Source: Woeseiaceae bacterium (GTDB lineage: Bacteria > Pseudomonadota > Gammaproteobacteria > Steroidobacterales > Woeseiaceae). Taken from it: DNA of 33,148 bases. Made by a program: the position numbers and the translations under genes. Numbering within the stretch: the stretch's first letter is position 1; the number at the start of each line of letters is the position of its first letter. Where the stretch lies: positions 1-33,148 of the forward strand of contig JBLHLN010000001.1 in NCBI GenBank assembly GCA_047620565.1, read 5' to 3'. The notes beneath the pieces are model-generated. The model was not told where the DNA came from. It saw nothing but the letters and a program-made list of their open reading frames with translations, and made no database searches. Shown here piece after piece: positions 1 to 33,148 of this stretch.

Positions 1-107
1 GACATGGCATCTTCCAGCGCATCCGCCTTTTCAGAGAGCGTCGCAGCTCCCGCAATCGTCGCTGCCGTGGCGGCACTCATGCTATTCAGAAATTTGCGGC
101 GATCCAT
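1..107 (-). CDS. N-terminal 35 codons of an exported protein with a twin-arginine (Tat) signal; the rest lies outside the window
   Basis: The minus-strand ATG at 107-105 is preceded by GAGGAG (reverse complement of 115-120, 7-nt spacer). It reads MDRRKFLNSMSAATAATIAGAATLSEKADALEDAM. RRKFL followed by an Ala/Thr-rich hydrophobic stretch is a Tat-type signal. It is absent from the ORF track because the window edge truncates it. Confidence 0.5.
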   Translation of the reverse strand, partial: MDRRKFLNSMSAATAATIAGAATLSEKADALEDAM

Positions 108-135
108 GGTCTTGCTCCTCGCGATTGTTTTTCTT

Positions 136-816
136 TTATTTGATACTTATCACTATCTCGTCTAATCCGTCTATGCCACCAGTGAGCTGGTCTCCCGATA
201 CGACCGGCCCTACTCCCGCCGGCGTGCCGGTAAAAATCAGGTCTCCCGGCTGCAGCCGGAAAAGCGTCGAGAGTTCGGCGATCGATTCCGCTACTGACCA
301 TATTAGCTCATTCAGATCGCCCTGCTGGCGATTTTCCCCATTTACGTCAAGCCAGATGCGGCCACTCTCAGGATGGCCGATATCGTCGGCGCTATGAATG
401 GCCGATAGCGGCGCTGAATTGTCGAATCCTTTGGCGGTATCCCACGGCCGACCTTTTTCCTTGGCCTGTTTTTGCAGGTCCCGCCTGGTGAGATCAATAC
501 CGACGGCGTAGCCAAATACGTGTTGCAGCGCTTGCCCAAGCGGAATGTTTTCCCCACCTTTGTCGAGTGCTACGACCAGTTCGATTTCATGATGCAGGTT
601 GTCGGTGCGCGACGGATAGTCTATCGCAGCGCCATTTTCCACGACGGCATCGGCAGGTTTGGTGAAGAAAAACGGCGGGTCCCGATCCGGATCGTGGCCC
701 ATCTCACGCGCGTGCTCGGCATAGTTTCTGCCCACACAATAGATTCTGCGCACGGGAAACCTGGCTTCGGCCCTGGCAATCGAAACACTTGTTTGCGGCA
801 GCTGAAACAGATGCAT
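136..816 (-). CDS. Fumarylacetoacetate hydrolase (FAH) family protein (2-keto-4-pentenoate hydratase / oxaloacetate decarboxylase-like)
   Basis: Typical FAH-family strings are present: RIYCVGRNYAEHAREMG, FFFTKP, HHEIELVVAL, GYAVGIDLTRRD, PWDTAKGFD and GDLIFTGTPAGVG. The track ORF extends to 915, but I prefer the ATG at 816 (MHLFQLPQ...). This gives a 226-aa product typical of the family and leaves 817-902 as a divergent promoter region. Confidence 0.8.
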   Translation of the reverse strand: MHLFQLPQTSVSIARAEARFPVRRIYCVGRNYAEHAREMGHDPDRDPPFFFTKPADAVVENGAAIDYPSRTDNLHHEIELVVALDKGGENIPLGQALQHVFGYAVGIDLTRRDLQKQAKEKGRPWDTAKGFDNSAPLSAIHSADDIGHPESGRIWLDVNGENRQQGDLNELIWSVAESIAELSTLFRLQPGDLIFTGTPAGVGPVVSGDQLTGGIDGLDEIVISIK

Positions 817-902
817 ATTAAATGGCCTAAAACAGCAATATGACGCCATATTAAGTCGTAGAATATCGTGACAATCAAGTTGCACCAGATGGGGAACATG
901 AA

Positions 903-2135
903 ATGACAATCGCAAGACGGGAATTTCTCAAGGTCGTCGGAGGTGCGTCACTCGTTGGCAGCATAGGTGGCTATACAGCAACCGCATCGGCAGCCACGTC
1001 GGGACTGCCCGCATTCAGCTTTTCGGACAACCGCGTACCAATGAACGCAGCCAATCTTTGTCCAATGCCTGCGAGCGTCAGCGCCGCAAACACGAAATAC
1101 GCAAACGACCTGGATCGTGATCTCAGCACGGCAAACCGCAAGCGGATTGAAGCCTACAAAGAGGATGCACGAAGTCGCATCGCTGGCCTGCTCAGCACTT
1201 CTACAGATGAACTTGCCATCGTGCGCAACACGTCTGAGGCCAACAACGTCATCGTGCAGGGATTACCACTGAATACAGGAGACGAGATCGTACTTTGGGA
1301 TCAGAATCATCCTTCGAACTTTGGTGCATGGGACGTGCGTGCGAAACGCAGTGGAGCCGTCGTACGACACTTCTCGGTACCGAGCGATAGCGGGTCGATC
1401 GATGAAGTAGTCGATCTGTTTGTCGCCGCGGTCAGCGACAAAACAGTGGTTGTATCTTTTACACATATTTCAAACATCAGCGGCTTCCGCACACCCGTGG
1501 CAGAAATTTGTGCTGCGCTCAGGAAACGCAAGAGCAACCTGCATATTCACGTCGACGGTGCTCAGACCTGGGGTGCAGTCGACATAAACCTGGATCAGGT
1601 AGATTGCGACTCGTTCAGCGGTAGCGCACACAAATGGTTCATGGGGCCGCGAGAGGTTGGCCTGTTGTACGTCAGAGAGCGAAATATCGATCGCATCTGG
1701 CCCATTATCGTCAGCATTCCCTGGGGTGAGGCCGATGCCCCACCTGCAGGCGCGAGAAAATTTGATGCCCTCGGGCAACGCGACGACGCTGCGATCGCCG
1801 CATTATCCGATGCGGCAAAAATGCACGAAGAATTGACTCCTGTGGGCGTCGAGGATCAGTCGGCAATGATTGCGGGTCATCTACGCGCAGGCTTGCAGGA
1901 TCTCGACCTGCCGTTTGTCTCTACAGCTAATCCGTTATTCACAAGTAGCGTTGTTATTTTGCGGGCACCGAATGGGGCAGGTCCGAAAATGGTCGAGCAG
2001 GTATTTACCGACTCCGGCGTCGTAACCGCACCGACCGCCGGATTCAGAATGTCACCACATATTTACAACACCCTGGAACATGTCGATCGCGTTCTCGCCG
2101 CCGTCAGGAAAAATCGCGGCATGCTGGTGGGTTAG
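903..2135 (+). CDS. Class V aminotransferase-fold PLP enzyme (cysteine desulfurase / isopenicillin-N epimerase-like) with an N-terminal Tat signal
   Basis: The N-terminus MTIARREFLKVVGGASLVGSIGGYTATASA has a twin-arginine motif, an h-region and an ASA cleavage-type site. The body has class-V hallmarks: HVDGAQTWG and the PLP-lysine context SGSAHKWFMGPREVG. Confidence 0.75.
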   Translation: MTIARREFLKVVGGASLVGSIGGYTATASAATSGLPAFSFSDNRVPMNAANLCPMPASVSAANTKYANDLDRDLSTANRKRIEAYKEDARSRIAGLLSTSTDELAIVRNTSEANNVIVQGLPLNTGDEIVLWDQNHPSNFGAWDVRAKRSGAVVRHFSVPSDSGSIDEVVDLFVAAVSDKTVVVSFTHISNISGFRTPVAEICAALRKRKSNLHIHVDGAQTWGAVDINLDQVDCDSFSGSAHKWFMGPREVGLLYVRERNIDRIWPIIVSIPWGEADAPPAGARKFDALGQRDDAAIAALSDAAKMHEELTPVGVEDQSAMIAGHLRAGLQDLDLPFVSTANPLFTSSVVILRAPNGAGPKMVEQVFTDSGVVTAPTAGFRMSPHIYNTLEHVDRVLAAVRKNRGMLVG

Positions 2136-2188
2136 CCCGGGGAGAAATTGTGTCGTGAGAGCGGCTTTGTGGGAGCGCCCCCTGTTTC

Positions 2189-2524
2189 GTGGGAGCGGCT
2201 TTAGCCGCGAATCTTTTCTTTTTGCACCGACTGCAATCACGGCGAGCTGCCTTATGCTCATGGCTCGCTGCGCTGCGCTTTACTTCGCATAAGGGAGTCG
2301 CCGTGCTTGCAGTCTCCGTACTGCGGCCTCCAATTATCCGCGGTTTGCAGGATGCGGGTTGCCAGTTCGGTGCATGAGACTGTGGCCCGCAGAGATGCGG
2401 GCCGCAAGCCTACAGGGACGTACTTGCGGCGGGTCTCATGGACCGAACTGGCGACCCGTGTCCGGATTAGCGTGATTGCAGGCTGGATATAAATAAGGGA
2501 ATCGCGGCTGGAAGCCGCTCCCAC
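2189..2524. repeat. Copy A of a ~336-bp REP-bounded, highly palindromic MITE-like element
   Basis: The termini are inverted REP hairpins: GTGGGAGCGGCTTTAGCCGCGAAT at 2189-2212 and its near reverse complement GAATCGCGGCTGGAAGCCGCTCCCAC at 2499-2524. The core holds a 25-nt-arm stem (2356-2380 / 2433-2457), nested 8-bp hairpins and a second long hairpin at about 2243-2304. A second copy in opposite core orientation lies at 32754-33090. It sits in the convergent intergenic space between two gene ends. Confidence 0.85.
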
Positions 2525-2544
2525 GAAACAGATCACACAAACAA

Positions 2545-2570
2545 GAATCGCGGCTGGAAGCCGCTCCCAC
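2545..2570. repeat. Solo REP hairpin unit, with a degenerate partial unit at about 2155-2176
   Basis: GAATCGCGGCTGGAAGCCGCTCCCAC is identical to the right terminus of copy A, 20 bp further on. It resembles the Pseudomonas putida-type REP consensus (GTAGGAGCGGGTTTACCCGCGAA). Confidence 0.8.
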
Positions 2571-2629
2571 GAACAAGGGTTGCTTCCACAGGTGGGGCCG
2601 TTCCTGCGGTGTCGTGCCGCCAGGCGGAC

Positions 2630-3895
2630 TTATTGTCGTTCGTCGTCCGGCGGAATATGCCACTCCAGGTTGTTCGGTGGCGAAACCATTCTTTCCCGCG
2701 GGCGTTCCATTGCGCGCAATTGCGGCGTGAAATCATAGGGCACGACGGAGGGTCGCGTCGTGCCGCCACGATTCACAAACTCCCATACAATTGTGCCGTC
2801 CGTTTGTACCTGGAACAGGCGGCCGGTGTTGTCCTCAGCGATGTAGGTGTTGCCGTTGGGTAAGCGTTTTTGCGAGCCCATGGTCTTGCTGAAAAACTTC
2901 ATGTTGGCGTAGCCATTTGTCTCGTATTTCCATACGATTTCGCCGCTGACCGGATTCATTTCGATAATGAATGTCTGCCCGGTATGTGTTCGGTGGCGTG
3001 GAAACAGCGAGTTGTCGAAAAGAATAATATTGCCGGCGCCGGGGAGTCCTTTTTCTATCATCTCGGGTTCGTGCGAGTGCGCCATACCGCCTTTGTAGTC
3101 ATGACTCCCCTCCCAGACTACATCGCCGCTTTCCTTGTCGATGATGTACATCATATTGATGTTCCGGGCATTTAGAATAATATTGCCTGGTCGGAAGCGT
3201 TCGTCACCGCCGTCATACCATTTGTTCTCCGGTAGCGGCGCAATCGAATTCGCATGCAGCCAGTCGTCCAAAGGCGTCAACGGTGAAAAAAGGTTCAGGT
3301 CGAGGTGGTCGTGTGCATGCCACTCCCAGACCACCTCACCATCCGGGTTGACTTCATAAATATCGGCGCCGTTCTGGTGTTCCTCGCTGCCGCGCTTGCG
3401 CGGCGACCACCACGGCGCGATTTTTTCATCGACATCATTAACTTTTGCCTGCGCTGCTGCCGGGATTGGCTCGTGCGCTATTAACAAGCGGTTGCCGTTT
3501 GGCAAATATCGCAAGTCATTAGTCGAACCGATGCCCTTGTGCTCCCAGACGACGTTGCTGTCCCAGTCGTACTCGATGATCCTTTTGTCGGGGCCCGCAT
3601 AAAGCAGGTGGCCATTCGGCAGGAGCCGGCTGCGCTTGTTGAAAAAGGGTGCGACGTTCCACGTATGAACGACGTTGCCGTTCATGTCGATGAGTCTTAC
3701 GTCACCCGGAACCTGTTCCGTCGCGCGAACGGCCGCTGACGGATGATTACCGACATCAGAGTGGTCCGATATCAGGATATAGCTACTGTATGCAGCCTCG
3801 GGATCATAAATTGTTGTCCCTGTCGGATATACGGTTGGATAGGCGAGTGCAATGGCGCTCAGGCAAGACAGGACAAGAATAGTCGGGAATTTCAT
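2630..3895 (-). CDS. Secreted arylsulfotransferase (ASST)-like beta-propeller protein
   Basis: The signal peptide is MKFPTILVLSCLSAIALAYP. Repeated 'NG..v.W' blades are present (MNGNVVHTWNV, LPNGHLLYAG, DSNVVWEH, LPNGNRLL, DGEVVWEWHAHDH, SGDVVWE, SGEIVWKY, LPNGNTYI, DGTIVWEF), typical of ASST-type proteins. The family call is by eye only. Confidence 0.55.
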   Translation of the reverse strand: MKFPTILVLSCLSAIALAYPTVYPTGTTIYDPEAAYSSYILISDHSDVGNHPSAAVRATEQVPGDVRLIDMNGNVVHTWNVAPFFNKRSRLLPNGHLLYAGPDKRIIEYDWDSNVVWEHKGIGSTNDLRYLPNGNRLLIAHEPIPAAAQAKVNDVDEKIAPWWSPRKRGSEEHQNGADIYEVNPDGEVVWEWHAHDHLDLNLFSPLTPLDDWLHANSIAPLPENKWYDGGDERFRPGNIILNARNINMMYIIDKESGDVVWEGSHDYKGGMAHSHEPEMIEKGLPGAGNIILFDNSLFPRHRTHTGQTFIIEMNPVSGEIVWKYETNGYANMKFFSKTMGSQKRLPNGNTYIAEDNTGRLFQVQTDGTIVWEFVNRGGTTRPSVVPYDFTPQLRAMERPRERMVSPPNNLEWHIPPDDERQ

Positions 3896-4049
3896 CGATA
3901 CAGCCCCCGTTTTCGGCCACGAGGCAGGACCGCCAGCGGCTCTTAGTTGGCATCATAATACGGCACGTTATTGGCAACTGCCATGCATCCGGCGCTTCAA
4001 ATCTCACGGTCTGATCGCATGGCAAGACCGCCGCAAATGATCGCGCAGC

Positions 4050-5984
4050 TTACTGGCCGAAGTTGACGCGAACGCCAACAAAACCGGAACGTCCGCGAGT
4101 TTTGTACCCGTACACCTGTTCATATTCTTCGTCGAGCAGGTTAGTGACCCGGGCGAACAGATTGACGTTGCGCGTGAGATCAAATCCGCTGGTCAGGTCG
4201 ACCAGCCAGCTTGAATCCAGGGTGACGATCTCGGACGGCGCAGGAAAAGGCGGGAAAAATATATCGGTTCTTGAGCCGCCGTAATCTGCAACCAGCAGGA
4301 TATTTGCTCTATTGTCGAAAAATCGGTAATTGCCGCTAATGCTACCGCTATGTCGCGGCCGTCGCAGTTCGCGGGTTTCGATGCCCTGGTCGTCTTTCTC
4401 TTTGGCATCGGTGTATGTATAGGACGCAGAAATTTCCATGCGTTCCGAATATTTCCACGATGACGAGAACTCGACACCACGCCTTGAGCTGTCACCAGCA
4501 ACATTTTCTGCCGTGAACAGAAATGTCAGCGGGTCAAAAACAAAACCGTTGATTTCGTCTTCAAGGTCCTGGTTGAAAACGGTTAGCTGCACTGACAATG
4601 CTTCATCAAGAAATAGCTGTTCAAAACCGAATTCGATCGATGTAGATTTTTCGGGTTTCAGATCCGGGTTACCAATAAACTGACCCGGAAAAAAACCGAA
4701 GCGCTCGATGAAAGTCGGTGCCTTCTGCCCGGTACCAACGCTGGCGCGCAGCCGGGTAGTCTCATTGAGTTCATAGGCGAGCGAGAATCGCCCGGTTAAC
4801 GCATTCTCGAAATCGCTGTAATCATCGTAGCGGGCACTCAGCAGCCAGGTAATTCTGCCGATTGAATGGCCCTGGTAGTCTGCAATTACGCTGTTGACAC
4901 TCGTATCCTGATCCTGGTTCGGGTCACCAAAACCAACTTCCCCGCGCTGTTCAAAATTCGTCGTTTCATGCTCCAACGCGAGAGACAATATGTTTTCGGC
5001 GAGCCGAATATCTGCCTGGTAACTGATGGTGGTTCGATCCGATGCGGTCGAAGACACTTCAACGCCATCAGTGAGATTGTTATTGCTTGTATCGAAATAC
5101 CGAACATTCAAATGATGCAGGAATCGGCCGCCCGGGGACTCCAGCGAGCTGCCAATATGCAAATACGTCTGGCTGGTGTCGGTGGCTACATCTGCATCAG
5201 CAGGAATACCGGTGACAAAAAAATCGACAGGATCAAATTGTGAATAAGCATCAACGACGCGCGCTCCAAAATCGACAGTCAGCCTGTCTGACGCGAGAAA
5301 TCGGCCGGACAACGATGCCGTCGTCATATCCGAGTCGTCATCTTCGCTGCCGGTACGCGATATATTAGTGCCATCGGTATTGAGGCTCTCGAGCGCATAG
5401 CCAAGCGACCAGCGCTCACCACCGGCGCCACCGTTAAAGCCGGCGTTGACGGTACTGTGCGAACCGGCTTCAGTGTACGCAGACAACTCCGGGCTGGAAG
5501 CGCCCGAACGAGTGATGACATGTACGACGGCGGCCACGGCGTCGCTTCCCCACAGTGAGCTTTGCGGTCCTCGCACAATCTCTATGCGCTCAATATTGTT
5601 TGTGCTGAGCAACTCCCAGCGAAACTCATCACCACTGGCTGGGTCATTTGCCCGGATTCCGTCGATCAGCACGAGAACGTGATTGGCCTCGGAGCCTCTC
5701 ACCCGTACCTGGGTTTGTGATCCTGTCGTCCCGGAATGGCTGACGGCGAATCCCGGAACTGTTCGCAAGAGATCGGTGACATAGCGCGCCTGCCGATACT
5801 CAATTTGTTCGCGTGTAATGACTGATGTTGCGCTGCCGAGGTTCGCTAGCTCAAGCGGGGACCGCGAAGCGGTGACGACAATGTTGTCGAGTTTTTCCTT
5901 TGCAGCGGTTTCAGATTGGCTGTGAGCTGGCGTGCACACTACGAACAAAGCAAGCGCGGGTACTGCCAAGTGCCTGAATGACAT
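4050..5984 (-). CDS. btuB: TonB-dependent outer-membrane cobalamin receptor (BtuB-like)
   Basis: A signal peptide is followed by the TonB box DNIVVTA. The plug region (VITREQIE...DLLRTVPGF...RVRGSEANHVLVLIDGIRANDP...ERIEIVRGPQSSLWGSDAVAAVVHVIT) aligns closely with E. coli BtuB. The gene is directly preceded by a cobalamin riboswitch. Confidence 0.85.
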   Translation of the reverse strand: MSFRHLAVPALALFVVCTPAHSQSETAAKEKLDNIVVTASRSPLELANLGSATSVITREQIEYRQARYVTDLLRTVPGFAVSHSGTTGSQTQVRVRGSEANHVLVLIDGIRANDPASGDEFRWELLSTNNIERIEIVRGPQSSLWGSDAVAAVVHVITRSGASSPELSAYTEAGSHSTVNAGFNGGAGGERWSLGYALESLNTDGTNISRTGSEDDDSDMTTASLSGRFLASDRLTVDFGARVVDAYSQFDPVDFFVTGIPADADVATDTSQTYLHIGSSLESPGGRFLHHLNVRYFDTSNNNLTDGVEVSSTASDRTTISYQADIRLAENILSLALEHETTNFEQRGEVGFGDPNQDQDTSVNSVIADYQGHSIGRITWLLSARYDDYSDFENALTGRFSLAYELNETTRLRASVGTGQKAPTFIERFGFFPGQFIGNPDLKPEKSTSIEFGFEQLFLDEALSVQLTVFNQDLEDEINGFVFDPLTFLFTAENVAGDSSRRGVEFSSSWKYSERMEISASYTYTDAKEKDDQGIETRELRRPRHSGSISGNYRFFDNRANILLVADYGGSRTDIFFPPFPAPSEIVTLDSSWLVDLTSGFDLTRNVNLFARVTNLLDEEYEQVYGYKTRGRSGFVGVRVNFGQ

Positions 5985-6095
5985 CTGTTATTCTCCCGCC
6001 CGGACCCCCGTACCATGGCAATAATGTTGATCGGGGAAGGAGGGGAGATTTTCATCTCCACGTAATCGCCCGCCGCGATCGAACTGTGGACCAAT

Positions 6096-6284
6096 CGACA
6101 GGCCGGTCTCCGGACTCATAAGTGATGCAAGCATCGCGTCGATCGCCTTCCCACGCTCGTGCGCAGTGGCTTCATTGATCGACTGACTTATTTACCGTTG
6201 CGGGGGCAGTGACGGAGTTGCCAAAACTGGCGCACCGTCTTCCCGTTTAATATGTAGCGCGAAACGCCACATAAACACCTGTCG
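6096..6284 (-). promoter_or_regulatory. Cobalamin (B12) riboswitch aptamer in the btuB leader
   Basis: The minus strand reads CGACAGG(P1)...AAACGGGAAGACGGTGCGCC...CACTGCCCCCGCAACGGTAAATAAGTCAG...GAAGCCACTGCGCACGAGCGTGGGAAGGC...TGAGTCCGGAGACCGGCCTGTCG. The conserved GGGAA/GGTG core, GCCCCCGCAACGGTAA, AGCCACTG...GGGAAGGC and the B12 box (AGTCCGGAGACCGGCC) are all present. P1 closes as CGACAGG / CCTGTCG. Confidence 0.9.
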
Positions 6285-6296
6285 AGTTCGCGAGAA

Positions 6297-6325
6297 ACGA
6301 TACGCCTCGAAATTCCCTTTTGCAA
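6297..6325 (-). promoter_or_regulatory. Candidate sigma70 promoter for the riboswitch-btuB transcript
   Basis: The minus strand has TTGCAA (6325-6320), a 17-nt spacer, then TATCGT (6302-6297). This places a start site a few nt upstream of riboswitch P1 at 6284. It is a pattern match only. Confidence 0.3.
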
Positions 6326-6364
6326 GAACAGGCGCAGGCCAACTCAATGCCGGCATTTGGCAGG

Positions 6365-6796
6365 CTATGGATCATCAACGAAACGCCGGCGGAGGTCTTC
6401 GGTCGGAATCCAGCATGCGTCCTTTTGTCCAAACCACTTGTAACGCCTGCTGCCGATAAAATCGTAGATTGGATTGGCGACGAATTGCGGTACCCAGAAG
6501 AAAAGGTAATAAAGGAGTGGCCATGCGCCATCAAGTCGTTTCGCAATCTGAAGTCCCGCACGGGACTTGCCATAGAGCTTGCCATCGACGATTAGCAAAA
6601 CGGAGCTTAGCTCATCGTCGGCATATCGATGATCGGACAACCACTGCCGTGCTGCTGCAGATTGAAGGGCGGCAAAGCGGAAACGCGCTTTCTTGTCACG
6701 GCCAATGATAAATCGAACGGTACTCTCACACAGGTTACAAATGCCATCAAACAAAATCAGTGGTTGGTCGGATCCATCCGTCACGATGCTAGCCAT
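6365..6796 (-). CDS. DCC-family thiol-disulfide oxidoreductase (DUF393)
   Basis: LILFDGICNLCESTVRFIIGRDKKARFRFAALQS is the hallmark DxxCxxC N-terminal motif of the DCC1-like family. The preferred start is the ATG at 6796 (MASIVTDG...). The track start at 6829 would overlap the upstream gene by 13 nt and remains possible. Confidence 0.75.
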   Translation of the reverse strand: MASIVTDGSDQPLILFDGICNLCESTVRFIIGRDKKARFRFAALQSAAARQWLSDHRYADDELSSVLLIVDGKLYGKSRAGLQIAKRLDGAWPLLYYLFFWVPQFVANPIYDFIGSRRYKWFGQKDACWIPTEDLRRRFVDDP

Positions 6797-6816
6797 TCTG
6801 CCGCCCAAGCCACACT

Positions 6817-8262
6817 TTAATGCCTGCATCGCGTCGGGCGCGGCTCATCCACCACGCGGAATGACATGTATTTGCGTTCCAGCCAGCTCTGAGCGGTGAA
6901 ATGTTCGTTAATAAATGCTGTCGTGCTATCGGGATCGTCGAGTTTGTAGGTGACACCTTCGACATTCACGGTGATGGGTAATGCCAGCTGCTCGCGAGAG
7001 GTGAAGTGGCGCTGAAAGTCGAACATGACGACGCCCAGTCCCTGCTTGCTGAGTTTCTGCATGGACGGGTTGCTTGCTTCTTCTACGTACAGGACTTTGT
7101 CCTGGTAAGGGAACAATGGAATCGGTTCACGAATAATATAGTGATTGGAAATTCCGCCTTCGGTGCGCAAGCCACTGAACATGGCCATCGTGCCGCCAGT
7201 TCCCAGCCCGATATACGGACTCAGGCAGTGCAGGAAAAACCAGACCGGAATCAGGTTCAGAACCAGAAGTGGCGACTTAAGACGGTAGGGTGCGTCTTCG
7301 TTGCGCATCTGCCCGTACTTGAAAACCAGGAACATCAGCGATATTGCGAATACAGCAAACAGGCTGTTGACGAGGATGCCCTGACGTGTCGTCGCGAGAT
7401 GAATGGCCAATGCTACTTGTAGCACGATAAACAAAATGGTGGCCGCGCGGAAATTCAGTTCATTCTTGAGAATGTTGGGGACCAGCGGTTCCTTGAACAT
7501 TCTCTGACCGAATCCGGACGGCAGGAACAATGTATGAAGCGCAAGCGCGAATGCTGAGAAATGCGCCAGCGTTCCGTAACCGGAAATTCCGATGAAGAAG
7601 TGAAATGACATTCCCAGCAACATGCCAAAGTACTTGCTGCGCGAGGAAAGCAAAAGGATCATCGCAATCGATTCGAGTATTAAGGTTCCGTAAATTGCCA
7701 TGTACTCGAGCCAGCCAGGTCCCAGCAGGTCCCGCAAAATCGGGAACCCGTTGACGAATGGCACGGCGCAACTCGACTCAATGCTCATAAAACCGGGATT
7801 GAGCTTATGAAACGTGCCGTAGAAGTACATGATCATCAGCAGCCAGCGTCCGATCGGGCTGAACACGGCAAACATTTCATCGACAGAGACTGACAGGGTT
7901 CGCTTCCTGATTGCCGGGTAGAGAAATGCGATCAGAATGCTCAGGTTAAGAAACAGTTCCATCACAAGGTGATCGGCGACAAATGGGTAGCGGAGAAATA
8001 TCGCAATGAGCTGGCCGATACACATTGTCATGACGGCCCAGGTTTTGGTTGGGTAACACGCAGCGATAAACGCGCTAACTATCGACAGAAAAACCAGCGG
8101 TGTTACCAGCGGGTTGTAAGTGAACCAGTAGTTGATGATGTCGGAGGACGATGAGGTGTAATGCCAGATTGCGGATACGGCGAACAGCCAGACAAAAACG
8201 GTCGCGTGGCTCGGCGCAGAGGAGCTGGTGTCCAGTGGACTACTGTCTGAGTTGGATGTCAT
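6817..8262 (-). CDS. Polytopic membrane protein, possibly HTTM / vitamin-K gamma-carboxylase-like, with a ~130-aa soluble C-terminal domain
   Basis: About 10 hydrophobic helices are visible. Motifs such as FVADHLVMELFLNLSIL and YFYGTFHKLNPGF are reminiscent of HTTM domains. It lies immediately upstream of a DCC-family gene, a pairing often seen for HTTM proteins. The family assignment is tentative. Confidence 0.4.
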   Translation of the reverse strand: MTSNSDSSPLDTSSSAPSHATVFVWLFAVSAIWHYTSSSSDIINYWFTYNPLVTPLVFLSIVSAFIAACYPTKTWAVMTMCIGQLIAIFLRYPFVADHLVMELFLNLSILIAFLYPAIRKRTLSVSVDEMFAVFSPIGRWLLMIMYFYGTFHKLNPGFMSIESSCAVPFVNGFPILRDLLGPGWLEYMAIYGTLILESIAMILLLSSRSKYFGMLLGMSFHFFIGISGYGTLAHFSAFALALHTLFLPSGFGQRMFKEPLVPNILKNELNFRAATILFIVLQVALAIHLATTRQGILVNSLFAVFAISLMFLVFKYGQMRNEDAPYRLKSPLLVLNLIPVWFFLHCLSPYIGLGTGGTMAMFSGLRTEGGISNHYIIREPIPLFPYQDKVLYVEEASNPSMQKLSKQGLGVVMFDFQRHFTSREQLALPITVNVEGVTYKLDDPDSTTAFINEHFTAQSWLERKYMSFRVVDEPRPTRCRH

Positions 8263-8416
8263 TTCGTCAGCCTACGTCGTCAGTCTCATTTGAAACCGCG
8301 ACAATGTCTCATTTTATTCATGCGTTCAAGATGAAAACCAACATTTGATCAATTACTTAGCGGATATTGGCGGGCAAGCATTCGACTCGCTGATGAATTA
8401 GTATTCGCAGGGTCGT

Positions 8417-9715
8417 GTGGCTGAAAAAGATCTCCGGGGAAATCTAAAAGTGAGTATTTTTGATATCGGTGCGTTTCTAATCGGTCTGTCGGCGTTGTTC
8501 GGCTATGTAAATCATCGCTTTCTCAAACTGCCGCATACGATCGGACTCGTGGTGATCGCCCTTGCTGCGTCGCTCGCATTGATACTGATTGAACTACTCA
8601 GCCCAAACACGCAGCTGCTGGAGACAGTAACCGGCGTGCTGCAGCAAATCGATTTTCACGAGGCTGTGATGCACGGCATGCTGAGTTTTCTCTTGTTTGC
8701 CGGCGCCATGCATGTGGATTTCTCGGTTTTCAAATCGCGTTTGCTGGCAATCGGTCTGATGGCGACCCTGGGTATTCTGATTTCCACATTTGTCATTGGT
8801 TGGGCGACCTGGCAATTGCTGAATTATTTCGATATCGAGACGCCATTTATCTGGGCCCTGGTTTTCGGTGCACTAATCAGTCCTACCGATCCTGTCGCTG
8901 TGCTCGGCTTGTTTAAGACGGTTAAAGTACCCGAGTCTCTTGAAGCAAAGATGGCTGGTGAGTCCTTGTTGAACGACGGTGTAGGCGTCGTGGTATTTAC
9001 GGTCGTCGTTGCGATTGCTGTTGGCGGCGGTGAACACGGGGCAGAAATGAATGCGCTCGTAGTGACCGAGCTTTTTTTCCTTGAGGCGGTCGGCGGTGCT
9101 GTCCTCGGTTTGATCGCGGGCTACGCCGGATATCGAGCCATGTACCATATCGACGAACACAACCTTGAAGTGATGATTACGCTCGCCATGGTGATGGTCA
9201 CCTATGCCTTAGCCATTCAGCTACATATGAGCGGTCCGATCGCCATGGTTGTAGCAGGGTTGTTCATTGGCAACCGCGGCATGAAATTCGCGGTCAGCGA
9301 AAAATCGGCAGATTATATTCGCAAGTTCTGGTCATTACTGGATGAGATTCTAAACTCTGTTCTGTTTCTGCTCATTGGACTGGAAGTTCTGATCATCGCC
9401 AAAAAAGTCGACCATCTTGAGGTCGCGATACTCGCAATACCGTTGACGCTCGCCGCGCGCTGGGTGGCGGTGTATATACCAATTACGATTCTTTCGCCTT
9501 GGCGGACGTTCACCAAGGGCGCTATACCTATCCTGACGTGGGGTGGTCTTCGTGGTGGTATAGCGGTTGCGCTGGCACTGTCATTGCCGAATAACGAATA
9601 CAAACCGACTATCCTCACCATTACCTATGCTGTTGTTTTGTTTTCGATCATCGTGCAGGGCCTGACGATCAAGCCGTTGGTGGAACGACTGGTGACCCGG
9701 GGTAGTGTCGAGTAG
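8417..9715 (+). CDS. Cation:proton antiporter (CPA1, NhaP-type Na+/H+ exchanger)
   Basis: The product has 11-12 TM helices. The motif FGALISPTDPVAVL, together with ESLLNDGVGVVVF and LTWGGLRGGIAVALALSLP, is characteristic of NhaP/CPA1 exchangers. The start is GTG at 8417; an alternative GTG lies at about 8450. Confidence 0.8.
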   Translation: MAEKDLRGNLKVSIFDIGAFLIGLSALFGYVNHRFLKLPHTIGLVVIALAASLALILIELLSPNTQLLETVTGVLQQIDFHEAVMHGMLSFLLFAGAMHVDFSVFKSRLLAIGLMATLGILISTFVIGWATWQLLNYFDIETPFIWALVFGALISPTDPVAVLGLFKTVKVPESLEAKMAGESLLNDGVGVVVFTVVVAIAVGGGEHGAEMNALVVTELFFLEAVGGAVLGLIAGYAGYRAMYHIDEHNLEVMITLAMVMVTYALAIQLHMSGPIAMVVAGLFIGNRGMKFAVSEKSADYIRKFWSLLDEILNSVLFLLIGLEVLIIAKKVDHLEVAILAIPLTLAARWVAVYIPITILSPWRTFTKGAIPILTWGGLRGGIAVALALSLPNNEYKPTILTITYAVVLFSIIVQGLTIKPLVERLVTRGSVE

Positions 9716-9739
9716 GACTGAGCTACGCTGATGGCCTGA

Positions 9740-10342
9740 TCAGAATGCGATGCGCAGAAATTCATGCAGGTCATCCCGGGCCATTTTTTGCTGATCCCAG
9801 AGTTGAAACTCCTGCGGGAAAACACCGGACGACTGTAATCGAAGGTCGGTCGCTTCAGCGATCAGCCTGATCTGATCCACGGTAACCTCATAGTAGGCAT
9901 CTACTGCCGATGCGACCGGTTTGAGATATGCGGGCTCACTTAAACCGATGGAATCCGGCGTCCAGCCGATGACATTCAGCGATAGCGGCTCACCATCCGC
10001 AAAAATTAAAATCGACTCAAAGGCATTGCGATGCTCGGAGATTTCGGTAACCCGCATCGTGCTCCAGATTCCGACCCAGAGATAATATCGAAGACTTCCA
10101 ATGCGATTAACCTGGATCGGACCCATATTTACCAGGTTCCTCGCGTAGGCGGCCTTGGCCCAGTTTTCCCGATAGAGAATGAGGGGTGCTTCGACAAATG
10201 TAACAGTCACGCCTGTCAGTGGATCGAGTTTCTCATTGCTGATTGACGGAGACGTTCCGCAGCTGATCAGCCCCAGCAGAAAAAATATTGCTGCGCCTCG
10301 GCAAGCCGATTGGCATGAGAGAAGCAGGTCGCGAGCCGGCAT
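9740..10342 (-). CDS. Lipoprotein of unknown function, last gene of the multihaem operon
   Basis: The lipobox is FFLLGLIS-C-GTSPS. The ATG shares 1 nt with the stop of the upstream gene (TGATG at 10342), implying translational coupling. I recognise no family. Confidence 0.7.
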   Translation of the reverse strand: MPARDLLLSCQSACRGAAIFFLLGLISCGTSPSISNEKLDPLTGVTVTFVEAPLILYRENWAKAAYARNLVNMGPIQVNRIGSLRYYLWVGIWSTMRVTEISEHRNAFESILIFADGEPLSLNVIGWTPDSIGLSEPAYLKPVASAVDAYYEVTVDQIRLIAEATDLRLQSSGVFPQEFQLWDQQKMARDDLHEFLRIAF

Positions 10343-12855
10343 CAGAAAAAAGCCTGGTAACCAAGATTAATAAAGTAGGATTCTCGATCGAGATTTACGA
10401 TATTCGTTTGACGCTCGACAAATTGCTTGCCAACTTCAAGCTCCATGCGAAATTTTCGACTCCATCGTAATTGCATGCGCAGGCCCGGTGTATAGATCCA
10501 TTCGTAGTCTATCTCTCCGAGTCTCTTCCGACGGTCCACGCGCAGTCGCGGATTAATACGGAATTTTTCCCCGAATGGCATACGGGTATCAAGGCTTGCG
10601 GATATGACTTCTGCCGTGTCAGATGTTGAATATCGCAGACCGATAATAGACACATCTCCCTCTTTCAGGAGGCTGCTGGCAGTCAGGTTGGCTGAATAGT
10701 ACTCGTAGCTGGTCTTCTGTGTCGCCTCGACGCCACCTGACGCGGGCGTTCCATCCACGTCAGTCTGATTAACATCTGCACTGATTTGCAGCCTCGGCGT
10801 AAGCGAATGTGAAACGCCAAGAGAAAACGTGGTGGCAATTGAGGTGCGATCGATTCCTAACTGGCGGAGCTCGTCTTCACTGAAAATCACTGCCAACTCG
10901 GCAAAGGAAGCAACTGGTTGCCCGATAATGGCATTGCCCGTGCTCAGGAACGGACTGCGTCGTCGATCCAATGAGCCATGCAGGGTCAGACGATTTGCAA
11001 AACGCCAGCTCCCATGCAAATAGGCGCTGCCAATTTCCTTAAACAACGTGTCGTAATCGAGCATGCCCCAAAGACTCTGATTTGCGCCGAAATAGCGAAA
11101 TTCCGCACCGATAGCCTGTCTATCGTCGATGCCTTCAATATCCTGTTGAACGTAGAACATGCCCAGTTCCAGATCCTCCAGAATGGGACCATAGGTGACG
11201 CTGGCGCCATAGAATTTCCTCTCCGAGTTGATGCCAGCCGAGGATGAATTGACCGGCATGCCCATCACTGCATTCACCAGAACGCGGTCACTGGCCTGGT
11301 AGCCAAGATTGAGTCCGTCGAAGCGTCCCAGGACACCACCGGTATTTCTTGATTGCCTGCCCACCCTGCCGCGCAGTCCTGTTCTGACGTCAGCAAGGTC
11401 GGCGTAGGCGTAGGAGATGCGAACGTCGTTGCCTGATCCGCTTTCAGCGTCCAGGAAATCGCTGCGGTATCCCGCAGAAATTCGGCTGCTGAAGTCAAAG
11501 CGTTGTCCTCGCCGCCTGGCATCGAAATTGACGTCTGAGTAAAGCGCAGACTGGCTGATGATTTCATCCTGCGAATTCATCTGATTGACGTCACGGCGAT
11601 AATACTGCGAAAAATACGTCTGAATTCTCCAATCGCTTTGCGTCGATCTGGAGCTGCCAACCCGGGTGTCGGAAGTGGTCGTAGTACTGCTGGAGCGTCG
11701 ATCGACCGCCAGAAGCGCGGCAAGTCGTTGGTTGACCCGCGTTGCCCCGTCATCGTCAGGGTAAAGAGACAGATACTTTTGATACTCTGCTCTTGCGTGC
11801 GCCTCCTGGCCGTTCTTCTCTCTGCACAAGGCCAACAGTTCCTGTGCCTCCGGGTGCCTATCATGATTAGGCACGCGCAGAACCTTGGTATAAATCTGCA
11901 CCGCTCTTGAGTATTCTTTCGCGACCATGGCAAGTCGGGCGTCATTCATAAGAACGTCAATCTGATCCAGGCCGATCGAAGCAAATACAGTGTTGGCAGC
12001 AGTATCGGTCGGCTCTGTTACAGCCGCATCCGGACGACGTTCTGCGACAGCTGTCGTGCCATCATCAGCCCGGTCAATCCATGCAGTCGGGTACTGGTCG
12101 CGCAGTTTCAGGAGTTCCACCTGGGCCTCGGCAGTACTGTTGAAGTGACCGAGACGCAATCGATACCAGGTTGCGCCCGCCAGAACCACTTCCGTCTCAA
12201 ACACTTCGAGACCGGCCGAAATAGTGATTGCAGACATGTCGGACTCGGCATGCGGCTGGCGGCTGGATGAAAGATTGATTGCGTAGGAAAGTTGCGGCTC
12301 CGGTGGTCTCCTTACTCTTACACCGCTGGCGCCCGACTTCGCCCTGGCTTTGGCGAGCGGCTGCTCGAAGCGCAGTCTGACGGTTATGGTGTTCGAAGTA
12401 CCGCTGTGCAGCACTTCGTATTCGACCGCATCGCCAAATACGAGCGTTAGTATCTGGCCGCCGCTGCTGTTTCCATCGTAGATAATTTCCTGCAAATTTA
12501 TGAGGTCTGCCTGCAGGGGTCGGTATTGTTCGCGTGACTGAGCGGCCAGCGGCGACACACCGTTGCAGATCGTTGTGGCCTCCAGTTGAATGCGCAGCGT
12601 TTCTCCGCGGTCCACCGGGAAATGATCGATGTACTCGACGCCACAAGCCAGTTCTATCGTTACTTCCGCGAGTGCGTTGCCGCGCGTGACCTTGGAGCCG
12701 GTGATAAATCCGGGCGCGGCAAAGCCCCCCGGCGCCAGGCTTACAAGCAGCAAGCAGGCCAGGTACTTTATGAAACGAGAATTGAGAATGCTGAAATCCA
12801 ATGCGTAGCCGCTACCATTCTTTGTCACTGATTCTGTGACAGCCACTCTCAGCAC
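10342..12855 (-). CDS. Outer-membrane-type protein: N-terminal AMIN-like region + SPOR domain + TPR segment + C-terminal beta-barrel
   Basis: Residues are numbered from the GTG at 12855. The signal-like stretch is YLACLLLVSLAPGGFAAPG. A SPOR-like segment spans about aa 188-262 (YAINLSSS...ATWYRLRLGHFNSTAEAQVELLKLRDQYPTAWI). TPR-like helices span about aa 296-385. From about aa 405 there is an alternating-polarity, Y/G/S/D-rich sequence ending ...NLGYQAFF, the aromatic C-terminus typical of BAM substrates. The start is uncertain: GTG at 12855 or TTG at 12801. Confidence 0.7.
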   Translation of the reverse strand: MLRVAVTESVTKNGSGYALDFSILNSRFIKYLACLLLVSLAPGGFAAPGFITGSKVTRGNALAEVTIELACGVEYIDHFPVDRGETLRIQLEATTICNGVSPLAAQSREQYRPLQADLINLQEIIYDGNSSGGQILTLVFGDAVEYEVLHSGTSNTITVRLRFEQPLAKARAKSGASGVRVRRPPEPQLSYAINLSSSRQPHAESDMSAITISAGLEVFETEVVLAGATWYRLRLGHFNSTAEAQVELLKLRDQYPTAWIDRADDGTTAVAERRPDAAVTEPTDTAANTVFASIGLDQIDVLMNDARLAMVAKEYSRAVQIYTKVLRVPNHDRHPEAQELLALCREKNGQEAHARAEYQKYLSLYPDDDGATRVNQRLAALLAVDRRSSSTTTTSDTRVGSSRSTQSDWRIQTYFSQYYRRDVNQMNSQDEIISQSALYSDVNFDARRRGQRFDFSSRISAGYRSDFLDAESGSGNDVRISYAYADLADVRTGLRGRVGRQSRNTGGVLGRFDGLNLGYQASDRVLVNAVMGMPVNSSSAGINSERKFYGASVTYGPILEDLELGMFYVQQDIEGIDDRQAIGAEFRYFGANQSLWGMLDYDTLFKEIGSAYLHGSWRFANRLTLHGSLDRRRSPFLSTGNAIIGQPVASFAELAVIFSEDELRQLGIDRTSIATTFSLGVSHSLTPRLQISADVNQTDVDGTPASGGVEATQKTSYEYYSANLTASSLLKEGDVSIIGLRYSTSDTAEVISASLDTRMPFGEKFRINPRLRVDRRKRLGEIDYEWIYTPGLRMQLRWSRKFRMELEVGKQFVERQTNIVNLDRESYFINLGYQAFF

Positions 12856-15487
12856 AATTCTGGTCGTTGCTCAGACCTCGGTGGTCATCTTCGCCTGCCT
12901 TGTAGTCTCTCGCATGACAACCGGCGCAGTTTGGTCGGTAACCGGGTGACGACCAGTTGACGTTCTCCGAGTTATTCTGGTGGCACTCGGTGCATTGAAA
13001 GTTGCCACGATGGTCTTGCGGTTCATATGGCAACGTAACGTGACGGTAATCGGCCGGTGTCCAGCCATTGGTGATATGGCAGGTATCGCATTGCTGGTTC
13101 GTGGCAAAGTGATTCGTGTTCTGCCCGATCGCCGCAACGCCGTTGTGGCAGGACGTACATGAGCCCAGCACCTGGCTGTGATCAACAGTCAACACAGGCG
13201 CAAACACATTCGTCGTATGGCAGTCTTCACAGATGTTTGTCGTTTGCACGTGCGTCAGATTCTTGCCGGTCGCGTCGGTACCGTTATGACAACTGACACA
13301 GTTGCCAGTGATGTTCGCATGGTCGAAATTCGCGGGCAGCCAGGCAACCGTGCTGTGGCAATCATCACAATTGTTGCCACTGGCAATATGCGTCGGATGT
13401 TTACCTGTCGCTGTGACGCCGTCGTGACAGGAACCACAAGCGCCAAGCACCTGGGTATGATCGACTATCGTCACAGGCACAAATACGTTGGTGTTATGGC
13501 AGTCTTCACAAACATTCGTCGTCTGTGGATGGGCAGGGTTCTTGCCCGTAGCATCTGCGCCGTTGTGGCAATTGACGCAATTTCCGGTAATCGTCGCGTG
13601 GTCAAATGTCGCGGGCAACCAACCGGCCGTGGTGTGACAATCATCACAGGTGTCACCACTCGCGATGTGCGTTGGGTGTTTGCCGATGGCAACAACGCCG
13701 TCATGGCACGAATCACAAGTGCCTATTACCTGCGTGTGATCAACGGTCATTACCGGTGCGAAAATGTTGGTTGTATGACAATCTTCACAGACATTGGAGG
13801 TCTGGATGTGGGTCGGATTCTTGCCGGTGGCATCCGTACCGTTGTGACAACTGACACAATTGCCGGTGATGTTCAGGTGATCGAAATTGGCGGGTAACCA
13901 GCCAACCGTGCTGTGGCAGTCATCGCAATTGCTGCCGCTGTCAATATGGGTCGGATTCTTGCCTGTTGCGGTGACACCATCGTGACAGGCGCTGCACGAA
14001 CCAATAACCTGGTTGTGGTCAACGGTTATCACCGGTGCAAAGACGTTACTGCTGTGACAGTCCTCGCAAACGTCTGTCGTTTGTACGTGTGTTGGATTCT
14101 TGCCGGTGGCATCTGTGCCGTTATGGCAGCTGACACAATTACCGATGATATTCGCATGGTCGAAATTTGCGGGCAACCAGGCAACCGTGCTGTGGCAATT
14201 GTCACAGGTGTTGCCACTGGCAATATGCGTGGGGTGTTTGCCGGTGGCATCTGTGCCGTTGTGGCAGGAACCGCAACTTCCCAGGACCTGGGTGTGATCC
14301 ACGGTTACTGCAGGCACAAACATATTCGTGCTGTGGCAGTCTTCGCAAACATTGGTCGTTTGCACGTGCGTCGGGCCTCTGCCGATGGCGTCCGTACCGT
14401 TATGGCATGAGCCGCAGGTTCCCAGCACCTGCGTGTGATCAACGGTCGATACTGGAGCAAATGCAACTGTTGAATGACAGTCTTCGCAAACATTCGTTGT
14501 TTGCACATGCATCGGATTCTTGCCCGTCGCGTCTGTGCCGTTATGGCAGCTACTGCAATTGTCCGTAATGTTCGCATGATCAAACTTGGCAGGTAGCCAG
14601 CCAACCGTCGTATGACAATCGTCGCAAGTGTCGCCGCTGGCAATATGCGTGGCATGCTTGCCGGTGGCAATAACGCCATCGTGGCAGGAGCCGCAACTGC
14701 CAATTACCTGCGTATGATCTACGTTAGTTGGCGGCACCCAAATCGTGGGGCTATGGCAGTCCTCGCAGATATTGGTCGACTGAATATGAGTTGCATCTTT
14801 GCCGGTCGCCTCGATGCCGTTATGGCAGCTGACGCAATTGCCGAGAATATTTACATGATCAAAATTCGCCGGTACCCAGCCAAAAGTCGTATGGCAATTG
14901 TCGCAGGTGTCGCCGCTGGTAATGTGCGTTGCGTTCTTGCCAGTAGCGCTGACGCCATTGTGGCAACCAACGCAGTTACCAACGACTCCACTATGGTCGA
15001 ATACGGCCGGTAACCAGCCGGTCGTACTGTGGCAATCGTCACACTGATCGCCGGAGGAGATGTGGCCTGGAGTTTTTCCAGTCGCCTGAAAGCCGTTATG
15101 GCAGCCAAAACAACTCCCCGTGAGTGATGAATGGTCAACAAACGCCACCGGAACCCACGACGACGTTGTGTGACAGTCCGAGCAGATACCGTTCGTTGCT
15201 ATGTGATCTGGAGATTTCGCAGACGCGCGAACGAGCCCACCGGGAGAGTGACAGTTTACGCATGCCTGCTGCGTCGTACCGAATGTCGCGCTAACGTGAC
15301 ACCCTTCACAGGTCACATTGGCATGAGCGCCATCAAGTACAAAACCGGTGCTGAAATGATCAAAGGGCTGCTGCGCAAAAGCATTTGATTGCAACAACAA
15401 CATGCCCAATAGTGCGATCACGAGCAGACCGATCCAATAATGTGTGCTGTCCTTAGCACCCCTTGCAAAACGCTTCGAGAATTTCAT
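12812..15487 (-). CDS. Giant multihaem c-type cytochrome (35 CxxCH + 1 CxxxxCH), paired-CXXCH repeat type
   Basis: I count 35 CxxCH motifs plus NCAESGCH in the translation. The signal is MKFSKRFARGAKDSTHYWIGLLVIALLGMLLLQSNAFA-QQ. The preferred ATG at 15487 forms an ATGA overlap with the upstream stop (15484-15486). Each ~23-24-aa unit carries exactly one further His, consistent with bis-His ligation. Confidence 0.9.
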   Translation of the reverse strand: MKFSKRFARGAKDSTHYWIGLLVIALLGMLLLQSNAFAQQPFDHFSTGFVLDGAHANVTCEGCHVSATFGTTQQACVNCHSPGGLVRASAKSPDHIATNGICSDCHTTSSWVPVAFVDHSSLTGSCFGCHNGFQATGKTPGHISSGDQCDDCHSTTGWLPAVFDHSGVVGNCVGCHNGVSATGKNATHITSGDTCDNCHTTFGWVPANFDHVNILGNCVSCHNGIEATGKDATHIQSTNICEDCHSPTIWVPPTNVDHTQVIGSCGSCHDGVIATGKHATHIASGDTCDDCHTTVGWLPAKFDHANITDNCSSCHNGTDATGKNPMHVQTTNVCEDCHSTVAFAPVSTVDHTQVLGTCGSCHNGTDAIGRGPTHVQTTNVCEDCHSTNMFVPAVTVDHTQVLGSCGSCHNGTDATGKHPTHIASGNTCDNCHSTVAWLPANFDHANIIGNCVSCHNGTDATGKNPTHVQTTDVCEDCHSSNVFAPVITVDHNQVIGSCSACHDGVTATGKNPTHIDSGSNCDDCHSTVGWLPANFDHLNITGNCVSCHNGTDATGKNPTHIQTSNVCEDCHTTNIFAPVMTVDHTQVIGTCDSCHDGVVAIGKHPTHIASGDTCDDCHTTAGWLPATFDHATITGNCVNCHNGADATGKNPAHPQTTNVCEDCHNTNVFVPVTIVDHTQVLGACGSCHDGVTATGKHPTHIASGNNCDDCHSTVAWLPANFDHANITGNCVSCHNGTDATGKNLTHVQTTNICEDCHTTNVFAPVLTVDHSQVLGSCTSCHNGVAAIGQNTNHFATNQQCDTCHITNGWTPADYRHVTLPYEPQDHRGNFQCTECHQNNSENVNWSSPGYRPNCAGCHARDYKAGEDDHRGLSNDQNCAESGCHRISDKEW

Positions 15488-17052
15488 TGCAATGACCTCA
15501 CTTCCGTGAAGGAATTTTCTGTGTGGCAACGGCTACAATCCTGGCCAAATTCACTATCGTGGACATCGTCAGCGCGATGACAATCCACGCAGCTGCTACC
15601 TAGCCTGTGCATCGATGCCAGGGAGGTTCGATGGCAGTCGTCACACGCAACCTCTACATGTGCGCCTTCGAGTATGAATTCTGTACGAGTGTCGTGATCG
15701 AACAGCCACAAGTCCCAGGCGACCGGGTTATGACAATCGCCACATTGTTCCTCAAAGCGGTTTTCGTGGACATCGTCTTCCAGGTGGCAATCGATACATT
15801 GATTATTTGTGCCAACAAACACCTGGCTTTCATGGCAGGAGTCGCACTCGAGGTTGTCGTGTTCACCAAGCAGCGGGAATTTCGTAATGTCGTGATCAAA
15901 AAATGGTGCTTCCTGCCAGCTCTCTTCCGTGTGGCAATCATTACACTGATCGCCCTGCTTGCCGCCGTGCGGCTCGTCCTCCAGGTGGCAGGAGGCACAG
16001 AATGTTTCAGGCGATGTGTCAAAAATCGGTTCAACGTGACAGTCGACACACGCGACCGTTTCGTGAGATCCGTGCAATTCGAAATCGGTGTCGATGTTGT
16101 GCAGGAAGTGTATGTCCGGCCACTTGTCGTTGGTATGGCAACCTGCACAGTCGGTGCCGTTATGGCCATCGTGGTCATCATCGTCCACGTGGCATCCTGC
16201 GCAAGTCGTATCGAGCTCATCAGCAAACGGATCGTCACTGTGGCAATCATCGCAGATCAGCAGCGTGTGACTGCCCTCGAGCAGGAAGTCGGTATCGCGC
16301 GCATGGTCGAAGCTGGTGTCAGTCCAGTCAACCGGGTTATGACATTTTTCGCATTGCTCACCGCTGCGACCGTCGTGAGCGTCATCAGCTGCGTGACAGC
16401 CGAAGCATGTGTCCTCCGTGAAGGCGAAAGACTTGTCCTCGTGACAGTCGCCACAGGCTACGTCAACGTGATTGCCAACCAATGGATAGTCAGTTGTGTC
16501 ATGGTCAAAAGTGACCTCGAGCCAGTCCGTTTCGTTGTGACAGCCCGCGCATTCCGTACCAATACTCTCATCGTGAATGTTGTCCTCACGATGGCAATCG
16601 ATGCATTCTTGTGGCGCGTCGCGACGCTTGTCCGATGGCTCATGGCATCCGGCGCACTCGGCTTCGGCATGTTTGCCGACTAGTTCGTAGTCAGTAAATG
16701 CATGATCGAAATCCGACTCATCCAGTACGATGATGTTGGCGTTCCGTCCTTCGTGATCTGTATGGCAAGAGAAACATTCAGCGGAGCTTGCCTCGGCGAA
16801 TTTGCCGTGAAATCCCGATTCACTATTGATGTCGCCTTTAACATCTTCGTGACAGTCGGCACAAAGCGTGGATTGCTCCGCGCGATCAAAGCGCTTGTGA
16901 CAGGAGGTGCAATCCGCCTCCAGTTCCGCATGCCCCAGGATGAGTTCCCCGGGCATTACGAGGGATTCGACGTTCTGAGCGACAGATGGCTGGCTATGAA
17001 TGCAGGCCATCATGATCAATGCTCCAGTTAGTACGAATGTCCATCGTTTCAT
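15484..17052 (-). CDS. 21-haem c-type cytochrome built from seven trihaem (cytochrome c7/c3-like) modules
   Basis: There are 21 CxxCH motifs with a repeating spacing pattern of C..CH-(11-13)-C..CH-(13)-C..CH-(~27-29). Each module also has three extra conserved His (FDH, G.H, D.H). The preferred ATG at 17052 gives MKRWTFVLTGALIMMACIHSQPSVAQ, which is a signal peptide or a possible atypical lipobox MMAC. Confidence 0.9.
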   Translation of the reverse strand: MKRWTFVLTGALIMMACIHSQPSVAQNVESLVMPGELILGHAELEADCTSCHKRFDRAEQSTLCADCHEDVKGDINSESGFHGKFAEASSAECFSCHTDHEGRNANIIVLDESDFDHAFTDYELVGKHAEAECAGCHEPSDKRRDAPQECIDCHREDNIHDESIGTECAGCHNETDWLEVTFDHDTTDYPLVGNHVDVACGDCHEDKSFAFTEDTCFGCHAADDAHDGRSGEQCEKCHNPVDWTDTSFDHARDTDFLLEGSHTLLICDDCHSDDPFADELDTTCAGCHVDDDDHDGHNGTDCAGCHTNDKWPDIHFLHNIDTDFELHGSHETVACVDCHVEPIFDTSPETFCASCHLEDEPHGGKQGDQCNDCHTEESWQEAPFFDHDITKFPLLGEHDNLECDSCHESQVFVGTNNQCIDCHLEDDVHENRFEEQCGDCHNPVAWDLWLFDHDTRTEFILEGAHVEVACDDCHRTSLASMHRLGSSCVDCHRADDVHDSEFGQDCSRCHTENSFTEVRSLQ

Positions 17053-17065
17053 CCCGTTAAACCAA

Positions 17066-17974
17066 TTAGTACATGTGCACTGCAAGTACATGTAACAAGG
17101 CGGAAATAATCATCATGAAAAAAAGCGGCAAATGCAGAACATGCCAAATAGAAAGAAATTTCTCGTACAACGTGAATTGAGCGACATTGCTCATCTGATG
17201 CACAAATTTTCGTATGTACAAAGAGGTGGATTTCTTCAGGCGCGGCAGGTCTCGGTCAATTGTCGGAGACTCAGCGGCGCGCTCCTTCAATTCCCGGTTC
17301 GCTGCCCGTGATAATGAAAACCAAAGCGTATAGCGACGAATTTTCCACTTCAGGCTTGCGCTGCTTTTTATCGTTCGGGTAAATTGATCGCCCTGGACTT
17401 CCGCGGAAACTGCTTCCAGTCGCTTTGTCAGGCCCGGCAACAGGTTCGCGAAACCGCTGTTTGCTTCAAGTGAGTTCTGCAGATCATTACGTAATTCGTT
17501 CAGGCTGGTTTTCCGACCGTACAGGCCCCTGTGTACATGAGCATAAATGTGCCTCCCGACAATACCGCTGCCGGCGACAAGCAACATGCAGTAAAGGGCG
17601 ACCTTGCTATTAAATGAGCCAAGTCGAAAATTGGAGTGGTACAAAATCAATAGCGGCCCGAGCAGGCCGAGTATCATATGAATGCGGAACCAGCCGCTTG
17701 TGGTGCCAAGAAATCCGAAGGCCTTTAGTCGCTTTCGTAGCGGATATAACAGCAGCACCAACATCATTGAGCCACCAATGATACCGAGCCAATAGCCAAC
17801 ACCGTATTCGGCGTCGATGAAGCCGTAGTCCCGCAGCAACCAGCCGATACCGATGGCGATCGTTAATAGCGTGTAACTGTAAAAAGTACTGCTTTGCCGG
17901 GTTTCCCTGGTGCCGAACAAACGTTCGCGGAAATTGCCGGACGCAAAAGCCGTGTCGAGGGTCGTTTCATTCAT
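17066..17974 (-). CDS. 5-TM His-rich inner-membrane protein with two Hx13H motifs (candidate dihaem b-type electron-transfer subunit)
   Basis: Residues are numbered on the 319-aa track ORF. TM3 (FRIHMILGLLGPLLILYH) has H116 and H130 separated by 13 residues. The C-terminal TM (WHVLHLPLFFMMIISALLHVLAVH) has H298 and H312, also separated by 13. A ~120-aa amphipathic soluble insert lies between TM4 and TM5. The preferred ATG at 17974 (MNETTLD) overlaps the upstream gene by 8 nt. I recognise no named family. Confidence 0.6.
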   Translation of the reverse strand: MNETTLDTAFASGNFRERLFGTRETRQSSTFYSYTLLTIAIGIGWLLRDYGFIDAEYGVGYWLGIIGGSMMLVLLLYPLRKRLKAFGFLGTTSGWFRIHMILGLLGPLLILYHSNFRLGSFNSKVALYCMLLVAGSGIVGRHIYAHVHRGLYGRKTSLNELRNDLQNSLEANSGFANLLPGLTKRLEAVSAEVQGDQFTRTIKSSASLKWKIRRYTLWFSLSRAANRELKERAAESPTIDRDLPRLKKSTSLYIRKFVHQMSNVAQFTLYEKFLSIWHVLHLPLFFMMIISALLHVLAVHMY

Positions 17975-18791
17975 TGACCGACCCCTCGCCAGCGCCGGTA
18001 ATAAGCAATTCGACAAGGTCGCCATTGGCCGGGACTATCGGCGCCGATGTGACCTCGAAACTATTTAGCGTATCGCCGGCATTTCCGGAGCGAGACACCT
18101 TTGCCGTTACGACCAGTTGCGCGTAATCCGACATGCTGGTTCCGGGTACCATTGCCTGCTCATCCGATAGTTCAAACTCCAGCGGCAGATCGGCAACCGA
18201 CTTGCGCAAGGCAGCAACCGGCATTCGCTGTTCAACCGACTCTTTGGCGAAGATAAAAATCGTATCGCTCATTTGCACCTGCACGGCGACCTCGGGGGAT
18301 AAGGACAAGCGTCCACGAATTCCAGTACTCGCAGGACTGCTCGCGACATTGTCGTCGTCACTCGAGCCGTATAGTGATTTCTCCAGTTCAGGGTGCGACT
18401 GGCCGAGCGAGGTAGCTTTTTCGTAGGCGGCGATCGCTTCCTTTTTTTGCCCGAGATGGTCATAAGAGCGCGCAAGCAGTAACCAGCCAGCGCCATCGTC
18501 CGGCTGTTTTTGCAGACGTGCCTTCAGTCCATCAATAAGGCTGTCAACCGTTGGAACTCCGTCGCTGCTTTTCGTGCTGACCGGGTTCTGATGTTGTGCA
18601 CGAGGCTCTTCGGTTATGGCTGCCGGTGTGCCCAGCGCTACGTAGAGGCCGACAGCAGTTATCGGCACCAGTACAGCGAGCAGAAATCGGGGGGATCGGA
18701 GCAGGCGTTTTGCCGGCCCAAGCGGGAGCGCAACGATCATGATCGCTGCTACCAGCATCATAATGATCATCCCCCAGAAAAAGTACGACAT
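17967..18791 (-). CDS. ccmI: CcmI/CycH-like c-type cytochrome biogenesis (apocytochrome chaperone) protein, stand-alone copy
   Basis: Two N-terminal TM helices flank a basic loop (IMIVALPLGPAKRLLRSPRFLLAVLVPITAVGLYV). A TPR segment follows (GAGWLLLARSYDHLGQKKEAIAAYEKATSLG). The C-terminal domain is CcmI-type (IRGRLSLSPEVA...TIFIFAKES...RMPVAALRKSVADLPLEFELSDEQAMVPG...VVTAKVSRSGNAGDTL). Confidence 0.7.
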   Translation of the reverse strand: MSYFFWGMIIMMLVAAIMIVALPLGPAKRLLRSPRFLLAVLVPITAVGLYVALGTPAAITEEPRAQHQNPVSTKSSDGVPTVDSLIDGLKARLQKQPDDGAGWLLLARSYDHLGQKKEAIAAYEKATSLGQSHPELEKSLYGSSDDDNVASSPASTGIRGRLSLSPEVAVQVQMSDTIFIFAKESVEQRMPVAALRKSVADLPLEFELSDEQAMVPGTSMSDYAQLVVTAKVSRSGNAGDTLNSFEVTSAPIVPANGDLVELLITGAGEGSVNE

Positions 18792-19180
18792 ATGTTTCTT
18801 CCTAACAGCTAAAATCCGGCCGCATTCTACTTATGTTCACCAGAACTGCCAGCGTATTTCCGCAACTCGTTGTGAACCGGTTCGCAAACGTGATTGAGCA
18901 CTCTTTAGTACACGAAAACTACGCAAATTAGGTTCCACTAATTCACAAAAAATCTAAAAAAAACAAATACCTGTCGCTTTTTGCAGACAAAGCGAGATGG
19001 AATGAGAATCACTTGCATTGGAAGGATGTTTTTTGCCAAATTTGCATCAGTTTGTCGCTCGTATTGCTCGCTTTGCTTTTGCCGGAAATAGTCAAATTTG
19101 CGTAGCGTGAACTGATTGATGAACGAGCGGAAAACTCCCGGTATGCTCTGGCCGAACAGAAATATGCCAGCGGACTAATT

Positions 19181-20500
19181 GTGAGCGGATCCTTACTTAA
19201 CTACCTGTACCTGATACCAGTAATCATCCTGGTGGGCTGGTACATGCGTCGCCACTCAAACCTTGAAAAGCGCAGTCTGGAAGCGTTACGGATCGCTACT
19301 GAAGCCGGCATGCTGGAGCCGCCAACGCTGCATCCCGAGATTGACCTGAATACCTGCATAGGCTGCAAATCCTGTGTTGCTGCCTGTCCGGAACAGGACT
19401 CGCACGTGGTGCTTGGCATGATCGGAAAAAAAGCGCGCCTCGTCGGGCCGTCTGATTGCATCGGTCATGGTGCCTGCAAAACAGCATGCCCGGTCGGCGC
19501 AATTAAGCTTGTATTCGGTACCGCCACGCGCGGCGTGGATATCCCGGTCGTCAAACCAAATTTCGAGACGGACGTTCCAGGCATTTTCATTGCCGGCGAA
19601 CTCGGCGGCATGGGACTGATTCGAAATGCGATCGAGCAGGGTAGACAAGCAATGCAGTCGATCAGTGAACTGCTGAAGAAGAAACACAATAACGATCATG
19701 ACATCGTTATCGTTGGCGCGGGTCCGGCAGGCTTTTCAGCGTCCCTGGGTGCGAAAGCGGCGAACATGAAGTGCGTGACCATTGAGCAGGAAACACTCGG
19801 CGGCACTGTTGCGCATTTTCCGCGACGAAAACTGGTTATGACGCAGCCGGCGGAATTACCGATAGTGGGCAAGGTTTCCTTTAAGGAAGTGCAGAAAGAA
19901 GACTTAATGGAATTTTGGCAGAAGGTTGAGAAAGACACCGCTGTCGAAATCAATTACAACGAGCGGGTTGAGTCGGTGCAGCCGGTATCGGGCGGCACCG
20001 GTTACCTGGTAGAAACCAATCGCGGCAAATACAACACGCGGACATTACTCCTGACGATCGGGCGGCGAGGTACGCCGCGTACCCTTGGCGTGCCCGGTGA
20101 AGAGTTGCCAAAAGTTGCGTATCGGCTCATCGATCCCGAGCAATACAAAGACCAGCATGTGCTGGTCGTTGGCGGCGGTGATAGTGCGCTCGAAGCTGCG
20201 ACCAGCATTGCAGAGGAGCACGGGACAACCGTTACACTCTCATATCGTTCTGGCGCTTTTGCTCGAGCCAAACAGAAAAATCGCGAAAAGATCGAGGCCA
20301 TGCAGGGAGCCGGAAGACTGCGCGTGTTGCTGAATTCCAATGTAAAAGAAATAACAGAGGATGCAGTAACCATTGCTCTTGAAGATACTGAGGAGACCAT
20401 CGAGAATAATTTTGTGATCGTTTCTGCCGGCGGCATCCTGCCAACGAAGTTCTTGCAAAGTATCGGCATCATCGTGGAAACAAAATGGGGCAATGAGTAG
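19181..20500 (+). CDS. Membrane-anchored 2x[4Fe-4S] ferredoxin domain fused to an FAD/NAD(P)H oxidoreductase (thioredoxin-reductase-like fold)
   Basis: GTG start. The N-terminal TM helix is LLNYLYLIPVIILVGWYM. The two cluster motifs are CIGCKSCVAACP and CIGHGACKTACP. The dinucleotide motifs are IVIVGAGPAGFSA and VLVVGGGDSALEAA. A GD-type FAD motif (VPGIFIAGELGGMGLIRNAIEQGRQA) lies before rather than after the Rossmann motifs. Confidence 0.8.
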   Translation: MSGSLLNYLYLIPVIILVGWYMRRHSNLEKRSLEALRIATEAGMLEPPTLHPEIDLNTCIGCKSCVAACPEQDSHVVLGMIGKKARLVGPSDCIGHGACKTACPVGAIKLVFGTATRGVDIPVVKPNFETDVPGIFIAGELGGMGLIRNAIEQGRQAMQSISELLKKKHNNDHDIVIVGAGPAGFSASLGAKAANMKCVTIEQETLGGTVAHFPRRKLVMTQPAELPIVGKVSFKEVQKEDLMEFWQKVEKDTAVEINYNERVESVQPVSGGTGYLVETNRGKYNTRTLLLTIGRRGTPRTLGVPGEELPKVAYRLIDPEQYKDQHVLVVGGGDSALEAATSIAEEHGTTVTLSYRSGAFARAKQKNREKIEAMQGAGRLRVLLNSNVKEITEDAVTIALEDTEETIENNFVIVSAGGILPTKFLQSIGIIVETKWGNE

Positions 20501-20623
20501 TTAGCGACCGGGAAAAAATGCTGCGTCGGCAGGTCGCACGAATATGCCAGCGTTTTCCAGATAGAAAGATTATTGATTTGGCGTGTCCGGTGGCCTAATT
20601 CTGTTCGACGATTCAGTCGGTCA

Positions 20624-20998
20624 CTATTTGCAATCGATACATCCATCCCGGTGACGTTTGTAAGCTCCCGCTGACATTGTGAAAAATATCGCTGACATGG
20701 AAAATGTAAGGTATTCGGGGTCAGGGCGTGTGACAGTCAGGTAAATACCGGTTATGAGCAGGATCAAGCCAAAGAAAAAATAGGTCGATACCGATGCCGG
20801 TATTGGTGGGTTTGGGCCCAGCCCGGAGCTTTGCCTTAGCCTGTCTGTCAACAGAACTGTCTGCCGCAGCGCTTCTGTGCAATCTGCACTACACGAAATC
20901 TTCTGTCCCGAATATTCACAACAATCGGCACAGGCAGCCCGACCACAGTTCCTGCAGACGGCGATCGCGACCTCTTCTCTGTGTTTGTAACAATTCAT
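20624..20998 (-). CDS. Small zinc-ribbon (B-box-like, Cys-rich) protein with two C-terminal TM helices
   Basis: The N-terminus MNCYKHREEVAIAVCRNCGRAACADCCEYSGQKISCSADC carries multiple CxxC pairs. Two hydrophobic helices follow (YFFFGLILLITGIYLTV and FSMSAIFFTMSAGAY). Confidence 0.6.
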   Translation of the reverse strand: MNCYKHREEVAIAVCRNCGRAACADCCEYSGQKISCSADCTEALRQTVLLTDRLRQSSGLGPNPPIPASVSTYFFFGLILLITGIYLTVTRPDPEYLTFSMSAIFFTMSAGAYKRHRDGCIDCK

Positions 20999-21016
20999 TG
21001 GTCAATACTCTTTGTA

Positions 21017-21064
21017 CCTTGTTGAGGACCCCTTGTTGAGGACCCCTTGTTGAGGACCCCTTTG
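21017..21064. repeat. Tandem direct repeat, 14-bp unit CCTTGTTGAGGACC x3 plus a partial copy
   Basis: Read directly from the sequence: the GTTGAG registers start at 21021, 21035 and 21049, giving a 14-bp period. The repeat lies 19-66 nt upstream of the ATG (20998) of the zinc-ribbon gene, in the divergent intergenic region. Confidence 0.9.
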
Positions 21065-21176
21065 AATTCCGATTTATTACGTTGTGAGGGCGCATTTGGT
21101 CGCAGCGGAGGCCAGAACGGCCCCTTTGATTAATTCGCACCAGCGGGGTACAACACTGTCTTGTCCTGGTTAGGAA

Positions 21177-21986
21177 ATGGATCCGCCTGATCGTCATCCG
21201 GGCAGGAAGACGATCAGATATTGGAATACGCGAATGATTAGCTGGATCAAAGGCTTGTTCGGTGGTCGCACAGCGATTGATGCCGGCCGGCATAACCCGG
21301 TATTGGCCGCAGCCGTGCAAAAATCGGCGCAAATATTCGAGGAAACACCGCTGCGTGACCTCATCAGCGATGCTGAAAGAGAGGCGCTGGCGCGAGAGCT
21401 TTACCTCGAGATAAACAGAATCAGCAATGCCAACGACCCCAGCGCTGCCTGTCGCGATAGCCTGGCAGAAACGATGCTGAAATTTGCCCGTTACCAGGTC
21501 CTGGTGATTCCGCCGCAGCCCGAAGCAGATCCAAGCGGCCTGCGAGCGCAACCTGGCATATCGGGGGAGTTGTCGCAGCACCTGGCTGAGGTCGCCAGAA
21601 GAGCCGAAAACCTGAGAACGGACCTGTATGGCATGAGCGGGTCAGCAACATTCGACAATGTTTCGGAACGGGTCCAGGCGCTTTACTGGAAGACCTACTG
21701 GCGCCTCGAGTCAATAAACGCGACCAGAATCGAACTCGGTGACCACATTTTAAACAACGACTGGTATTTGCCGTTCAAGCATGCAGCTTGTGCATCCGCG
21801 GAGCACGTTTATCGGCATTTGCTCGAACTGCCACCCGCTTTCGAAGAAGACATAGCCAAGCCGGTGTCGACTGCCTACTCAATCTATACTGACATCGTCG
21901 TATCAGGTGCGGCTGATCCGGACAGCGAGTGGCGCGACTACTACAAAGACAGCAACATTCCTGTCCCGCATTTCGAAAACCACTAA
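21177..21986 (+). CDS. Hypothetical protein with no recognisable family
   Basis: This long ORF has ordinary amino-acid composition, unlike the Arg-rich antisense ORF at 20916-21581. The start is uncertain: ATG at 21177, or ATG at 21234 (MISWIKGLFGG...). Confidence 0.5.
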   Translation: MDPPDRHPGRKTIRYWNTRMISWIKGLFGGRTAIDAGRHNPVLAAAVQKSAQIFEETPLRDLISDAEREALARELYLEINRISNANDPSAACRDSLAETMLKFARYQVLVIPPQPEADPSGLRAQPGISGELSQHLAEVARRAENLRTDLYGMSGSATFDNVSERVQALYWKTYWRLESINATRIELGDHILNNDWYLPFKHAACASAEHVYRHLLELPPAFEEDIAKPVSTAYSIYTDIVVSGAADPDSEWRDYYKDSNIPVPHFENH

Positions 21987-22010
21987 GTCCAGTTACGAGC
22001 TATCTACGCC

Positions 22011-23204
22011 GTGAGCAGGGAAAAGTGGCAAACACCGATCGTATTGCTCACGCTCCTGAGTCTCGCAATGCCGATTGCATTTAATACCTGGACTGCGTTG
22101 TTGAACAATTTCGTCGTCGAAAGAGCGGCCTTTACCGGTATTGAGATTGGCATCCTGCATAGCCTGCGGGAAATACCCGGCTTTCTCGCATTCACGGCTG
22201 TCTTTGTGTTGCTCATCATTCGGGAACAGACACTTTTGGTACTGGCGCTTGCAACAATGGGTCTCGGCGTTGCAATAACCGGGTTCTTTCCTACTGTATA
22301 CGGCCTCTATTTTACGACGGTGGTGATGTCGCTTGGGTTTCACTATTTTGAATCAGTGAAGCAGTCACTGGCGTTGCAATGGCTTACCAGGGAGGAGGCG
22401 CCTCAAGTTCTCGGCAAACTTATTTCCGTTGCTTCCGTCACATCATTGATTGTGTACGGAACGCTTTGGGTATTGCTGGAAATTTTTGGCTTGGACTACC
22501 TGTGGAATTTCCTGATCGCGGGTATCCTTTGCATTGGCCTGGCCGCGATTGCGTGGTTCGGATTTCCGCATTTTTCTGGCAGGACGCAACAGCACAAACA
22601 TCTCGTCCTTCGAAAACGATACTGGCTTTACTACGCCCTGATTTTTTTCTCCGGAGCAAGGCGGCAAATTTTTATGGTGTTCGCGGCGTTCCTGATGGTA
22701 GAGAAGTTCGGCTACACAGCCGCCCAGGTAACTTTGCTGTTCCTGATCAACTACTCGTTCAATTGGCTGTTCGCAGAACGTATCGGAATAGTCATACGCA
22801 GAATCGGCGAACGTACGTCGTTAAGCATCGAATATACTGGGCTTATCCTCGTATTCACCGCCTATGCGTACGTGGAAAACGCCTACCTGGCAGCCGGGCT
22901 CTACGTCATCGATCACATGTTTTTCGCACTCTATATAGCGATGTCGACTTACTTCCAGAAAATTGCGGACCCGGCGGATATTGCAAGTAGCGCTGGCGTT
23001 TCCTTTACAATCAACCACATAGCGGCGGTGGTCGTACCTGCCGCCCTGGGACTGGTGTGGGTGGTTTCGCATTCAGCCGTATTCTTCTTTGGTACCGGTT
23101 TCGCCGTTTGCTCTCTATTGCTTGCACAGAATGTGCCGGCCGACCCACGTCCCGGGAACGAGGCAATCTTCGGCAAGGTACGCATGCTGGAGAATCAGGC
23201 CTGA
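22011..23204 (+). CDS. MFS-type transporter (about 12 TM helices)
   Basis: GTG start. The product has 11-12 hydrophobic helices in a 6+6 arrangement with a central basic loop (GRTQQHKHLVLRKRYW). The MFS assignment rests on topology only. Confidence 0.55.
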   Translation: MSREKWQTPIVLLTLLSLAMPIAFNTWTALLNNFVVERAAFTGIEIGILHSLREIPGFLAFTAVFVLLIIREQTLLVLALATMGLGVAITGFFPTVYGLYFTTVVMSLGFHYFESVKQSLALQWLTREEAPQVLGKLISVASVTSLIVYGTLWVLLEIFGLDYLWNFLIAGILCIGLAAIAWFGFPHFSGRTQQHKHLVLRKRYWLYYALIFFSGARRQIFMVFAAFLMVEKFGYTAAQVTLLFLINYSFNWLFAERIGIVIRRIGERTSLSIEYTGLILVFTAYAYVENAYLAAGLYVIDHMFFALYIAMSTYFQKIADPADIASSAGVSFTINHIAAVVVPAALGLVWVVSHSAVFFFGTGFAVCSLLLAQNVPADPRPGNEAIFGKVRMLENQA

Positions 23205-23222
23205 CTCCGGCCGAAACTGCGC

Positions 23223-23651
23223 TTAGCCGAAAGTTGCGTTGTCTGTAATGCGCACTCCTTTGGTCAGTGTCTTATGCACGGGGCAGCGGCTAACTATCTG
23301 TGCGAGCCTCTTCTTTTGCGCATCATCGAAGTTACCTTCGATGTAAACATTGCTCGTGATCATCTGAATAAATCCTTTGTCTGATTCGTCACAGTCCGCA
23401 CAGTCATCTGCGTGTACGTTTGAGAAATCGTAACTGGCTCTGACCGCCTTCAGTTCAATGCCTTTGTGCCTGCAGTACATCAGTAACGTCAGGCAGGTGC
23501 AGGCTGCCAGCGAACTTAGTAAGAGTTCGTAAGGATCAGGGCCGCTATCGGTACCACCGGCGCGGACCGGCTCATCTGCATTCCAGCTATGCCTGCCATT
23601 TGAAAGAACGACTTCGGATCCCGATGTCAATTCTGCTGTGATCTGGCTCAT
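23223..23651 (-). CDS. OsmC/Ohr-family peroxiredoxin-like protein
   Basis: GGTDSGPDPYELLLSSLAACTCLTLLMYCRHKGI and the C-terminal CPVHKTL are characteristic OsmC-family motifs. Confidence 0.8.
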   Translation of the reverse strand: MSQITAELTSGSEVVLSNGRHSWNADEPVRAGGTDSGPDPYELLLSSLAACTCLTLLMYCRHKGIELKAVRASYDFSNVHADDCADCDESDKGFIQMITSNVYIEGNFDDAQKKRLAQIVSRCPVHKTLTKGVRITDNATFG

Positions 23652-23707
23652 GTCGCTTGCTCCAAAAGGAAGTTCTTGCCGGCTCTTATTAATATACGAT
23701 TACGTAC

Positions 23708-24448
23708 ATGGATACATCCCTAATTGCACTGATCGCATTCGTGGTTGCGGGATTCGTCAAGGGCGTGCTCGGTTTTGGTTTTCCTATTGTAGCGCTGATC
23801 GTCCTGACGCTTGCTTTTGGACTGTTCGATGCACTGGCCATTATCGTGGTGCCGACCCTGGCTACCAACATCTGGCAGGCGCTGTCTGGTGACTACCTCG
23901 GCGAAATAATGCGGCGCATGTGGCTTTACTTTCTCGTCGCGCTGATAGCAATTTTCACAACCTCATTCTTCATTGCAGATATCAATGTAAATTGGTTGAC
24001 CGGCATGCTCGGCGGCGTATTGTTTTTATTCTCCTTGTCGCGGTTGCTCAATTTTCATTTCGTCGTGCCGCGTGACCGCGAACCGATTCTGTCCCTGGTG
24101 CTTGGCGCAATCAATGGTGCGCTGACCGGGTTCACCGGGTCCTTCATGGTGCCGTCCGTGCTGTACATGCAGGCGCTTGGATTCAACCGCGACATGCTCG
24201 TCCAGGCGATGGGGACATTTTTCGCATTGTCGACAATCATGCTTGCTGTGTCCCTCAGTAGTAACGACCTCATATCAGGAGACCAGTTGAAGGTATCGGT
24301 TATTGCGCTGGTGCCCGCATTCGCCGGTGTTTTTGCTGGTCGATGGGTTCGTAAACAGGTCAATGAGGAACACTTCCAGAAACTATTTCTGGCCATGGTG
24401 CTGGTCCTTGGCGCATACATCATGATGCGTGCGGCATTGGCCCTTTGA
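23708..24448 (+). CDS. TauE/SafE-family (DUF81) anion exporter membrane protein
   Basis: The product is 246 aa with about 8 TM helices. The N-terminus LIAFVVAGFVKGVLGFGFPIVALIVL and the internal repeat LGAINGALTGFTGSFMVP are typical of TauE/SafE permeases. Confidence 0.75.
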   Translation: MDTSLIALIAFVVAGFVKGVLGFGFPIVALIVLTLAFGLFDALAIIVVPTLATNIWQALSGDYLGEIMRRMWLYFLVALIAIFTTSFFIADINVNWLTGMLGGVLFLFSLSRLLNFHFVVPRDREPILSLVLGAINGALTGFTGSFMVPSVLYMQALGFNRDMLVQAMGTFFALSTIMLAVSLSSNDLISGDQLKVSVIALVPAFAGVFAGRWVRKQVNEEHFQKLFLAMVLVLGAYIMMRAALAL

Positions 24449-24533
24449 TACGCATTTGCACGCCGGGCCTGTGTAGTCGAGAATTGCTGATCCGGCATGC
24501 CGGACAAGTTAAATACTAGGGGGATAAAGAGCT

Positions 24534-25424
24534 GTGAACATCAAAACAACGACCTTGGCGGTCACTGGCGTGACGTTGTTATGCCTGTCTTTTGTTCAGT
24601 CTTCGAATGCACAACAGGGAATGAGCGCGGAAGAGCGCGCCCGCCGGGTACAAGAGTTACTGGCGGAGCCGAACCCGCTCGAGCCTAGTGACTCCGTATG
24701 GATCGAAGAGCTTACCTACATGGAAGTGCGCGACCGGATTGCGACAGGATTTACGACCGCAATTATCCCGACTGGCGGTGTTGAACAAAACGGGCCCTAT
24801 CTCGTCACCGGCAAGCACAATGTGATTTTGGAGTCGCTTTGTCCGGACGTAGCGATGGCGGTAGGTGAAACATTATGTGCGCCGATTGTGAAATTTGTGC
24901 CTGAGGGAGCATTTGATCCTCCCTCAGGATCCATGCAATACCCTGGTACGTTTACGGTAAGGGACGACACTTACGTAGCCTTGCTGGAGGATATTGGTAA
25001 TAGCCTGAGAGTTCAGGGCTTTAAAGATATCGTCCTGATTGGCGATAGCGGTGGAAATCAACGCGGCATGGCTGCTGCGGCAGAAAGCCTGAGCAAGCAG
25101 TGGCAAGGCACGGGGGTCAAGGCGCATTTCATCGTTGAATTTTATACGCCTGGCTGGGAAGAAACTGAGAAATACACTGAAGAGCAGCTGGGTGTTGTCG
25201 AAGGCGAAAGTGATGGCCACCATGACGACATCTGGGTTACCGCGATGATGATGGTCGAAGATCCCGAATCGGTGCGTTACGAACAACGCATGGCGGCGGA
25301 CATGGCATCGATCAATGGTGTCGATATCTCCAACCTTGCGGACACGATCGAGCTGGGAAGGAAGATGAACAAATTTCGCGCCGAATATACTGCGGAGGTA
25401 ATTCGTACCGCGATAAATCGTTAA
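24534..25424 (+). CDS. Creatininase-family amidohydrolase with a Sec signal peptide
   Basis: GTG start. The signal is MNIKTTTLAVTGVTLLCLSFVQSSNA-QQ. The strings TTAIIPTGGVEQNGPYLVTGKHN and VLIGDSGGN match the creatininase-family core pattern (P.G..EQHGPHLP..TD and H.GN). Confidence 0.65.
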   Translation: MNIKTTTLAVTGVTLLCLSFVQSSNAQQGMSAEERARRVQELLAEPNPLEPSDSVWIEELTYMEVRDRIATGFTTAIIPTGGVEQNGPYLVTGKHNVILESLCPDVAMAVGETLCAPIVKFVPEGAFDPPSGSMQYPGTFTVRDDTYVALLEDIGNSLRVQGFKDIVLIGDSGGNQRGMAAAAESLSKQWQGTGVKAHFIVEFYTPGWEETEKYTEEQLGVVEGESDGHHDDIWVTAMMMVEDPESVRYEQRMAADMASINGVDISNLADTIELGRKMNKFRAEYTAEVIRTAINR

Positions 25425-25436
25425 TCGGTAAGTGGG

Positions 25437-27422
25437 TTAACAGGACACGCAGTTGTGATTATTGATGGCGCCGTAGTTCTCGAGTAGCGCTATGGTGTCC
25501 GGAAACGGGGCGACTCGCTGAATCGGCCCGTTCGCCATATCCACTGTAGTCTGACCTTTGCGACTGATCACCATCACATCTGCGCCCTGGTCGACCAGGT
25601 ATGTCACAAGCTCGTTGTCGCCACGTGACGCAGCGTGATGCAATGCCGTATAGCCATTCGCATCCCTGCTGTTTACATCGGCGCCACATTCCTCAACGAG
25701 AAACCTGACTGCCGGCAACCAGCTATCCGGAGCATAACGATGCGCGTTGCCCGCGAATTGCTGCCCATACCCTGCACCAGCTGCCGCATGAATTGGATGG
25801 ATGAATGGTCCGCCAACCGGGACAGGTGGCAAGCCTGATTTGTCCTCATCCTCGTCCACTTCTTCCGGCTCGGGTTCCTGCGAAGCGGTATATGTCGTCG
25901 CTTTGGCGCTGTCGCCTTTCTTTATCTCTTCCTCGACAGGATCAGGTTGCGGACGTCTGCGACGTTCCGGCCGTTTTACGGTCGGCATATCGGCATCAGC
26001 GCCATGTTCCTTCAGCATCTCCATGGCTTTGACGTCGAGTGCCTGTGTCGCCCTCCAGAAGGGTGTGGCTCCTTCGTAATGGATGCCGGCAGCGCCCAAT
26101 ACTGCAAAAGTGTATTCCGAATACCAGAGGTGTGACACCAACCGCGCATTCGGATCAGCGCCGGCATCGAGCAATGCCTCCATGACTTCATAGTGGGTGG
26201 CGATCTGTTGTTGATGTTCGATCGGATGCGAGTACGATGCGCGCGGCGCCCAGGTGCGTTCAATAACCGCAAACAGCGGGGCGGTGCCTGCGATACTGGT
26301 CAAATTCGGGTTGGCACCGCGCTCGATCAGCCGCAATGCAACGTCGAACTGACCATTAACGGCAGCCATCAATAACGGCGATGTGTCGTCGCCGCCACTG
26401 GTTTGATTTATATCTGCTCCGGCATCCAGCAGGAGTTCGACTGCCTCAATGTGCCCCTGGCGAATGGCGTGCTGGAGTGCAGTAAGTCCGCCCATGCTGC
26501 CGACCAGCTGTCCATAGGTGGGTCTTTTTGGTTCCGCATTCTCGTCTTCGGCATCTGCTGCCGCCGCATAATCGTATTCCGGCTCACCGTCAGCGTTGTA
26601 GGTAACCGCAAGCGCACATTTGTCGATTACAGGTTCATCATCTTCCTCAGATGGCACAAAATCATCACAGGACGGGTCGGGAACATCGGGCCATTTGCGC
26701 TGTATTTCACGCGACGCCTCGATGGCCGCTTGCACCTGGCTGGGCTGAGGTTGCCAGTTCGGACCGCCACCTTCTTTTACCTTGAACTCCGCAAGAAATT
26801 CGACAATGCGTTTTTCCGCAGCCTTGTCTGCTTTTTCGTCTGTAGCGACATCCTTAACTCGCGCGGTAATCGCAGTGTCAGCGCCAGCTGCAAGCAGAAC
26901 CTTCATTACATCGATGCGGTTATAAGCCGAAGCAAATATCAGCGGTGTCTGTCCCCACGCACGCTCGACGGCGTTTACATCAGCTCCGGCTTCAAGAAGC
27001 GCGACTACAGACTCCGGATCGCCGGATGCTGCTGCCAGGTGCAGTGGCATGACGCCGGAATTTACCGTTGCCGCGCTGGCGTCCGCATTTGCGGCCAGCA
27101 GCACTTTGACAACTTCGGCATTGCCGTTGCGGCTGGCAATGTGCAAAGGACGATAACGCCCGATGCGGGTACCGGCCTCGATATTGCCGCCGGCGTAAAT
27201 GAGTATTTCGGCAATTTCGCTGTCACCACGCTCCGCGGCCCAATGCAGCGCGGTCATACCGTCACCCTGAGGTTCATTGACATCCTCGCCATCCCTGAGC
27301 AATTGACGCAGCGATGACAAATCGCCACTTTGCGCAGCATCGGCCACCGGTTTTACAGCCGCACTTGCTGTGCCTGCGACGGCCAGCAGCAGCAAAAAGA
27401 AAATCGTGCGTAGTTTGCTCAT
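25437..27422 (-). CDS. Secreted ankyrin-repeat protein (661 aa) with acidic linkers
   Basis: The signal is MSKLRTIFFLLLLAVAGTASA-AV. Many ANK units are present (GMTALHWAAERGDSEIAEILIYAGGNIEA, RPLHIASRNGNAEVVKVLLAANAD, MPLHLAAASGDPESVVALLEAGADVN, GYTALHHAASRGDNELVTYLVDQGADV). The ATG at 27422 forms an ATGA overlap with the upstream stop. Confidence 0.85.
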   Translation of the reverse strand: MSKLRTIFFLLLLAVAGTASAAVKPVADAAQSGDLSSLRQLLRDGEDVNEPQGDGMTALHWAAERGDSEIAEILIYAGGNIEAGTRIGRYRPLHIASRNGNAEVVKVLLAANADASAATVNSGVMPLHLAAASGDPESVVALLEAGADVNAVERAWGQTPLIFASAYNRIDVMKVLLAAGADTAITARVKDVATDEKADKAAEKRIVEFLAEFKVKEGGGPNWQPQPSQVQAAIEASREIQRKWPDVPDPSCDDFVPSEEDDEPVIDKCALAVTYNADGEPEYDYAAAADAEDENAEPKRPTYGQLVGSMGGLTALQHAIRQGHIEAVELLLDAGADINQTSGGDDTSPLLMAAVNGQFDVALRLIERGANPNLTSIAGTAPLFAVIERTWAPRASYSHPIEHQQQIATHYEVMEALLDAGADPNARLVSHLWYSEYTFAVLGAAGIHYEGATPFWRATQALDVKAMEMLKEHGADADMPTVKRPERRRRPQPDPVEEEIKKGDSAKATTYTASQEPEPEEVDEDEDKSGLPPVPVGGPFIHPIHAAAGAGYGQQFAGNAHRYAPDSWLPAVRFLVEECGADVNSRDANGYTALHHAASRGDNELVTYLVDQGADVMVISRKGQTTVDMANGPIQRVAPFPDTIALLENYGAINNHNCVSC

Positions 27423-28786
27423 ATACTCAGCTCGCCATTGCTGTCGCCGAAATTGTCCAGTTCATGTCCCATTCTGTTGAGCATGGTGAGCATCGCATTG
27501 GCCATTGGTGTGCCGTCTGCTGCTTTCAGATGCGCGCCACCTTTGTGTTGCCCATTCGCCCCGCCAATAAGAATCAACGGACAACGACGATGGTTATGCA
27601 GATTGGCATCACCCATTGGCGAGCCCCACAGAACCAGGGATTGCTCAAGCAGGTCAGAATCGCCATCAGTCGTTTCCTTTAGCCGCTCAATGAAATAGCC
27701 GAGTTGACTGACGCGATATGACGCGATCTTGTTGAATTCCCTGACACCTTTTTCCTTGCCACCGTGATGCGATGACGGGTGAAACGCCCTGTCCGAACCA
27801 CTCTCGGGAAACGTGCGATTCGAGGCGTCACGACCGGTTTTCAGCGAAACAACACGCGTCATGTCGGTCTGGAACGCCAGCACCTGCAGGTCAAACATCA
27901 ACTTCATATGTTCGGAGTATGAGTCAGGTACACCAGCGGGGGCGCCGGGTAACTCGCGTGTTTCGCCGTTGCTATTGCTCGTTTCAACCATCTGAATGCG
28001 ACGTTCAATTTCGCGAACGTTGCTGAGATAGCGATCGATGCGACGCTGATCAATCGCGCCAAGGTTTTTGTTCATGTCGGCGACTTCACTGGCAACCCAG
28101 TCGAGTATGCTGCTGTGTGTCCTGCGCCGGATCGCACGTTCTTCCGCAGTGCCGCCTGCGCCAAAAAGCATATCGAATGCTGTGCGCGGGTTACGAATCA
28201 TTGGCAGCGGTTCAGTTGGAGAGGCCCAGCTGATGGAGTCGGTGTACGAACAGGAATAGTTGTAATCACAACCGCCGCCCTTGTCATTGGGCTCGATACA
28301 CAGTTGCAACGAGGGCAGCAGGTTCTCGCCACCAAATGTTTGCGCGTGCAGCTGATCCATAGAAGTTCCGCAATGCACGTCAGAACCCTGCGTCTGTTTC
28401 GGGTGTGAGTGTGTCAGAAAGACAGCTGACGAACGAAAGTGATCGCCGCCGACTTCACCTGGGCTGTAGGCTTCAGCCATGCGTGTGTCGGTATTGCTGA
28501 TTATTGTGAAATGCTCGCGCCAGGGTTCCAGCGACTTCAGCGCATTGACCGGCAGGAGTTCGTAGTCGCGTCCTTCGGCTGACGGTGCAAACAGAAAGTT
28601 CTCCGCGCCCCACTCGTTGCAGCCGGGCAGACCGTGAACCTCTTCAATGCAAACCAGCCGTGTGCGGCCGCCAGCGTCGTTGGCAAATGCAGGAATCATC
28701 GCGTCAAGCAATGGCAACGCAACTGTTGCACCAGCGCCTCGAAGAAATGCTCTTCTCGCAATTTTCTTCTTACTCACAAAATTCAT
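27419..28786 (-). CDS. DUF1552-family protein with a Tat-type signal
   Basis: The N-terminus KKIARRAFLRGAGATVALPLLDAMIP is the signature start of DUF1552 proteins. The size of about 455 aa fits, as does the position immediately downstream of a DUF1592-type gene, the canonical pairing. Confidence 0.7.
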   Translation of the reverse strand: MNFVSKKKIARRAFLRGAGATVALPLLDAMIPAFANDAGGRTRLVCIEEVHGLPGCNEWGAENFLFAPSAEGRDYELLPVNALKSLEPWREHFTIISNTDTRMAEAYSPGEVGGDHFRSSAVFLTHSHPKQTQGSDVHCGTSMDQLHAQTFGGENLLPSLQLCIEPNDKGGGCDYNYSCSYTDSISWASPTEPLPMIRNPRTAFDMLFGAGGTAEERAIRRRTHSSILDWVASEVADMNKNLGAIDQRRIDRYLSNVREIERRIQMVETSNSNGETRELPGAPAGVPDSYSEHMKLMFDLQVLAFQTDMTRVVSLKTGRDASNRTFPESGSDRAFHPSSHHGGKEKGVREFNKIASYRVSQLGYFIERLKETTDGDSDLLEQSLVLWGSPMGDANLHNHRRCPLILIGGANGQHKGGAHLKAADGTPMANAMLTMLNRMGHELDNFGDSNGELSI

Positions 28787-28817
28787 ATTCGAACCTCTAA
28801 AAAATTCTATTACTCGA

Positions 28818-31190
28818 TTAACGAGTTATCACGGCTTCCTCGTCATCAGGAATCGGCAGATCTTTCATGCGAAAGGCGTCACTCATTACGACGCCGAAAA
28901 TCAGGTCTGACATGCGGTATCCGTCTTCTTCCGCGTCGTTAACAATTGCACGAACTACTGGTTGGTCGAAATACTCGACACGCCGGCCCATTGCGTAAGC
29001 CATCAGGTTGGCAGTGAACTCTCTGACCAGGGGAAGCGGGCGCTTGAGTAGCATCGCTGATAATTCAGCCGGAGTGGAAATTGCGTTGCCATCATAAAAA
29101 GTACTCTGTGTGTCGACTGGTACGCCGAACTCACGGATGCGCCACTTGCCGGTAACGTCAAAATTGTCGAGCGCAAGACCAATCGGATCCATAACCTTGT
29201 GGCACGCGGCACATATAGGGTTGGCGCGATGCATTTCCATTCGTCGACGAGTTGTCAGGACCTCTCCGTCTTTATGGCTTTCCGTTTCCTCAAGATCCGG
29301 CACGCCGGGTGGTGGTGGCGGTGGTGGTGTTCCCAGCAATACCTGCATGACCCATTTACCGCGTAGTACCGGTGAGGTGCGGTTGCCAAGGGACGTCTGC
29401 ACGAGGATGCTGCCGTGCCCCAGAATGCCGTTGCGACGATCGTCCGGGTAACTAACCATGCGAAATTTGTCGCCGATGACGTTGTCGATGCCGTAGTGGG
29501 TCGCGAGTCGCTCGTTCATGAAGCTGTAATCAGCGCTGTACAGCTCAAGCATGCTCTTATCTTTTTGTACAAGATGATAAAAGAAGAGTTCCGTCTCCTG
29601 CCGCATTGCCTGCATTAACTGGCGAGAATAGTTTGGAAACAAATCCGAATCCGGCTCCACCTTGTCCAGATCCTGCAGACGCAACCACAATGACGCGAAA
29701 CGCGTCGCCAGTGATTTCGAGCGTGGATCAGCCAGCATGCGCTGTGCCTGTGCTTTGAGCGTGCGATCCCGGGAGAGCCGCCCCGATTCGGCGAGCGCTA
29801 GCAGTTCTGCGTCCGGGTTGCTGCCCCACAGGAAAAAAGACAACCGCTTAGCCAGGTCGATATCGGCAAGCTTGTAAGCGCGACCGGGTTTTGCGCGTGC
29901 CGGTAAGCTTTCCATTCTGAACAAAAAGTGCGGGCTGGATAAGATTGCTTCAAGCGCAGTGCGTACGCCGAGTTCGAAGCCGCCGTCTTTGGCGCCGAGT
30001 GTGTAGAACTGCATCAGGTCGGCGACGTCATCGTCATTTAATTTGCGGCCGTATGCATTGGCTGCCAGTGTGCCGACAATTTTCTCGGCGCAGGGCTGCT
30101 CTTCATCGGGTGACGTTGGCCGGCAAACAAAAACGCGTTGCCGGCTCGGCGTTTCTGATATGCCGACCGGGTTGTAAGGTCCTTCCAGTGTCATGCGAAT
30201 AATGTGTGGCGGCGACGTTGTTCCATAGCCGATTTCCACGCCGGTCAGTGACCAGTCGTGAGGTCGGATAAGATCCTCATAAGGCCCGTCCATCTGGCGG
30301 ACAAATGCGGCGGTTACCCTGCGCTCGCCGGCGCGAATAAATATTGGGTCCGTTTCTATCGGAAAATCTTTGCGACCCTGGAAATCGATATCACCACCAT
30401 AGCGAACGAAGGCAACCCGTTCGCCGTCGATAGAAATATCAACGTCATGAAAGCGCTCGCCCCAGCCGGACATGAAGCCCATCAAAAATGTGTATTCGCC
30501 GTCGGCGGGAAAAGAGTGCAGGACGCTGATACCGCCGCGCGTGCCATAAGGCGCGCCTTCAACCCGTTCCCACTCGTGTTGCGATACGGATGGCGGATTG
30601 CTGTAGGTTTTGGCAACAACCGGTGCATTTTCGTTGCCGATTGCACGCCGCGAAATATCACTTGCAGCCGTCAGGTAGGCGACCATCAATGTCGCCGACA
30701 TCCCCTGGACATCTGCAATATTGTCGAAGCTGGCGCTGATCTGATCCTCTGGCAGCCACTCAGAGGGATCGACGTGCAAACCAAGGAGATCGTTGACAAG
30801 GCGTGCATACTCGGCGCGATTTATTCGTTGAAAGGGTCGGGTGCCGGCCTGTTTGTTGCTGCGAGCTGCCTTGTCGAGTTTGCTTTCAAGGGTGTGCACC
30901 AGGTTTGAAATAGCATCAAGGTCACGCGGCATTTCCCACGGCGGCATCTGGCCCGAATTAAGCTTGCGAATCATCTTTTCCGCAAGTACCGGATCGGTCG
31001 TCGGATTCTCTGCATCGAAAGACTGCAAACTAAATCCCGCCTGCAACGTGTAGTCGTTGTGGCAGGCAATGCAGGTAGTCTGAATAAGGTGATTCGGATC
31101 CTGCGCCATCGACAATGGCGCTGCCAACGCTGCTGCGACAAGCAGTATAAATCGGCTCTTGTGAATTGGCTTTCTGATTTCCAGCGTCAT
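28818..31190 (-). CDS. DUF1592/DUF1588/DUF1585-family protein with an N-terminal CxxCH (planctomycete-cytochrome-like) motif
   Basis: Family signatures are the N-terminal CIACHNDYTLQAGFSLQSFD, the poly-Pro box LLGTPPPPPPPPGVPDLEE and CAACHKVMDPIGLALDNFD. The preferred ATG at 31190 (MTLEIRKPIHKSRFILLVAAALAAPLSMA) is preceded by GGGGGAG. The track start at 31229 is a TTG. Confidence 0.7.
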   Translation of the reverse strand: MTLEIRKPIHKSRFILLVAAALAAPLSMAQDPNHLIQTTCIACHNDYTLQAGFSLQSFDAENPTTDPVLAEKMIRKLNSGQMPPWEMPRDLDAISNLVHTLESKLDKAARSNKQAGTRPFQRINRAEYARLVNDLLGLHVDPSEWLPEDQISASFDNIADVQGMSATLMVAYLTAASDISRRAIGNENAPVVAKTYSNPPSVSQHEWERVEGAPYGTRGGISVLHSFPADGEYTFLMGFMSGWGERFHDVDISIDGERVAFVRYGGDIDFQGRKDFPIETDPIFIRAGERRVTAAFVRQMDGPYEDLIRPHDWSLTGVEIGYGTTSPPHIIRMTLEGPYNPVGISETPSRQRVFVCRPTSPDEEQPCAEKIVGTLAANAYGRKLNDDDVADLMQFYTLGAKDGGFELGVRTALEAILSSPHFLFRMESLPARAKPGRAYKLADIDLAKRLSFFLWGSNPDAELLALAESGRLSRDRTLKAQAQRMLADPRSKSLATRFASLWLRLQDLDKVEPDSDLFPNYSRQLMQAMRQETELFFYHLVQKDKSMLELYSADYSFMNERLATHYGIDNVIGDKFRMVSYPDDRRNGILGHGSILVQTSLGNRTSPVLRGKWVMQVLLGTPPPPPPPGVPDLEETESHKDGEVLTTRRRMEMHRANPICAACHKVMDPIGLALDNFDVTGKWRIREFGVPVDTQSTFYDGNAISTPAELSAMLLKRPLPLVREFTANLMAYAMGRRVEYFDQPVVRAIVNDAEEDGYRMSDLIFGVVMSDAFRMKDLPIPDDEEAVITR

Positions 31191-31453
31191 CCAGCTCCCC
31201 CCGGGCAGCGGCTGTTGTACGACCCCCAATAATACAACGGTTTTGCGCCTTTGAAGCTCAGTATTCGCCCATATTGACAGCGCAATCTCGGAAGCCGTGA
31301 CAAATCGCCTGAATCTGGCGACTAGCTCGGCGCTGCCGCGGATATCGAGTCATCCTGATCAGGGTCGCATGGCCTGTCGGAGCCATCCGGCAGGTATGAC
31401 CTTGCGGTATAGTGCTGCCCATCGTGATCTAACGCCGCCAAGAAGAATTCATT

Positions 31454-32689
31454 ATGTCACTCGAAGAAACGCCGCCCAAAGCGAACAAGTCAATTGTCGA
31501 GTTTTTCTTTGGTGGGAACCTGATTTTGCGCATCGCCACAGGCATTGCTGCCGGGATCCTGTTAGCGCTGTTGTGGCCCGATGCGGCGCGCTCAGCCATG
31601 TTGCTTGGCAATCTCTTTGTGCAGGCTTTGAAAGCAGTTGCGCCGGTTTTGGTCCTCGTTTTGGTTGCTTCCGCGCTGGCAAATCAGTCTGCCGGGAACA
31701 ATGCAAATCTTCGGCCCATTGTTGTTCTGTACCTGATTGGCACATTGAGCGCAGCGTTCCTCGCCGTCATGATGAGCACCCTGTTTCCAACGACGCTGAT
31801 TCTTGCTGTTACCGACGTCAGCATGAGCCCGCCGCAGGGGATTGGTGAAGTTCTCAATAACCTGTTGTTCAAGCTGGTCGACAATCCGGTCAGTGCTGTA
31901 ATGAACGGCAATTTTATAGGCATTCTTGTCTGGGGCGTCGCACTGGGTCTAACGATGCGCCACGCAGGTGAATCGTCCAGGTTGTTCCTGCACGACATCT
32001 CTCATGCCATCACAATGATTGTCCGCGTGGTTATTCGTCTCGCGCCGATTGGAATTTTTGGCCTGGTTGCCGGCAACCTCGCCGAGTTTGGTTTCTCAGC
32101 ATTGCAGGGTTACGCGCAAATACTGACGGTGTTGCTTGGCTCGATGCTGATCATGGCGCTGCTTATCAATCCGCTTATCGTGTGGTTCCGCATTCGCAGA
32201 AATCCCTACCCCATCGTTTTCATGGCGTTGCGTGAAAGCGGCATTACTGCGTTCTTTACGCGTAGCTCCGCCGCCAATATTCCGGTGAACCTGGCGCTGT
32301 GCGAGAAACTGGATCTCGACGAGAACACCTATTCCGTTTCCATCCCGCTTGGTGCAACGATCAATATGGGCGGCGCCGCTATTACCATTACTGTGCTGAC
32401 ACTTGCTGCAACGCATACGCTGGGTATTGACGTCGACCTGCCGACCGCGTTGTTGTTGTCGGTGGTAGCCGCTCTGTCAGCTTGTGGCGCCTCCGGCGTG
32501 GCCGGCGGTTCGCTGCTGTTGATTCCACTGAGTTGTAGTTTGTTCGGTATTCCGAACGATATTGCCATGCAGGTGGTCGCGGTAGGCTTCGTCATCAGCA
32601 TTCTGCAGGACTCCGCAGAAACCGCTTTGAACAGTTCCACTGACGTCGTATTTACCGCTGCAGTGAGTGGCGCGGCAGGCAAAAGCTAG
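31454..32689 (+). CDS. sstT: Serine/threonine:Na+ symporter SstT (DAACS family)
   Basis: The product is close to E. coli SstT over its length, for example [28 protein letters not shown]...[31 protein letters not shown] and [16 protein letters not shown]. Confidence 0.9.
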
Positions 32690-32753
32690 CTTGTGCTGAA
32701 CAGGGTTGCAGGTGTGATCTGATTCGTGGGGTCGGCGATTTGGGAGCGGCTTT

Positions 32754-33090
32754 GTGGGAGCGGCTTTAGCCGCGAATTCCTTTATTTTTCCACAGACAAC
32801 AATCACGACTACTCGGACACGGGTCGCCAGTCCGGCCCATGAGACCCGCCGCAAGTACGTCCCTGTAGGCTTGAGGCCCGCATCCCTGCGGGCCACAGTC
32901 TCATGCACCGGACTGGCGACCCATGTCCTGCAAATTGCGCGGATTTGGAGGCCGCAGTACGGAGACTGCAAGCACGGCGAGCTGCCTTATGCGAAGTAAA
33001 GCGCAGCGCAGTGAGCCATGAGCATAAGGCAGCTCGCCGTGCTTGTAGTCGGTGCGAAAATTAAGGATTCGCGGCTAAAGCCGCTCCCAC
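32754..33090. repeat. Copy B of the ~336-bp REP-bounded palindromic element, with its core inverted relative to copy A
   Basis: The termini are GTGGGAGCGGCTTTAGCCGCGAAT (32754-32777) and GATTCGCGGCTAAAGCCGCTCCCAC (33066-33090). The core is the reverse complement of 2213-2498, at roughly 85-90% identity by eye. The 25-nt stem arms are at 32821-32845 and 32898-32922. A perfect 17-bp stem (GGCGAGCTGCCTTATGC...GCATAAGGCAGCTCGCC) lies at about 32976-33038. Confidence 0.85.
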
Positions 33091-33093
33091 GAA

Positions 33094-33148
33094 ACATGGG
33101 TGGTTCCCACCAACATGGGTGGTTCCCACCAACATGGGTGGTTCCCAC
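33094..33148. repeat. Tandem 19-bp repeat (ACATGGGTGGTTCCCACCA) of at least 2.9 copies, running off the window edge
   Basis: The CATGGG registers start at 33095, 33114 and 33133. The unit contains a REP-like half-site, GGTTCCCAC (compare GCCGCTCCCAC). The true extent is unknown because the window ends inside it. Confidence 0.8.

What the first reader, a model, noticed from the sequence alone, without database searches (positions are those of the whole stretch)
9740..18791. Six-gene operon that looks like a complete, non-canonical trans-envelope multihaem electron conduit
All six ORFs run on the minus strand with coupled junctions. These are an 8-nt overlap at 17967-17974, a 13-nt gap at 17053-17065, an ATGA overlap at 15484-15487 and a 1-nt TGATG overlap at 10342. 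Together they cover every envelope layer. The components are a dedicated CcmI-like apocytochrome chaperone, a 5-TM His-rich inner-membrane protein, two signal-bearing cytochromes (21 + 35 CxxCH = 56 haems), an outer-membrane-type protein ending ...YQAFF, and a lipoprotein. By eye none of the parts resembles the characterised modules: MtrA/MtrC decahaems with MtrB, PioAB/MtoAB, Cyc2, or CymA/NapC/NrfH quinol dehydrogenases. The nearest concepts are Geobacter porin-cytochrome clusters and the PCC3-type clusters proposed, from my memory, for iron-oxidiser genomes. As far as I know, a SPOR/TPR-fused barrel and an Hx13H membrane subunit are not part of those systems. The direction of electron flow (metal or electrode reduction versus Fe(II) or cathode oxidation) cannot be read from the sequence.
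Basis: partly seen in the sequence, partly recalled or inferred. Interest (0 to 1): 0.88.

Follow-up and report, generated by a model that had tools for sequence, protein, structure and literature searches.

The report
PCC3-type trans-envelope multihaem cytochrome conduit
This is a gene cluster for a protein "wire" of about 57 haem groups that probably carries electrons across the whole cell envelope; it belongs to a kind (PCC3) proposed from genomes in 2017 and never tested, and here it comes with a previously unremarked cytoplasmic iron-sulfur flavoprotein partner.

Summary
Six co-directional, tightly coupled minus-strand genes lie at 9740-18791, and they carry 21 + 35 CxxCH motifs. A conserved C-terminal CX4CH probably adds a 36th haem to the larger cytochrome.

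The cluster is not outside known schemes. It matches the "PCC3" porin-cytochrome cluster of He et al. 2017 feature by feature:
- a ~300-aa, 5-TM inner-membrane protein with two WX3HX13H motifs and one SGXXG motif;
- a 21-haem periplasmic cytochrome;
- a variable, repeat-built, T/G/N-rich second cytochrome;
- a barrel protein, in the order IMP, cytochrome, cytochrome, porin.

The host is a Woeseiaceae-like marine gammaproteobacterium.

New here:
- The barrel is predicted to have 22 strands. It is always fused to a TPR domain, and usually to a SPOR domain and a beta-sandwich.
- The CcmI-like gene and the outer-membrane lipoprotein gene recur across relatives.
- A seventh, divergent gene (19181-20500) accompanies the inner-membrane protein in every relative with enough flanking sequence. 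It encodes a membrane-anchored 2x[4Fe-4S] plus FAD/NAD(P)H protein.

This partner suggests a NOX-like, NAD(P)H-fed electron export route. PCC3 function remains experimentally unverified.

The parts
19181..20500 (+). G: membrane-anchored 2x[4Fe-4S] ferredoxin domain fused to a YpdA/TrxR-type FAD/NAD(P)H domain (439 aa).
   Evidence: Pfam Fer4_10 (aa 52-104) and Pyr_redox_3 (aa 176-432). NCBIfam YpdA 2e-48, below cut-off. The closest PDB entries are Bdr/YpdA 7a7b (2e-27) and TrxR-type FNRs. A homologue is present in 76 of 79 related loci; the 3 without one are truncated upstream. It is also present in 6 of 6 distant lineages with enough flank. C59, C62, C65, C69, C93, H96, C99 and C103 are invariant in 69 homologues. 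The N-terminal hydrophobic segment followed by basic residues is conserved. The flavin domain has no conserved CxxC.
18792..19180 (.). Divergent promoter region (42% GC) between A and G, with a CRP-type palindrome TGTGAACCGGTTCGCA at 18871-18886.
   Evidence: A sigma-70-like site lies on the minus strand at 18852-18824, but such sites are not enriched over shuffles in the scanned region. TGTGA-N6-TCACA with 2 or fewer mismatches occurs in 41 of 71 homologous intergenic regions, against 12 expected from shuffles.
17967..18791 (-). A: small CcmI/CycH-like apocytochrome c chaperone paralogue (274 aa). It has two N-terminal TM helices, a TPR region and an Ig-like CycH domain.
   Evidence: Pfam Ig_CycH 2.2e-24 (85.7 bits, cut-off 27) and TPR_CcmH_CycH 39.1 bits (cut-off 42). 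TM segments at 4-22 and 36-54, joined by a basic loop, then a 220-aa acidic C-terminal domain. Conserved upstream of B in most Woeseiaceae-type loci. A 122-aa TPR_CcmH_CycH gene sits in the same position in the distant locus L084.
17066..17974 (-). B: PCC3-type inner-membrane protein (302 aa, 5 TM), a putative di-haem b transmembrane electron relay with a ~130-aa basic cytoplasmic helical insert between TM4 and TM5.
   Evidence: W95xxxH99x13H113, S136GxxG140 and W277xxxH281x13H295 are invariant in 80 homologues. These motifs are present in nearly all of 150 50%-identity cluster representatives at 33-63% identity. Five hydrophobic peaks. The family holds 2934 50%-identity clusters. No Pfam family except a non-significant DUF4405 hit at E 0.12. 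No structural or sequence relative in the PDB.
15484..17052 (-). C: periplasmic 21-haem cytochrome c (522 aa), built of seven ~67-aa trihaem c7-like units, with a Sec signal peptide.
   Evidence: 21 CxxCH with spacings of about 17/18/33. Pfam Cytochrome_C7 8e-22. The homologues have 21 haems in nearly all loci, across lineages of 37-66% GC. The Cys in the signal peptide is not conserved, so C is not a lipoprotein.
12812..15487 (-). D: 35 CxxCH + 1 CX4CH cytochrome c (891 aa), built of 23-aa one-haem units arranged in 93-aa four-haem repeats. It is T/G/N-rich with a Sec signal peptide. This is the presumed outer/extracellular wire.
   Evidence: Haem counts and spacing. Pfam Cytochrome_C7 2e-55 and Paired_CXXCH_1 2e-32. 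NCBIfam DmsE-family decahaem 151.9 bits, below the 192.2 cut-off. Weak hit to MtrA chain 6r2q_A at E 6e-4. A 279-bp DNA tandem repeat of 4.6 copies. Homologues carry 13-74 haems, mostly in steps of 4. The CX4CH site is conserved.
10342..12801 (-). E: outer-membrane protein (819 aa if the start is TTG 12801; the ORF is open to 12855). Domain order: signal peptide, beta-sandwich, SPOR, TPR, then a 22-strand beta-barrel ending in ...YQAFF.
   Evidence: AF2 model with mean pLDDT 78 (barrel mostly 85-93). There are 22 strands between residues 391 and 817, with a helical insert at 621-652. Foldseek matches only generic OM barrels (porins, ushers, TonB-dependent receptors, AlgE, BcsC, PelB) at E 2e-7 to 5e-5, and no MtrB appears in the top 50. 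Pfam SPOR 8.9e-6 and TPR_16. TPR plus barrel is present in 62 of 62 related porin genes, SPOR in 56 and the beta-sandwich in 54.
9740..10342 (-). F: conserved outer-membrane lipoprotein of unknown family (200 aa, lipobox ...LISC, Gly at +2).
   Evidence: The lipobox Cys is conserved in about 50 homologues. F sits downstream of E in most loci. No Pfam family. No PDB relative by profile search.

Best explanation
The region is a PCC3-type porin-cytochrome cluster (sensu He et al. 2017) in a Woeseiaceae-like marine gammaproteobacterium. It is a seven-gene unit, not six, and it builds one electron path across the whole envelope.

Proposed path:
1. On the cytoplasmic face, G exchanges electrons with NAD(P)H. 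G is anchored by one N-terminal helix and carries FAD and two FeS clusters, one of which has an invariant His in a ligand position.
2. G passes electrons to B. B is a 5-TM protein whose four invariant His residues (H99/H281 near the cytoplasm, H113/H295 near the periplasm) would bind two stacked b haems.
3. B hands electrons to C. C is a rigid 21-haem chain whose invariant length fits a periplasm-spanning rod.
4. C meets D at or inside the 22-strand barrel of E. E is tied to peptidoglycan and to the cytochromes by its periplasmic beta-sandwich, SPOR and TPR domains.
5. D has 36 haems, and its length varies freely between relatives. It projects outward to minerals or other extracellular partners.

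Accessory proteins: A is a dedicated CcmI-like chaperone that feeds the very long apocytochromes to the Ccm haem lyase. F is an outer-membrane lipoprotein that helps assemble or seal the barrel.

Most likely net direction is outward, that is, NAD(P)H-fed reduction of extracellular acceptors such as Fe(III)/Mn(IV) oxides under low oxygen. This would work like a two-component NOX/FRE system extended by cytochrome wires.

Shown here: the gene content, motifs, domain architecture, predicted barrel and conserved synteny.
Inferred: cofactor binding, localisation of C and D, the G-B contact and the direction of flow.

My sub-confidences are: PCC3 membership about 0.9; conduit function about 0.75; G as the cytoplasmic partner about 0.6; outward direction about 0.45.
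For: PCC3 definition and match:
- Definition in He et al. 2017.
- IMP motifs.
- 21-haem and 35/36-haem cytochromes.
- Gene order IMP, periplasmic MHC, extracellular MHC, porin, as in Slit_1446-1449 of Sideroxydans ES-1.
- The ~66-aa repeats of the periplasmic MHC and the ~23-aa repeats of the extracellular MHC in the Riftia-symbiont PCC3 example match C and D.
- The 22-strand barrel equals the 22 TM regions predicted for the L. cholodnii PCC3 porin.

Localisation argument: C has 21 haems in nearly all relatives, whereas D ranges from 13 to 74 haems. This fits a fixed periplasmic span and a free extracellular span.

G linkage:
- G is present next to the IMP gene, or within the cluster, in every locus with enough flank, across lineages of 37-66% GC.
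- No other flanking gene of the window is conserved.

G chemistry: invariant cluster ligands, no redox-active CxxC, and an FNR/YpdA-type fold.

Topology: the basic 130-aa TM4-TM5 loop of B and the basic stretch after the G anchor both point to the cytoplasm.

Expression: both ES-1 PCC3 clusters are down-regulated on Fe(II) relative to thiosulfate (PMC8788666). This does not fit a dedicated Fe(II) oxidase.
Against: - No experiment exists for any PCC3. Papers up to 2026 call it functionally unverified.
- I could not retrieve a named PCC3 reference protein. Homology to Slit_1446-1449 or to the Leptothrix proteins is therefore inferred from motifs, architecture and order, not from an alignment.
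- B has no significant match to the ferric-reductase or cytochrome-b families. Its model is only moderate (pLDDT 71) and has no fold match.
- The barrel has no specific similarity to MtrB. Whether a 22-strand barrel admits a haem chain is untested.
- D has an ordinary Sec signal and no lipobox, so its route to the cell surface is unknown.
- The G-B coupling rests on synteny alone.
- He et al. favoured inward flow to the quinone pool, and PCC3 occurs in Fe(II) oxidisers.
Confidence: 0.75

Rival explanations
1. Same PCC3 conduit, run inward as originally proposed. Electrons taken from extracellular Fe(II), Mn(II), reduced minerals or a syntrophic partner pass through D, C and B into the quinone pool, with B acting as a quinone-reducing cytochrome b. 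G would be peripheral or regulatory.
For: - He et al. 2017 proposed this model, and PCC3 occurs in Fe(II)/Mn(II) oxidisers and vent symbionts.
- It is widespread in Gallionellaceae.
- The IMP gene of one Sideroxydans CL21 PCC3 copy is up-regulated when cells oxidise iron.
- Multihaem conduits such as Mtr/Mto are reversible.
Against: - ES-1 PCC3 clusters are down-regulated on Fe(II).
- PCC3 cytochromes are at low or zero abundance in ES-1 proteomes on magnetite.
- The universal linkage of B to an NAD(P)H/FAD/FeS protein is not explained by a quinone route.
- Moving electrons inward through a di-haem relay works against the membrane potential. This is an inference from bioenergetics.
Confidence: 0.3
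2. The cytochromes are a periplasmic or surface electron store (a capacitor), or they serve a soluble extracellular or periplasmic substrate rather than minerals. E would be mainly an anchoring scaffold, not a pore that houses a haem chain.
For: - Large haem numbers have been suggested to store charge.
- The SPOR, TPR and beta-sandwich domains of E indicate scaffolding to peptidoglycan and protein partners.
- D lacks a lipobox or a known surface-export signal.
- Some relatives (L080/L081) have G, the IMP and two MHCs but no adjacent porin.
Against: - The barrel is fused to TPR in 62 of 62 porin-bearing loci and almost always follows the second cytochrome.
- The fixed length of C and the free length of D argue for distinct compartments.
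- A 22-strand barrel is large enough in principle, being the size of a TonB-dependent receptor that holds a plug.
Confidence: 0.12
3. E is a TPR-barrel exporter of the PgaA/BcsC/PelB/AlgE type for a polymer, and its neighbourhood with cytochrome genes is incidental.
For: - The TPR-plus-barrel architecture resembles exopolysaccharide exporters.
- AlgE, BcsC and PelB appear among the Foldseek hits at about 1e-5.
Against: - The same hits include many unrelated porins, ushers and receptors at equal or better scores.
- The barrel has 22 strands, not 16-18 (the exporter strand numbers are from my own knowledge).
- No glycosyltransferase or synthase gene is in the conserved unit.
- E co-occurs with the IMP and both cytochromes across distant lineages.
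Confidence: 0.03

Closest known systems
PCC3 porin-cytochrome c cluster (He, Barco, Emerson and Roden 2017; e.g. Sideroxydans lithotrophicus ES-1 Slit_1446-1449 and Slit_0867-0870, Leptothrix cholodnii SP-6, Riftia endosymbiont)
   Same: - Four core genes in the same order.
- A ~300-aa 5-TM IMP with two WX3HX13H motifs plus SGXXG.
- A 21-haem periplasmic MHC made of ~66-aa repeats.
- A highly repetitive second MHC rich in small residues, with about 35 haems (the family median is 34).
- A large barrel: 22 strands predicted here, and 22 TM regions predicted for L. cholodnii.
- A marine-sediment gammaproteobacterial host, a habitat class already listed for PCC3.
   Different: The published descriptions I could read list four genes only. 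The following features are not mentioned there:
- the divergent FeS-flavoprotein G;
- the CcmI-like chaperone;
- the outer-membrane lipoprotein;
- the beta-sandwich, SPOR and TPR periplasmic region of the porin.

MtrCAB / MtoAB / PioAB porin-cytochrome complexes
   Same: - The same logic: a periplasmic multihaem chain meets an outer-membrane barrel and an outer cytochrome.
- D has weak, repeat-level similarity to the DmsE/MtrA decahaem family (151.9 bits; 6r2q_A at E 6e-4).
   Different: - All curated models score below their cut-offs.
- The cytochromes carry 21 and 36 haems rather than 10 and 10.
- The outer cytochrome is not a lipoprotein and lacks MtrC-type beta-barrel domains.
- The barrel is predicted at 22 strands, with periplasmic SPOR and TPR domains, and has no MtrB match.
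- No CymA/NapC-type quinol dehydrogenase is present. A di-haem-b-type IMP with an FeS-flavoprotein partner stands in its place.
NOX/FRE ferric-reductase-domain proteins and the two-component MsrQ-Fre system (from my own knowledge of these families; He et al. 2017 noted the FRD parallel for the IMP)
   Same: - Two His pairs spaced HX13H on two TM helices, placed to hold two b haems stacked across the membrane.
- A cytoplasmic NAD(P)H/flavin protein as the candidate electron donor, encoded separately as in MsrQ-Fre.
   Different: - No significant sequence match to Pfam Ferric_reduct or the cytochrome b families.
- Five TM helices with a large cytoplasmic helical insert.
- The flavoprotein is TrxR/YpdA-type, with an added 2x[4Fe-4S] domain and a membrane anchor.
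- The acceptor is a multihaem wire, not O2, Fe(III) chelates or MsrP.
Geobacter c7-type polymer cytochromes (GSU1996 family, TIGR04257 'nanowire_3heme') and the OmbB-OmaB-OmcB / ExtEFG conduits
   Same: - C is a chain of seven c7-like trihaem units.
- D hits TIGR04257 at 76.7 bits (cut-off 40).
- Both systems follow the porin-plus-two-cytochromes concept.
   Different: - The GSU2203-family score (90 bits) is far below the 325-bit cut-off.
- He et al. report that OmbB-OmaB-OmcB homologues are absent from the iron-oxidiser genomes they searched, and they set PCC3 apart as a cluster without homology to that system.
- The outer cytochrome here is not a lipoprotein.
- The inner-membrane module is different.
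CcmI/CycH and NrfG apocytochrome chaperones
   Same: - A has the Ig_CycH domain and a CcmH/CycH-type TPR.
- It has two N-terminal TM helices with a basic cytoplasmic loop.
- Its dedicated, operon-encoded position parallels NrfG.
   Different: - A is much shorter than canonical CcmI, with about one TPR pair.
- TPR_CcmH_CycH scores just below its cut-off (39.1 against 42 bits).
- The NrfG model scores only 16.6 bits.
- A is absent, or reduced to a 122-aa TPR protein, in some distant relatives.

Membership tests
PCC3 (He et al. 2017) | A conserved IMP of about 300 aa with five TM helices, WX3HX13H on TM3 and TM5, and SGXXG on TM4 | tested here: met
   B is 302 aa with five hydrophobic segments. 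It carries W95xxxH99x13H113, S136GxxG140 and W277xxxH281x13H295. These are invariant in 80 homologues and present in nearly all of 150 diverse representatives.
PCC3 (He et al. 2017) | A periplasmic multihaem cytochrome with a very high haem count (median 21) and internal repeats | tested here: met
   C has 21 CxxCH in seven ~67-aa units, about 25 aa per haem, and a Sec signal peptide.
PCC3 (He et al. 2017) | A second ('extracellular') multihaem cytochrome with a large, variable haem count (median 34), low complexity, and enrichment in T/S/A/G | tested here: met
   D has 35 CxxCH plus a conserved CX4CH and about 25 aa per haem. Its composition is T 11.9%, G 9.2%, N 8.0%, A 7.4%. Homologues carry 13-74 haems. 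Extracellular location itself was not tested.
PCC3 (He et al. 2017) | An outer-membrane beta-barrel ('porin') gene in the cluster, next to a cytochrome gene | tested here: met
   The AF2 model has 22 strands with high confidence in the barrel. Foldseek matches OM barrels. E has a C-terminal aromatic residue and lies directly downstream of D.
PCC3 (He et al. 2017) | Gene order IMP, periplasmic MHC, extracellular MHC, porin (as in Slit_1446-1449) | tested here: met
   The window order B-C-D-E matches the order given in PMC12016527 and PMC8788666. The order is conserved in 79 related loci.
PCC3 (He et al. 2017) | Sequence homology to the named reference proteins (Sideroxydans ES-1, L. cholodnii SP-6, Riftia symbiont) | not testable with these tools
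   No reference sequence could be fetched. The genome scan returned only Woeseiaceae-type and other gammaproteobacterial MAGs. The plasmid search was empty. Cluster look-ups and a second homology search gave no named isolates. Only indirect agreement with the published repeat periods is available.
MtrCAB / MtoAB | A DmsE/MtrA-family decahaem (TIGR03508), an OmcA/MtrC decahaem lipoprotein (TIGR03507) and an MtrB-type barrel | tested here: not met
   TIGR03508 scores 151.9 bits against a 192.2 cut-off, and TIGR03507 scores 19.5 against 209.3. E matches no MtrB family, and no MtrB appears among the top 50 fold matches. D has no lipobox.
NapC/NirT/NrfH/CymA quinol dehydrogenases | A membrane-anchored tetrahaem quinol dehydrogenase in the cluster | tested here: not met
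   The only hit is a repeat-level match of D to TIGR03153 at 57.6 bits against a 134.2 cut-off. No such gene lies in the conserved unit.
Ferric reductase domain / di-haem cytochrome b superfamily | A significant profile match to Ferric_reduct, Ni_hydr_CYTB or cytochrome b561-type models, and four His placed to bind two b haems | tested here: inconclusive
   The His geometry is met: HX13H on two helices, invariant. No significant Pfam hit was found; DUF4405 at E 0.12 is the only one. There is no PDB sequence or fold match. Haem binding cannot be tested here.
CcmI/CycH | Ig_CycH and CcmH/CycH TPR domains after two N-terminal TM helices | tested here: met
   Ig_CycH scores 85.7 bits (cut-off 27). 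The TPR_CcmH_CycH score of 39.1 bits is just under its cut-off of 42. TM segments at 4-22 and 36-54 are joined by a basic loop.

The most novel reading that the evidence does not exclude
PCC3 may not be a quinone-linked Fe(II) oxidase. It may instead be a quinone-independent, two-component NOX-like machine: a membrane-anchored NAD(P)H/FAD/2x[4Fe-4S] protein (G) feeds a di-haem-b relay (B), and a roughly 57-haem wire then carries cytoplasmic reducing equivalents straight to extracellular acceptors. On this reading it is a single conduit from the cytoplasm to the mineral surface. It would be present in thousands of lineages, including Woeseiaceae, which my own knowledge places among the most abundant bacteria of marine sediments. 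The CcmI-like chaperone, the outer-membrane lipoprotein and the TPR/SPOR-anchored 22-strand barrel would be integral parts that have so far been overlooked.
Probability: 0.35. Interest if true: 0.8.

Novelty: new member of a known kind. Interest (0 to 1): 0.55.

Why it matters
PCC3 has been a candidate extracellular-electron-transfer system since 2017 without any functional test.

First, the same system, with the same parts, is standard equipment in Woeseiaceae-type sediment bacteria. The IMP family alone spans about 2900 clusters at 50% identity. This widens the relevance of PCC3 well beyond iron oxidisers, where it was first noticed.

Second, the inner-membrane protein is always accompanied by an FeS-flavoprotein of the ferredoxin:NAD(P)+ reductase type. 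That gives a concrete, testable hypothesis for where the wire connects to metabolism and in which direction it runs. It also offers an explanation for why PCC3 genes go down, not up, on Fe(II) in Sideroxydans ES-1.

Third, the extended parts list tells experimenters which genes must be co-expressed to reconstitute the complex. These are the dedicated CcmI-like chaperone, the outer-membrane lipoprotein and the TPR/SPOR periplasmic arm of the barrel.

Finally, Woeseiaceae surveys have reported mtrCAB in sediment genomes (PMC12175321). D gives below-threshold hits to the MtrA/DmsE-family model. Some of those mtr calls may therefore be PCC3 cytochromes; I did not check this.

Tried and rejected
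- **Named reference sequences.** I tried to link the cluster to named PCC3 reference proteins and did not succeed. The single genome scan used narrow patterns and returned only Woeseiaceae-type and other gammaproteobacterial MAGs. tblastn against plasmids was empty. Cluster look-ups of 10 diverse representatives gave no names or accessions. A second homology search, seeded with a distant 66%-GC homologue, returned no named isolates. The supplementary tables of He et al. that list PCC3 genomes are stored as images and cannot be read.
- **Fold of the IMP.** The AF2 model is only moderate (pLDDT 71). Foldseek gave no match below E 0.1, and a PDB profile search found nothing. The di-haem-b assignment therefore stays motif-based.
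- **G-IMP fusions.** Longer IMP homologues (430-680 aa) carry no Fer4 or Pyr_redox domain. Two have a SPOR domain in the N-terminal extension. There is no Rosetta-stone support for the G-B link.
- **Lipoprotein F.** No Pfam family and no PDB relative was found, even with a 19-sequence profile.
- **Promoter and terminator scans.** They found no more than shuffles give.
- **Fur, FNR and ArcA consensus scans of the intergenic region.** All were negative at the thresholds used.
- **C as a lipoprotein.** The Cys in its signal peptide is not conserved, so I rejected this idea.
- **The window's ankyrin-repeat protein.** In other lineages an ankyrin-like protein is co-operonic with G. The window protein shares only repeat-level similarity with those proteins and lies 5 kb away, so I rejected orthology.

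Full report
**1. Observation**

The six minus-strand ORFs exist as described. Start-codon inspection and homologue lengths fix most of the boundaries:
- B starts at ATG 17974 (302 aa). Every close homologue is about 302 aa.
- C starts at ATG 17052 and D at ATG 15487. Both agree with homologue N-termini.
- The D/E junction is the only loose one. TTG 12801 gives an 819-aa product that fits homologue lengths, but GTG 12828 and 12855 are also open.

C has 21 CxxCH and D has 35. D also ends with CAESGCH. This CX4CH site is conserved in 31 of 46 homologues and is replaced by a canonical CARCH in one. D therefore probably binds 36 haems.

Pfam and NCBIfam confirm several calls:
- A is CcmI/CycH-like (Ig_CycH 2e-24).
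- E carries SPOR and TPR domains.
- C and D carry c7/c3/paired-CXXCH content.

**2. What it is**

He et al. 2017 (PMC5566968) defined "PCC3" as a porin, an extracellular MHC (median 34 haems), a periplasmic MHC (median 21 haems) and a ~300-aa hypothetical IMP. That IMP has five TM helices, two WX3HX13H motifs on TM3 and TM5, and SGXXG on TM4.

The window's B protein has W95xxxH99x13H113, S136GxxG140 and W277xxxH281x13H295. These residues are invariant in 80 homologues. They are retained in nearly all of 150 representatives at 33-63% identity. Five hydrophobic segments are present.

The order B-C-D-E equals IMP, cyt-p, cyt-e, porin of Slit_1446-1449 in Sideroxydans ES-1. The published repeat periods for the Riftia-symbiont PCC3 cytochromes are ~66 aa and ~23 aa, and C and D match them. 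The T/G/N/A-rich, low-complexity composition of D matches the published description.

The cluster is therefore a PCC3 member. None of the parts passes a curated model for MtrA/DmsE, MtrC/OmcA, NrfH or GSU2203.

**3. Host and distribution**

The closest relatives of B and E are in Woeseiaceae and unclassified gammaproteobacterial MAGs. Sources annotate E homologues as "SPOR domain-containing protein" or "TPR repeat protein". In 79 related genome loci the order A-B-C-D-E-F recurs wherever the contig is long enough. An exhaustive HMMER search finds 2934 50%-identity clusters of the IMP family at E<=1e-3, and 651 at E<=1e-30.

I found no paper that connects PCC3 with Woeseia or Woeseiaceae. A 2025 Woeseiaceae study reports mtrCAB-type genes in sediment MAGs.

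**4. The cytochromes**

C consists of seven ~67-aa trihaem units. D consists of 23-aa one-haem units, each with one extra His. These are organised into 93-aa four-haem repeats, which are visible at the DNA level as a 279-bp tandem repeat.

C has 21 haems in nearly all relatives, including lineages of 37-66% GC. D ranges from 13 to 74 haems, mostly in steps of four. A length-locked C and a free-length D are what one expects if C spans a fixed gap (the periplasm) and D extends into open space. This is inference, but it supports the published localisation.

Both cytochromes have ordinary Sec signal peptides, and neither is a lipoprotein.

**5. The barrel protein**

An AF2 model built from 69 homologues has mean pLDDT 78, with the barrel mostly at 85-93. 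Its layout is:
- a signal helix;
- a beta-sandwich (33-144);
- a SPOR-like fold (172-245);
- five TPR helices (278-366);
- 22 beta-strands (391-817) with a short helical insert.

Foldseek matches only generic outer-membrane barrels, and MtrB is not among the top 50. TPR plus barrel is present in 62 of 62 porin genes in related and distant loci, SPOR in 56 and the beta-sandwich in 54. The TPR-barrel fusion is thus an integral trait of this porin family, not a peculiarity of this window. He et al. do not mention TPR or SPOR.

**6. Accessory genes**

A has the CcmI topology: two TM helices, a basic loop and an acidic periplasmic domain. It is conserved in most Woeseiaceae-type loci. In one distant lineage it is represented by a 122-aa TPR_CcmH_CycH gene in the same position.

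F keeps its lipobox Cys in about 50 homologues, usually with A, S or G at +2. It has no detectable family.

**7. The missed seventh gene**

Of all the genes flanking the operon, only one is conserved: the divergent gene at 19181-20500 (+), here called G. It is found in 76 of 79 loci, and the three exceptions are truncated upstream. In six further lineages, whose IMPs are only 33-41% identical to B, a 432-448-aa Fer4 + Pyr_redox_3 gene again lies divergent to the IMP gene or at the other end of the cluster.

The features of G are:
- a conserved N-terminal hydrophobic helix followed by basic residues;
- a CxxCxxCxxxCP motif and a CxxHxxCxxxCP motif, with every ligand position invariant in 69 homologues;
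- a YpdA/TrxR-type flavin domain without a conserved CxxC.

G therefore looks like a membrane-tethered ferredoxin:NAD(P)+ oxidoreductase fused to its ferredoxin. B has a ~130-aa basic helical insert between TM4 and TM5 that should face the cytoplasm, which is a plausible docking surface for G. I found no paper that links such a protein with PCC3.

**8. Mechanism**

The proposed path is NAD(P)H, FAD, two FeS clusters (all in G), two b haems (B), 21 c haems (C), 36 c haems (D, passing through or meeting at barrel E), then the extracellular partner.

Three arguments favour outward flow:
- The cytoplasmic partner is a low-potential NAD(P)H/FeS enzyme.
- Exporting an electron across a di-haem relay goes with the membrane potential, whereas importing one goes against it. 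This rests on established bioenergetics, as in NOX/FRE and MsrQ-Fre.
- In Sideroxydans ES-1 both PCC3 clusters go down on Fe(II), and their cytochromes are scarce on magnetite.

Against this, PCC3 occurs in Fe(II) oxidisers, one CL21 IMP gene rises with iron oxidation, and multihaem conduits can run both ways. Direction therefore remains an inference, at about 0.45 for outward and about 0.3 for inward flow to quinone.

**9. Novelty and verdict**

The cluster is a new member of a known but experimentally uncharacterised kind. Its conduit reading is supported, but its claim of distance from PCC3 is not.

What goes beyond the literature I could read is:
- the Woeseiaceae host;
- the 22-strand TPR/SPOR-anchored barrel;
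- the recurrent chaperone and lipoprotein;
- above all, the universal FeS-flavoprotein partner, which turns the open question "what does PCC3 connect to, and which way does it run?" into a directly testable one.

I score interest at 0.55.

Noticed in passing
window 6084-6297 (-) and 4050-5984 (-): A cobalamin riboswitch (RF00174, 103.7 bits) lies directly upstream of a TonB-dependent receptor gene. This is a standard BtuB-type arrangement.
   Followed up: partly
window 18871-18886: A CRP-type palindrome TGTGAACCGGTTCGCA lies in the divergent A/G promoter region. TGTGA-N6-TCACA with 2 or fewer mismatches occurs in 41 of 71 homologous intergenic regions, against about 12 expected from shuffles. 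In most relatives it sits about 70 nt upstream of the G start. CRP/FNR-family regulator genes lie near the cluster in L084 and L086.
   Followed up: partly
window 25437-27422 (-); L068, L074, L078, L082, L083, L084, L087 downstream of G: The window encodes a 661-aa ankyrin-repeat protein about 5 kb from G. In distant lineages G is followed in the same operon by a mutually homologous ankyrin-like protein of about 630-684 aa. The window protein shares only repeat-level similarity with these, so orthology is not shown.
   Followed up: partly
window 13137-14407: A 279-bp tandem repeat (4.6 copies, 71% matches) lies inside the D gene. It equals one four-haem, 93-aa protein unit. Homologues differ in haem number mostly by multiples of four, which suggests expansion and contraction by unit duplication. 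It is also a risk of mis-assembly in short-read MAGs.
   Followed up: yes
window 12812-12940 (C-terminus of D): A conserved CX4CH motif (CAESGCH) probably forms a 36th haem site. It is present in 31 of 46 homologues and is replaced by CARCH in L017.
   Followed up: yes
window 19181-20500 (+), residues 93-103: In G the second ferredoxin motif reads CxxHxxCxxxCP, with His96 invariant in 69 homologues where a Cys is usual. This could mean a His-ligated [4Fe-4S] or a [3Fe-4S] cluster. From my own knowledge, distal clusters of [NiFe]-hydrogenases that hand electrons to partner proteins carry a His ligand.
   Followed up: partly
L080/L081 (66% GC lineage): This relative has G, the IMP, a 21-haem MHC and a 17-haem MHC, but no adjacent porin gene (yebC/ruvC follow). 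The inner module can therefore occur without a linked barrel.
   Followed up: no
IMP homologues P0035, P0067, P0418, P0463: Public records name these ~300-aa membrane proteins 'transcriptional regulator' or 'pyridine nucleotide-disulfide oxidoreductase'. Neither name fits the sequence. The second may have been carried over from the neighbouring G gene.
   Followed up: no
window 27419-31229 (-): An adjacent pair of DUF1552 (HXXSHH) and DUF1592/DUF1588/DUF1585/DUF1587/DUF1595 proteins lies here. It is not conserved near the cluster in relatives.
   Followed up: no

What the first reader, a model, noticed from the sequence alone, without database searches (positions are those of the whole stretch)
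12812..15487. 35-haem cytochrome with one haem per ~25 residues, built from a four-haem ~93-aa super-repeat
The translation has 35 CxxCH motifs in 891 aa. The central part iterates four ~23-24-aa units. The units are C(G/S/D)SCH(D/N)G..A.GK.P.THI.SG.., CD(D/N)CH.T.(G/A)WLPA.FDH..I.GN, CV(S/N)CHNG.DATGKNP.H.QT..V, and CEDCH..N.F.PV..VDH.QV.G.. One irregular two-haem insertion occurs near motifs 14-15. Each unit has exactly one extra His, so an all-bis-His, closely stacked haem rod is expected. That makes this a periplasm-spanning or extracellular 'wire' candidate. At DNA level the repeats are clearly diverged. Comparing 13218-13500 with 13501-13780 shows many third-position differences. The array is therefore old and/or shaped against recombination, not a recent amplification or assembly artefact.
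Basis: seen in the sequence. Interest (0 to 1): 0.78.

Follow-up and report, generated by a model that had tools for sequence, protein, structure and literature searches.

The report
Giant 36-haem PCC3 outer cytochrome
This gene encodes a real 35-36-haem "molecular wire" cytochrome, the large variable subunit of a PCC3 porin-cytochrome gene cluster that was described from genomes in 2017 but never tested experimentally, here in a marine-sediment Woeseiaceae-like bacterium.

Summary
The minus-strand ORF 12812-15487 (891 aa) has 35 CxxCH motifs. It also has a conserved C-terminal CX4CH, so 36 haem sites are likely. The core is six 93-aa four-haem super-repeats plus one two-haem half repeat. The repeats are old: nucleotide identity is 65-78%, third codon positions are near saturation, and dN is 0.09-0.25.

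The gene is not an orphan. It lies in a tight operon that matches the published PCC3 porin-cytochrome cluster of He et al. 2017:
- an inner-membrane protein with two Wx3Hx13H motifs and SGxxG;
- a 21-haem cytochrome;
- this large cytochrome;
- an outer-membrane barrel protein.

In 41 complete related clusters, mostly from Woeseiaceae MAGs, the 21-haem partner is constant. The large cytochrome ranges from 9 to 75 haem sites, and 33 of 41 totals are multiples of four. Orthologues differ by clean 46/47-, 93- or 279-aa indels.

I also found conserved partners that the PCC3 papers I read do not mention: a divergent FeS-flavoprotein, a CcmI-like chaperone and a lipoprotein.

PCC3 function, location and direction of electron flow remain untested. 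Verdict: new member of a known but uncharacterised kind; moderate interest.

The parts
12812..15487 (-). Gene for the large multihaem cytochrome (891 aa; 35 CxxCH + 1 CX4CH). This is the PCC3 'extracellular' MHC.
   Evidence: ORF. Motif count. Pfam Cytochrome_C7 in 18 stretches, and NCBIfam nanowire_3heme 77 bits against a cut-off of 40. Orthologues at 62-76% BLASTP identity in Woeseiaceae PCC3 clusters.
15374..15487 (-). Sec-type signal peptide (aa 1-38, ...SNAFA|QQPFDH). No lipobox.
   Evidence: Read from the sequence. The AF2 model has a helix at aa 16-31. The N-terminal FDHxxTGFxLDGAH module is conserved in orthologues. The cleavage site is inferred.
14975..15373 (-). Non-repeat N-terminal five-haem module (aa 39-171, haem motifs 1-5).
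   Evidence: Unit listing. Conserved at orthologue N-termini.
13160..14974 (-). Repeat array: six 93-aa four-haem super-repeats (unit types A-B-C-D), aa 172-776.
   Evidence: TRF period 279 nt. Repeat alignment A4. dN/dS. Unit pattern.
14276..14416 (-). 47-aa two-haem half repeat (C-D units, motifs 14-15) inserted in the array.
   Evidence: Indels of 46/47 aa of the same kind separate orthologues.
12812..13159 (-). Conserved non-repeat C-terminal module (aa 777-891), ending ...CHRISDKEW.
   Evidence: C-terminal comparison across orthologues.
12836..12856 (-). CAESGCH (aa 878-884): atypical CX4CH, probable 36th haem-binding site.
   Evidence: Conserved as CX3CH or CX4CH in 39 of 41 orthologues. 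Present in the consensus of alignment A2.
15484..17091 (-). 21-haem cytochrome (7 x tri-haem c7-type modules, very acidic). This is the PCC3 'periplasmic' MHC. Its stop overlaps the start of the large MHC gene by 4 nt.
   Evidence: 21 CxxCH. Motif spacing 17/18/33. Exactly 21 haems in all 41 complete clusters and in almost all other loci where the ORF is intact. tblastn match in 78 of 79 loci.
17066..17974 (-). PCC3 inner-membrane protein (302 aa): five hydrophobic segments, two Wx3Hx13H motifs and SGxxG. Proposed di-haem b protein.
   Evidence: Motifs. Hydropathy. Homologues are 302 aa at 62-93% identity. The diagnostic motifs are defined in He et al. 2017.
17967..18791 (-). CcmI/CycH-like protein (two N-terminal TM segments, TPR, Ig_CycH). 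Probable apocytochrome chaperone and first gene of the operon.
   Evidence: Pfam PF23892 and PF23914. Conserved upstream on the same strand in 67 of 79 loci.
10342..12855 (-). Outer-membrane protein: periplasmic beta-sandwich + SPOR + TPR, then a 22-strand beta-barrel ending ...GYQAFF. The true start is probably TTG at 12801.
   Evidence: Pfam SPOR and TPR. AF2 mean pLDDT 79, barrel blocks mostly pLDDT 80-95. Foldseek matches porins and usher pores at E 1e-9. Start codon.
9740..10342 (-). 200-aa lipoprotein (lipobox LISC) of unknown function. Last gene of the operon.
   Evidence: Sequence. Conserved downstream of the barrel gene in 53 loci. No Pfam hit.
19181..20500 (+). Divergently transcribed membrane-anchored FeS-flavoprotein: N-terminal TM, 2x[4Fe-4S] ferredoxin domain, TrxR/FNR/YpdA-like FAD/NAD(P)H domain.
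   Evidence: Pfam and NCBIfam. PDB sequence hits to YpdA/Bdr, TrxR, FNR and PsaC. Present on the opposite strand next to the cluster in 77 of 79 loci. Also present in the Aquabacterium locus L081 and in L082.

Best explanation
The gene encodes the large, length-variable multihaem c-type cytochrome of a PCC3-type porin-cytochrome complex.

Shown here:
- It is a Sec-exported protein with 35 canonical haem sites and one atypical site, about 25 residues per haem.
- It has conserved end modules flanking an array of four-haem, 93-aa super-repeats.
- It is co-operonic with a CcmI-like chaperone, a PCC3-type inner-membrane protein, an invariant 21-haem cytochrome, a 22-strand outer-membrane barrel with SPOR/TPR periplasmic domains, and a lipoprotein.
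- A conserved FeS-flavoprotein gene is transcribed divergently.

Inferred mechanism:
- All haems are bis-His ligated and form one continuous chain. By analogy with MtrA (10 haems, about 8-10 nm) and GSU1996 (12 haems, about 12 nm), the chain would be roughly 30-35 nm long.
- The constant 21-haem protein bridges the periplasm from the inner-membrane protein to the barrel.
- The variable protein takes over at or through the barrel and extends from the cell surface. It would carry electrons between the cell and insoluble or distant partners such as Fe/Mn minerals or other cells.
- Reach is tuned over evolutionary time by gain and loss of two- and four-haem modules.

The direction of electron flow is not determined. 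The NAD(P)H-type FeS-flavoprotein next to a NOX/FRD-like membrane protein makes outward flow (reduction of extracellular acceptors) somewhat more likely.
For: Motifs, repeats and selection.

Conserved distal His in a 90-sequence alignment.

The cluster matches the published PCC3 definition:
- IMP motifs Wx3Hx13H (twice) and SGxxG, with five hydrophobic segments;
- a 21-haem partner, equal to the published median;
- a barrel protein;
- about 25 aa per haem and a T/G/N/S-rich composition, as described for PCC3 extracellular MHCs.

The Riftia-symbiont PCC3 in He et al.'s supplement has 21 and 39 haems at 26 aa per haem. That equals the modal type among my loci.

Synteny holds in 79 loci, 41 of them complete. 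The 21-haem protein is constant while the large MHC has 9-74 CxxCH.

Length changes are whole-module indels. The window differs from its closest genome relative L003 by one 279-aa gap, with 80% identity elsewhere. Other pairs differ by 46/47/93/94 aa.

The super-repeat aligns in register with MtrA haem motifs, and more weakly with GSU1996.

An Aquabacterium PCC3 cluster has the same layout plus ccmA-I.
Against: - No experiment exists for any PCC3 protein.
- In Sideroxydans ES-1 the clusters were down-regulated on Fe(II), and the 'extracellular' cytochrome was not detected in proteomes.
- Extracellular location rests on PSORTb/CELLO predictions in the literature and on my length-variability argument.
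- The protein has a plain Sec signal, no lipobox and no recognisable surface-sorting signal. No secretion system is encoded in the window.
- The AF2 model is of moderate confidence (pLDDT 68.7, pTM 0.30) and Foldseek found no significant analogue, so rod geometry is inferred, not shown.
- Similarity to MtrA is weak (E about 1e-3). The NCBIfam DmsE-family score is below its cut-off (151.8 against 192.2).
- I could not compare directly with the reference Slit_0867-0870 sequences.
Confidence: 0.72

Rival explanations
1. The large cytochrome stays in the periplasm. There it would act as an electron store (capacitor) or as a lateral periplasmic wire, not as an extracellular extension.
For: It has a plain Sec signal peptide with no lipobox or surface-sorting signal. 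No type II secretion genes lie in the window. Hoover et al. raise a capacitor role for many-haem PCC3 proteins. The ES-1 homologue was undetected in whole-cell proteomes, so no localisation data exist.
Against: Its length ranges from 9 to 75 haem sites among relatives, whereas the partner is fixed at 21. A component constrained by periplasm width should not vary eight-fold. It is always encoded immediately before the outer-membrane barrel gene. Published predictions place it outside the cell.
Confidence: 0.2
2. It is a catalytic multihaem enzyme, of the hydroxylamine/nitrite/sulfite/tetrathionate oxidoreductase type, and not a wire.
For: Some multihaem families are enzymes. One atypical CX4CH site exists at the C-terminus.
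Against: There is no CxxCK motif and no non-cytochrome domain. Every repeat unit keeps a conserved distal His, so no open coordination site is evident. No enzyme family was hit in Pfam or NCBIfam above its cut-off. At 25 aa per haem there is no room for a substrate pocket.
Confidence: 0.03
3. It is a subunit that polymerises into micrometre-long OmcS/OmcE/OmcZ-like cytochrome filaments.
For: It is a predicted extracellular multihaem protein in a sediment bacterium. This is a general analogy only.
Against: There is no sequence or fold similarity to OmcS, OmcE or OmcZ in the PDB searches. Those filament subunits are short, about 4-8 haems (established knowledge). Here length is encoded within one chain, and it varies by module number.
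Confidence: 0.04
4. The repeat number is an assembly artefact, or the ORF is a decaying pseudogene.
For: It is a repetitive gene from a metagenome assembly.
Against: The longest exact internal repeat is only 23 nt. A second contig is identical over the gene. The frame is intact. dN is 0.09-0.25, while third codon positions are only 34-54% identical. An independent MAG (L002) also has 35+1 sites.
Confidence: 0.01

Closest known systems
PCC3 'extracellular' multihaem cytochrome (He et al. 2017, Front Microbiol 8:1584; e.g. Sideroxydans lithotrophicus Slit_0868/Slit_1448, the Riftia pachyptila endosymbiont 39-haem protein; Hoover et al. 2023)
   Same: - Same gene neighbourhood: IMP, 21-haem MHC, large MHC, barrel protein.
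- Same diagnostic IMP motifs.
- Same aa-per-haem ratio of about 25-26.
- Same T/S/A/G-rich, low-complexity, repeat-rich sequence.
- The haem count lies within the published range (median 34; 10-35 in Gallionellaceae; up to 85).
   Different: - It comes from a Woeseiaceae-like marine-sediment lineage, which the PCC3 main texts I searched and the held text of He et al.'s supplements do not mention.
- The best hit in the protein database is only 48% identical; the closest proteins I translated from genome loci reach 74-76%.
- The barrel has 22 strands plus a beta-sandwich/SPOR/TPR periplasmic extension, not the 40 strands predicted for the Riftia symbiont.
- The four-haem super-repeat, the conserved terminal CX3/4CH and the extra conserved genes were not mentioned in the PCC3 main texts I searched.
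MtrA/MtoA/DmsE decahaem cytochromes of MtrCAB-type porin-cytochrome complexes (PDB 6R2Q)
   Same: An elongated, all-c-type haem chain with little secondary structure. Encoded next to an outer-membrane barrel gene. The 93-aa super-repeat aligns in register with four MtrA haem motifs. The NCBIfam DmsE-family model matches aa 54-272.
   Different: - 36 sites against 10.
- The DmsE score is below the family cut-off (151.8 against 192.2).
- The architecture is internally repeated.
- The barrel partner has 22 predicted strands plus periplasmic domains and showed no specific match to MtrB.
- The system has a second giant cytochrome and a dedicated inner-membrane protein, not CymA.
Geobacter c7-type polymer ('nanowire') cytochromes GSU1996, GSU0592 and GSU2210 (PDB 3OV0/3OUE)
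   Same: A single polypeptide made of tandem small haem modules that form a linear chain about 1 nm per haem. Pfam Cytochrome_C7 and NCBIfam nanowire_3heme hits. Weak profile hits to 3OUE and 3OV0.
   Different: - Those proteins use tri-haem modules in which one haem per domain is His-Met ligated (established knowledge). The adjacent 21-haem gene (7 x 3 haems) resembles that layout more closely.
- The protein studied here uses a two/four-haem module and has no Met at any repeat-conserved position.
- Those proteins are periplasmic and are not encoded with a barrel protein.
OmcS/OmcE/OmcZ cytochrome filaments
   Same: The proposed role: long-range extracellular electron transfer along stacked haems.
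   Different: Filaments are homopolymers of subunits with about 4-8 haems. Here the length is covalent, within one chain. No sequence or fold similarity was detected.

Membership tests
PCC3 porin-cytochrome cluster (He et al. 2017) | An MHC gene adjacent to a gene for an outer-membrane beta-barrel ('porin'). | tested here: met
   The ORF 10342-12855 lies directly downstream. AF2 predicts a 22-strand C-terminal barrel with blocks mostly at pLDDT 80-95. Foldseek matches porins and usher pores at E about 1e-9. The protein ends in Phe (...GYQAFF).
PCC3 porin-cytochrome cluster (He et al. 2017) | A second, 'periplasmic' MHC with about 21-27 haems in the same cluster. | tested here: met
   The ORF 15484-17091 has 21 CxxCH, the published median. 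The count is constant across related loci.
PCC3 porin-cytochrome cluster (He et al. 2017) | A conserved ~300-aa inner-membrane protein with five TM helices, SGxxG on TM4 and Wx3Hx13H on TM3 and TM5. | tested here: met
   The protein is 302 aa. In the numbering of the 319-aa ORF (start 18025), Wx3Hx13H lies at aa 112 and 294 and SGIVG at aa 153. It has five hydrophobic segments. TM assignment is by hydropathy only. There is no Pfam FRD hit.
PCC3 porin-cytochrome cluster (He et al. 2017) | A large MHC with very many haem sites, a low aa-per-haem ratio (about 25-30), and a repeat-rich sequence rich in small residues. | tested here: met
   It has 35+1 sites in 891 aa, about 25 aa per haem. The mature protein is T 12%, G 9%, N 8% and S 7%. 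Repeats are shown.
PCC3 porin-cytochrome cluster (He et al. 2017) | Sequence homology to the reference PCC3 proteins (S. lithotrophicus Slit_0867-0870, L. cholodnii, Riftia symbiont). | not tested
Indirect support comes from homologues in Aquabacterium, a genus He et al. list as PCC3-bearing. Those sit in a cluster with the same layout and a 24-haem partner, as in L. cholodnii.
PCC3 porin-cytochrome cluster (He et al. 2017) | Extracellular location of the large MHC and electron transfer across the outer membrane. | not testable with these tools
   Only predictions exist. There are no functional data for any PCC3.
DmsE/MtrA family decahaem cytochromes (TIGR03508) | A score above the curated family cut-off, and ten haems. 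| tested here: not met
   The score is 151.8 bits against a cut-off of 192.2, and there are 36 sites, not 10. The resemblance is at module level only.
c7-type tri-haem 'nanowire' domain proteins (TIGR04257 / Pfam PF14522) | A domain model hit above its cut-off. | tested here: met
   TIGR04257 scores 77.3 bits against a cut-off of 40. PF14522 scores 185 bits in 18 stretches. This is a domain-level classification. The repeat period here is two or four haems, not three.

The most novel reading that the evidence does not exclude
PCC3 would be a complete, quinone-independent electron circuit. The steps would be:
- the conserved membrane-anchored FeS-flavoprotein (NAD(P)H side);
- the NOX/FRD-like di-haem-b inner-membrane protein;
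- a fixed 21-haem periplasmic bridge;
- the SPOR-anchored barrel;
- a covalent, single-chain extracellular nanowire.

The reach of that nanowire, from about 16 to 76 haems (roughly 15-70 nm), would be tuned in steps of four haems by repeat gain and loss. That would make it a genetically length-adjustable monomeric nanowire in one of the most abundant bacterial groups of marine sediments.
Probability: 0.15. Interest if true: 0.8.

Novelty: new member of a known kind. Interest (0 to 1): 0.45.

Why it matters
Woeseiaceae are described as cosmopolitan, abundant core members of marine sediment communities (established knowledge). PCC3-type clusters with this layout turned up in dozens of their MAGs. 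If the complex works as proposed, it would be a widespread and so far untested route for electron exchange with Fe/Mn minerals or with partner cells.

Existing annotation may file these genes under 'mtrCAB', because the DmsE-family model hits them below its cut-off.

The family also gives a natural series of single-chain haem wires from 16 to 76 haems, built from one four-haem module on a constant 21-haem partner. That series is useful for testing how electron-transfer range scales with haem number, and for protein-wire engineering.

The conserved FeS-flavoprotein and CcmI-like genes suggest specific, testable partners that the published four-gene PCC3 model lacks.

Tried and rejected
- **AF2 of the full protein.** I used a 90-sequence alignment and got mean pLDDT 68.7 and pTM 0.30. 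Foldseek against the PDB found nothing significant; the best hit was E=5 (OcwA, PpcD). Haem-free models of proteins with almost no secondary structure are not searchable this way, and I had no access to coordinates to measure length.
- **PDB sequence search.** The whole protein hit only MtrA (6r2q_A) at E 6e-4. No close relative of this protein family appears among PDB sequences.
- **Inner-membrane protein.** It gave no Pfam hit at E up to 0.1 and no meaningful PDB sequence hit. The ferric-reductase-domain analogy from the literature therefore rests on motifs only.
- **Promoter and terminator scan of 9500-19400.** It found fewer sites than in shuffles, so it says nothing about operon limits. 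The operon is inferred from overlapping or abutting genes.
- **Assembly-collapse artefact.** Rejected.
- **Catalytic enzyme reading.** Rejected: no CxxCK motif, no open-site signature and no extra domain.
- **Literature.** I searched for any PCC3 structure or functional test up to 2026 and found none.
- **Not run.** I did not use the search of protein representatives, the viral fold library or the RNA tools, because none bears on the question.
Full report

Yes. The gene is on the minus strand at 12812-15487 (ATG start, 891 aa; an upstream TTG at 15529 is an alternative start). Translation gives exactly 35 CxxCH motifs. Spacing runs 23/23/23/24 residues through the core. From the protein's own Cys/His-rich composition I estimate about 0.5 motifs by chance, which is my arithmetic.

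Tandem Repeats Finder reports a 279-nt period with 4.6 copies at 71% matches, at 13137-14407. By hand I resolve six 93-aa super-repeats (aa 172-264, 265-357, 405-497, 498-590, 591-683, 684-776).

**2. Age of the repeats and the artefact question**

Between super-repeats, amino-acid identity is 65-85% and nucleotide identity 65-78%. Third codon positions are only 34-54% identical. NG86 dN is 0.09-0.25, and dS is above 1.6 or not computable because of saturation. The copies are therefore old and under purifying selection.

The longest exact internal repeat in the gene is 23 nt. A second metagenome contig (L001, JGI 3300053785) is identical over the whole gene. Collapse or expansion during assembly is very unlikely.

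**3. Corrections to the observation**

- A CX4CH motif (CAESGCH, aa 878-884) lies in the conserved C-terminal module. It is present as CX3CH or CX4CH in 39 of 41 orthologues and in the consensus of a 90-sequence alignment. The likely number of haem sites is therefore 36.
- 'Exactly one extra His per unit' is approximate. GKHxTH units have two extra His, and unit 1 has none of its own. There are 41 non-motif His for 36 sites. One His per unit is invariant or nearly so across homologues, and none of the five Met lies at a repeat-conserved position. All-bis-His ligation is a reasonable inference, not a demonstration.

**4. What it is**

Pfam scores the protein as Cytochrome_C7 (18 stretches), Cytochrom_c3_2 and Paired_CXXCH_1. 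NCBIfam gives the c7-type 'nanowire_3heme' domain above its cut-off, and the DmsE/MtrA decahaem family below its cut-off.

The neighbours are decisive. All lie on the minus strand and overlap or abut one another:

| Coordinates | Product |
|---|---|
| 17967-18791 | CcmI/CycH-like TPR+Ig protein |
| 17066-17974 | 302-aa membrane protein |
| 15484-17091 | 21-haem cytochrome |
| 12812-15487 | the 35/36-haem gene |
| 10342-12855 | 819-837-aa SPOR/TPR protein |
| 9740-10342 | 200-aa lipoprotein |

He et al. 2017 (PMC5566968) defined 'PCC3' as a four-part cluster:
- a porin;
- an 'extracellular' MHC (median 34 haem sites);
- a 'periplasmic' MHC (median 21);
- a ~300-aa inner-membrane protein with five TM helices, SGxxG, and two Wx3Hx13H motifs.

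The window's membrane protein has Wx3Hx13H twice, SGIVG, and five hydrophobic segments. The partner cytochrome has exactly 21 CxxCH, arranged as 7 tri-haem modules.

The AF2 model of the SPOR/TPR protein has mean pLDDT 79. It gives an N-terminal beta-sandwich, a SPOR domain, TPR helices, and a 22-strand C-terminal barrel with blocks mostly at pLDDT 80-95. The barrel matches porins and usher pores in Foldseek at E about 1e-9.

The mature 36-haem protein is T/G/N/S-rich at about 25 aa per haem, as described for PCC3 extracellular MHCs. He et al.'s supplement lists a Riftia-endosymbiont PCC3 with 21 and 39 haems and 26 aa per haem. The finding is thus the large MHC of a complete PCC3 cluster.

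**5. Relatives**

The protein search found 2975 hits at E<1e-10. All were 'hypothetical' or 'cytochrome c3 family' proteins of 650-1550 aa with 17-58 CxxCH, and the best was 48% identical.

The inner-membrane protein is far better conserved, at 62-93% identity. I used an alignment of it to fetch 79 loci from GTDB species genomes. Nearly all are Woeseiaceae or unclassified Gammaproteobacteria MAGs. The window probably comes from a Woeseiaceae-like sediment bacterium.

The closest genome relatives are L003 (uncultured Woeseiaceae) and L002:

| Locus | Barrel identity | 21-haem identity | Large MHC identity |
|---|---|---|---|
| L003 | 76% | 70% | 76% |
| L002 | 58% | 60% | 74% |

**6. Family-level pattern**

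In 41 complete clusters the 'periplasmic' MHC always has 21 haems and the barrel protein is 706-923 aa. The large MHC has 9, 15, 19, 23, 27, 29, 31, 33, 35, 37, 39, 47, 51, 53 or 74 CxxCH. Counting the terminal CX3/4CH, 33 of 41 totals are multiples of four (16, 20, 24... 52), as is the window at 36. Six more are 4n+2.

Global pairwise alignments show that orthologues differ by clean module indels. The window against L003 shows one 279-aa gap (three super-repeats, 12 haems), with about 80% identity elsewhere. Other pairs differ by 46/47-, 93- or 94-aa gaps. The same 279-nt period is present in L003 and L040, at 79-81% matches over 7.5 copies.

These loci are phylogenetically related, so the counts are not independent observations.

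**7. Conserved partners beyond the published four genes**

By tblastn across the 79 loci:
- The FeS-flavoprotein gene (window 19181-20500, + strand) is present on the opposite strand next to the cluster in 77.
- The CcmI-like gene is present in 67.
- The lipoprotein gene is present in 53. The barrel gene is detected in 61.

The flavoprotein has an N-terminal TM helix, a PsaC-like 2x[4Fe-4S] domain, and a TrxR/FNR/YpdA-like FAD/NAD(P)H domain.

The same divergent gene flanks a betaproteobacterial PCC3 in an Aquabacterium MAG. That cluster has an IMP with both motifs, a 24-haem MHC, a 46+1-haem MHC and a TPR barrel protein, followed by ccmABCDEFGHI. A third genome, L082, shows it too.

He et al.'s main text does not mention FAD, ferredoxin, CcmH or SPOR in connection with PCC3. 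The passages I read in later papers describe PCC3 as the same four components.

**8. How it most likely works**

Shown here:
- a Sec-exported protein with 36 haem sites;
- conserved end modules flanking a modular array;
- obligate co-occurrence with the IMP, the 21-haem MHC and the barrel.

Inferred:
- The haems form one continuous bis-His chain of roughly 30-35 nm. This scales from MtrA (10 haems, about 8-10 nm) and GSU1996 (12 haems, about 12 nm), which is established knowledge.
- The profile of the super-repeat aligns in register with four MtrA haem motifs at E 1.2e-3, and more weakly with GSU1996.
- The invariant 21-haem protein is the natural periplasm-spanning element, as others have suggested.
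- The eight-fold length variability of the large MHC argues that it is not constrained by periplasm width and lies outside the cell, attached at or through the barrel.
- The SPOR and TPR domains plausibly anchor the barrel to peptidoglycan and dock the periplasmic wire.

Direction of flow is open. The NAD(P)H-type FeS-flavoprotein beside a NOX/FRD-like membrane protein favours outward flow, but this is speculative.

**9. Evidence against, and the limits**

No PCC3 protein has been characterised. In S. lithotrophicus ES-1 both clusters were down-regulated on Fe(II), and the 'extracellular' cytochrome was undetected in proteomes. In strain CL21 expression was above the mean but did not track iron oxidation.

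Localisation is prediction only. The protein lacks a lipobox or any known surface-sorting signal.

The AF2 model of the cytochrome has pLDDT 68.7 and pTM 0.30. Its Foldseek search gave nothing. No close relative of this protein appears among PDB sequences.

**10. Verdict**

The object belongs to a family already described from genomes in 2017 and revisited in 2022-2025, so it is a new member of a known but experimentally uncharacterised kind.

The added value here is fourfold:
- assignment to a Woeseiaceae-like lineage;
- the probable 36th haem site;
- the quantised four-haem length polymorphism against a fixed 21-haem partner;
- a wider conserved gene set that suggests testable partners.

Noticed in passing
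window 19181-20500 (+): A membrane-anchored 2x[4Fe-4S] + TrxR/FNR/YpdA-like flavoprotein gene is transcribed divergently from the PCC3 operon. It is conserved in that position in 77 of 79 related loci, and also in an Aquabacterium PCC3 cluster. The PCC3 papers I read do not mention it. It may be the cytoplasmic partner of the inner-membrane protein.
   Followed up: partly
window 17967-18791 (-); L081 16376-23254: A short CcmI/CycH-like protein (TPR + Ig_CycH) is the first gene of the operon in 67 of 79 loci. In Aquabacterium a full ccmABCDEFGHI set follows the PCC3 barrel gene. This suggests dedicated maturation machinery for the giant cytochromes.
   Followed up: partly
window 10342-12855 (-): In the AF2 model the PCC3 'porin' is a 22-strand barrel preceded by about 360 aa of periplasmic beta-sandwich, SPOR (peptidoglycan-binding) and TPR domains. 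The 40 transmembrane strands predicted in 2017 for the Riftia-symbiont homologue may therefore be an overcount. The annotated GTG start (12855) is probably wrong; TTG at 12801 matches the orthologues.
   Followed up: partly
window 9740-10342 (-): A 200-aa lipoprotein (lipobox LISC) with no Pfam hit is conserved immediately after the barrel gene in 53 loci. Its function is unknown.
   Followed up: partly
window 12812-12835 (-), C-terminus of the cytochrome: The large cytochromes end in a conserved ...CH(R/S)IS-x-x-x-(W/F) tail with a terminal or near-terminal aromatic residue. This recalls outer-membrane-protein C-terminal signals and may be a docking or export signal.
   Followed up: no
window 15484-17091 (-): The 21-haem partner is built of seven tri-haem modules (motif spacing 17/18/33). 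It is extremely acidic, with D+E 24% and a net charge of about -94. The 36-haem protein, by contrast, is T/G/N-rich.
   Followed up: partly
window 25437-27422 (-); L082 6427-8262: A secreted 661-aa ankyrin-repeat protein lies about 7 kb from the cluster. In genome L082 a Sel1+ankyrin protein sits inside the PCC3 neighbourhood, between the FeS-flavoprotein and an Ig_CycH gene. This may be coincidence.
   Followed up: no
window 27419-31229 (-): A pair of genes of the DUF1552 (HXXSHH) and DUF1585/1587/1588/1592/1595 'Planctomycete cytochrome' types. The second is 803 aa with 2 CxxCH. They are unrelated to the PCC3 operon.
   Followed up: no
window 6817-8262 (-) and 6365-6829 (-): A 481-aa membrane-like ORF with no Pfam hit overlaps the start of a DCC1-like thiol-disulfide oxidoreductase gene. 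tblastn did not detect either gene in the related loci.
   Followed up: no
L040 (Woeseiaceae MAG AGTU_64_bin_15), gene about 1.4 kb downstream of the IMP gene: One orthologue of the large cytochrome is 1911 aa with 74 CxxCH + 1 CX4CH, the longest in the set. L068, L072 and L076 seem to have the cluster split or duplicated, with extra multihaem genes.
   Followed up: no

What the first reader, a model, noticed from the sequence alone, without database searches (positions are those of the whole stretch)
17066..17974. Unassigned 5-TM protein with two Hx13H helices: candidate new inner-membrane entry or exit point for the haem wire
Two predicted TM helices each carry His pairs exactly 13 residues apart. 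They are FRIH-MILGLLGPLLILY-H and LH-LPLFFMMIISALL-HVLAVH. This is the spacing used to ligate two stacked b-haems across the membrane in cytochrome b and in ferric-reductase-domain (NOX/MsrQ-type) proteins. Further His residues cluster at the TM4 end (GRHIYAHVH). The operon contains no CymA/NapC/NrfH-, ImcH- or CbcL-type protein, so this is the only candidate link to the quinone pool or the cytoplasm. A ~120-aa amphipathic insert between TM4 and TM5 is unusual for known dihaem-b families.
Basis: partly seen in the sequence, partly recalled or inferred. Interest (0 to 1): 0.68.

Follow-up and report, generated by a model that had tools for sequence, protein, structure and literature searches.

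The report
PCC3 inner-membrane dihaem-b candidate protein
This gene encodes the already-described but never tested inner-membrane subunit of a "PCC3" porin–cytochrome electron conduit, probably a two-haem membrane cytochrome, and it sits almost always beside an iron-sulfur flavoprotein gene that may link the conduit to NAD(P)H rather than to quinones.

Summary
Window 17066-17974 (-) encodes a 302-aa, five-helix membrane protein. H99/H113 on TM3 and H281/H295 on TM5 are each 13 residues apart and are invariant in 123 homologues of 30-93% identity.

The candidate is not new. It matches every stated feature of the "conserved inner membrane protein" (IMP) of the PCC3 cluster (He et al. 2017, PMC5566968):
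- about 300 aa with 5 TM helices
- SGxxG on TM4
- Wx3Hx13H on TM3 and TM5
- a cluster that also holds a 21-haem cytochrome, a 35-36-haem cytochrome and a large outer-membrane protein

It is 38% identical to the IMPs of Sideroxydans and Gallionellaceae. That paper already proposed two b-haems, a resemblance to the ferric reductase domain (FRD) and quinone coupling. No experiment has tested this.

Fold and profile searches did not establish membership of any solved dihaem-b family.

One point is absent from the papers I read. The divergent gene at 19181-20500 encodes a TM anchor, a two-cluster Fe-S domain and a YpdA/TrxR-type FAD/NAD(P)H domain. It accompanies the IMP in 64 of 77 genome loci with enough flank, and the IMP accompanies it in 39 of 41 metagenome loci. 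This suggests a split NOX-like, NAD(P)H-linked conduit.

Verdict: a new member of a known kind, of moderate interest.

The parts
17066..17974 (-). PCC3 inner-membrane protein (IMP), 302 aa plus stop codon. This is the finding itself.
   Evidence: ORF. Homologues are 302 aa. The family has 2,911 clusters at 50% identity with E <= 1e-3. No Pfam or NCBIfam family matches.
17633..17692 (-). TM3 carrying W95-x3-H99-x13-H113. H99 lies near the cytoplasmic face and H113 at the periplasmic end.
   Evidence: H99, H113, F96, G103 and P107 are invariant; W95 is 96% conserved.
17537..17605 (-). TM4 with the invariant S136-G137-x-x-G140 motif, followed by R141, Y144 and H148 at the cytoplasmic interface.
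   Evidence: The motif is named in He et al. 2017.
17162..17536 (-). Cytoplasmic helical insert between TM4 and TM5, about 124 aa. Candidate docking surface.
   Evidence: Length is 110-143 aa across 123 members, with 20.5 K+R on average. It is helical, with block-mean pLDDT 74-98 for residues 201-270. Sequence is poorly conserved.
17069..17161 (-). TM5 carrying W277-H278-x2-H281-x13-H295-x4-H300. The C-terminus is periplasmic.
   Evidence: W277, H281, P283 and H295 are invariant; H278 is 99% and H300 is 97% conserved. A DNA pattern built from this motif found the family in 119 of 123 loci analysed.
17967..18791 (-). Short CycH/CcmI-like protein (TPR_CcmH_CycH plus Ig_CycH domains). Its stop overlaps the IMP start by 8 nt. 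Probably a cytochrome c maturation chaperone for the giant cytochromes.
   Evidence: Pfam hit. Overlap ATGAATGA. The same gene lies between the two partners in 21 of 48 metagenome loci and occurs in 20 of 119 genome loci.
15484..17091 (-). 21-haem cytochrome c, corresponding to the periplasmic multihaem cytochrome (MHC) of PCC3. The likely real start is the MKRW.. codon at 17052, 14 nt after the IMP stop.
   Evidence: 21 CxxCH motifs and a signal-like N-terminus. Pfam Cytochrome_C7 / c3. Homologues with 18-27 CxxCH follow the IMP in the loci inspected, and a homologue is present in 115 of 119 loci.
12812..15529 (-). 35-36-haem cytochrome c, corresponding to the extracellular MHC of PCC3.
   Evidence: 35 CxxCH plus 1 CxxxxCH. 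Pfam and NCBIfam hits. He et al. report a median of 34 haems for this component.
10342..12855 (-). 837-aa outer-membrane protein in the PCC3 porin position, with SPOR and TPR domains in the N-terminal third. The barrel itself was not checked here.
   Evidence: Pfam hit. Homologues sit in the same position in L076, L033 and L025.
9740..10342 (-). 200-aa protein with a lipoprotein-like N-terminus. Last gene of the cluster.
   Evidence: N-terminal LLGLISC motif. Conserved in L001, L002 and L076.
19181..20500 (+). Divergently transcribed membrane-anchored Fe-S flavoprotein. It has an N-terminal TM helix, a two-cluster ferredoxin domain whose second motif is CxxHxxCxxxCP, and a YpdA/TrxR-type FAD/NAD(P)H domain. 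Proposed cytoplasmic partner of the IMP.
   Evidence: Domains. Sequence. The anchor is present in 50 of 58 homologues and the CIGHGAC motif is conserved in all 9 sequences of alignment A3. Adjacency: 64 of 77 genome loci, and 39 of 41 reciprocally.

Best explanation
The ORF encodes the inner-membrane subunit (IMP) of a PCC3-type porin-cytochrome cluster.

**Proposed mechanism.** It is a five-helix protein that most likely binds two b-type haems stacked across the membrane. One haem sits near the cytoplasmic face, ligated by H99 (TM3) and H281 (TM5). The other sits near the periplasmic face, ligated by H113 and H295. Electrons hop between the two haems. This connects the 21-haem periplasmic cytochrome encoded 14 nt downstream, and through it the 35-36-haem cytochrome and the outer-membrane protein, with a partner at the cytoplasmic face.

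**Proposed partner.** The most likely partner is the divergently encoded, membrane-anchored Fe-S flavoprotein: NAD(P)H, then FAD, then two Fe-S clusters. Together they would form a two-component, NOX / MsrQ-Fre-like unit that bypasses the quinone pool. The 124-aa cytoplasmic insert and the conserved cytoplasmic loops would serve as its docking surface.

**Direction.** Flow from NAD(P)H outward is downhill and is assisted by the membrane potential, so electron export is the likelier direction.

**What is shown and what is inferred.** Shown: family membership, motif invariance, topology by charge, and the gene associations. Inferred: haem binding, the identity of the partner, and the direction of flow.
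For: **Membership of the PCC3 IMP family.**
- All features listed by He et al. 2017 are present.
- The protein is 38% identical (E 1e-50 and 2e-49) to IMPs that sit next to multihaem cytochrome genes in Sideroxydans and Gallionellaceae (24 CxxCH in L081).

**Dihaem b.**
- The four His are invariant in 123 diverse members.
- Both pairs lie at matching depths given the N-in topology.
- Invariant Gly/Pro/Ser residues lie on TM3 and TM4.
- Sub-threshold Pfam hits include three cytochrome-b or related families: DUF4405 in 44 of 123 members, Ni_hydr_CYTB in 9, and Ferric_reduct in 4 with best E 1.3e-4. I recall that Pfam groups these in one clan.
- A homologue, Slit_1446, is detected in the ES-1 proteome.

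**Partner.**
- Of 77 genome loci with at least 1.8 kb of upstream flank, 64 carry the flavoprotein gene, and 55 have it divergent within 2 kb. These loci span Alpha-, Beta- and Gammaproteobacteria.
- Of 41 metagenome loci anchored on the flavoprotein with at least 2.2 kb of flank, 39 carry the IMP.
- The flavoprotein has a conserved N-terminal TM anchor followed by positive charges, so its cofactor domains face the cytoplasm.
- It lacks YpdA's Cys14, so it is unlikely to be a disulfide reductase.

**Direction.**
- PCC3 is not induced by Fe(II) in ES-1.
- PCC3 is widespread in organisms that are not iron oxidisers.
Against: - No haem-binding experiment exists for any member of the family.
- Foldseek found no significant structural relative.
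- Neither PDB sequence profiles nor hhalign against MsrQ or YodB found any relationship.
- I could not inspect the model coordinates, so the His-His geometry is unverified.
- 13 of 77 loci with enough flank lack the flavoprotein nearby, and their IMPs keep the same insert.
- Divergent adjacency proves co-inheritance, not physical contact.
- No fusion of the two proteins was seen among the 10 N-terminally extended homologues scanned.
- Some hosts are obligate iron oxidisers. For them, exporting NAD(P)H electrons looks wasteful.
Confidence: 0.5

Rival explanations
1. Quinone-coupled dihaem cytochrome b, the published PCC3 model. In this view the IMP exchanges electrons between the periplasmic multihaem cytochrome and the quinone pool, like the b subunits of the bc1 complex or of [NiFe]-hydrogenase 1. 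The neighbouring flavoprotein would be co-regulated or unrelated.
For: - He et al. 2017 proposed it on the basis of the same motifs.
- Conserved Arg, Lys, Tyr and His residues at the cytoplasmic interface (R80, K81, R141, Y144, H148) could form an N-side quinone site as readily as a docking site.
- 13 of 77 loci lack the flavoprotein nearby.
- Quinone coupling would suit iron-oxidising hosts such as Sideroxydans.
- It is from my own knowledge that the known EET inner-membrane proteins (CymA, ImcH, CbcL) are quinol-linked.
Against: - No recognisable quinone-site motif and no homology to a quinone-reactive cytochrome b were found.
- The model leaves the tight, reciprocal association with a membrane-anchored NAD(P)H/FAD/Fe-S protein unexplained.
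- PCC3 is down-regulated on Fe(II) in ES-1.
Confidence: 0.3
2. Maturation helper. In this view the IMP and the flavoprotein deliver reducing power to the periplasm to keep haem iron or apocytochrome thiols reduced while about 57 haems are attached to the two giant cytochromes. They would work with the adjacent CcmI/CycH-like chaperone rather than carrying respiratory current.
For: - A CycH/CcmI-like gene overlaps the IMP start in the window. It lies between the two partner genes in 21 of 48 metagenome loci and is present as a full-length version in L206.
- The flavoprotein is of the thioredoxin-reductase fold class.
Against: - By phmmer with the window protein, the CycH-like gene was found in only 20 of 119 genome loci.
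- The IMP has no conserved Cys pair of the kind DsbD or CcdA use. C129 is conserved only among close relatives.
- The flavoprotein lacks the CxxC motif of TrxR and the Cys14 of YpdA.
- The IMP's periplasmic loops are only 9-10 aa.
Confidence: 0.07
3. Not a cytochrome. In this view the conserved His residues bind another metal or have a structural, transport or sensing role, for example as a membrane sensor or metal channel accompanying the cytochromes.
For: - No significant match to any haem-protein family or structure was found.
- Three additional conserved His residues (H148, H278, H300) are not explained by a dihaem model.
- The top Foldseek hits are four-helix-bundle sensor domains: McpS, TorS and PilJ, with E 0.3-4.
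Against: - The sensor hits are not significant and are driven by the helical insert.
- There is no output domain.
- An i/i+14 spacing on two helices at matched depth, with Gly-rich neighbouring faces, is the signature of stacked bis-His haems (established knowledge).
- The sub-threshold Pfam hits include the cytochrome-b families Ni_hydr_CYTB and Ferric_reduct.
Confidence: 0.08

Closest known systems
PCC3 'conserved inner membrane protein' (IMP), e.g. Slit_1446 and the IMP of the Slit_0867-0870 cluster of Sideroxydans lithotrophicus ES-1 (He et al. 2017, PMC5566968)
   Same: - About 300 aa with five TM helices.
- SGxxG on TM4 and Wx3Hx13H on both TM3 and TM5.
- A gene cluster with a 21-haem periplasmic cytochrome, a larger cytochrome in the extracellular-MHC position and a large outer-membrane protein.
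- 38% identity to the Sideroxydans and Gallionellaceae proteins.
   Different: - The host is a marine-sediment gammaproteobacterium whose nearest named relatives are Woeseiaceae MAGs.
- A short CcmI-like gene precedes the IMP.
- Periplasmic loop 3 is 8 aa shorter than in Gallionellaceae.
- No functional difference is evident.
Ferric-reductase-domain proteins (NOX, FRE, STEAP) and the two-component MsrQ-Fre system
   Same: - Two Hx13H-type helices (TM3 and TM5), predicted to stack two b-haems across the membrane.
- An NAD(P)H/FAD module at the cytoplasmic face. Here it is a separate polypeptide, as Fre is for MsrQ (own knowledge).
   Different: - No significant sequence or fold match. Only 4 of 123 members give sub-threshold PF01794 hits.
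- Five TM helices rather than six, plus a 124-aa cytoplasmic insert.
- The donor module is of the TrxR/YpdA type and carries two Fe-S clusters and its own TM anchor.
- The acceptor is a 21-haem cytochrome, not O2, Fe3+ or MsrP.
Quinone-reactive dihaem cytochromes b (cytochrome b of bc1, FdnI, HyaC, NarI)
   Same: Bis-His dihaem logic. In the bc1 complex the His pairs are 13 residues apart on two helices (and own knowledge).
   Different: - No detectable homology. Ni_hydr_CYTB gives sub-threshold hits in only 9 of 123 members, and hhalign against YodB is negative.
- Different helix number and different ligand distribution.
- No identified quinone site.
Hmc and Tmc transmembrane redox complexes of sulfate reducers
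   Same: The same circuit logic: a periplasmic multihaem cytochrome c, a membrane cytochrome b and a cytoplasmic Fe-S protein, linking periplasmic and cytoplasmic redox pools (own knowledge).
   Different: - The subunits are unrelated. The Fe-S proteins there are HdrD-like with CCG domains.
- There is no flavin/NAD(P)H module and no outer-membrane porin-cytochrome part.
CymA/NapC, ImcH, CbcL: the established inner-membrane entry points of extracellular electron transfer
   Same: The same position in the pathway, as the inner-membrane link to periplasmic multihaem cytochromes.
   Different: Those proteins carry c-type haems and oxidise quinol. The IMP has no CxxCH motif, and no protein of those families is encoded in the cluster.

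Membership tests
PCC3 IMP (He et al. 2017) | About 300 aa with five predicted TM helices | tested here: met
   302 aa. The AF2 helices and the charge-free segments give TM1 30-47, TM2 58-77, TM3 95-114, TM4 124-146 and TM5 272-302.
PCC3 IMP (He et al. 2017) | SGxxG on TM4 | tested here: met
   S136, G137 and G140 are invariant in 123 members.
PCC3 IMP (He et al. 2017) | Wx3Hx13H on both TM3 and TM5 | tested here: met
   W95-H99-H113 and W277-H281-H295.
PCC3 IMP (He et al. 2017) | Encoded with a porin, a periplasmic MHC (about 21 haems) and a larger extracellular MHC | tested here: met
   A 21-CxxCH cytochrome, a 35+1-motif cytochrome and an 837-aa outer-membrane protein lie immediately downstream. 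The barrel of the outer-membrane protein was not examined.
PCC3 IMP (He et al. 2017) | Sequence homology to IMPs of PCC3 clusters in iron oxidisers | tested here: met
   38% identity, E 1e-50 and 2e-49, to the Sideroxydans (L065) and Gallionellaceae (L081) proteins, which are flanked by multihaem cytochrome genes (24 CxxCH in L081). The ES-1 protein itself was not retrieved.
Ferric reductase domain superfamily (PF01794: NOX, FRE, MsrQ, STEAP) | Profile match to PF01794 above the gathering score | tested here: not met
   The window protein gives no hit. 4 of 123 members give sub-threshold hits, best E 1.3e-4. hhalign against E. coli MsrQ gives probability 0.2.
Ferric reductase domain superfamily (PF01794: NOX, FRE, MsrQ, STEAP) | Fold similarity to solved FRD structures | tested here: not met
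   Foldseek against PDB gave no match with E <= 0.001, and no NOX, STEAP or MsrQ structure appears among the 50 matches listed. The test was run on the whole model including the insert, so it is weak.
Ferric reductase domain superfamily (PF01794: NOX, FRE, MsrQ, STEAP) | Two His pairs on TM3 and TM5 that ligate two b-haems | tested here: inconclusive
   The motif and its invariance are present. Haem ligation cannot be tested here.
DUF4405 (PF14358); I recall that Pfam places it in a two-haem cytochrome clan | Profile match above the gathering score (26.7 bits) | tested here: not met
   The window protein scores 13.4 bits, E 0.12, over residues 79-113. 44 of 123 members give sub-threshold hits, best E 0.0072. 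This is suggestive of distant kinship only.
Prokaryotic cytochrome b561 / Ni_hydr_CYTB (PF01292) | Profile match | tested here: not met
   9 of 123 members give sub-threshold hits, best E 0.0044. hhalign against E. coli YodB gives probability 0.1.
NapC/CymA/NrfH, ImcH, CbcL quinol dehydrogenases | c-type haem motifs (CxxCH) in a membrane-anchored protein | tested here: not met
   The IMP has no CxxCH motif and gives no family hit.
b-type cytochrome (any) | Non-covalent haem b bound, about 2 per polypeptide, with a bis-His low-spin spectrum | not testable with these tools
   Needs expression and spectroscopy. None is reported for any family member.

The most novel reading that the evidence does not exclude
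The PCC3 IMP and the divergently encoded, membrane-anchored Fe-S flavoprotein form a split NADPH-oxidase-like enzyme. The proposed path is NAD(P)H, then FAD, then two Fe-S clusters (one with a conserved His in place of Cys), then two b-haems, then a wire of about 57 c-haems to the cell surface. Under this reading PCC3 is a quinone-independent route that exports cytoplasmic reducing equivalents to extracellular acceptors (Fe/Mn oxides, humics, O2). It would not be the Fe(II)-oxidation conduit it has been assumed to be. It would operate in abundant sediment bacteria such as Woeseiaceae, and in symbionts, methylotrophs and iron oxidisers.
Probability: 0.35. Interest if true: 0.75.

Novelty: new member of a known kind. 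Interest (0 to 1): 0.42.

Why it matters
**The open step in PCC3.** PCC3 clusters encode some of the largest multihaem cytochromes known and occur widely in Alpha-, Beta- and Gammaproteobacteria. The step across the inner membrane has never been tested. This protein is the only transmembrane candidate for that step.

**Why the coupling partner matters.** Whether the IMP couples to quinones or to the NAD(P)H pool decides two things. It decides whether PCC3 can conserve energy, and in which direction it can run: iron oxidation or electron export.

**What this work adds.** The conserved pairing with an NAD(P)H/FAD/Fe-S protein gives a concrete hypothesis that can be tested biochemically. If correct, it would change how PCC3 genes are read in metagenomes of sediments, symbioses and iron-rich habitats.

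**The finding as submitted.** It is a rediscovery of a published prediction.

Tried and rejected
- **First AF2 model.** Built from 30 close homologues, it was poor (pLDDT 64.5). It was replaced by a model from 123 diverse sequences (pLDDT 85.6).
- **Foldseek against PDB.** Nothing significant. The weak hits to cytochrome b561, Dcytb and the Wolinella fumarate reductase C subunit (E 0.9-3.5, TM-score 0.15-0.20) are not evidence.
- **PDB sequence searches.** Profiles A1 and A2 returned only coiled-coil noise from the insert.
- **hhalign.** Family profile against single E. coli MsrQ and YodB sequences: negative. No MsrQ or YodB homologues exist in the fetched loci from which a profile could be built.
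- **Fusion proteins.** Ten homologues with N-terminal extensions carry SPOR or TPR domains, or nothing. None carries a redox domain.
- **Genome scan with alignment A2.** It was replaced by a degenerate DNA pattern built from the TM5 motif. 4 of the 123 loci analysed lacked the gene.
- **Insert as flavoprotein-specific docking site.** I tested whether IMPs without an adjacent flavoprotein have a different insert. They do not, so the test does not discriminate.
- **Expression data for the ES-1 flavoprotein gene.** Slit_1445 is not in the supplement held.
- **Divergent intergenic region.** One promoter-like site, consistent with chance, and two short palindromes. Nothing informative.
Full report
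**1. The observation**

Window 17066-17974 on the minus strand is an open reading frame of 302 codons plus a stop. A longer reading from 18025 exists. However, the roughly 4,200 homologues found are nearly all 302 aa and begin MNE.., so 17974 is the start.

The start overlaps the stop of the upstream gene by 8 nt (ATGAATGA). The next gene begins 14 nt after the stop, so the ORF sits in a tightly packed operon.

- H99 and H113 are separated by 13 residues on the third hydrophobic segment.
- H281 and H295 are separated by 13 residues on the fifth hydrophobic segment.

A search of 1.84 billion cluster representatives found 2,911 related clusters. In an alignment of 123 members of 30-93% identity to the window protein, only 17 columns are invariant. 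H99, H113, H281 and H295 are four of them. With only 10 His in the protein, this happens by chance with p = 0.0012.

Of the "GRHIYAHVH" cluster, only H148 is conserved (91%).

**2. Anatomy and topology**

An AlphaFold2 model built on the 123-sequence alignment is confident (mean pLDDT 85.6, pTM 0.78). It is all-helical.

Averaged over the family, the five hydrophobic segments carry almost no charge. The charge distribution across the loops is as follows:

| Segment | Length | K+R | D+E | Side |
|---|---|---|---|---|
| N-terminus (last 29 aa) | about 25 aa | 4.0 | 1.7 | cytoplasmic |
| Loop 2 | 17 aa | 5.3 | 0.1 | cytoplasmic |
| TM4-TM5 insert | about 124 aa | 20.5 | 12.6 | cytoplasmic |
| Loop 1 | 10 aa | 1.3 | 2.3 | periplasmic |
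| Loop 3 | 9 aa | 0.2 | 0.1 | periplasmic |

By the positive-inside rule the protein is N-in. This places H99 and H281 a few residues from the cytoplasmic face, and H113 and H295 at the periplasmic face. That is the geometry needed for two helices to ligate two stacked haems. This step is inference, because I could not read the model coordinates.

The insert is kept at 110-143 aa in every member. It is helical and poorly conserved in sequence.

**3. What it is**

The downstream genes encode:
- a cytochrome with 21 CxxCH motifs and a signal-like N-terminus
- a cytochrome with 35 CxxCH and one CxxxxCH motif
- an 837-aa outer-membrane protein
- a 200-aa protein with a lipoprotein-like N-terminus

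This is the gene content of the "PCC3" porin-cytochrome cluster described by He et al. 2017 (PMC5566968). Its fourth component is a "conserved inner membrane protein" of about 300 aa. That protein has five TM helices, SGxxG on TM4 and Wx3Hx13H on TM3 and TM5. It was proposed to bind two b-haems like the ferric reductase domain or cytochrome b, and to talk to the quinone pool.

The window protein has every one of these features: W95-H99-H113, S136-G137-x-x-G140 and W277-H281-H295.

A degenerate DNA pattern built from the TM5 motif was scanned over species-representative genomes. Together with three loci fetched earlier, 119 of the 123 loci analysed carry a family member. Hosts include Sideroxydans, Gallionellaceae, Methylotenera, Aquabacterium, Rubrivivax, Thiodiazotropha, Sedimenticola, Woeseiaceae, Steroidobacteraceae, Novosphingobium and Hyphomicrobium. 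This overlaps the range He et al. report.

A homologue of the 21-haem cytochrome lies in 115 of the 119 loci. In the loci inspected it carries 18-27 CxxCH motifs and follows the IMP directly.

The window protein is 38% identical (E 1e-50 and 2e-49) to the Sideroxydans and Gallionellaceae proteins. Membership of the PCC3 IMP family is therefore established.

Later papers still call the protein hypothetical and the complex functionally unverified. The ES-1 homologue Slit_1446 is detected in proteomes.

**4. Is it a member of a known dihaem-b family?**

- Pfam and NCBIfam give no hit.
- Foldseek against PDB gives no match with E <= 0.001. The hits to cytochrome b561, Dcytb and the fumarate reductase C subunit have E about 1-3.5 and TM-scores of 0.15-0.20.
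- PDB sequence profiles hit only coiled coils, through the insert.
- hhalign against E. coli MsrQ and YodB is negative.

The only positive sign is weak. When all 123 members are scanned at a permissive threshold, sub-threshold hits include DUF4405 (44 members), Ni_hydr_CYTB (9) and Ferric_reduct (4, best E 1.3e-4). I recall that Pfam groups these three in one two-haem cytochrome clan.

My reading is that the protein works like a dihaem cytochrome b. It may be a very distant relative of that clan. It cannot be filed in the ferric reductase domain superfamily or in any solved family.

**5. The conserved neighbour**

The gene transcribed divergently at 19181-20500 encodes the following, in order:
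- a hydrophobic N-terminal helix followed by RRH
- a two-cluster ferredoxin domain
- a FAD/NAD(P)H domain closest to YpdA and to TrxR-type ferredoxin-NADP reductases

In the ferredoxin domain the second motif is CxxHxxCxxxCP, with the His invariant. The first motif has Cys or Ser at its second position. The flavin domain lacks YpdA's Cys14 and has no TrxR CxxC motif.

The anchor-then-positive arrangement places the cofactor domains in the cytoplasm. There is no twin-arginine signal before the hydrophobic stretch.

The association with the IMP is strong in both directions:
- Among genome loci with at least 1.8 kb upstream of the IMP, 64 of 77 carry this gene. In 55 of them it is divergent within 2 kb. 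Sideroxydans, Gallionellaceae and Thiodiazotropha are among them.
- Among metagenome loci fetched with the flavoprotein as bait, 39 of 41 with at least 2.2 kb of flank carry the IMP.

The flavoprotein is better conserved than the IMP: 44-62% identity across the genome-scan loci, against 30-43% for the diverse IMP representatives.

He et al. 2017 do not mention it; the terms pyridine, ferredoxin, FAD and 4Fe-4S do not occur in their text. My literature searches found no paper linking it to PCC3.

**6. Mechanism proposed**

Shown:
- family membership
- invariant His pairs at matched depths
- conserved surfaces on both faces: loop 2 (YPLRKR) and the end of TM4 on the inside, loops 1 and 3 on the outside
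- an obligatory cytochrome neighbour
- a near-obligatory flavoprotein neighbour

Inferred: two b-haems shuttle electrons across the membrane between the 21-haem cytochrome and the Fe-S flavoprotein. Together they would form a two-component NOX-like unit, with MsrQ-Fre as the nearest analogue (own knowledge).

From textbook potentials, NAD(P)H to Fe/Mn oxides is downhill, and outward electron movement is favoured by the membrane potential. The reverse, from Fe(II) to NAD(P)+, is uphill by several hundred millivolts and runs against the potential. If the pairing is functional, PCC3 is more plausibly an electron-export route.

This fits two observations. PCC3 is down-regulated on Fe(II) in ES-1. 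It also occurs in many organisms that are not iron oxidisers.

My confidence in each step:

| Claim | Confidence |
|---|---|
| Family membership | about 0.95 |
| Two b-haems | about 0.7 |
| Flavoprotein is the partner | about 0.5 |
| Flow is outward | about 0.4 |

**7. Rivals**

- **Quinone-coupled cytochrome b, the published model (0.3).** It is not excluded. The conserved basic and aromatic residues at the inner face could form a quinone site, and 13 of 77 loci lack the flavoprotein nearby.
- **Maturation role with the CcmI-like protein (0.07).** This is suggested by the overlapping CycH-like gene, which recurs in 21 of 48 metagenome loci. However, that gene was found in only 20 of 119 genome loci, and the IMP has no thiol chemistry.
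- **Non-haem role (0.08).** This rests only on the negative fold searches and on the three unexplained His residues.

**8. Verdict**

Membership of FRD, NOX or cytochrome b families is not demonstrated.

The window adds a new, marine-sediment member of a known, uncharacterised kind. The reciprocal association with the Fe-S flavoprotein is the part that deserves follow-up.

Noticed in passing
window 19181-20500 (+): Membrane-anchored Fe-S flavoprotein with an unusual, invariant CxxHxxCxxxCP second cluster motif. The first motif has Cys or Ser at its second position, which suggests a His-ligated [4Fe-4S] or a [3Fe-4S] cluster. It is tightly and reciprocally linked to the IMP gene across Proteobacteria, and the PCC3 papers I read do not mention it.
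   Followed up: yes
window 17967-18791 (-): Short (274 aa) CycH/CcmI-like protein with two N-terminal TM helices, a TPR region and an Ig_CycH domain. Its stop overlaps the IMP start by 8 nt. It recurs between the flavoprotein and IMP genes in 21 of 48 metagenome loci, and a 494-aa version is present in L206. It may be a dedicated chaperone for maturing the 21- and 36-haem cytochromes.
   Followed up: partly
window 17531-17533, 17141-17143, 17075-17077 (-): Three more conserved His residues in the IMP: H148 (91%), H278 (99%) and H300 (97%). They lie at the membrane interfaces and are not accounted for by a simple two-haem model.
   Followed up: partly
window 10342-12855 (-): The outer-membrane protein in the PCC3 porin position carries a SPOR (peptidoglycan-binding) domain and TPR repeats in its N-terminal third, ahead of the presumed barrel. 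Some family IMPs in the database also appear fused to SPOR or TPR N-terminal extensions (P0139, P0133, P0207, P0261).
   Followed up: no
window 12812-15529 (-): 905-aa cytochrome with 35 CxxCH motifs and one CxxxxCH motif, built from highly repetitive modules of about 60 aa (...CxxCHNGxxATGK...CxDCH...). Homologues range up to 65 motifs (Aquabacterium, L018).
   Followed up: no
window 25437-31229 (-): A 661-aa protein made almost entirely of ankyrin repeats, followed by a DUF1552 (HXXSHH) protein and a DUF1592/1588/1585/1587/1595 protein with a cbb3-type cytochrome c-like N-terminus. They appear unrelated to the finding.
   Followed up: no
L065 6375-7277 and L081 2239-3141: The Sideroxydans and Gallionellaceae IMPs have an 8-residue insertion in periplasmic loop 3 relative to the window protein. 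This is the face expected to meet the periplasmic cytochrome.
   Followed up: no
L006, L007: In two MAG loci the IMP or the flavoprotein gene is split into two overlapping frames. These are probably assembly frameshifts rather than pseudogenes.
   Followed up: no
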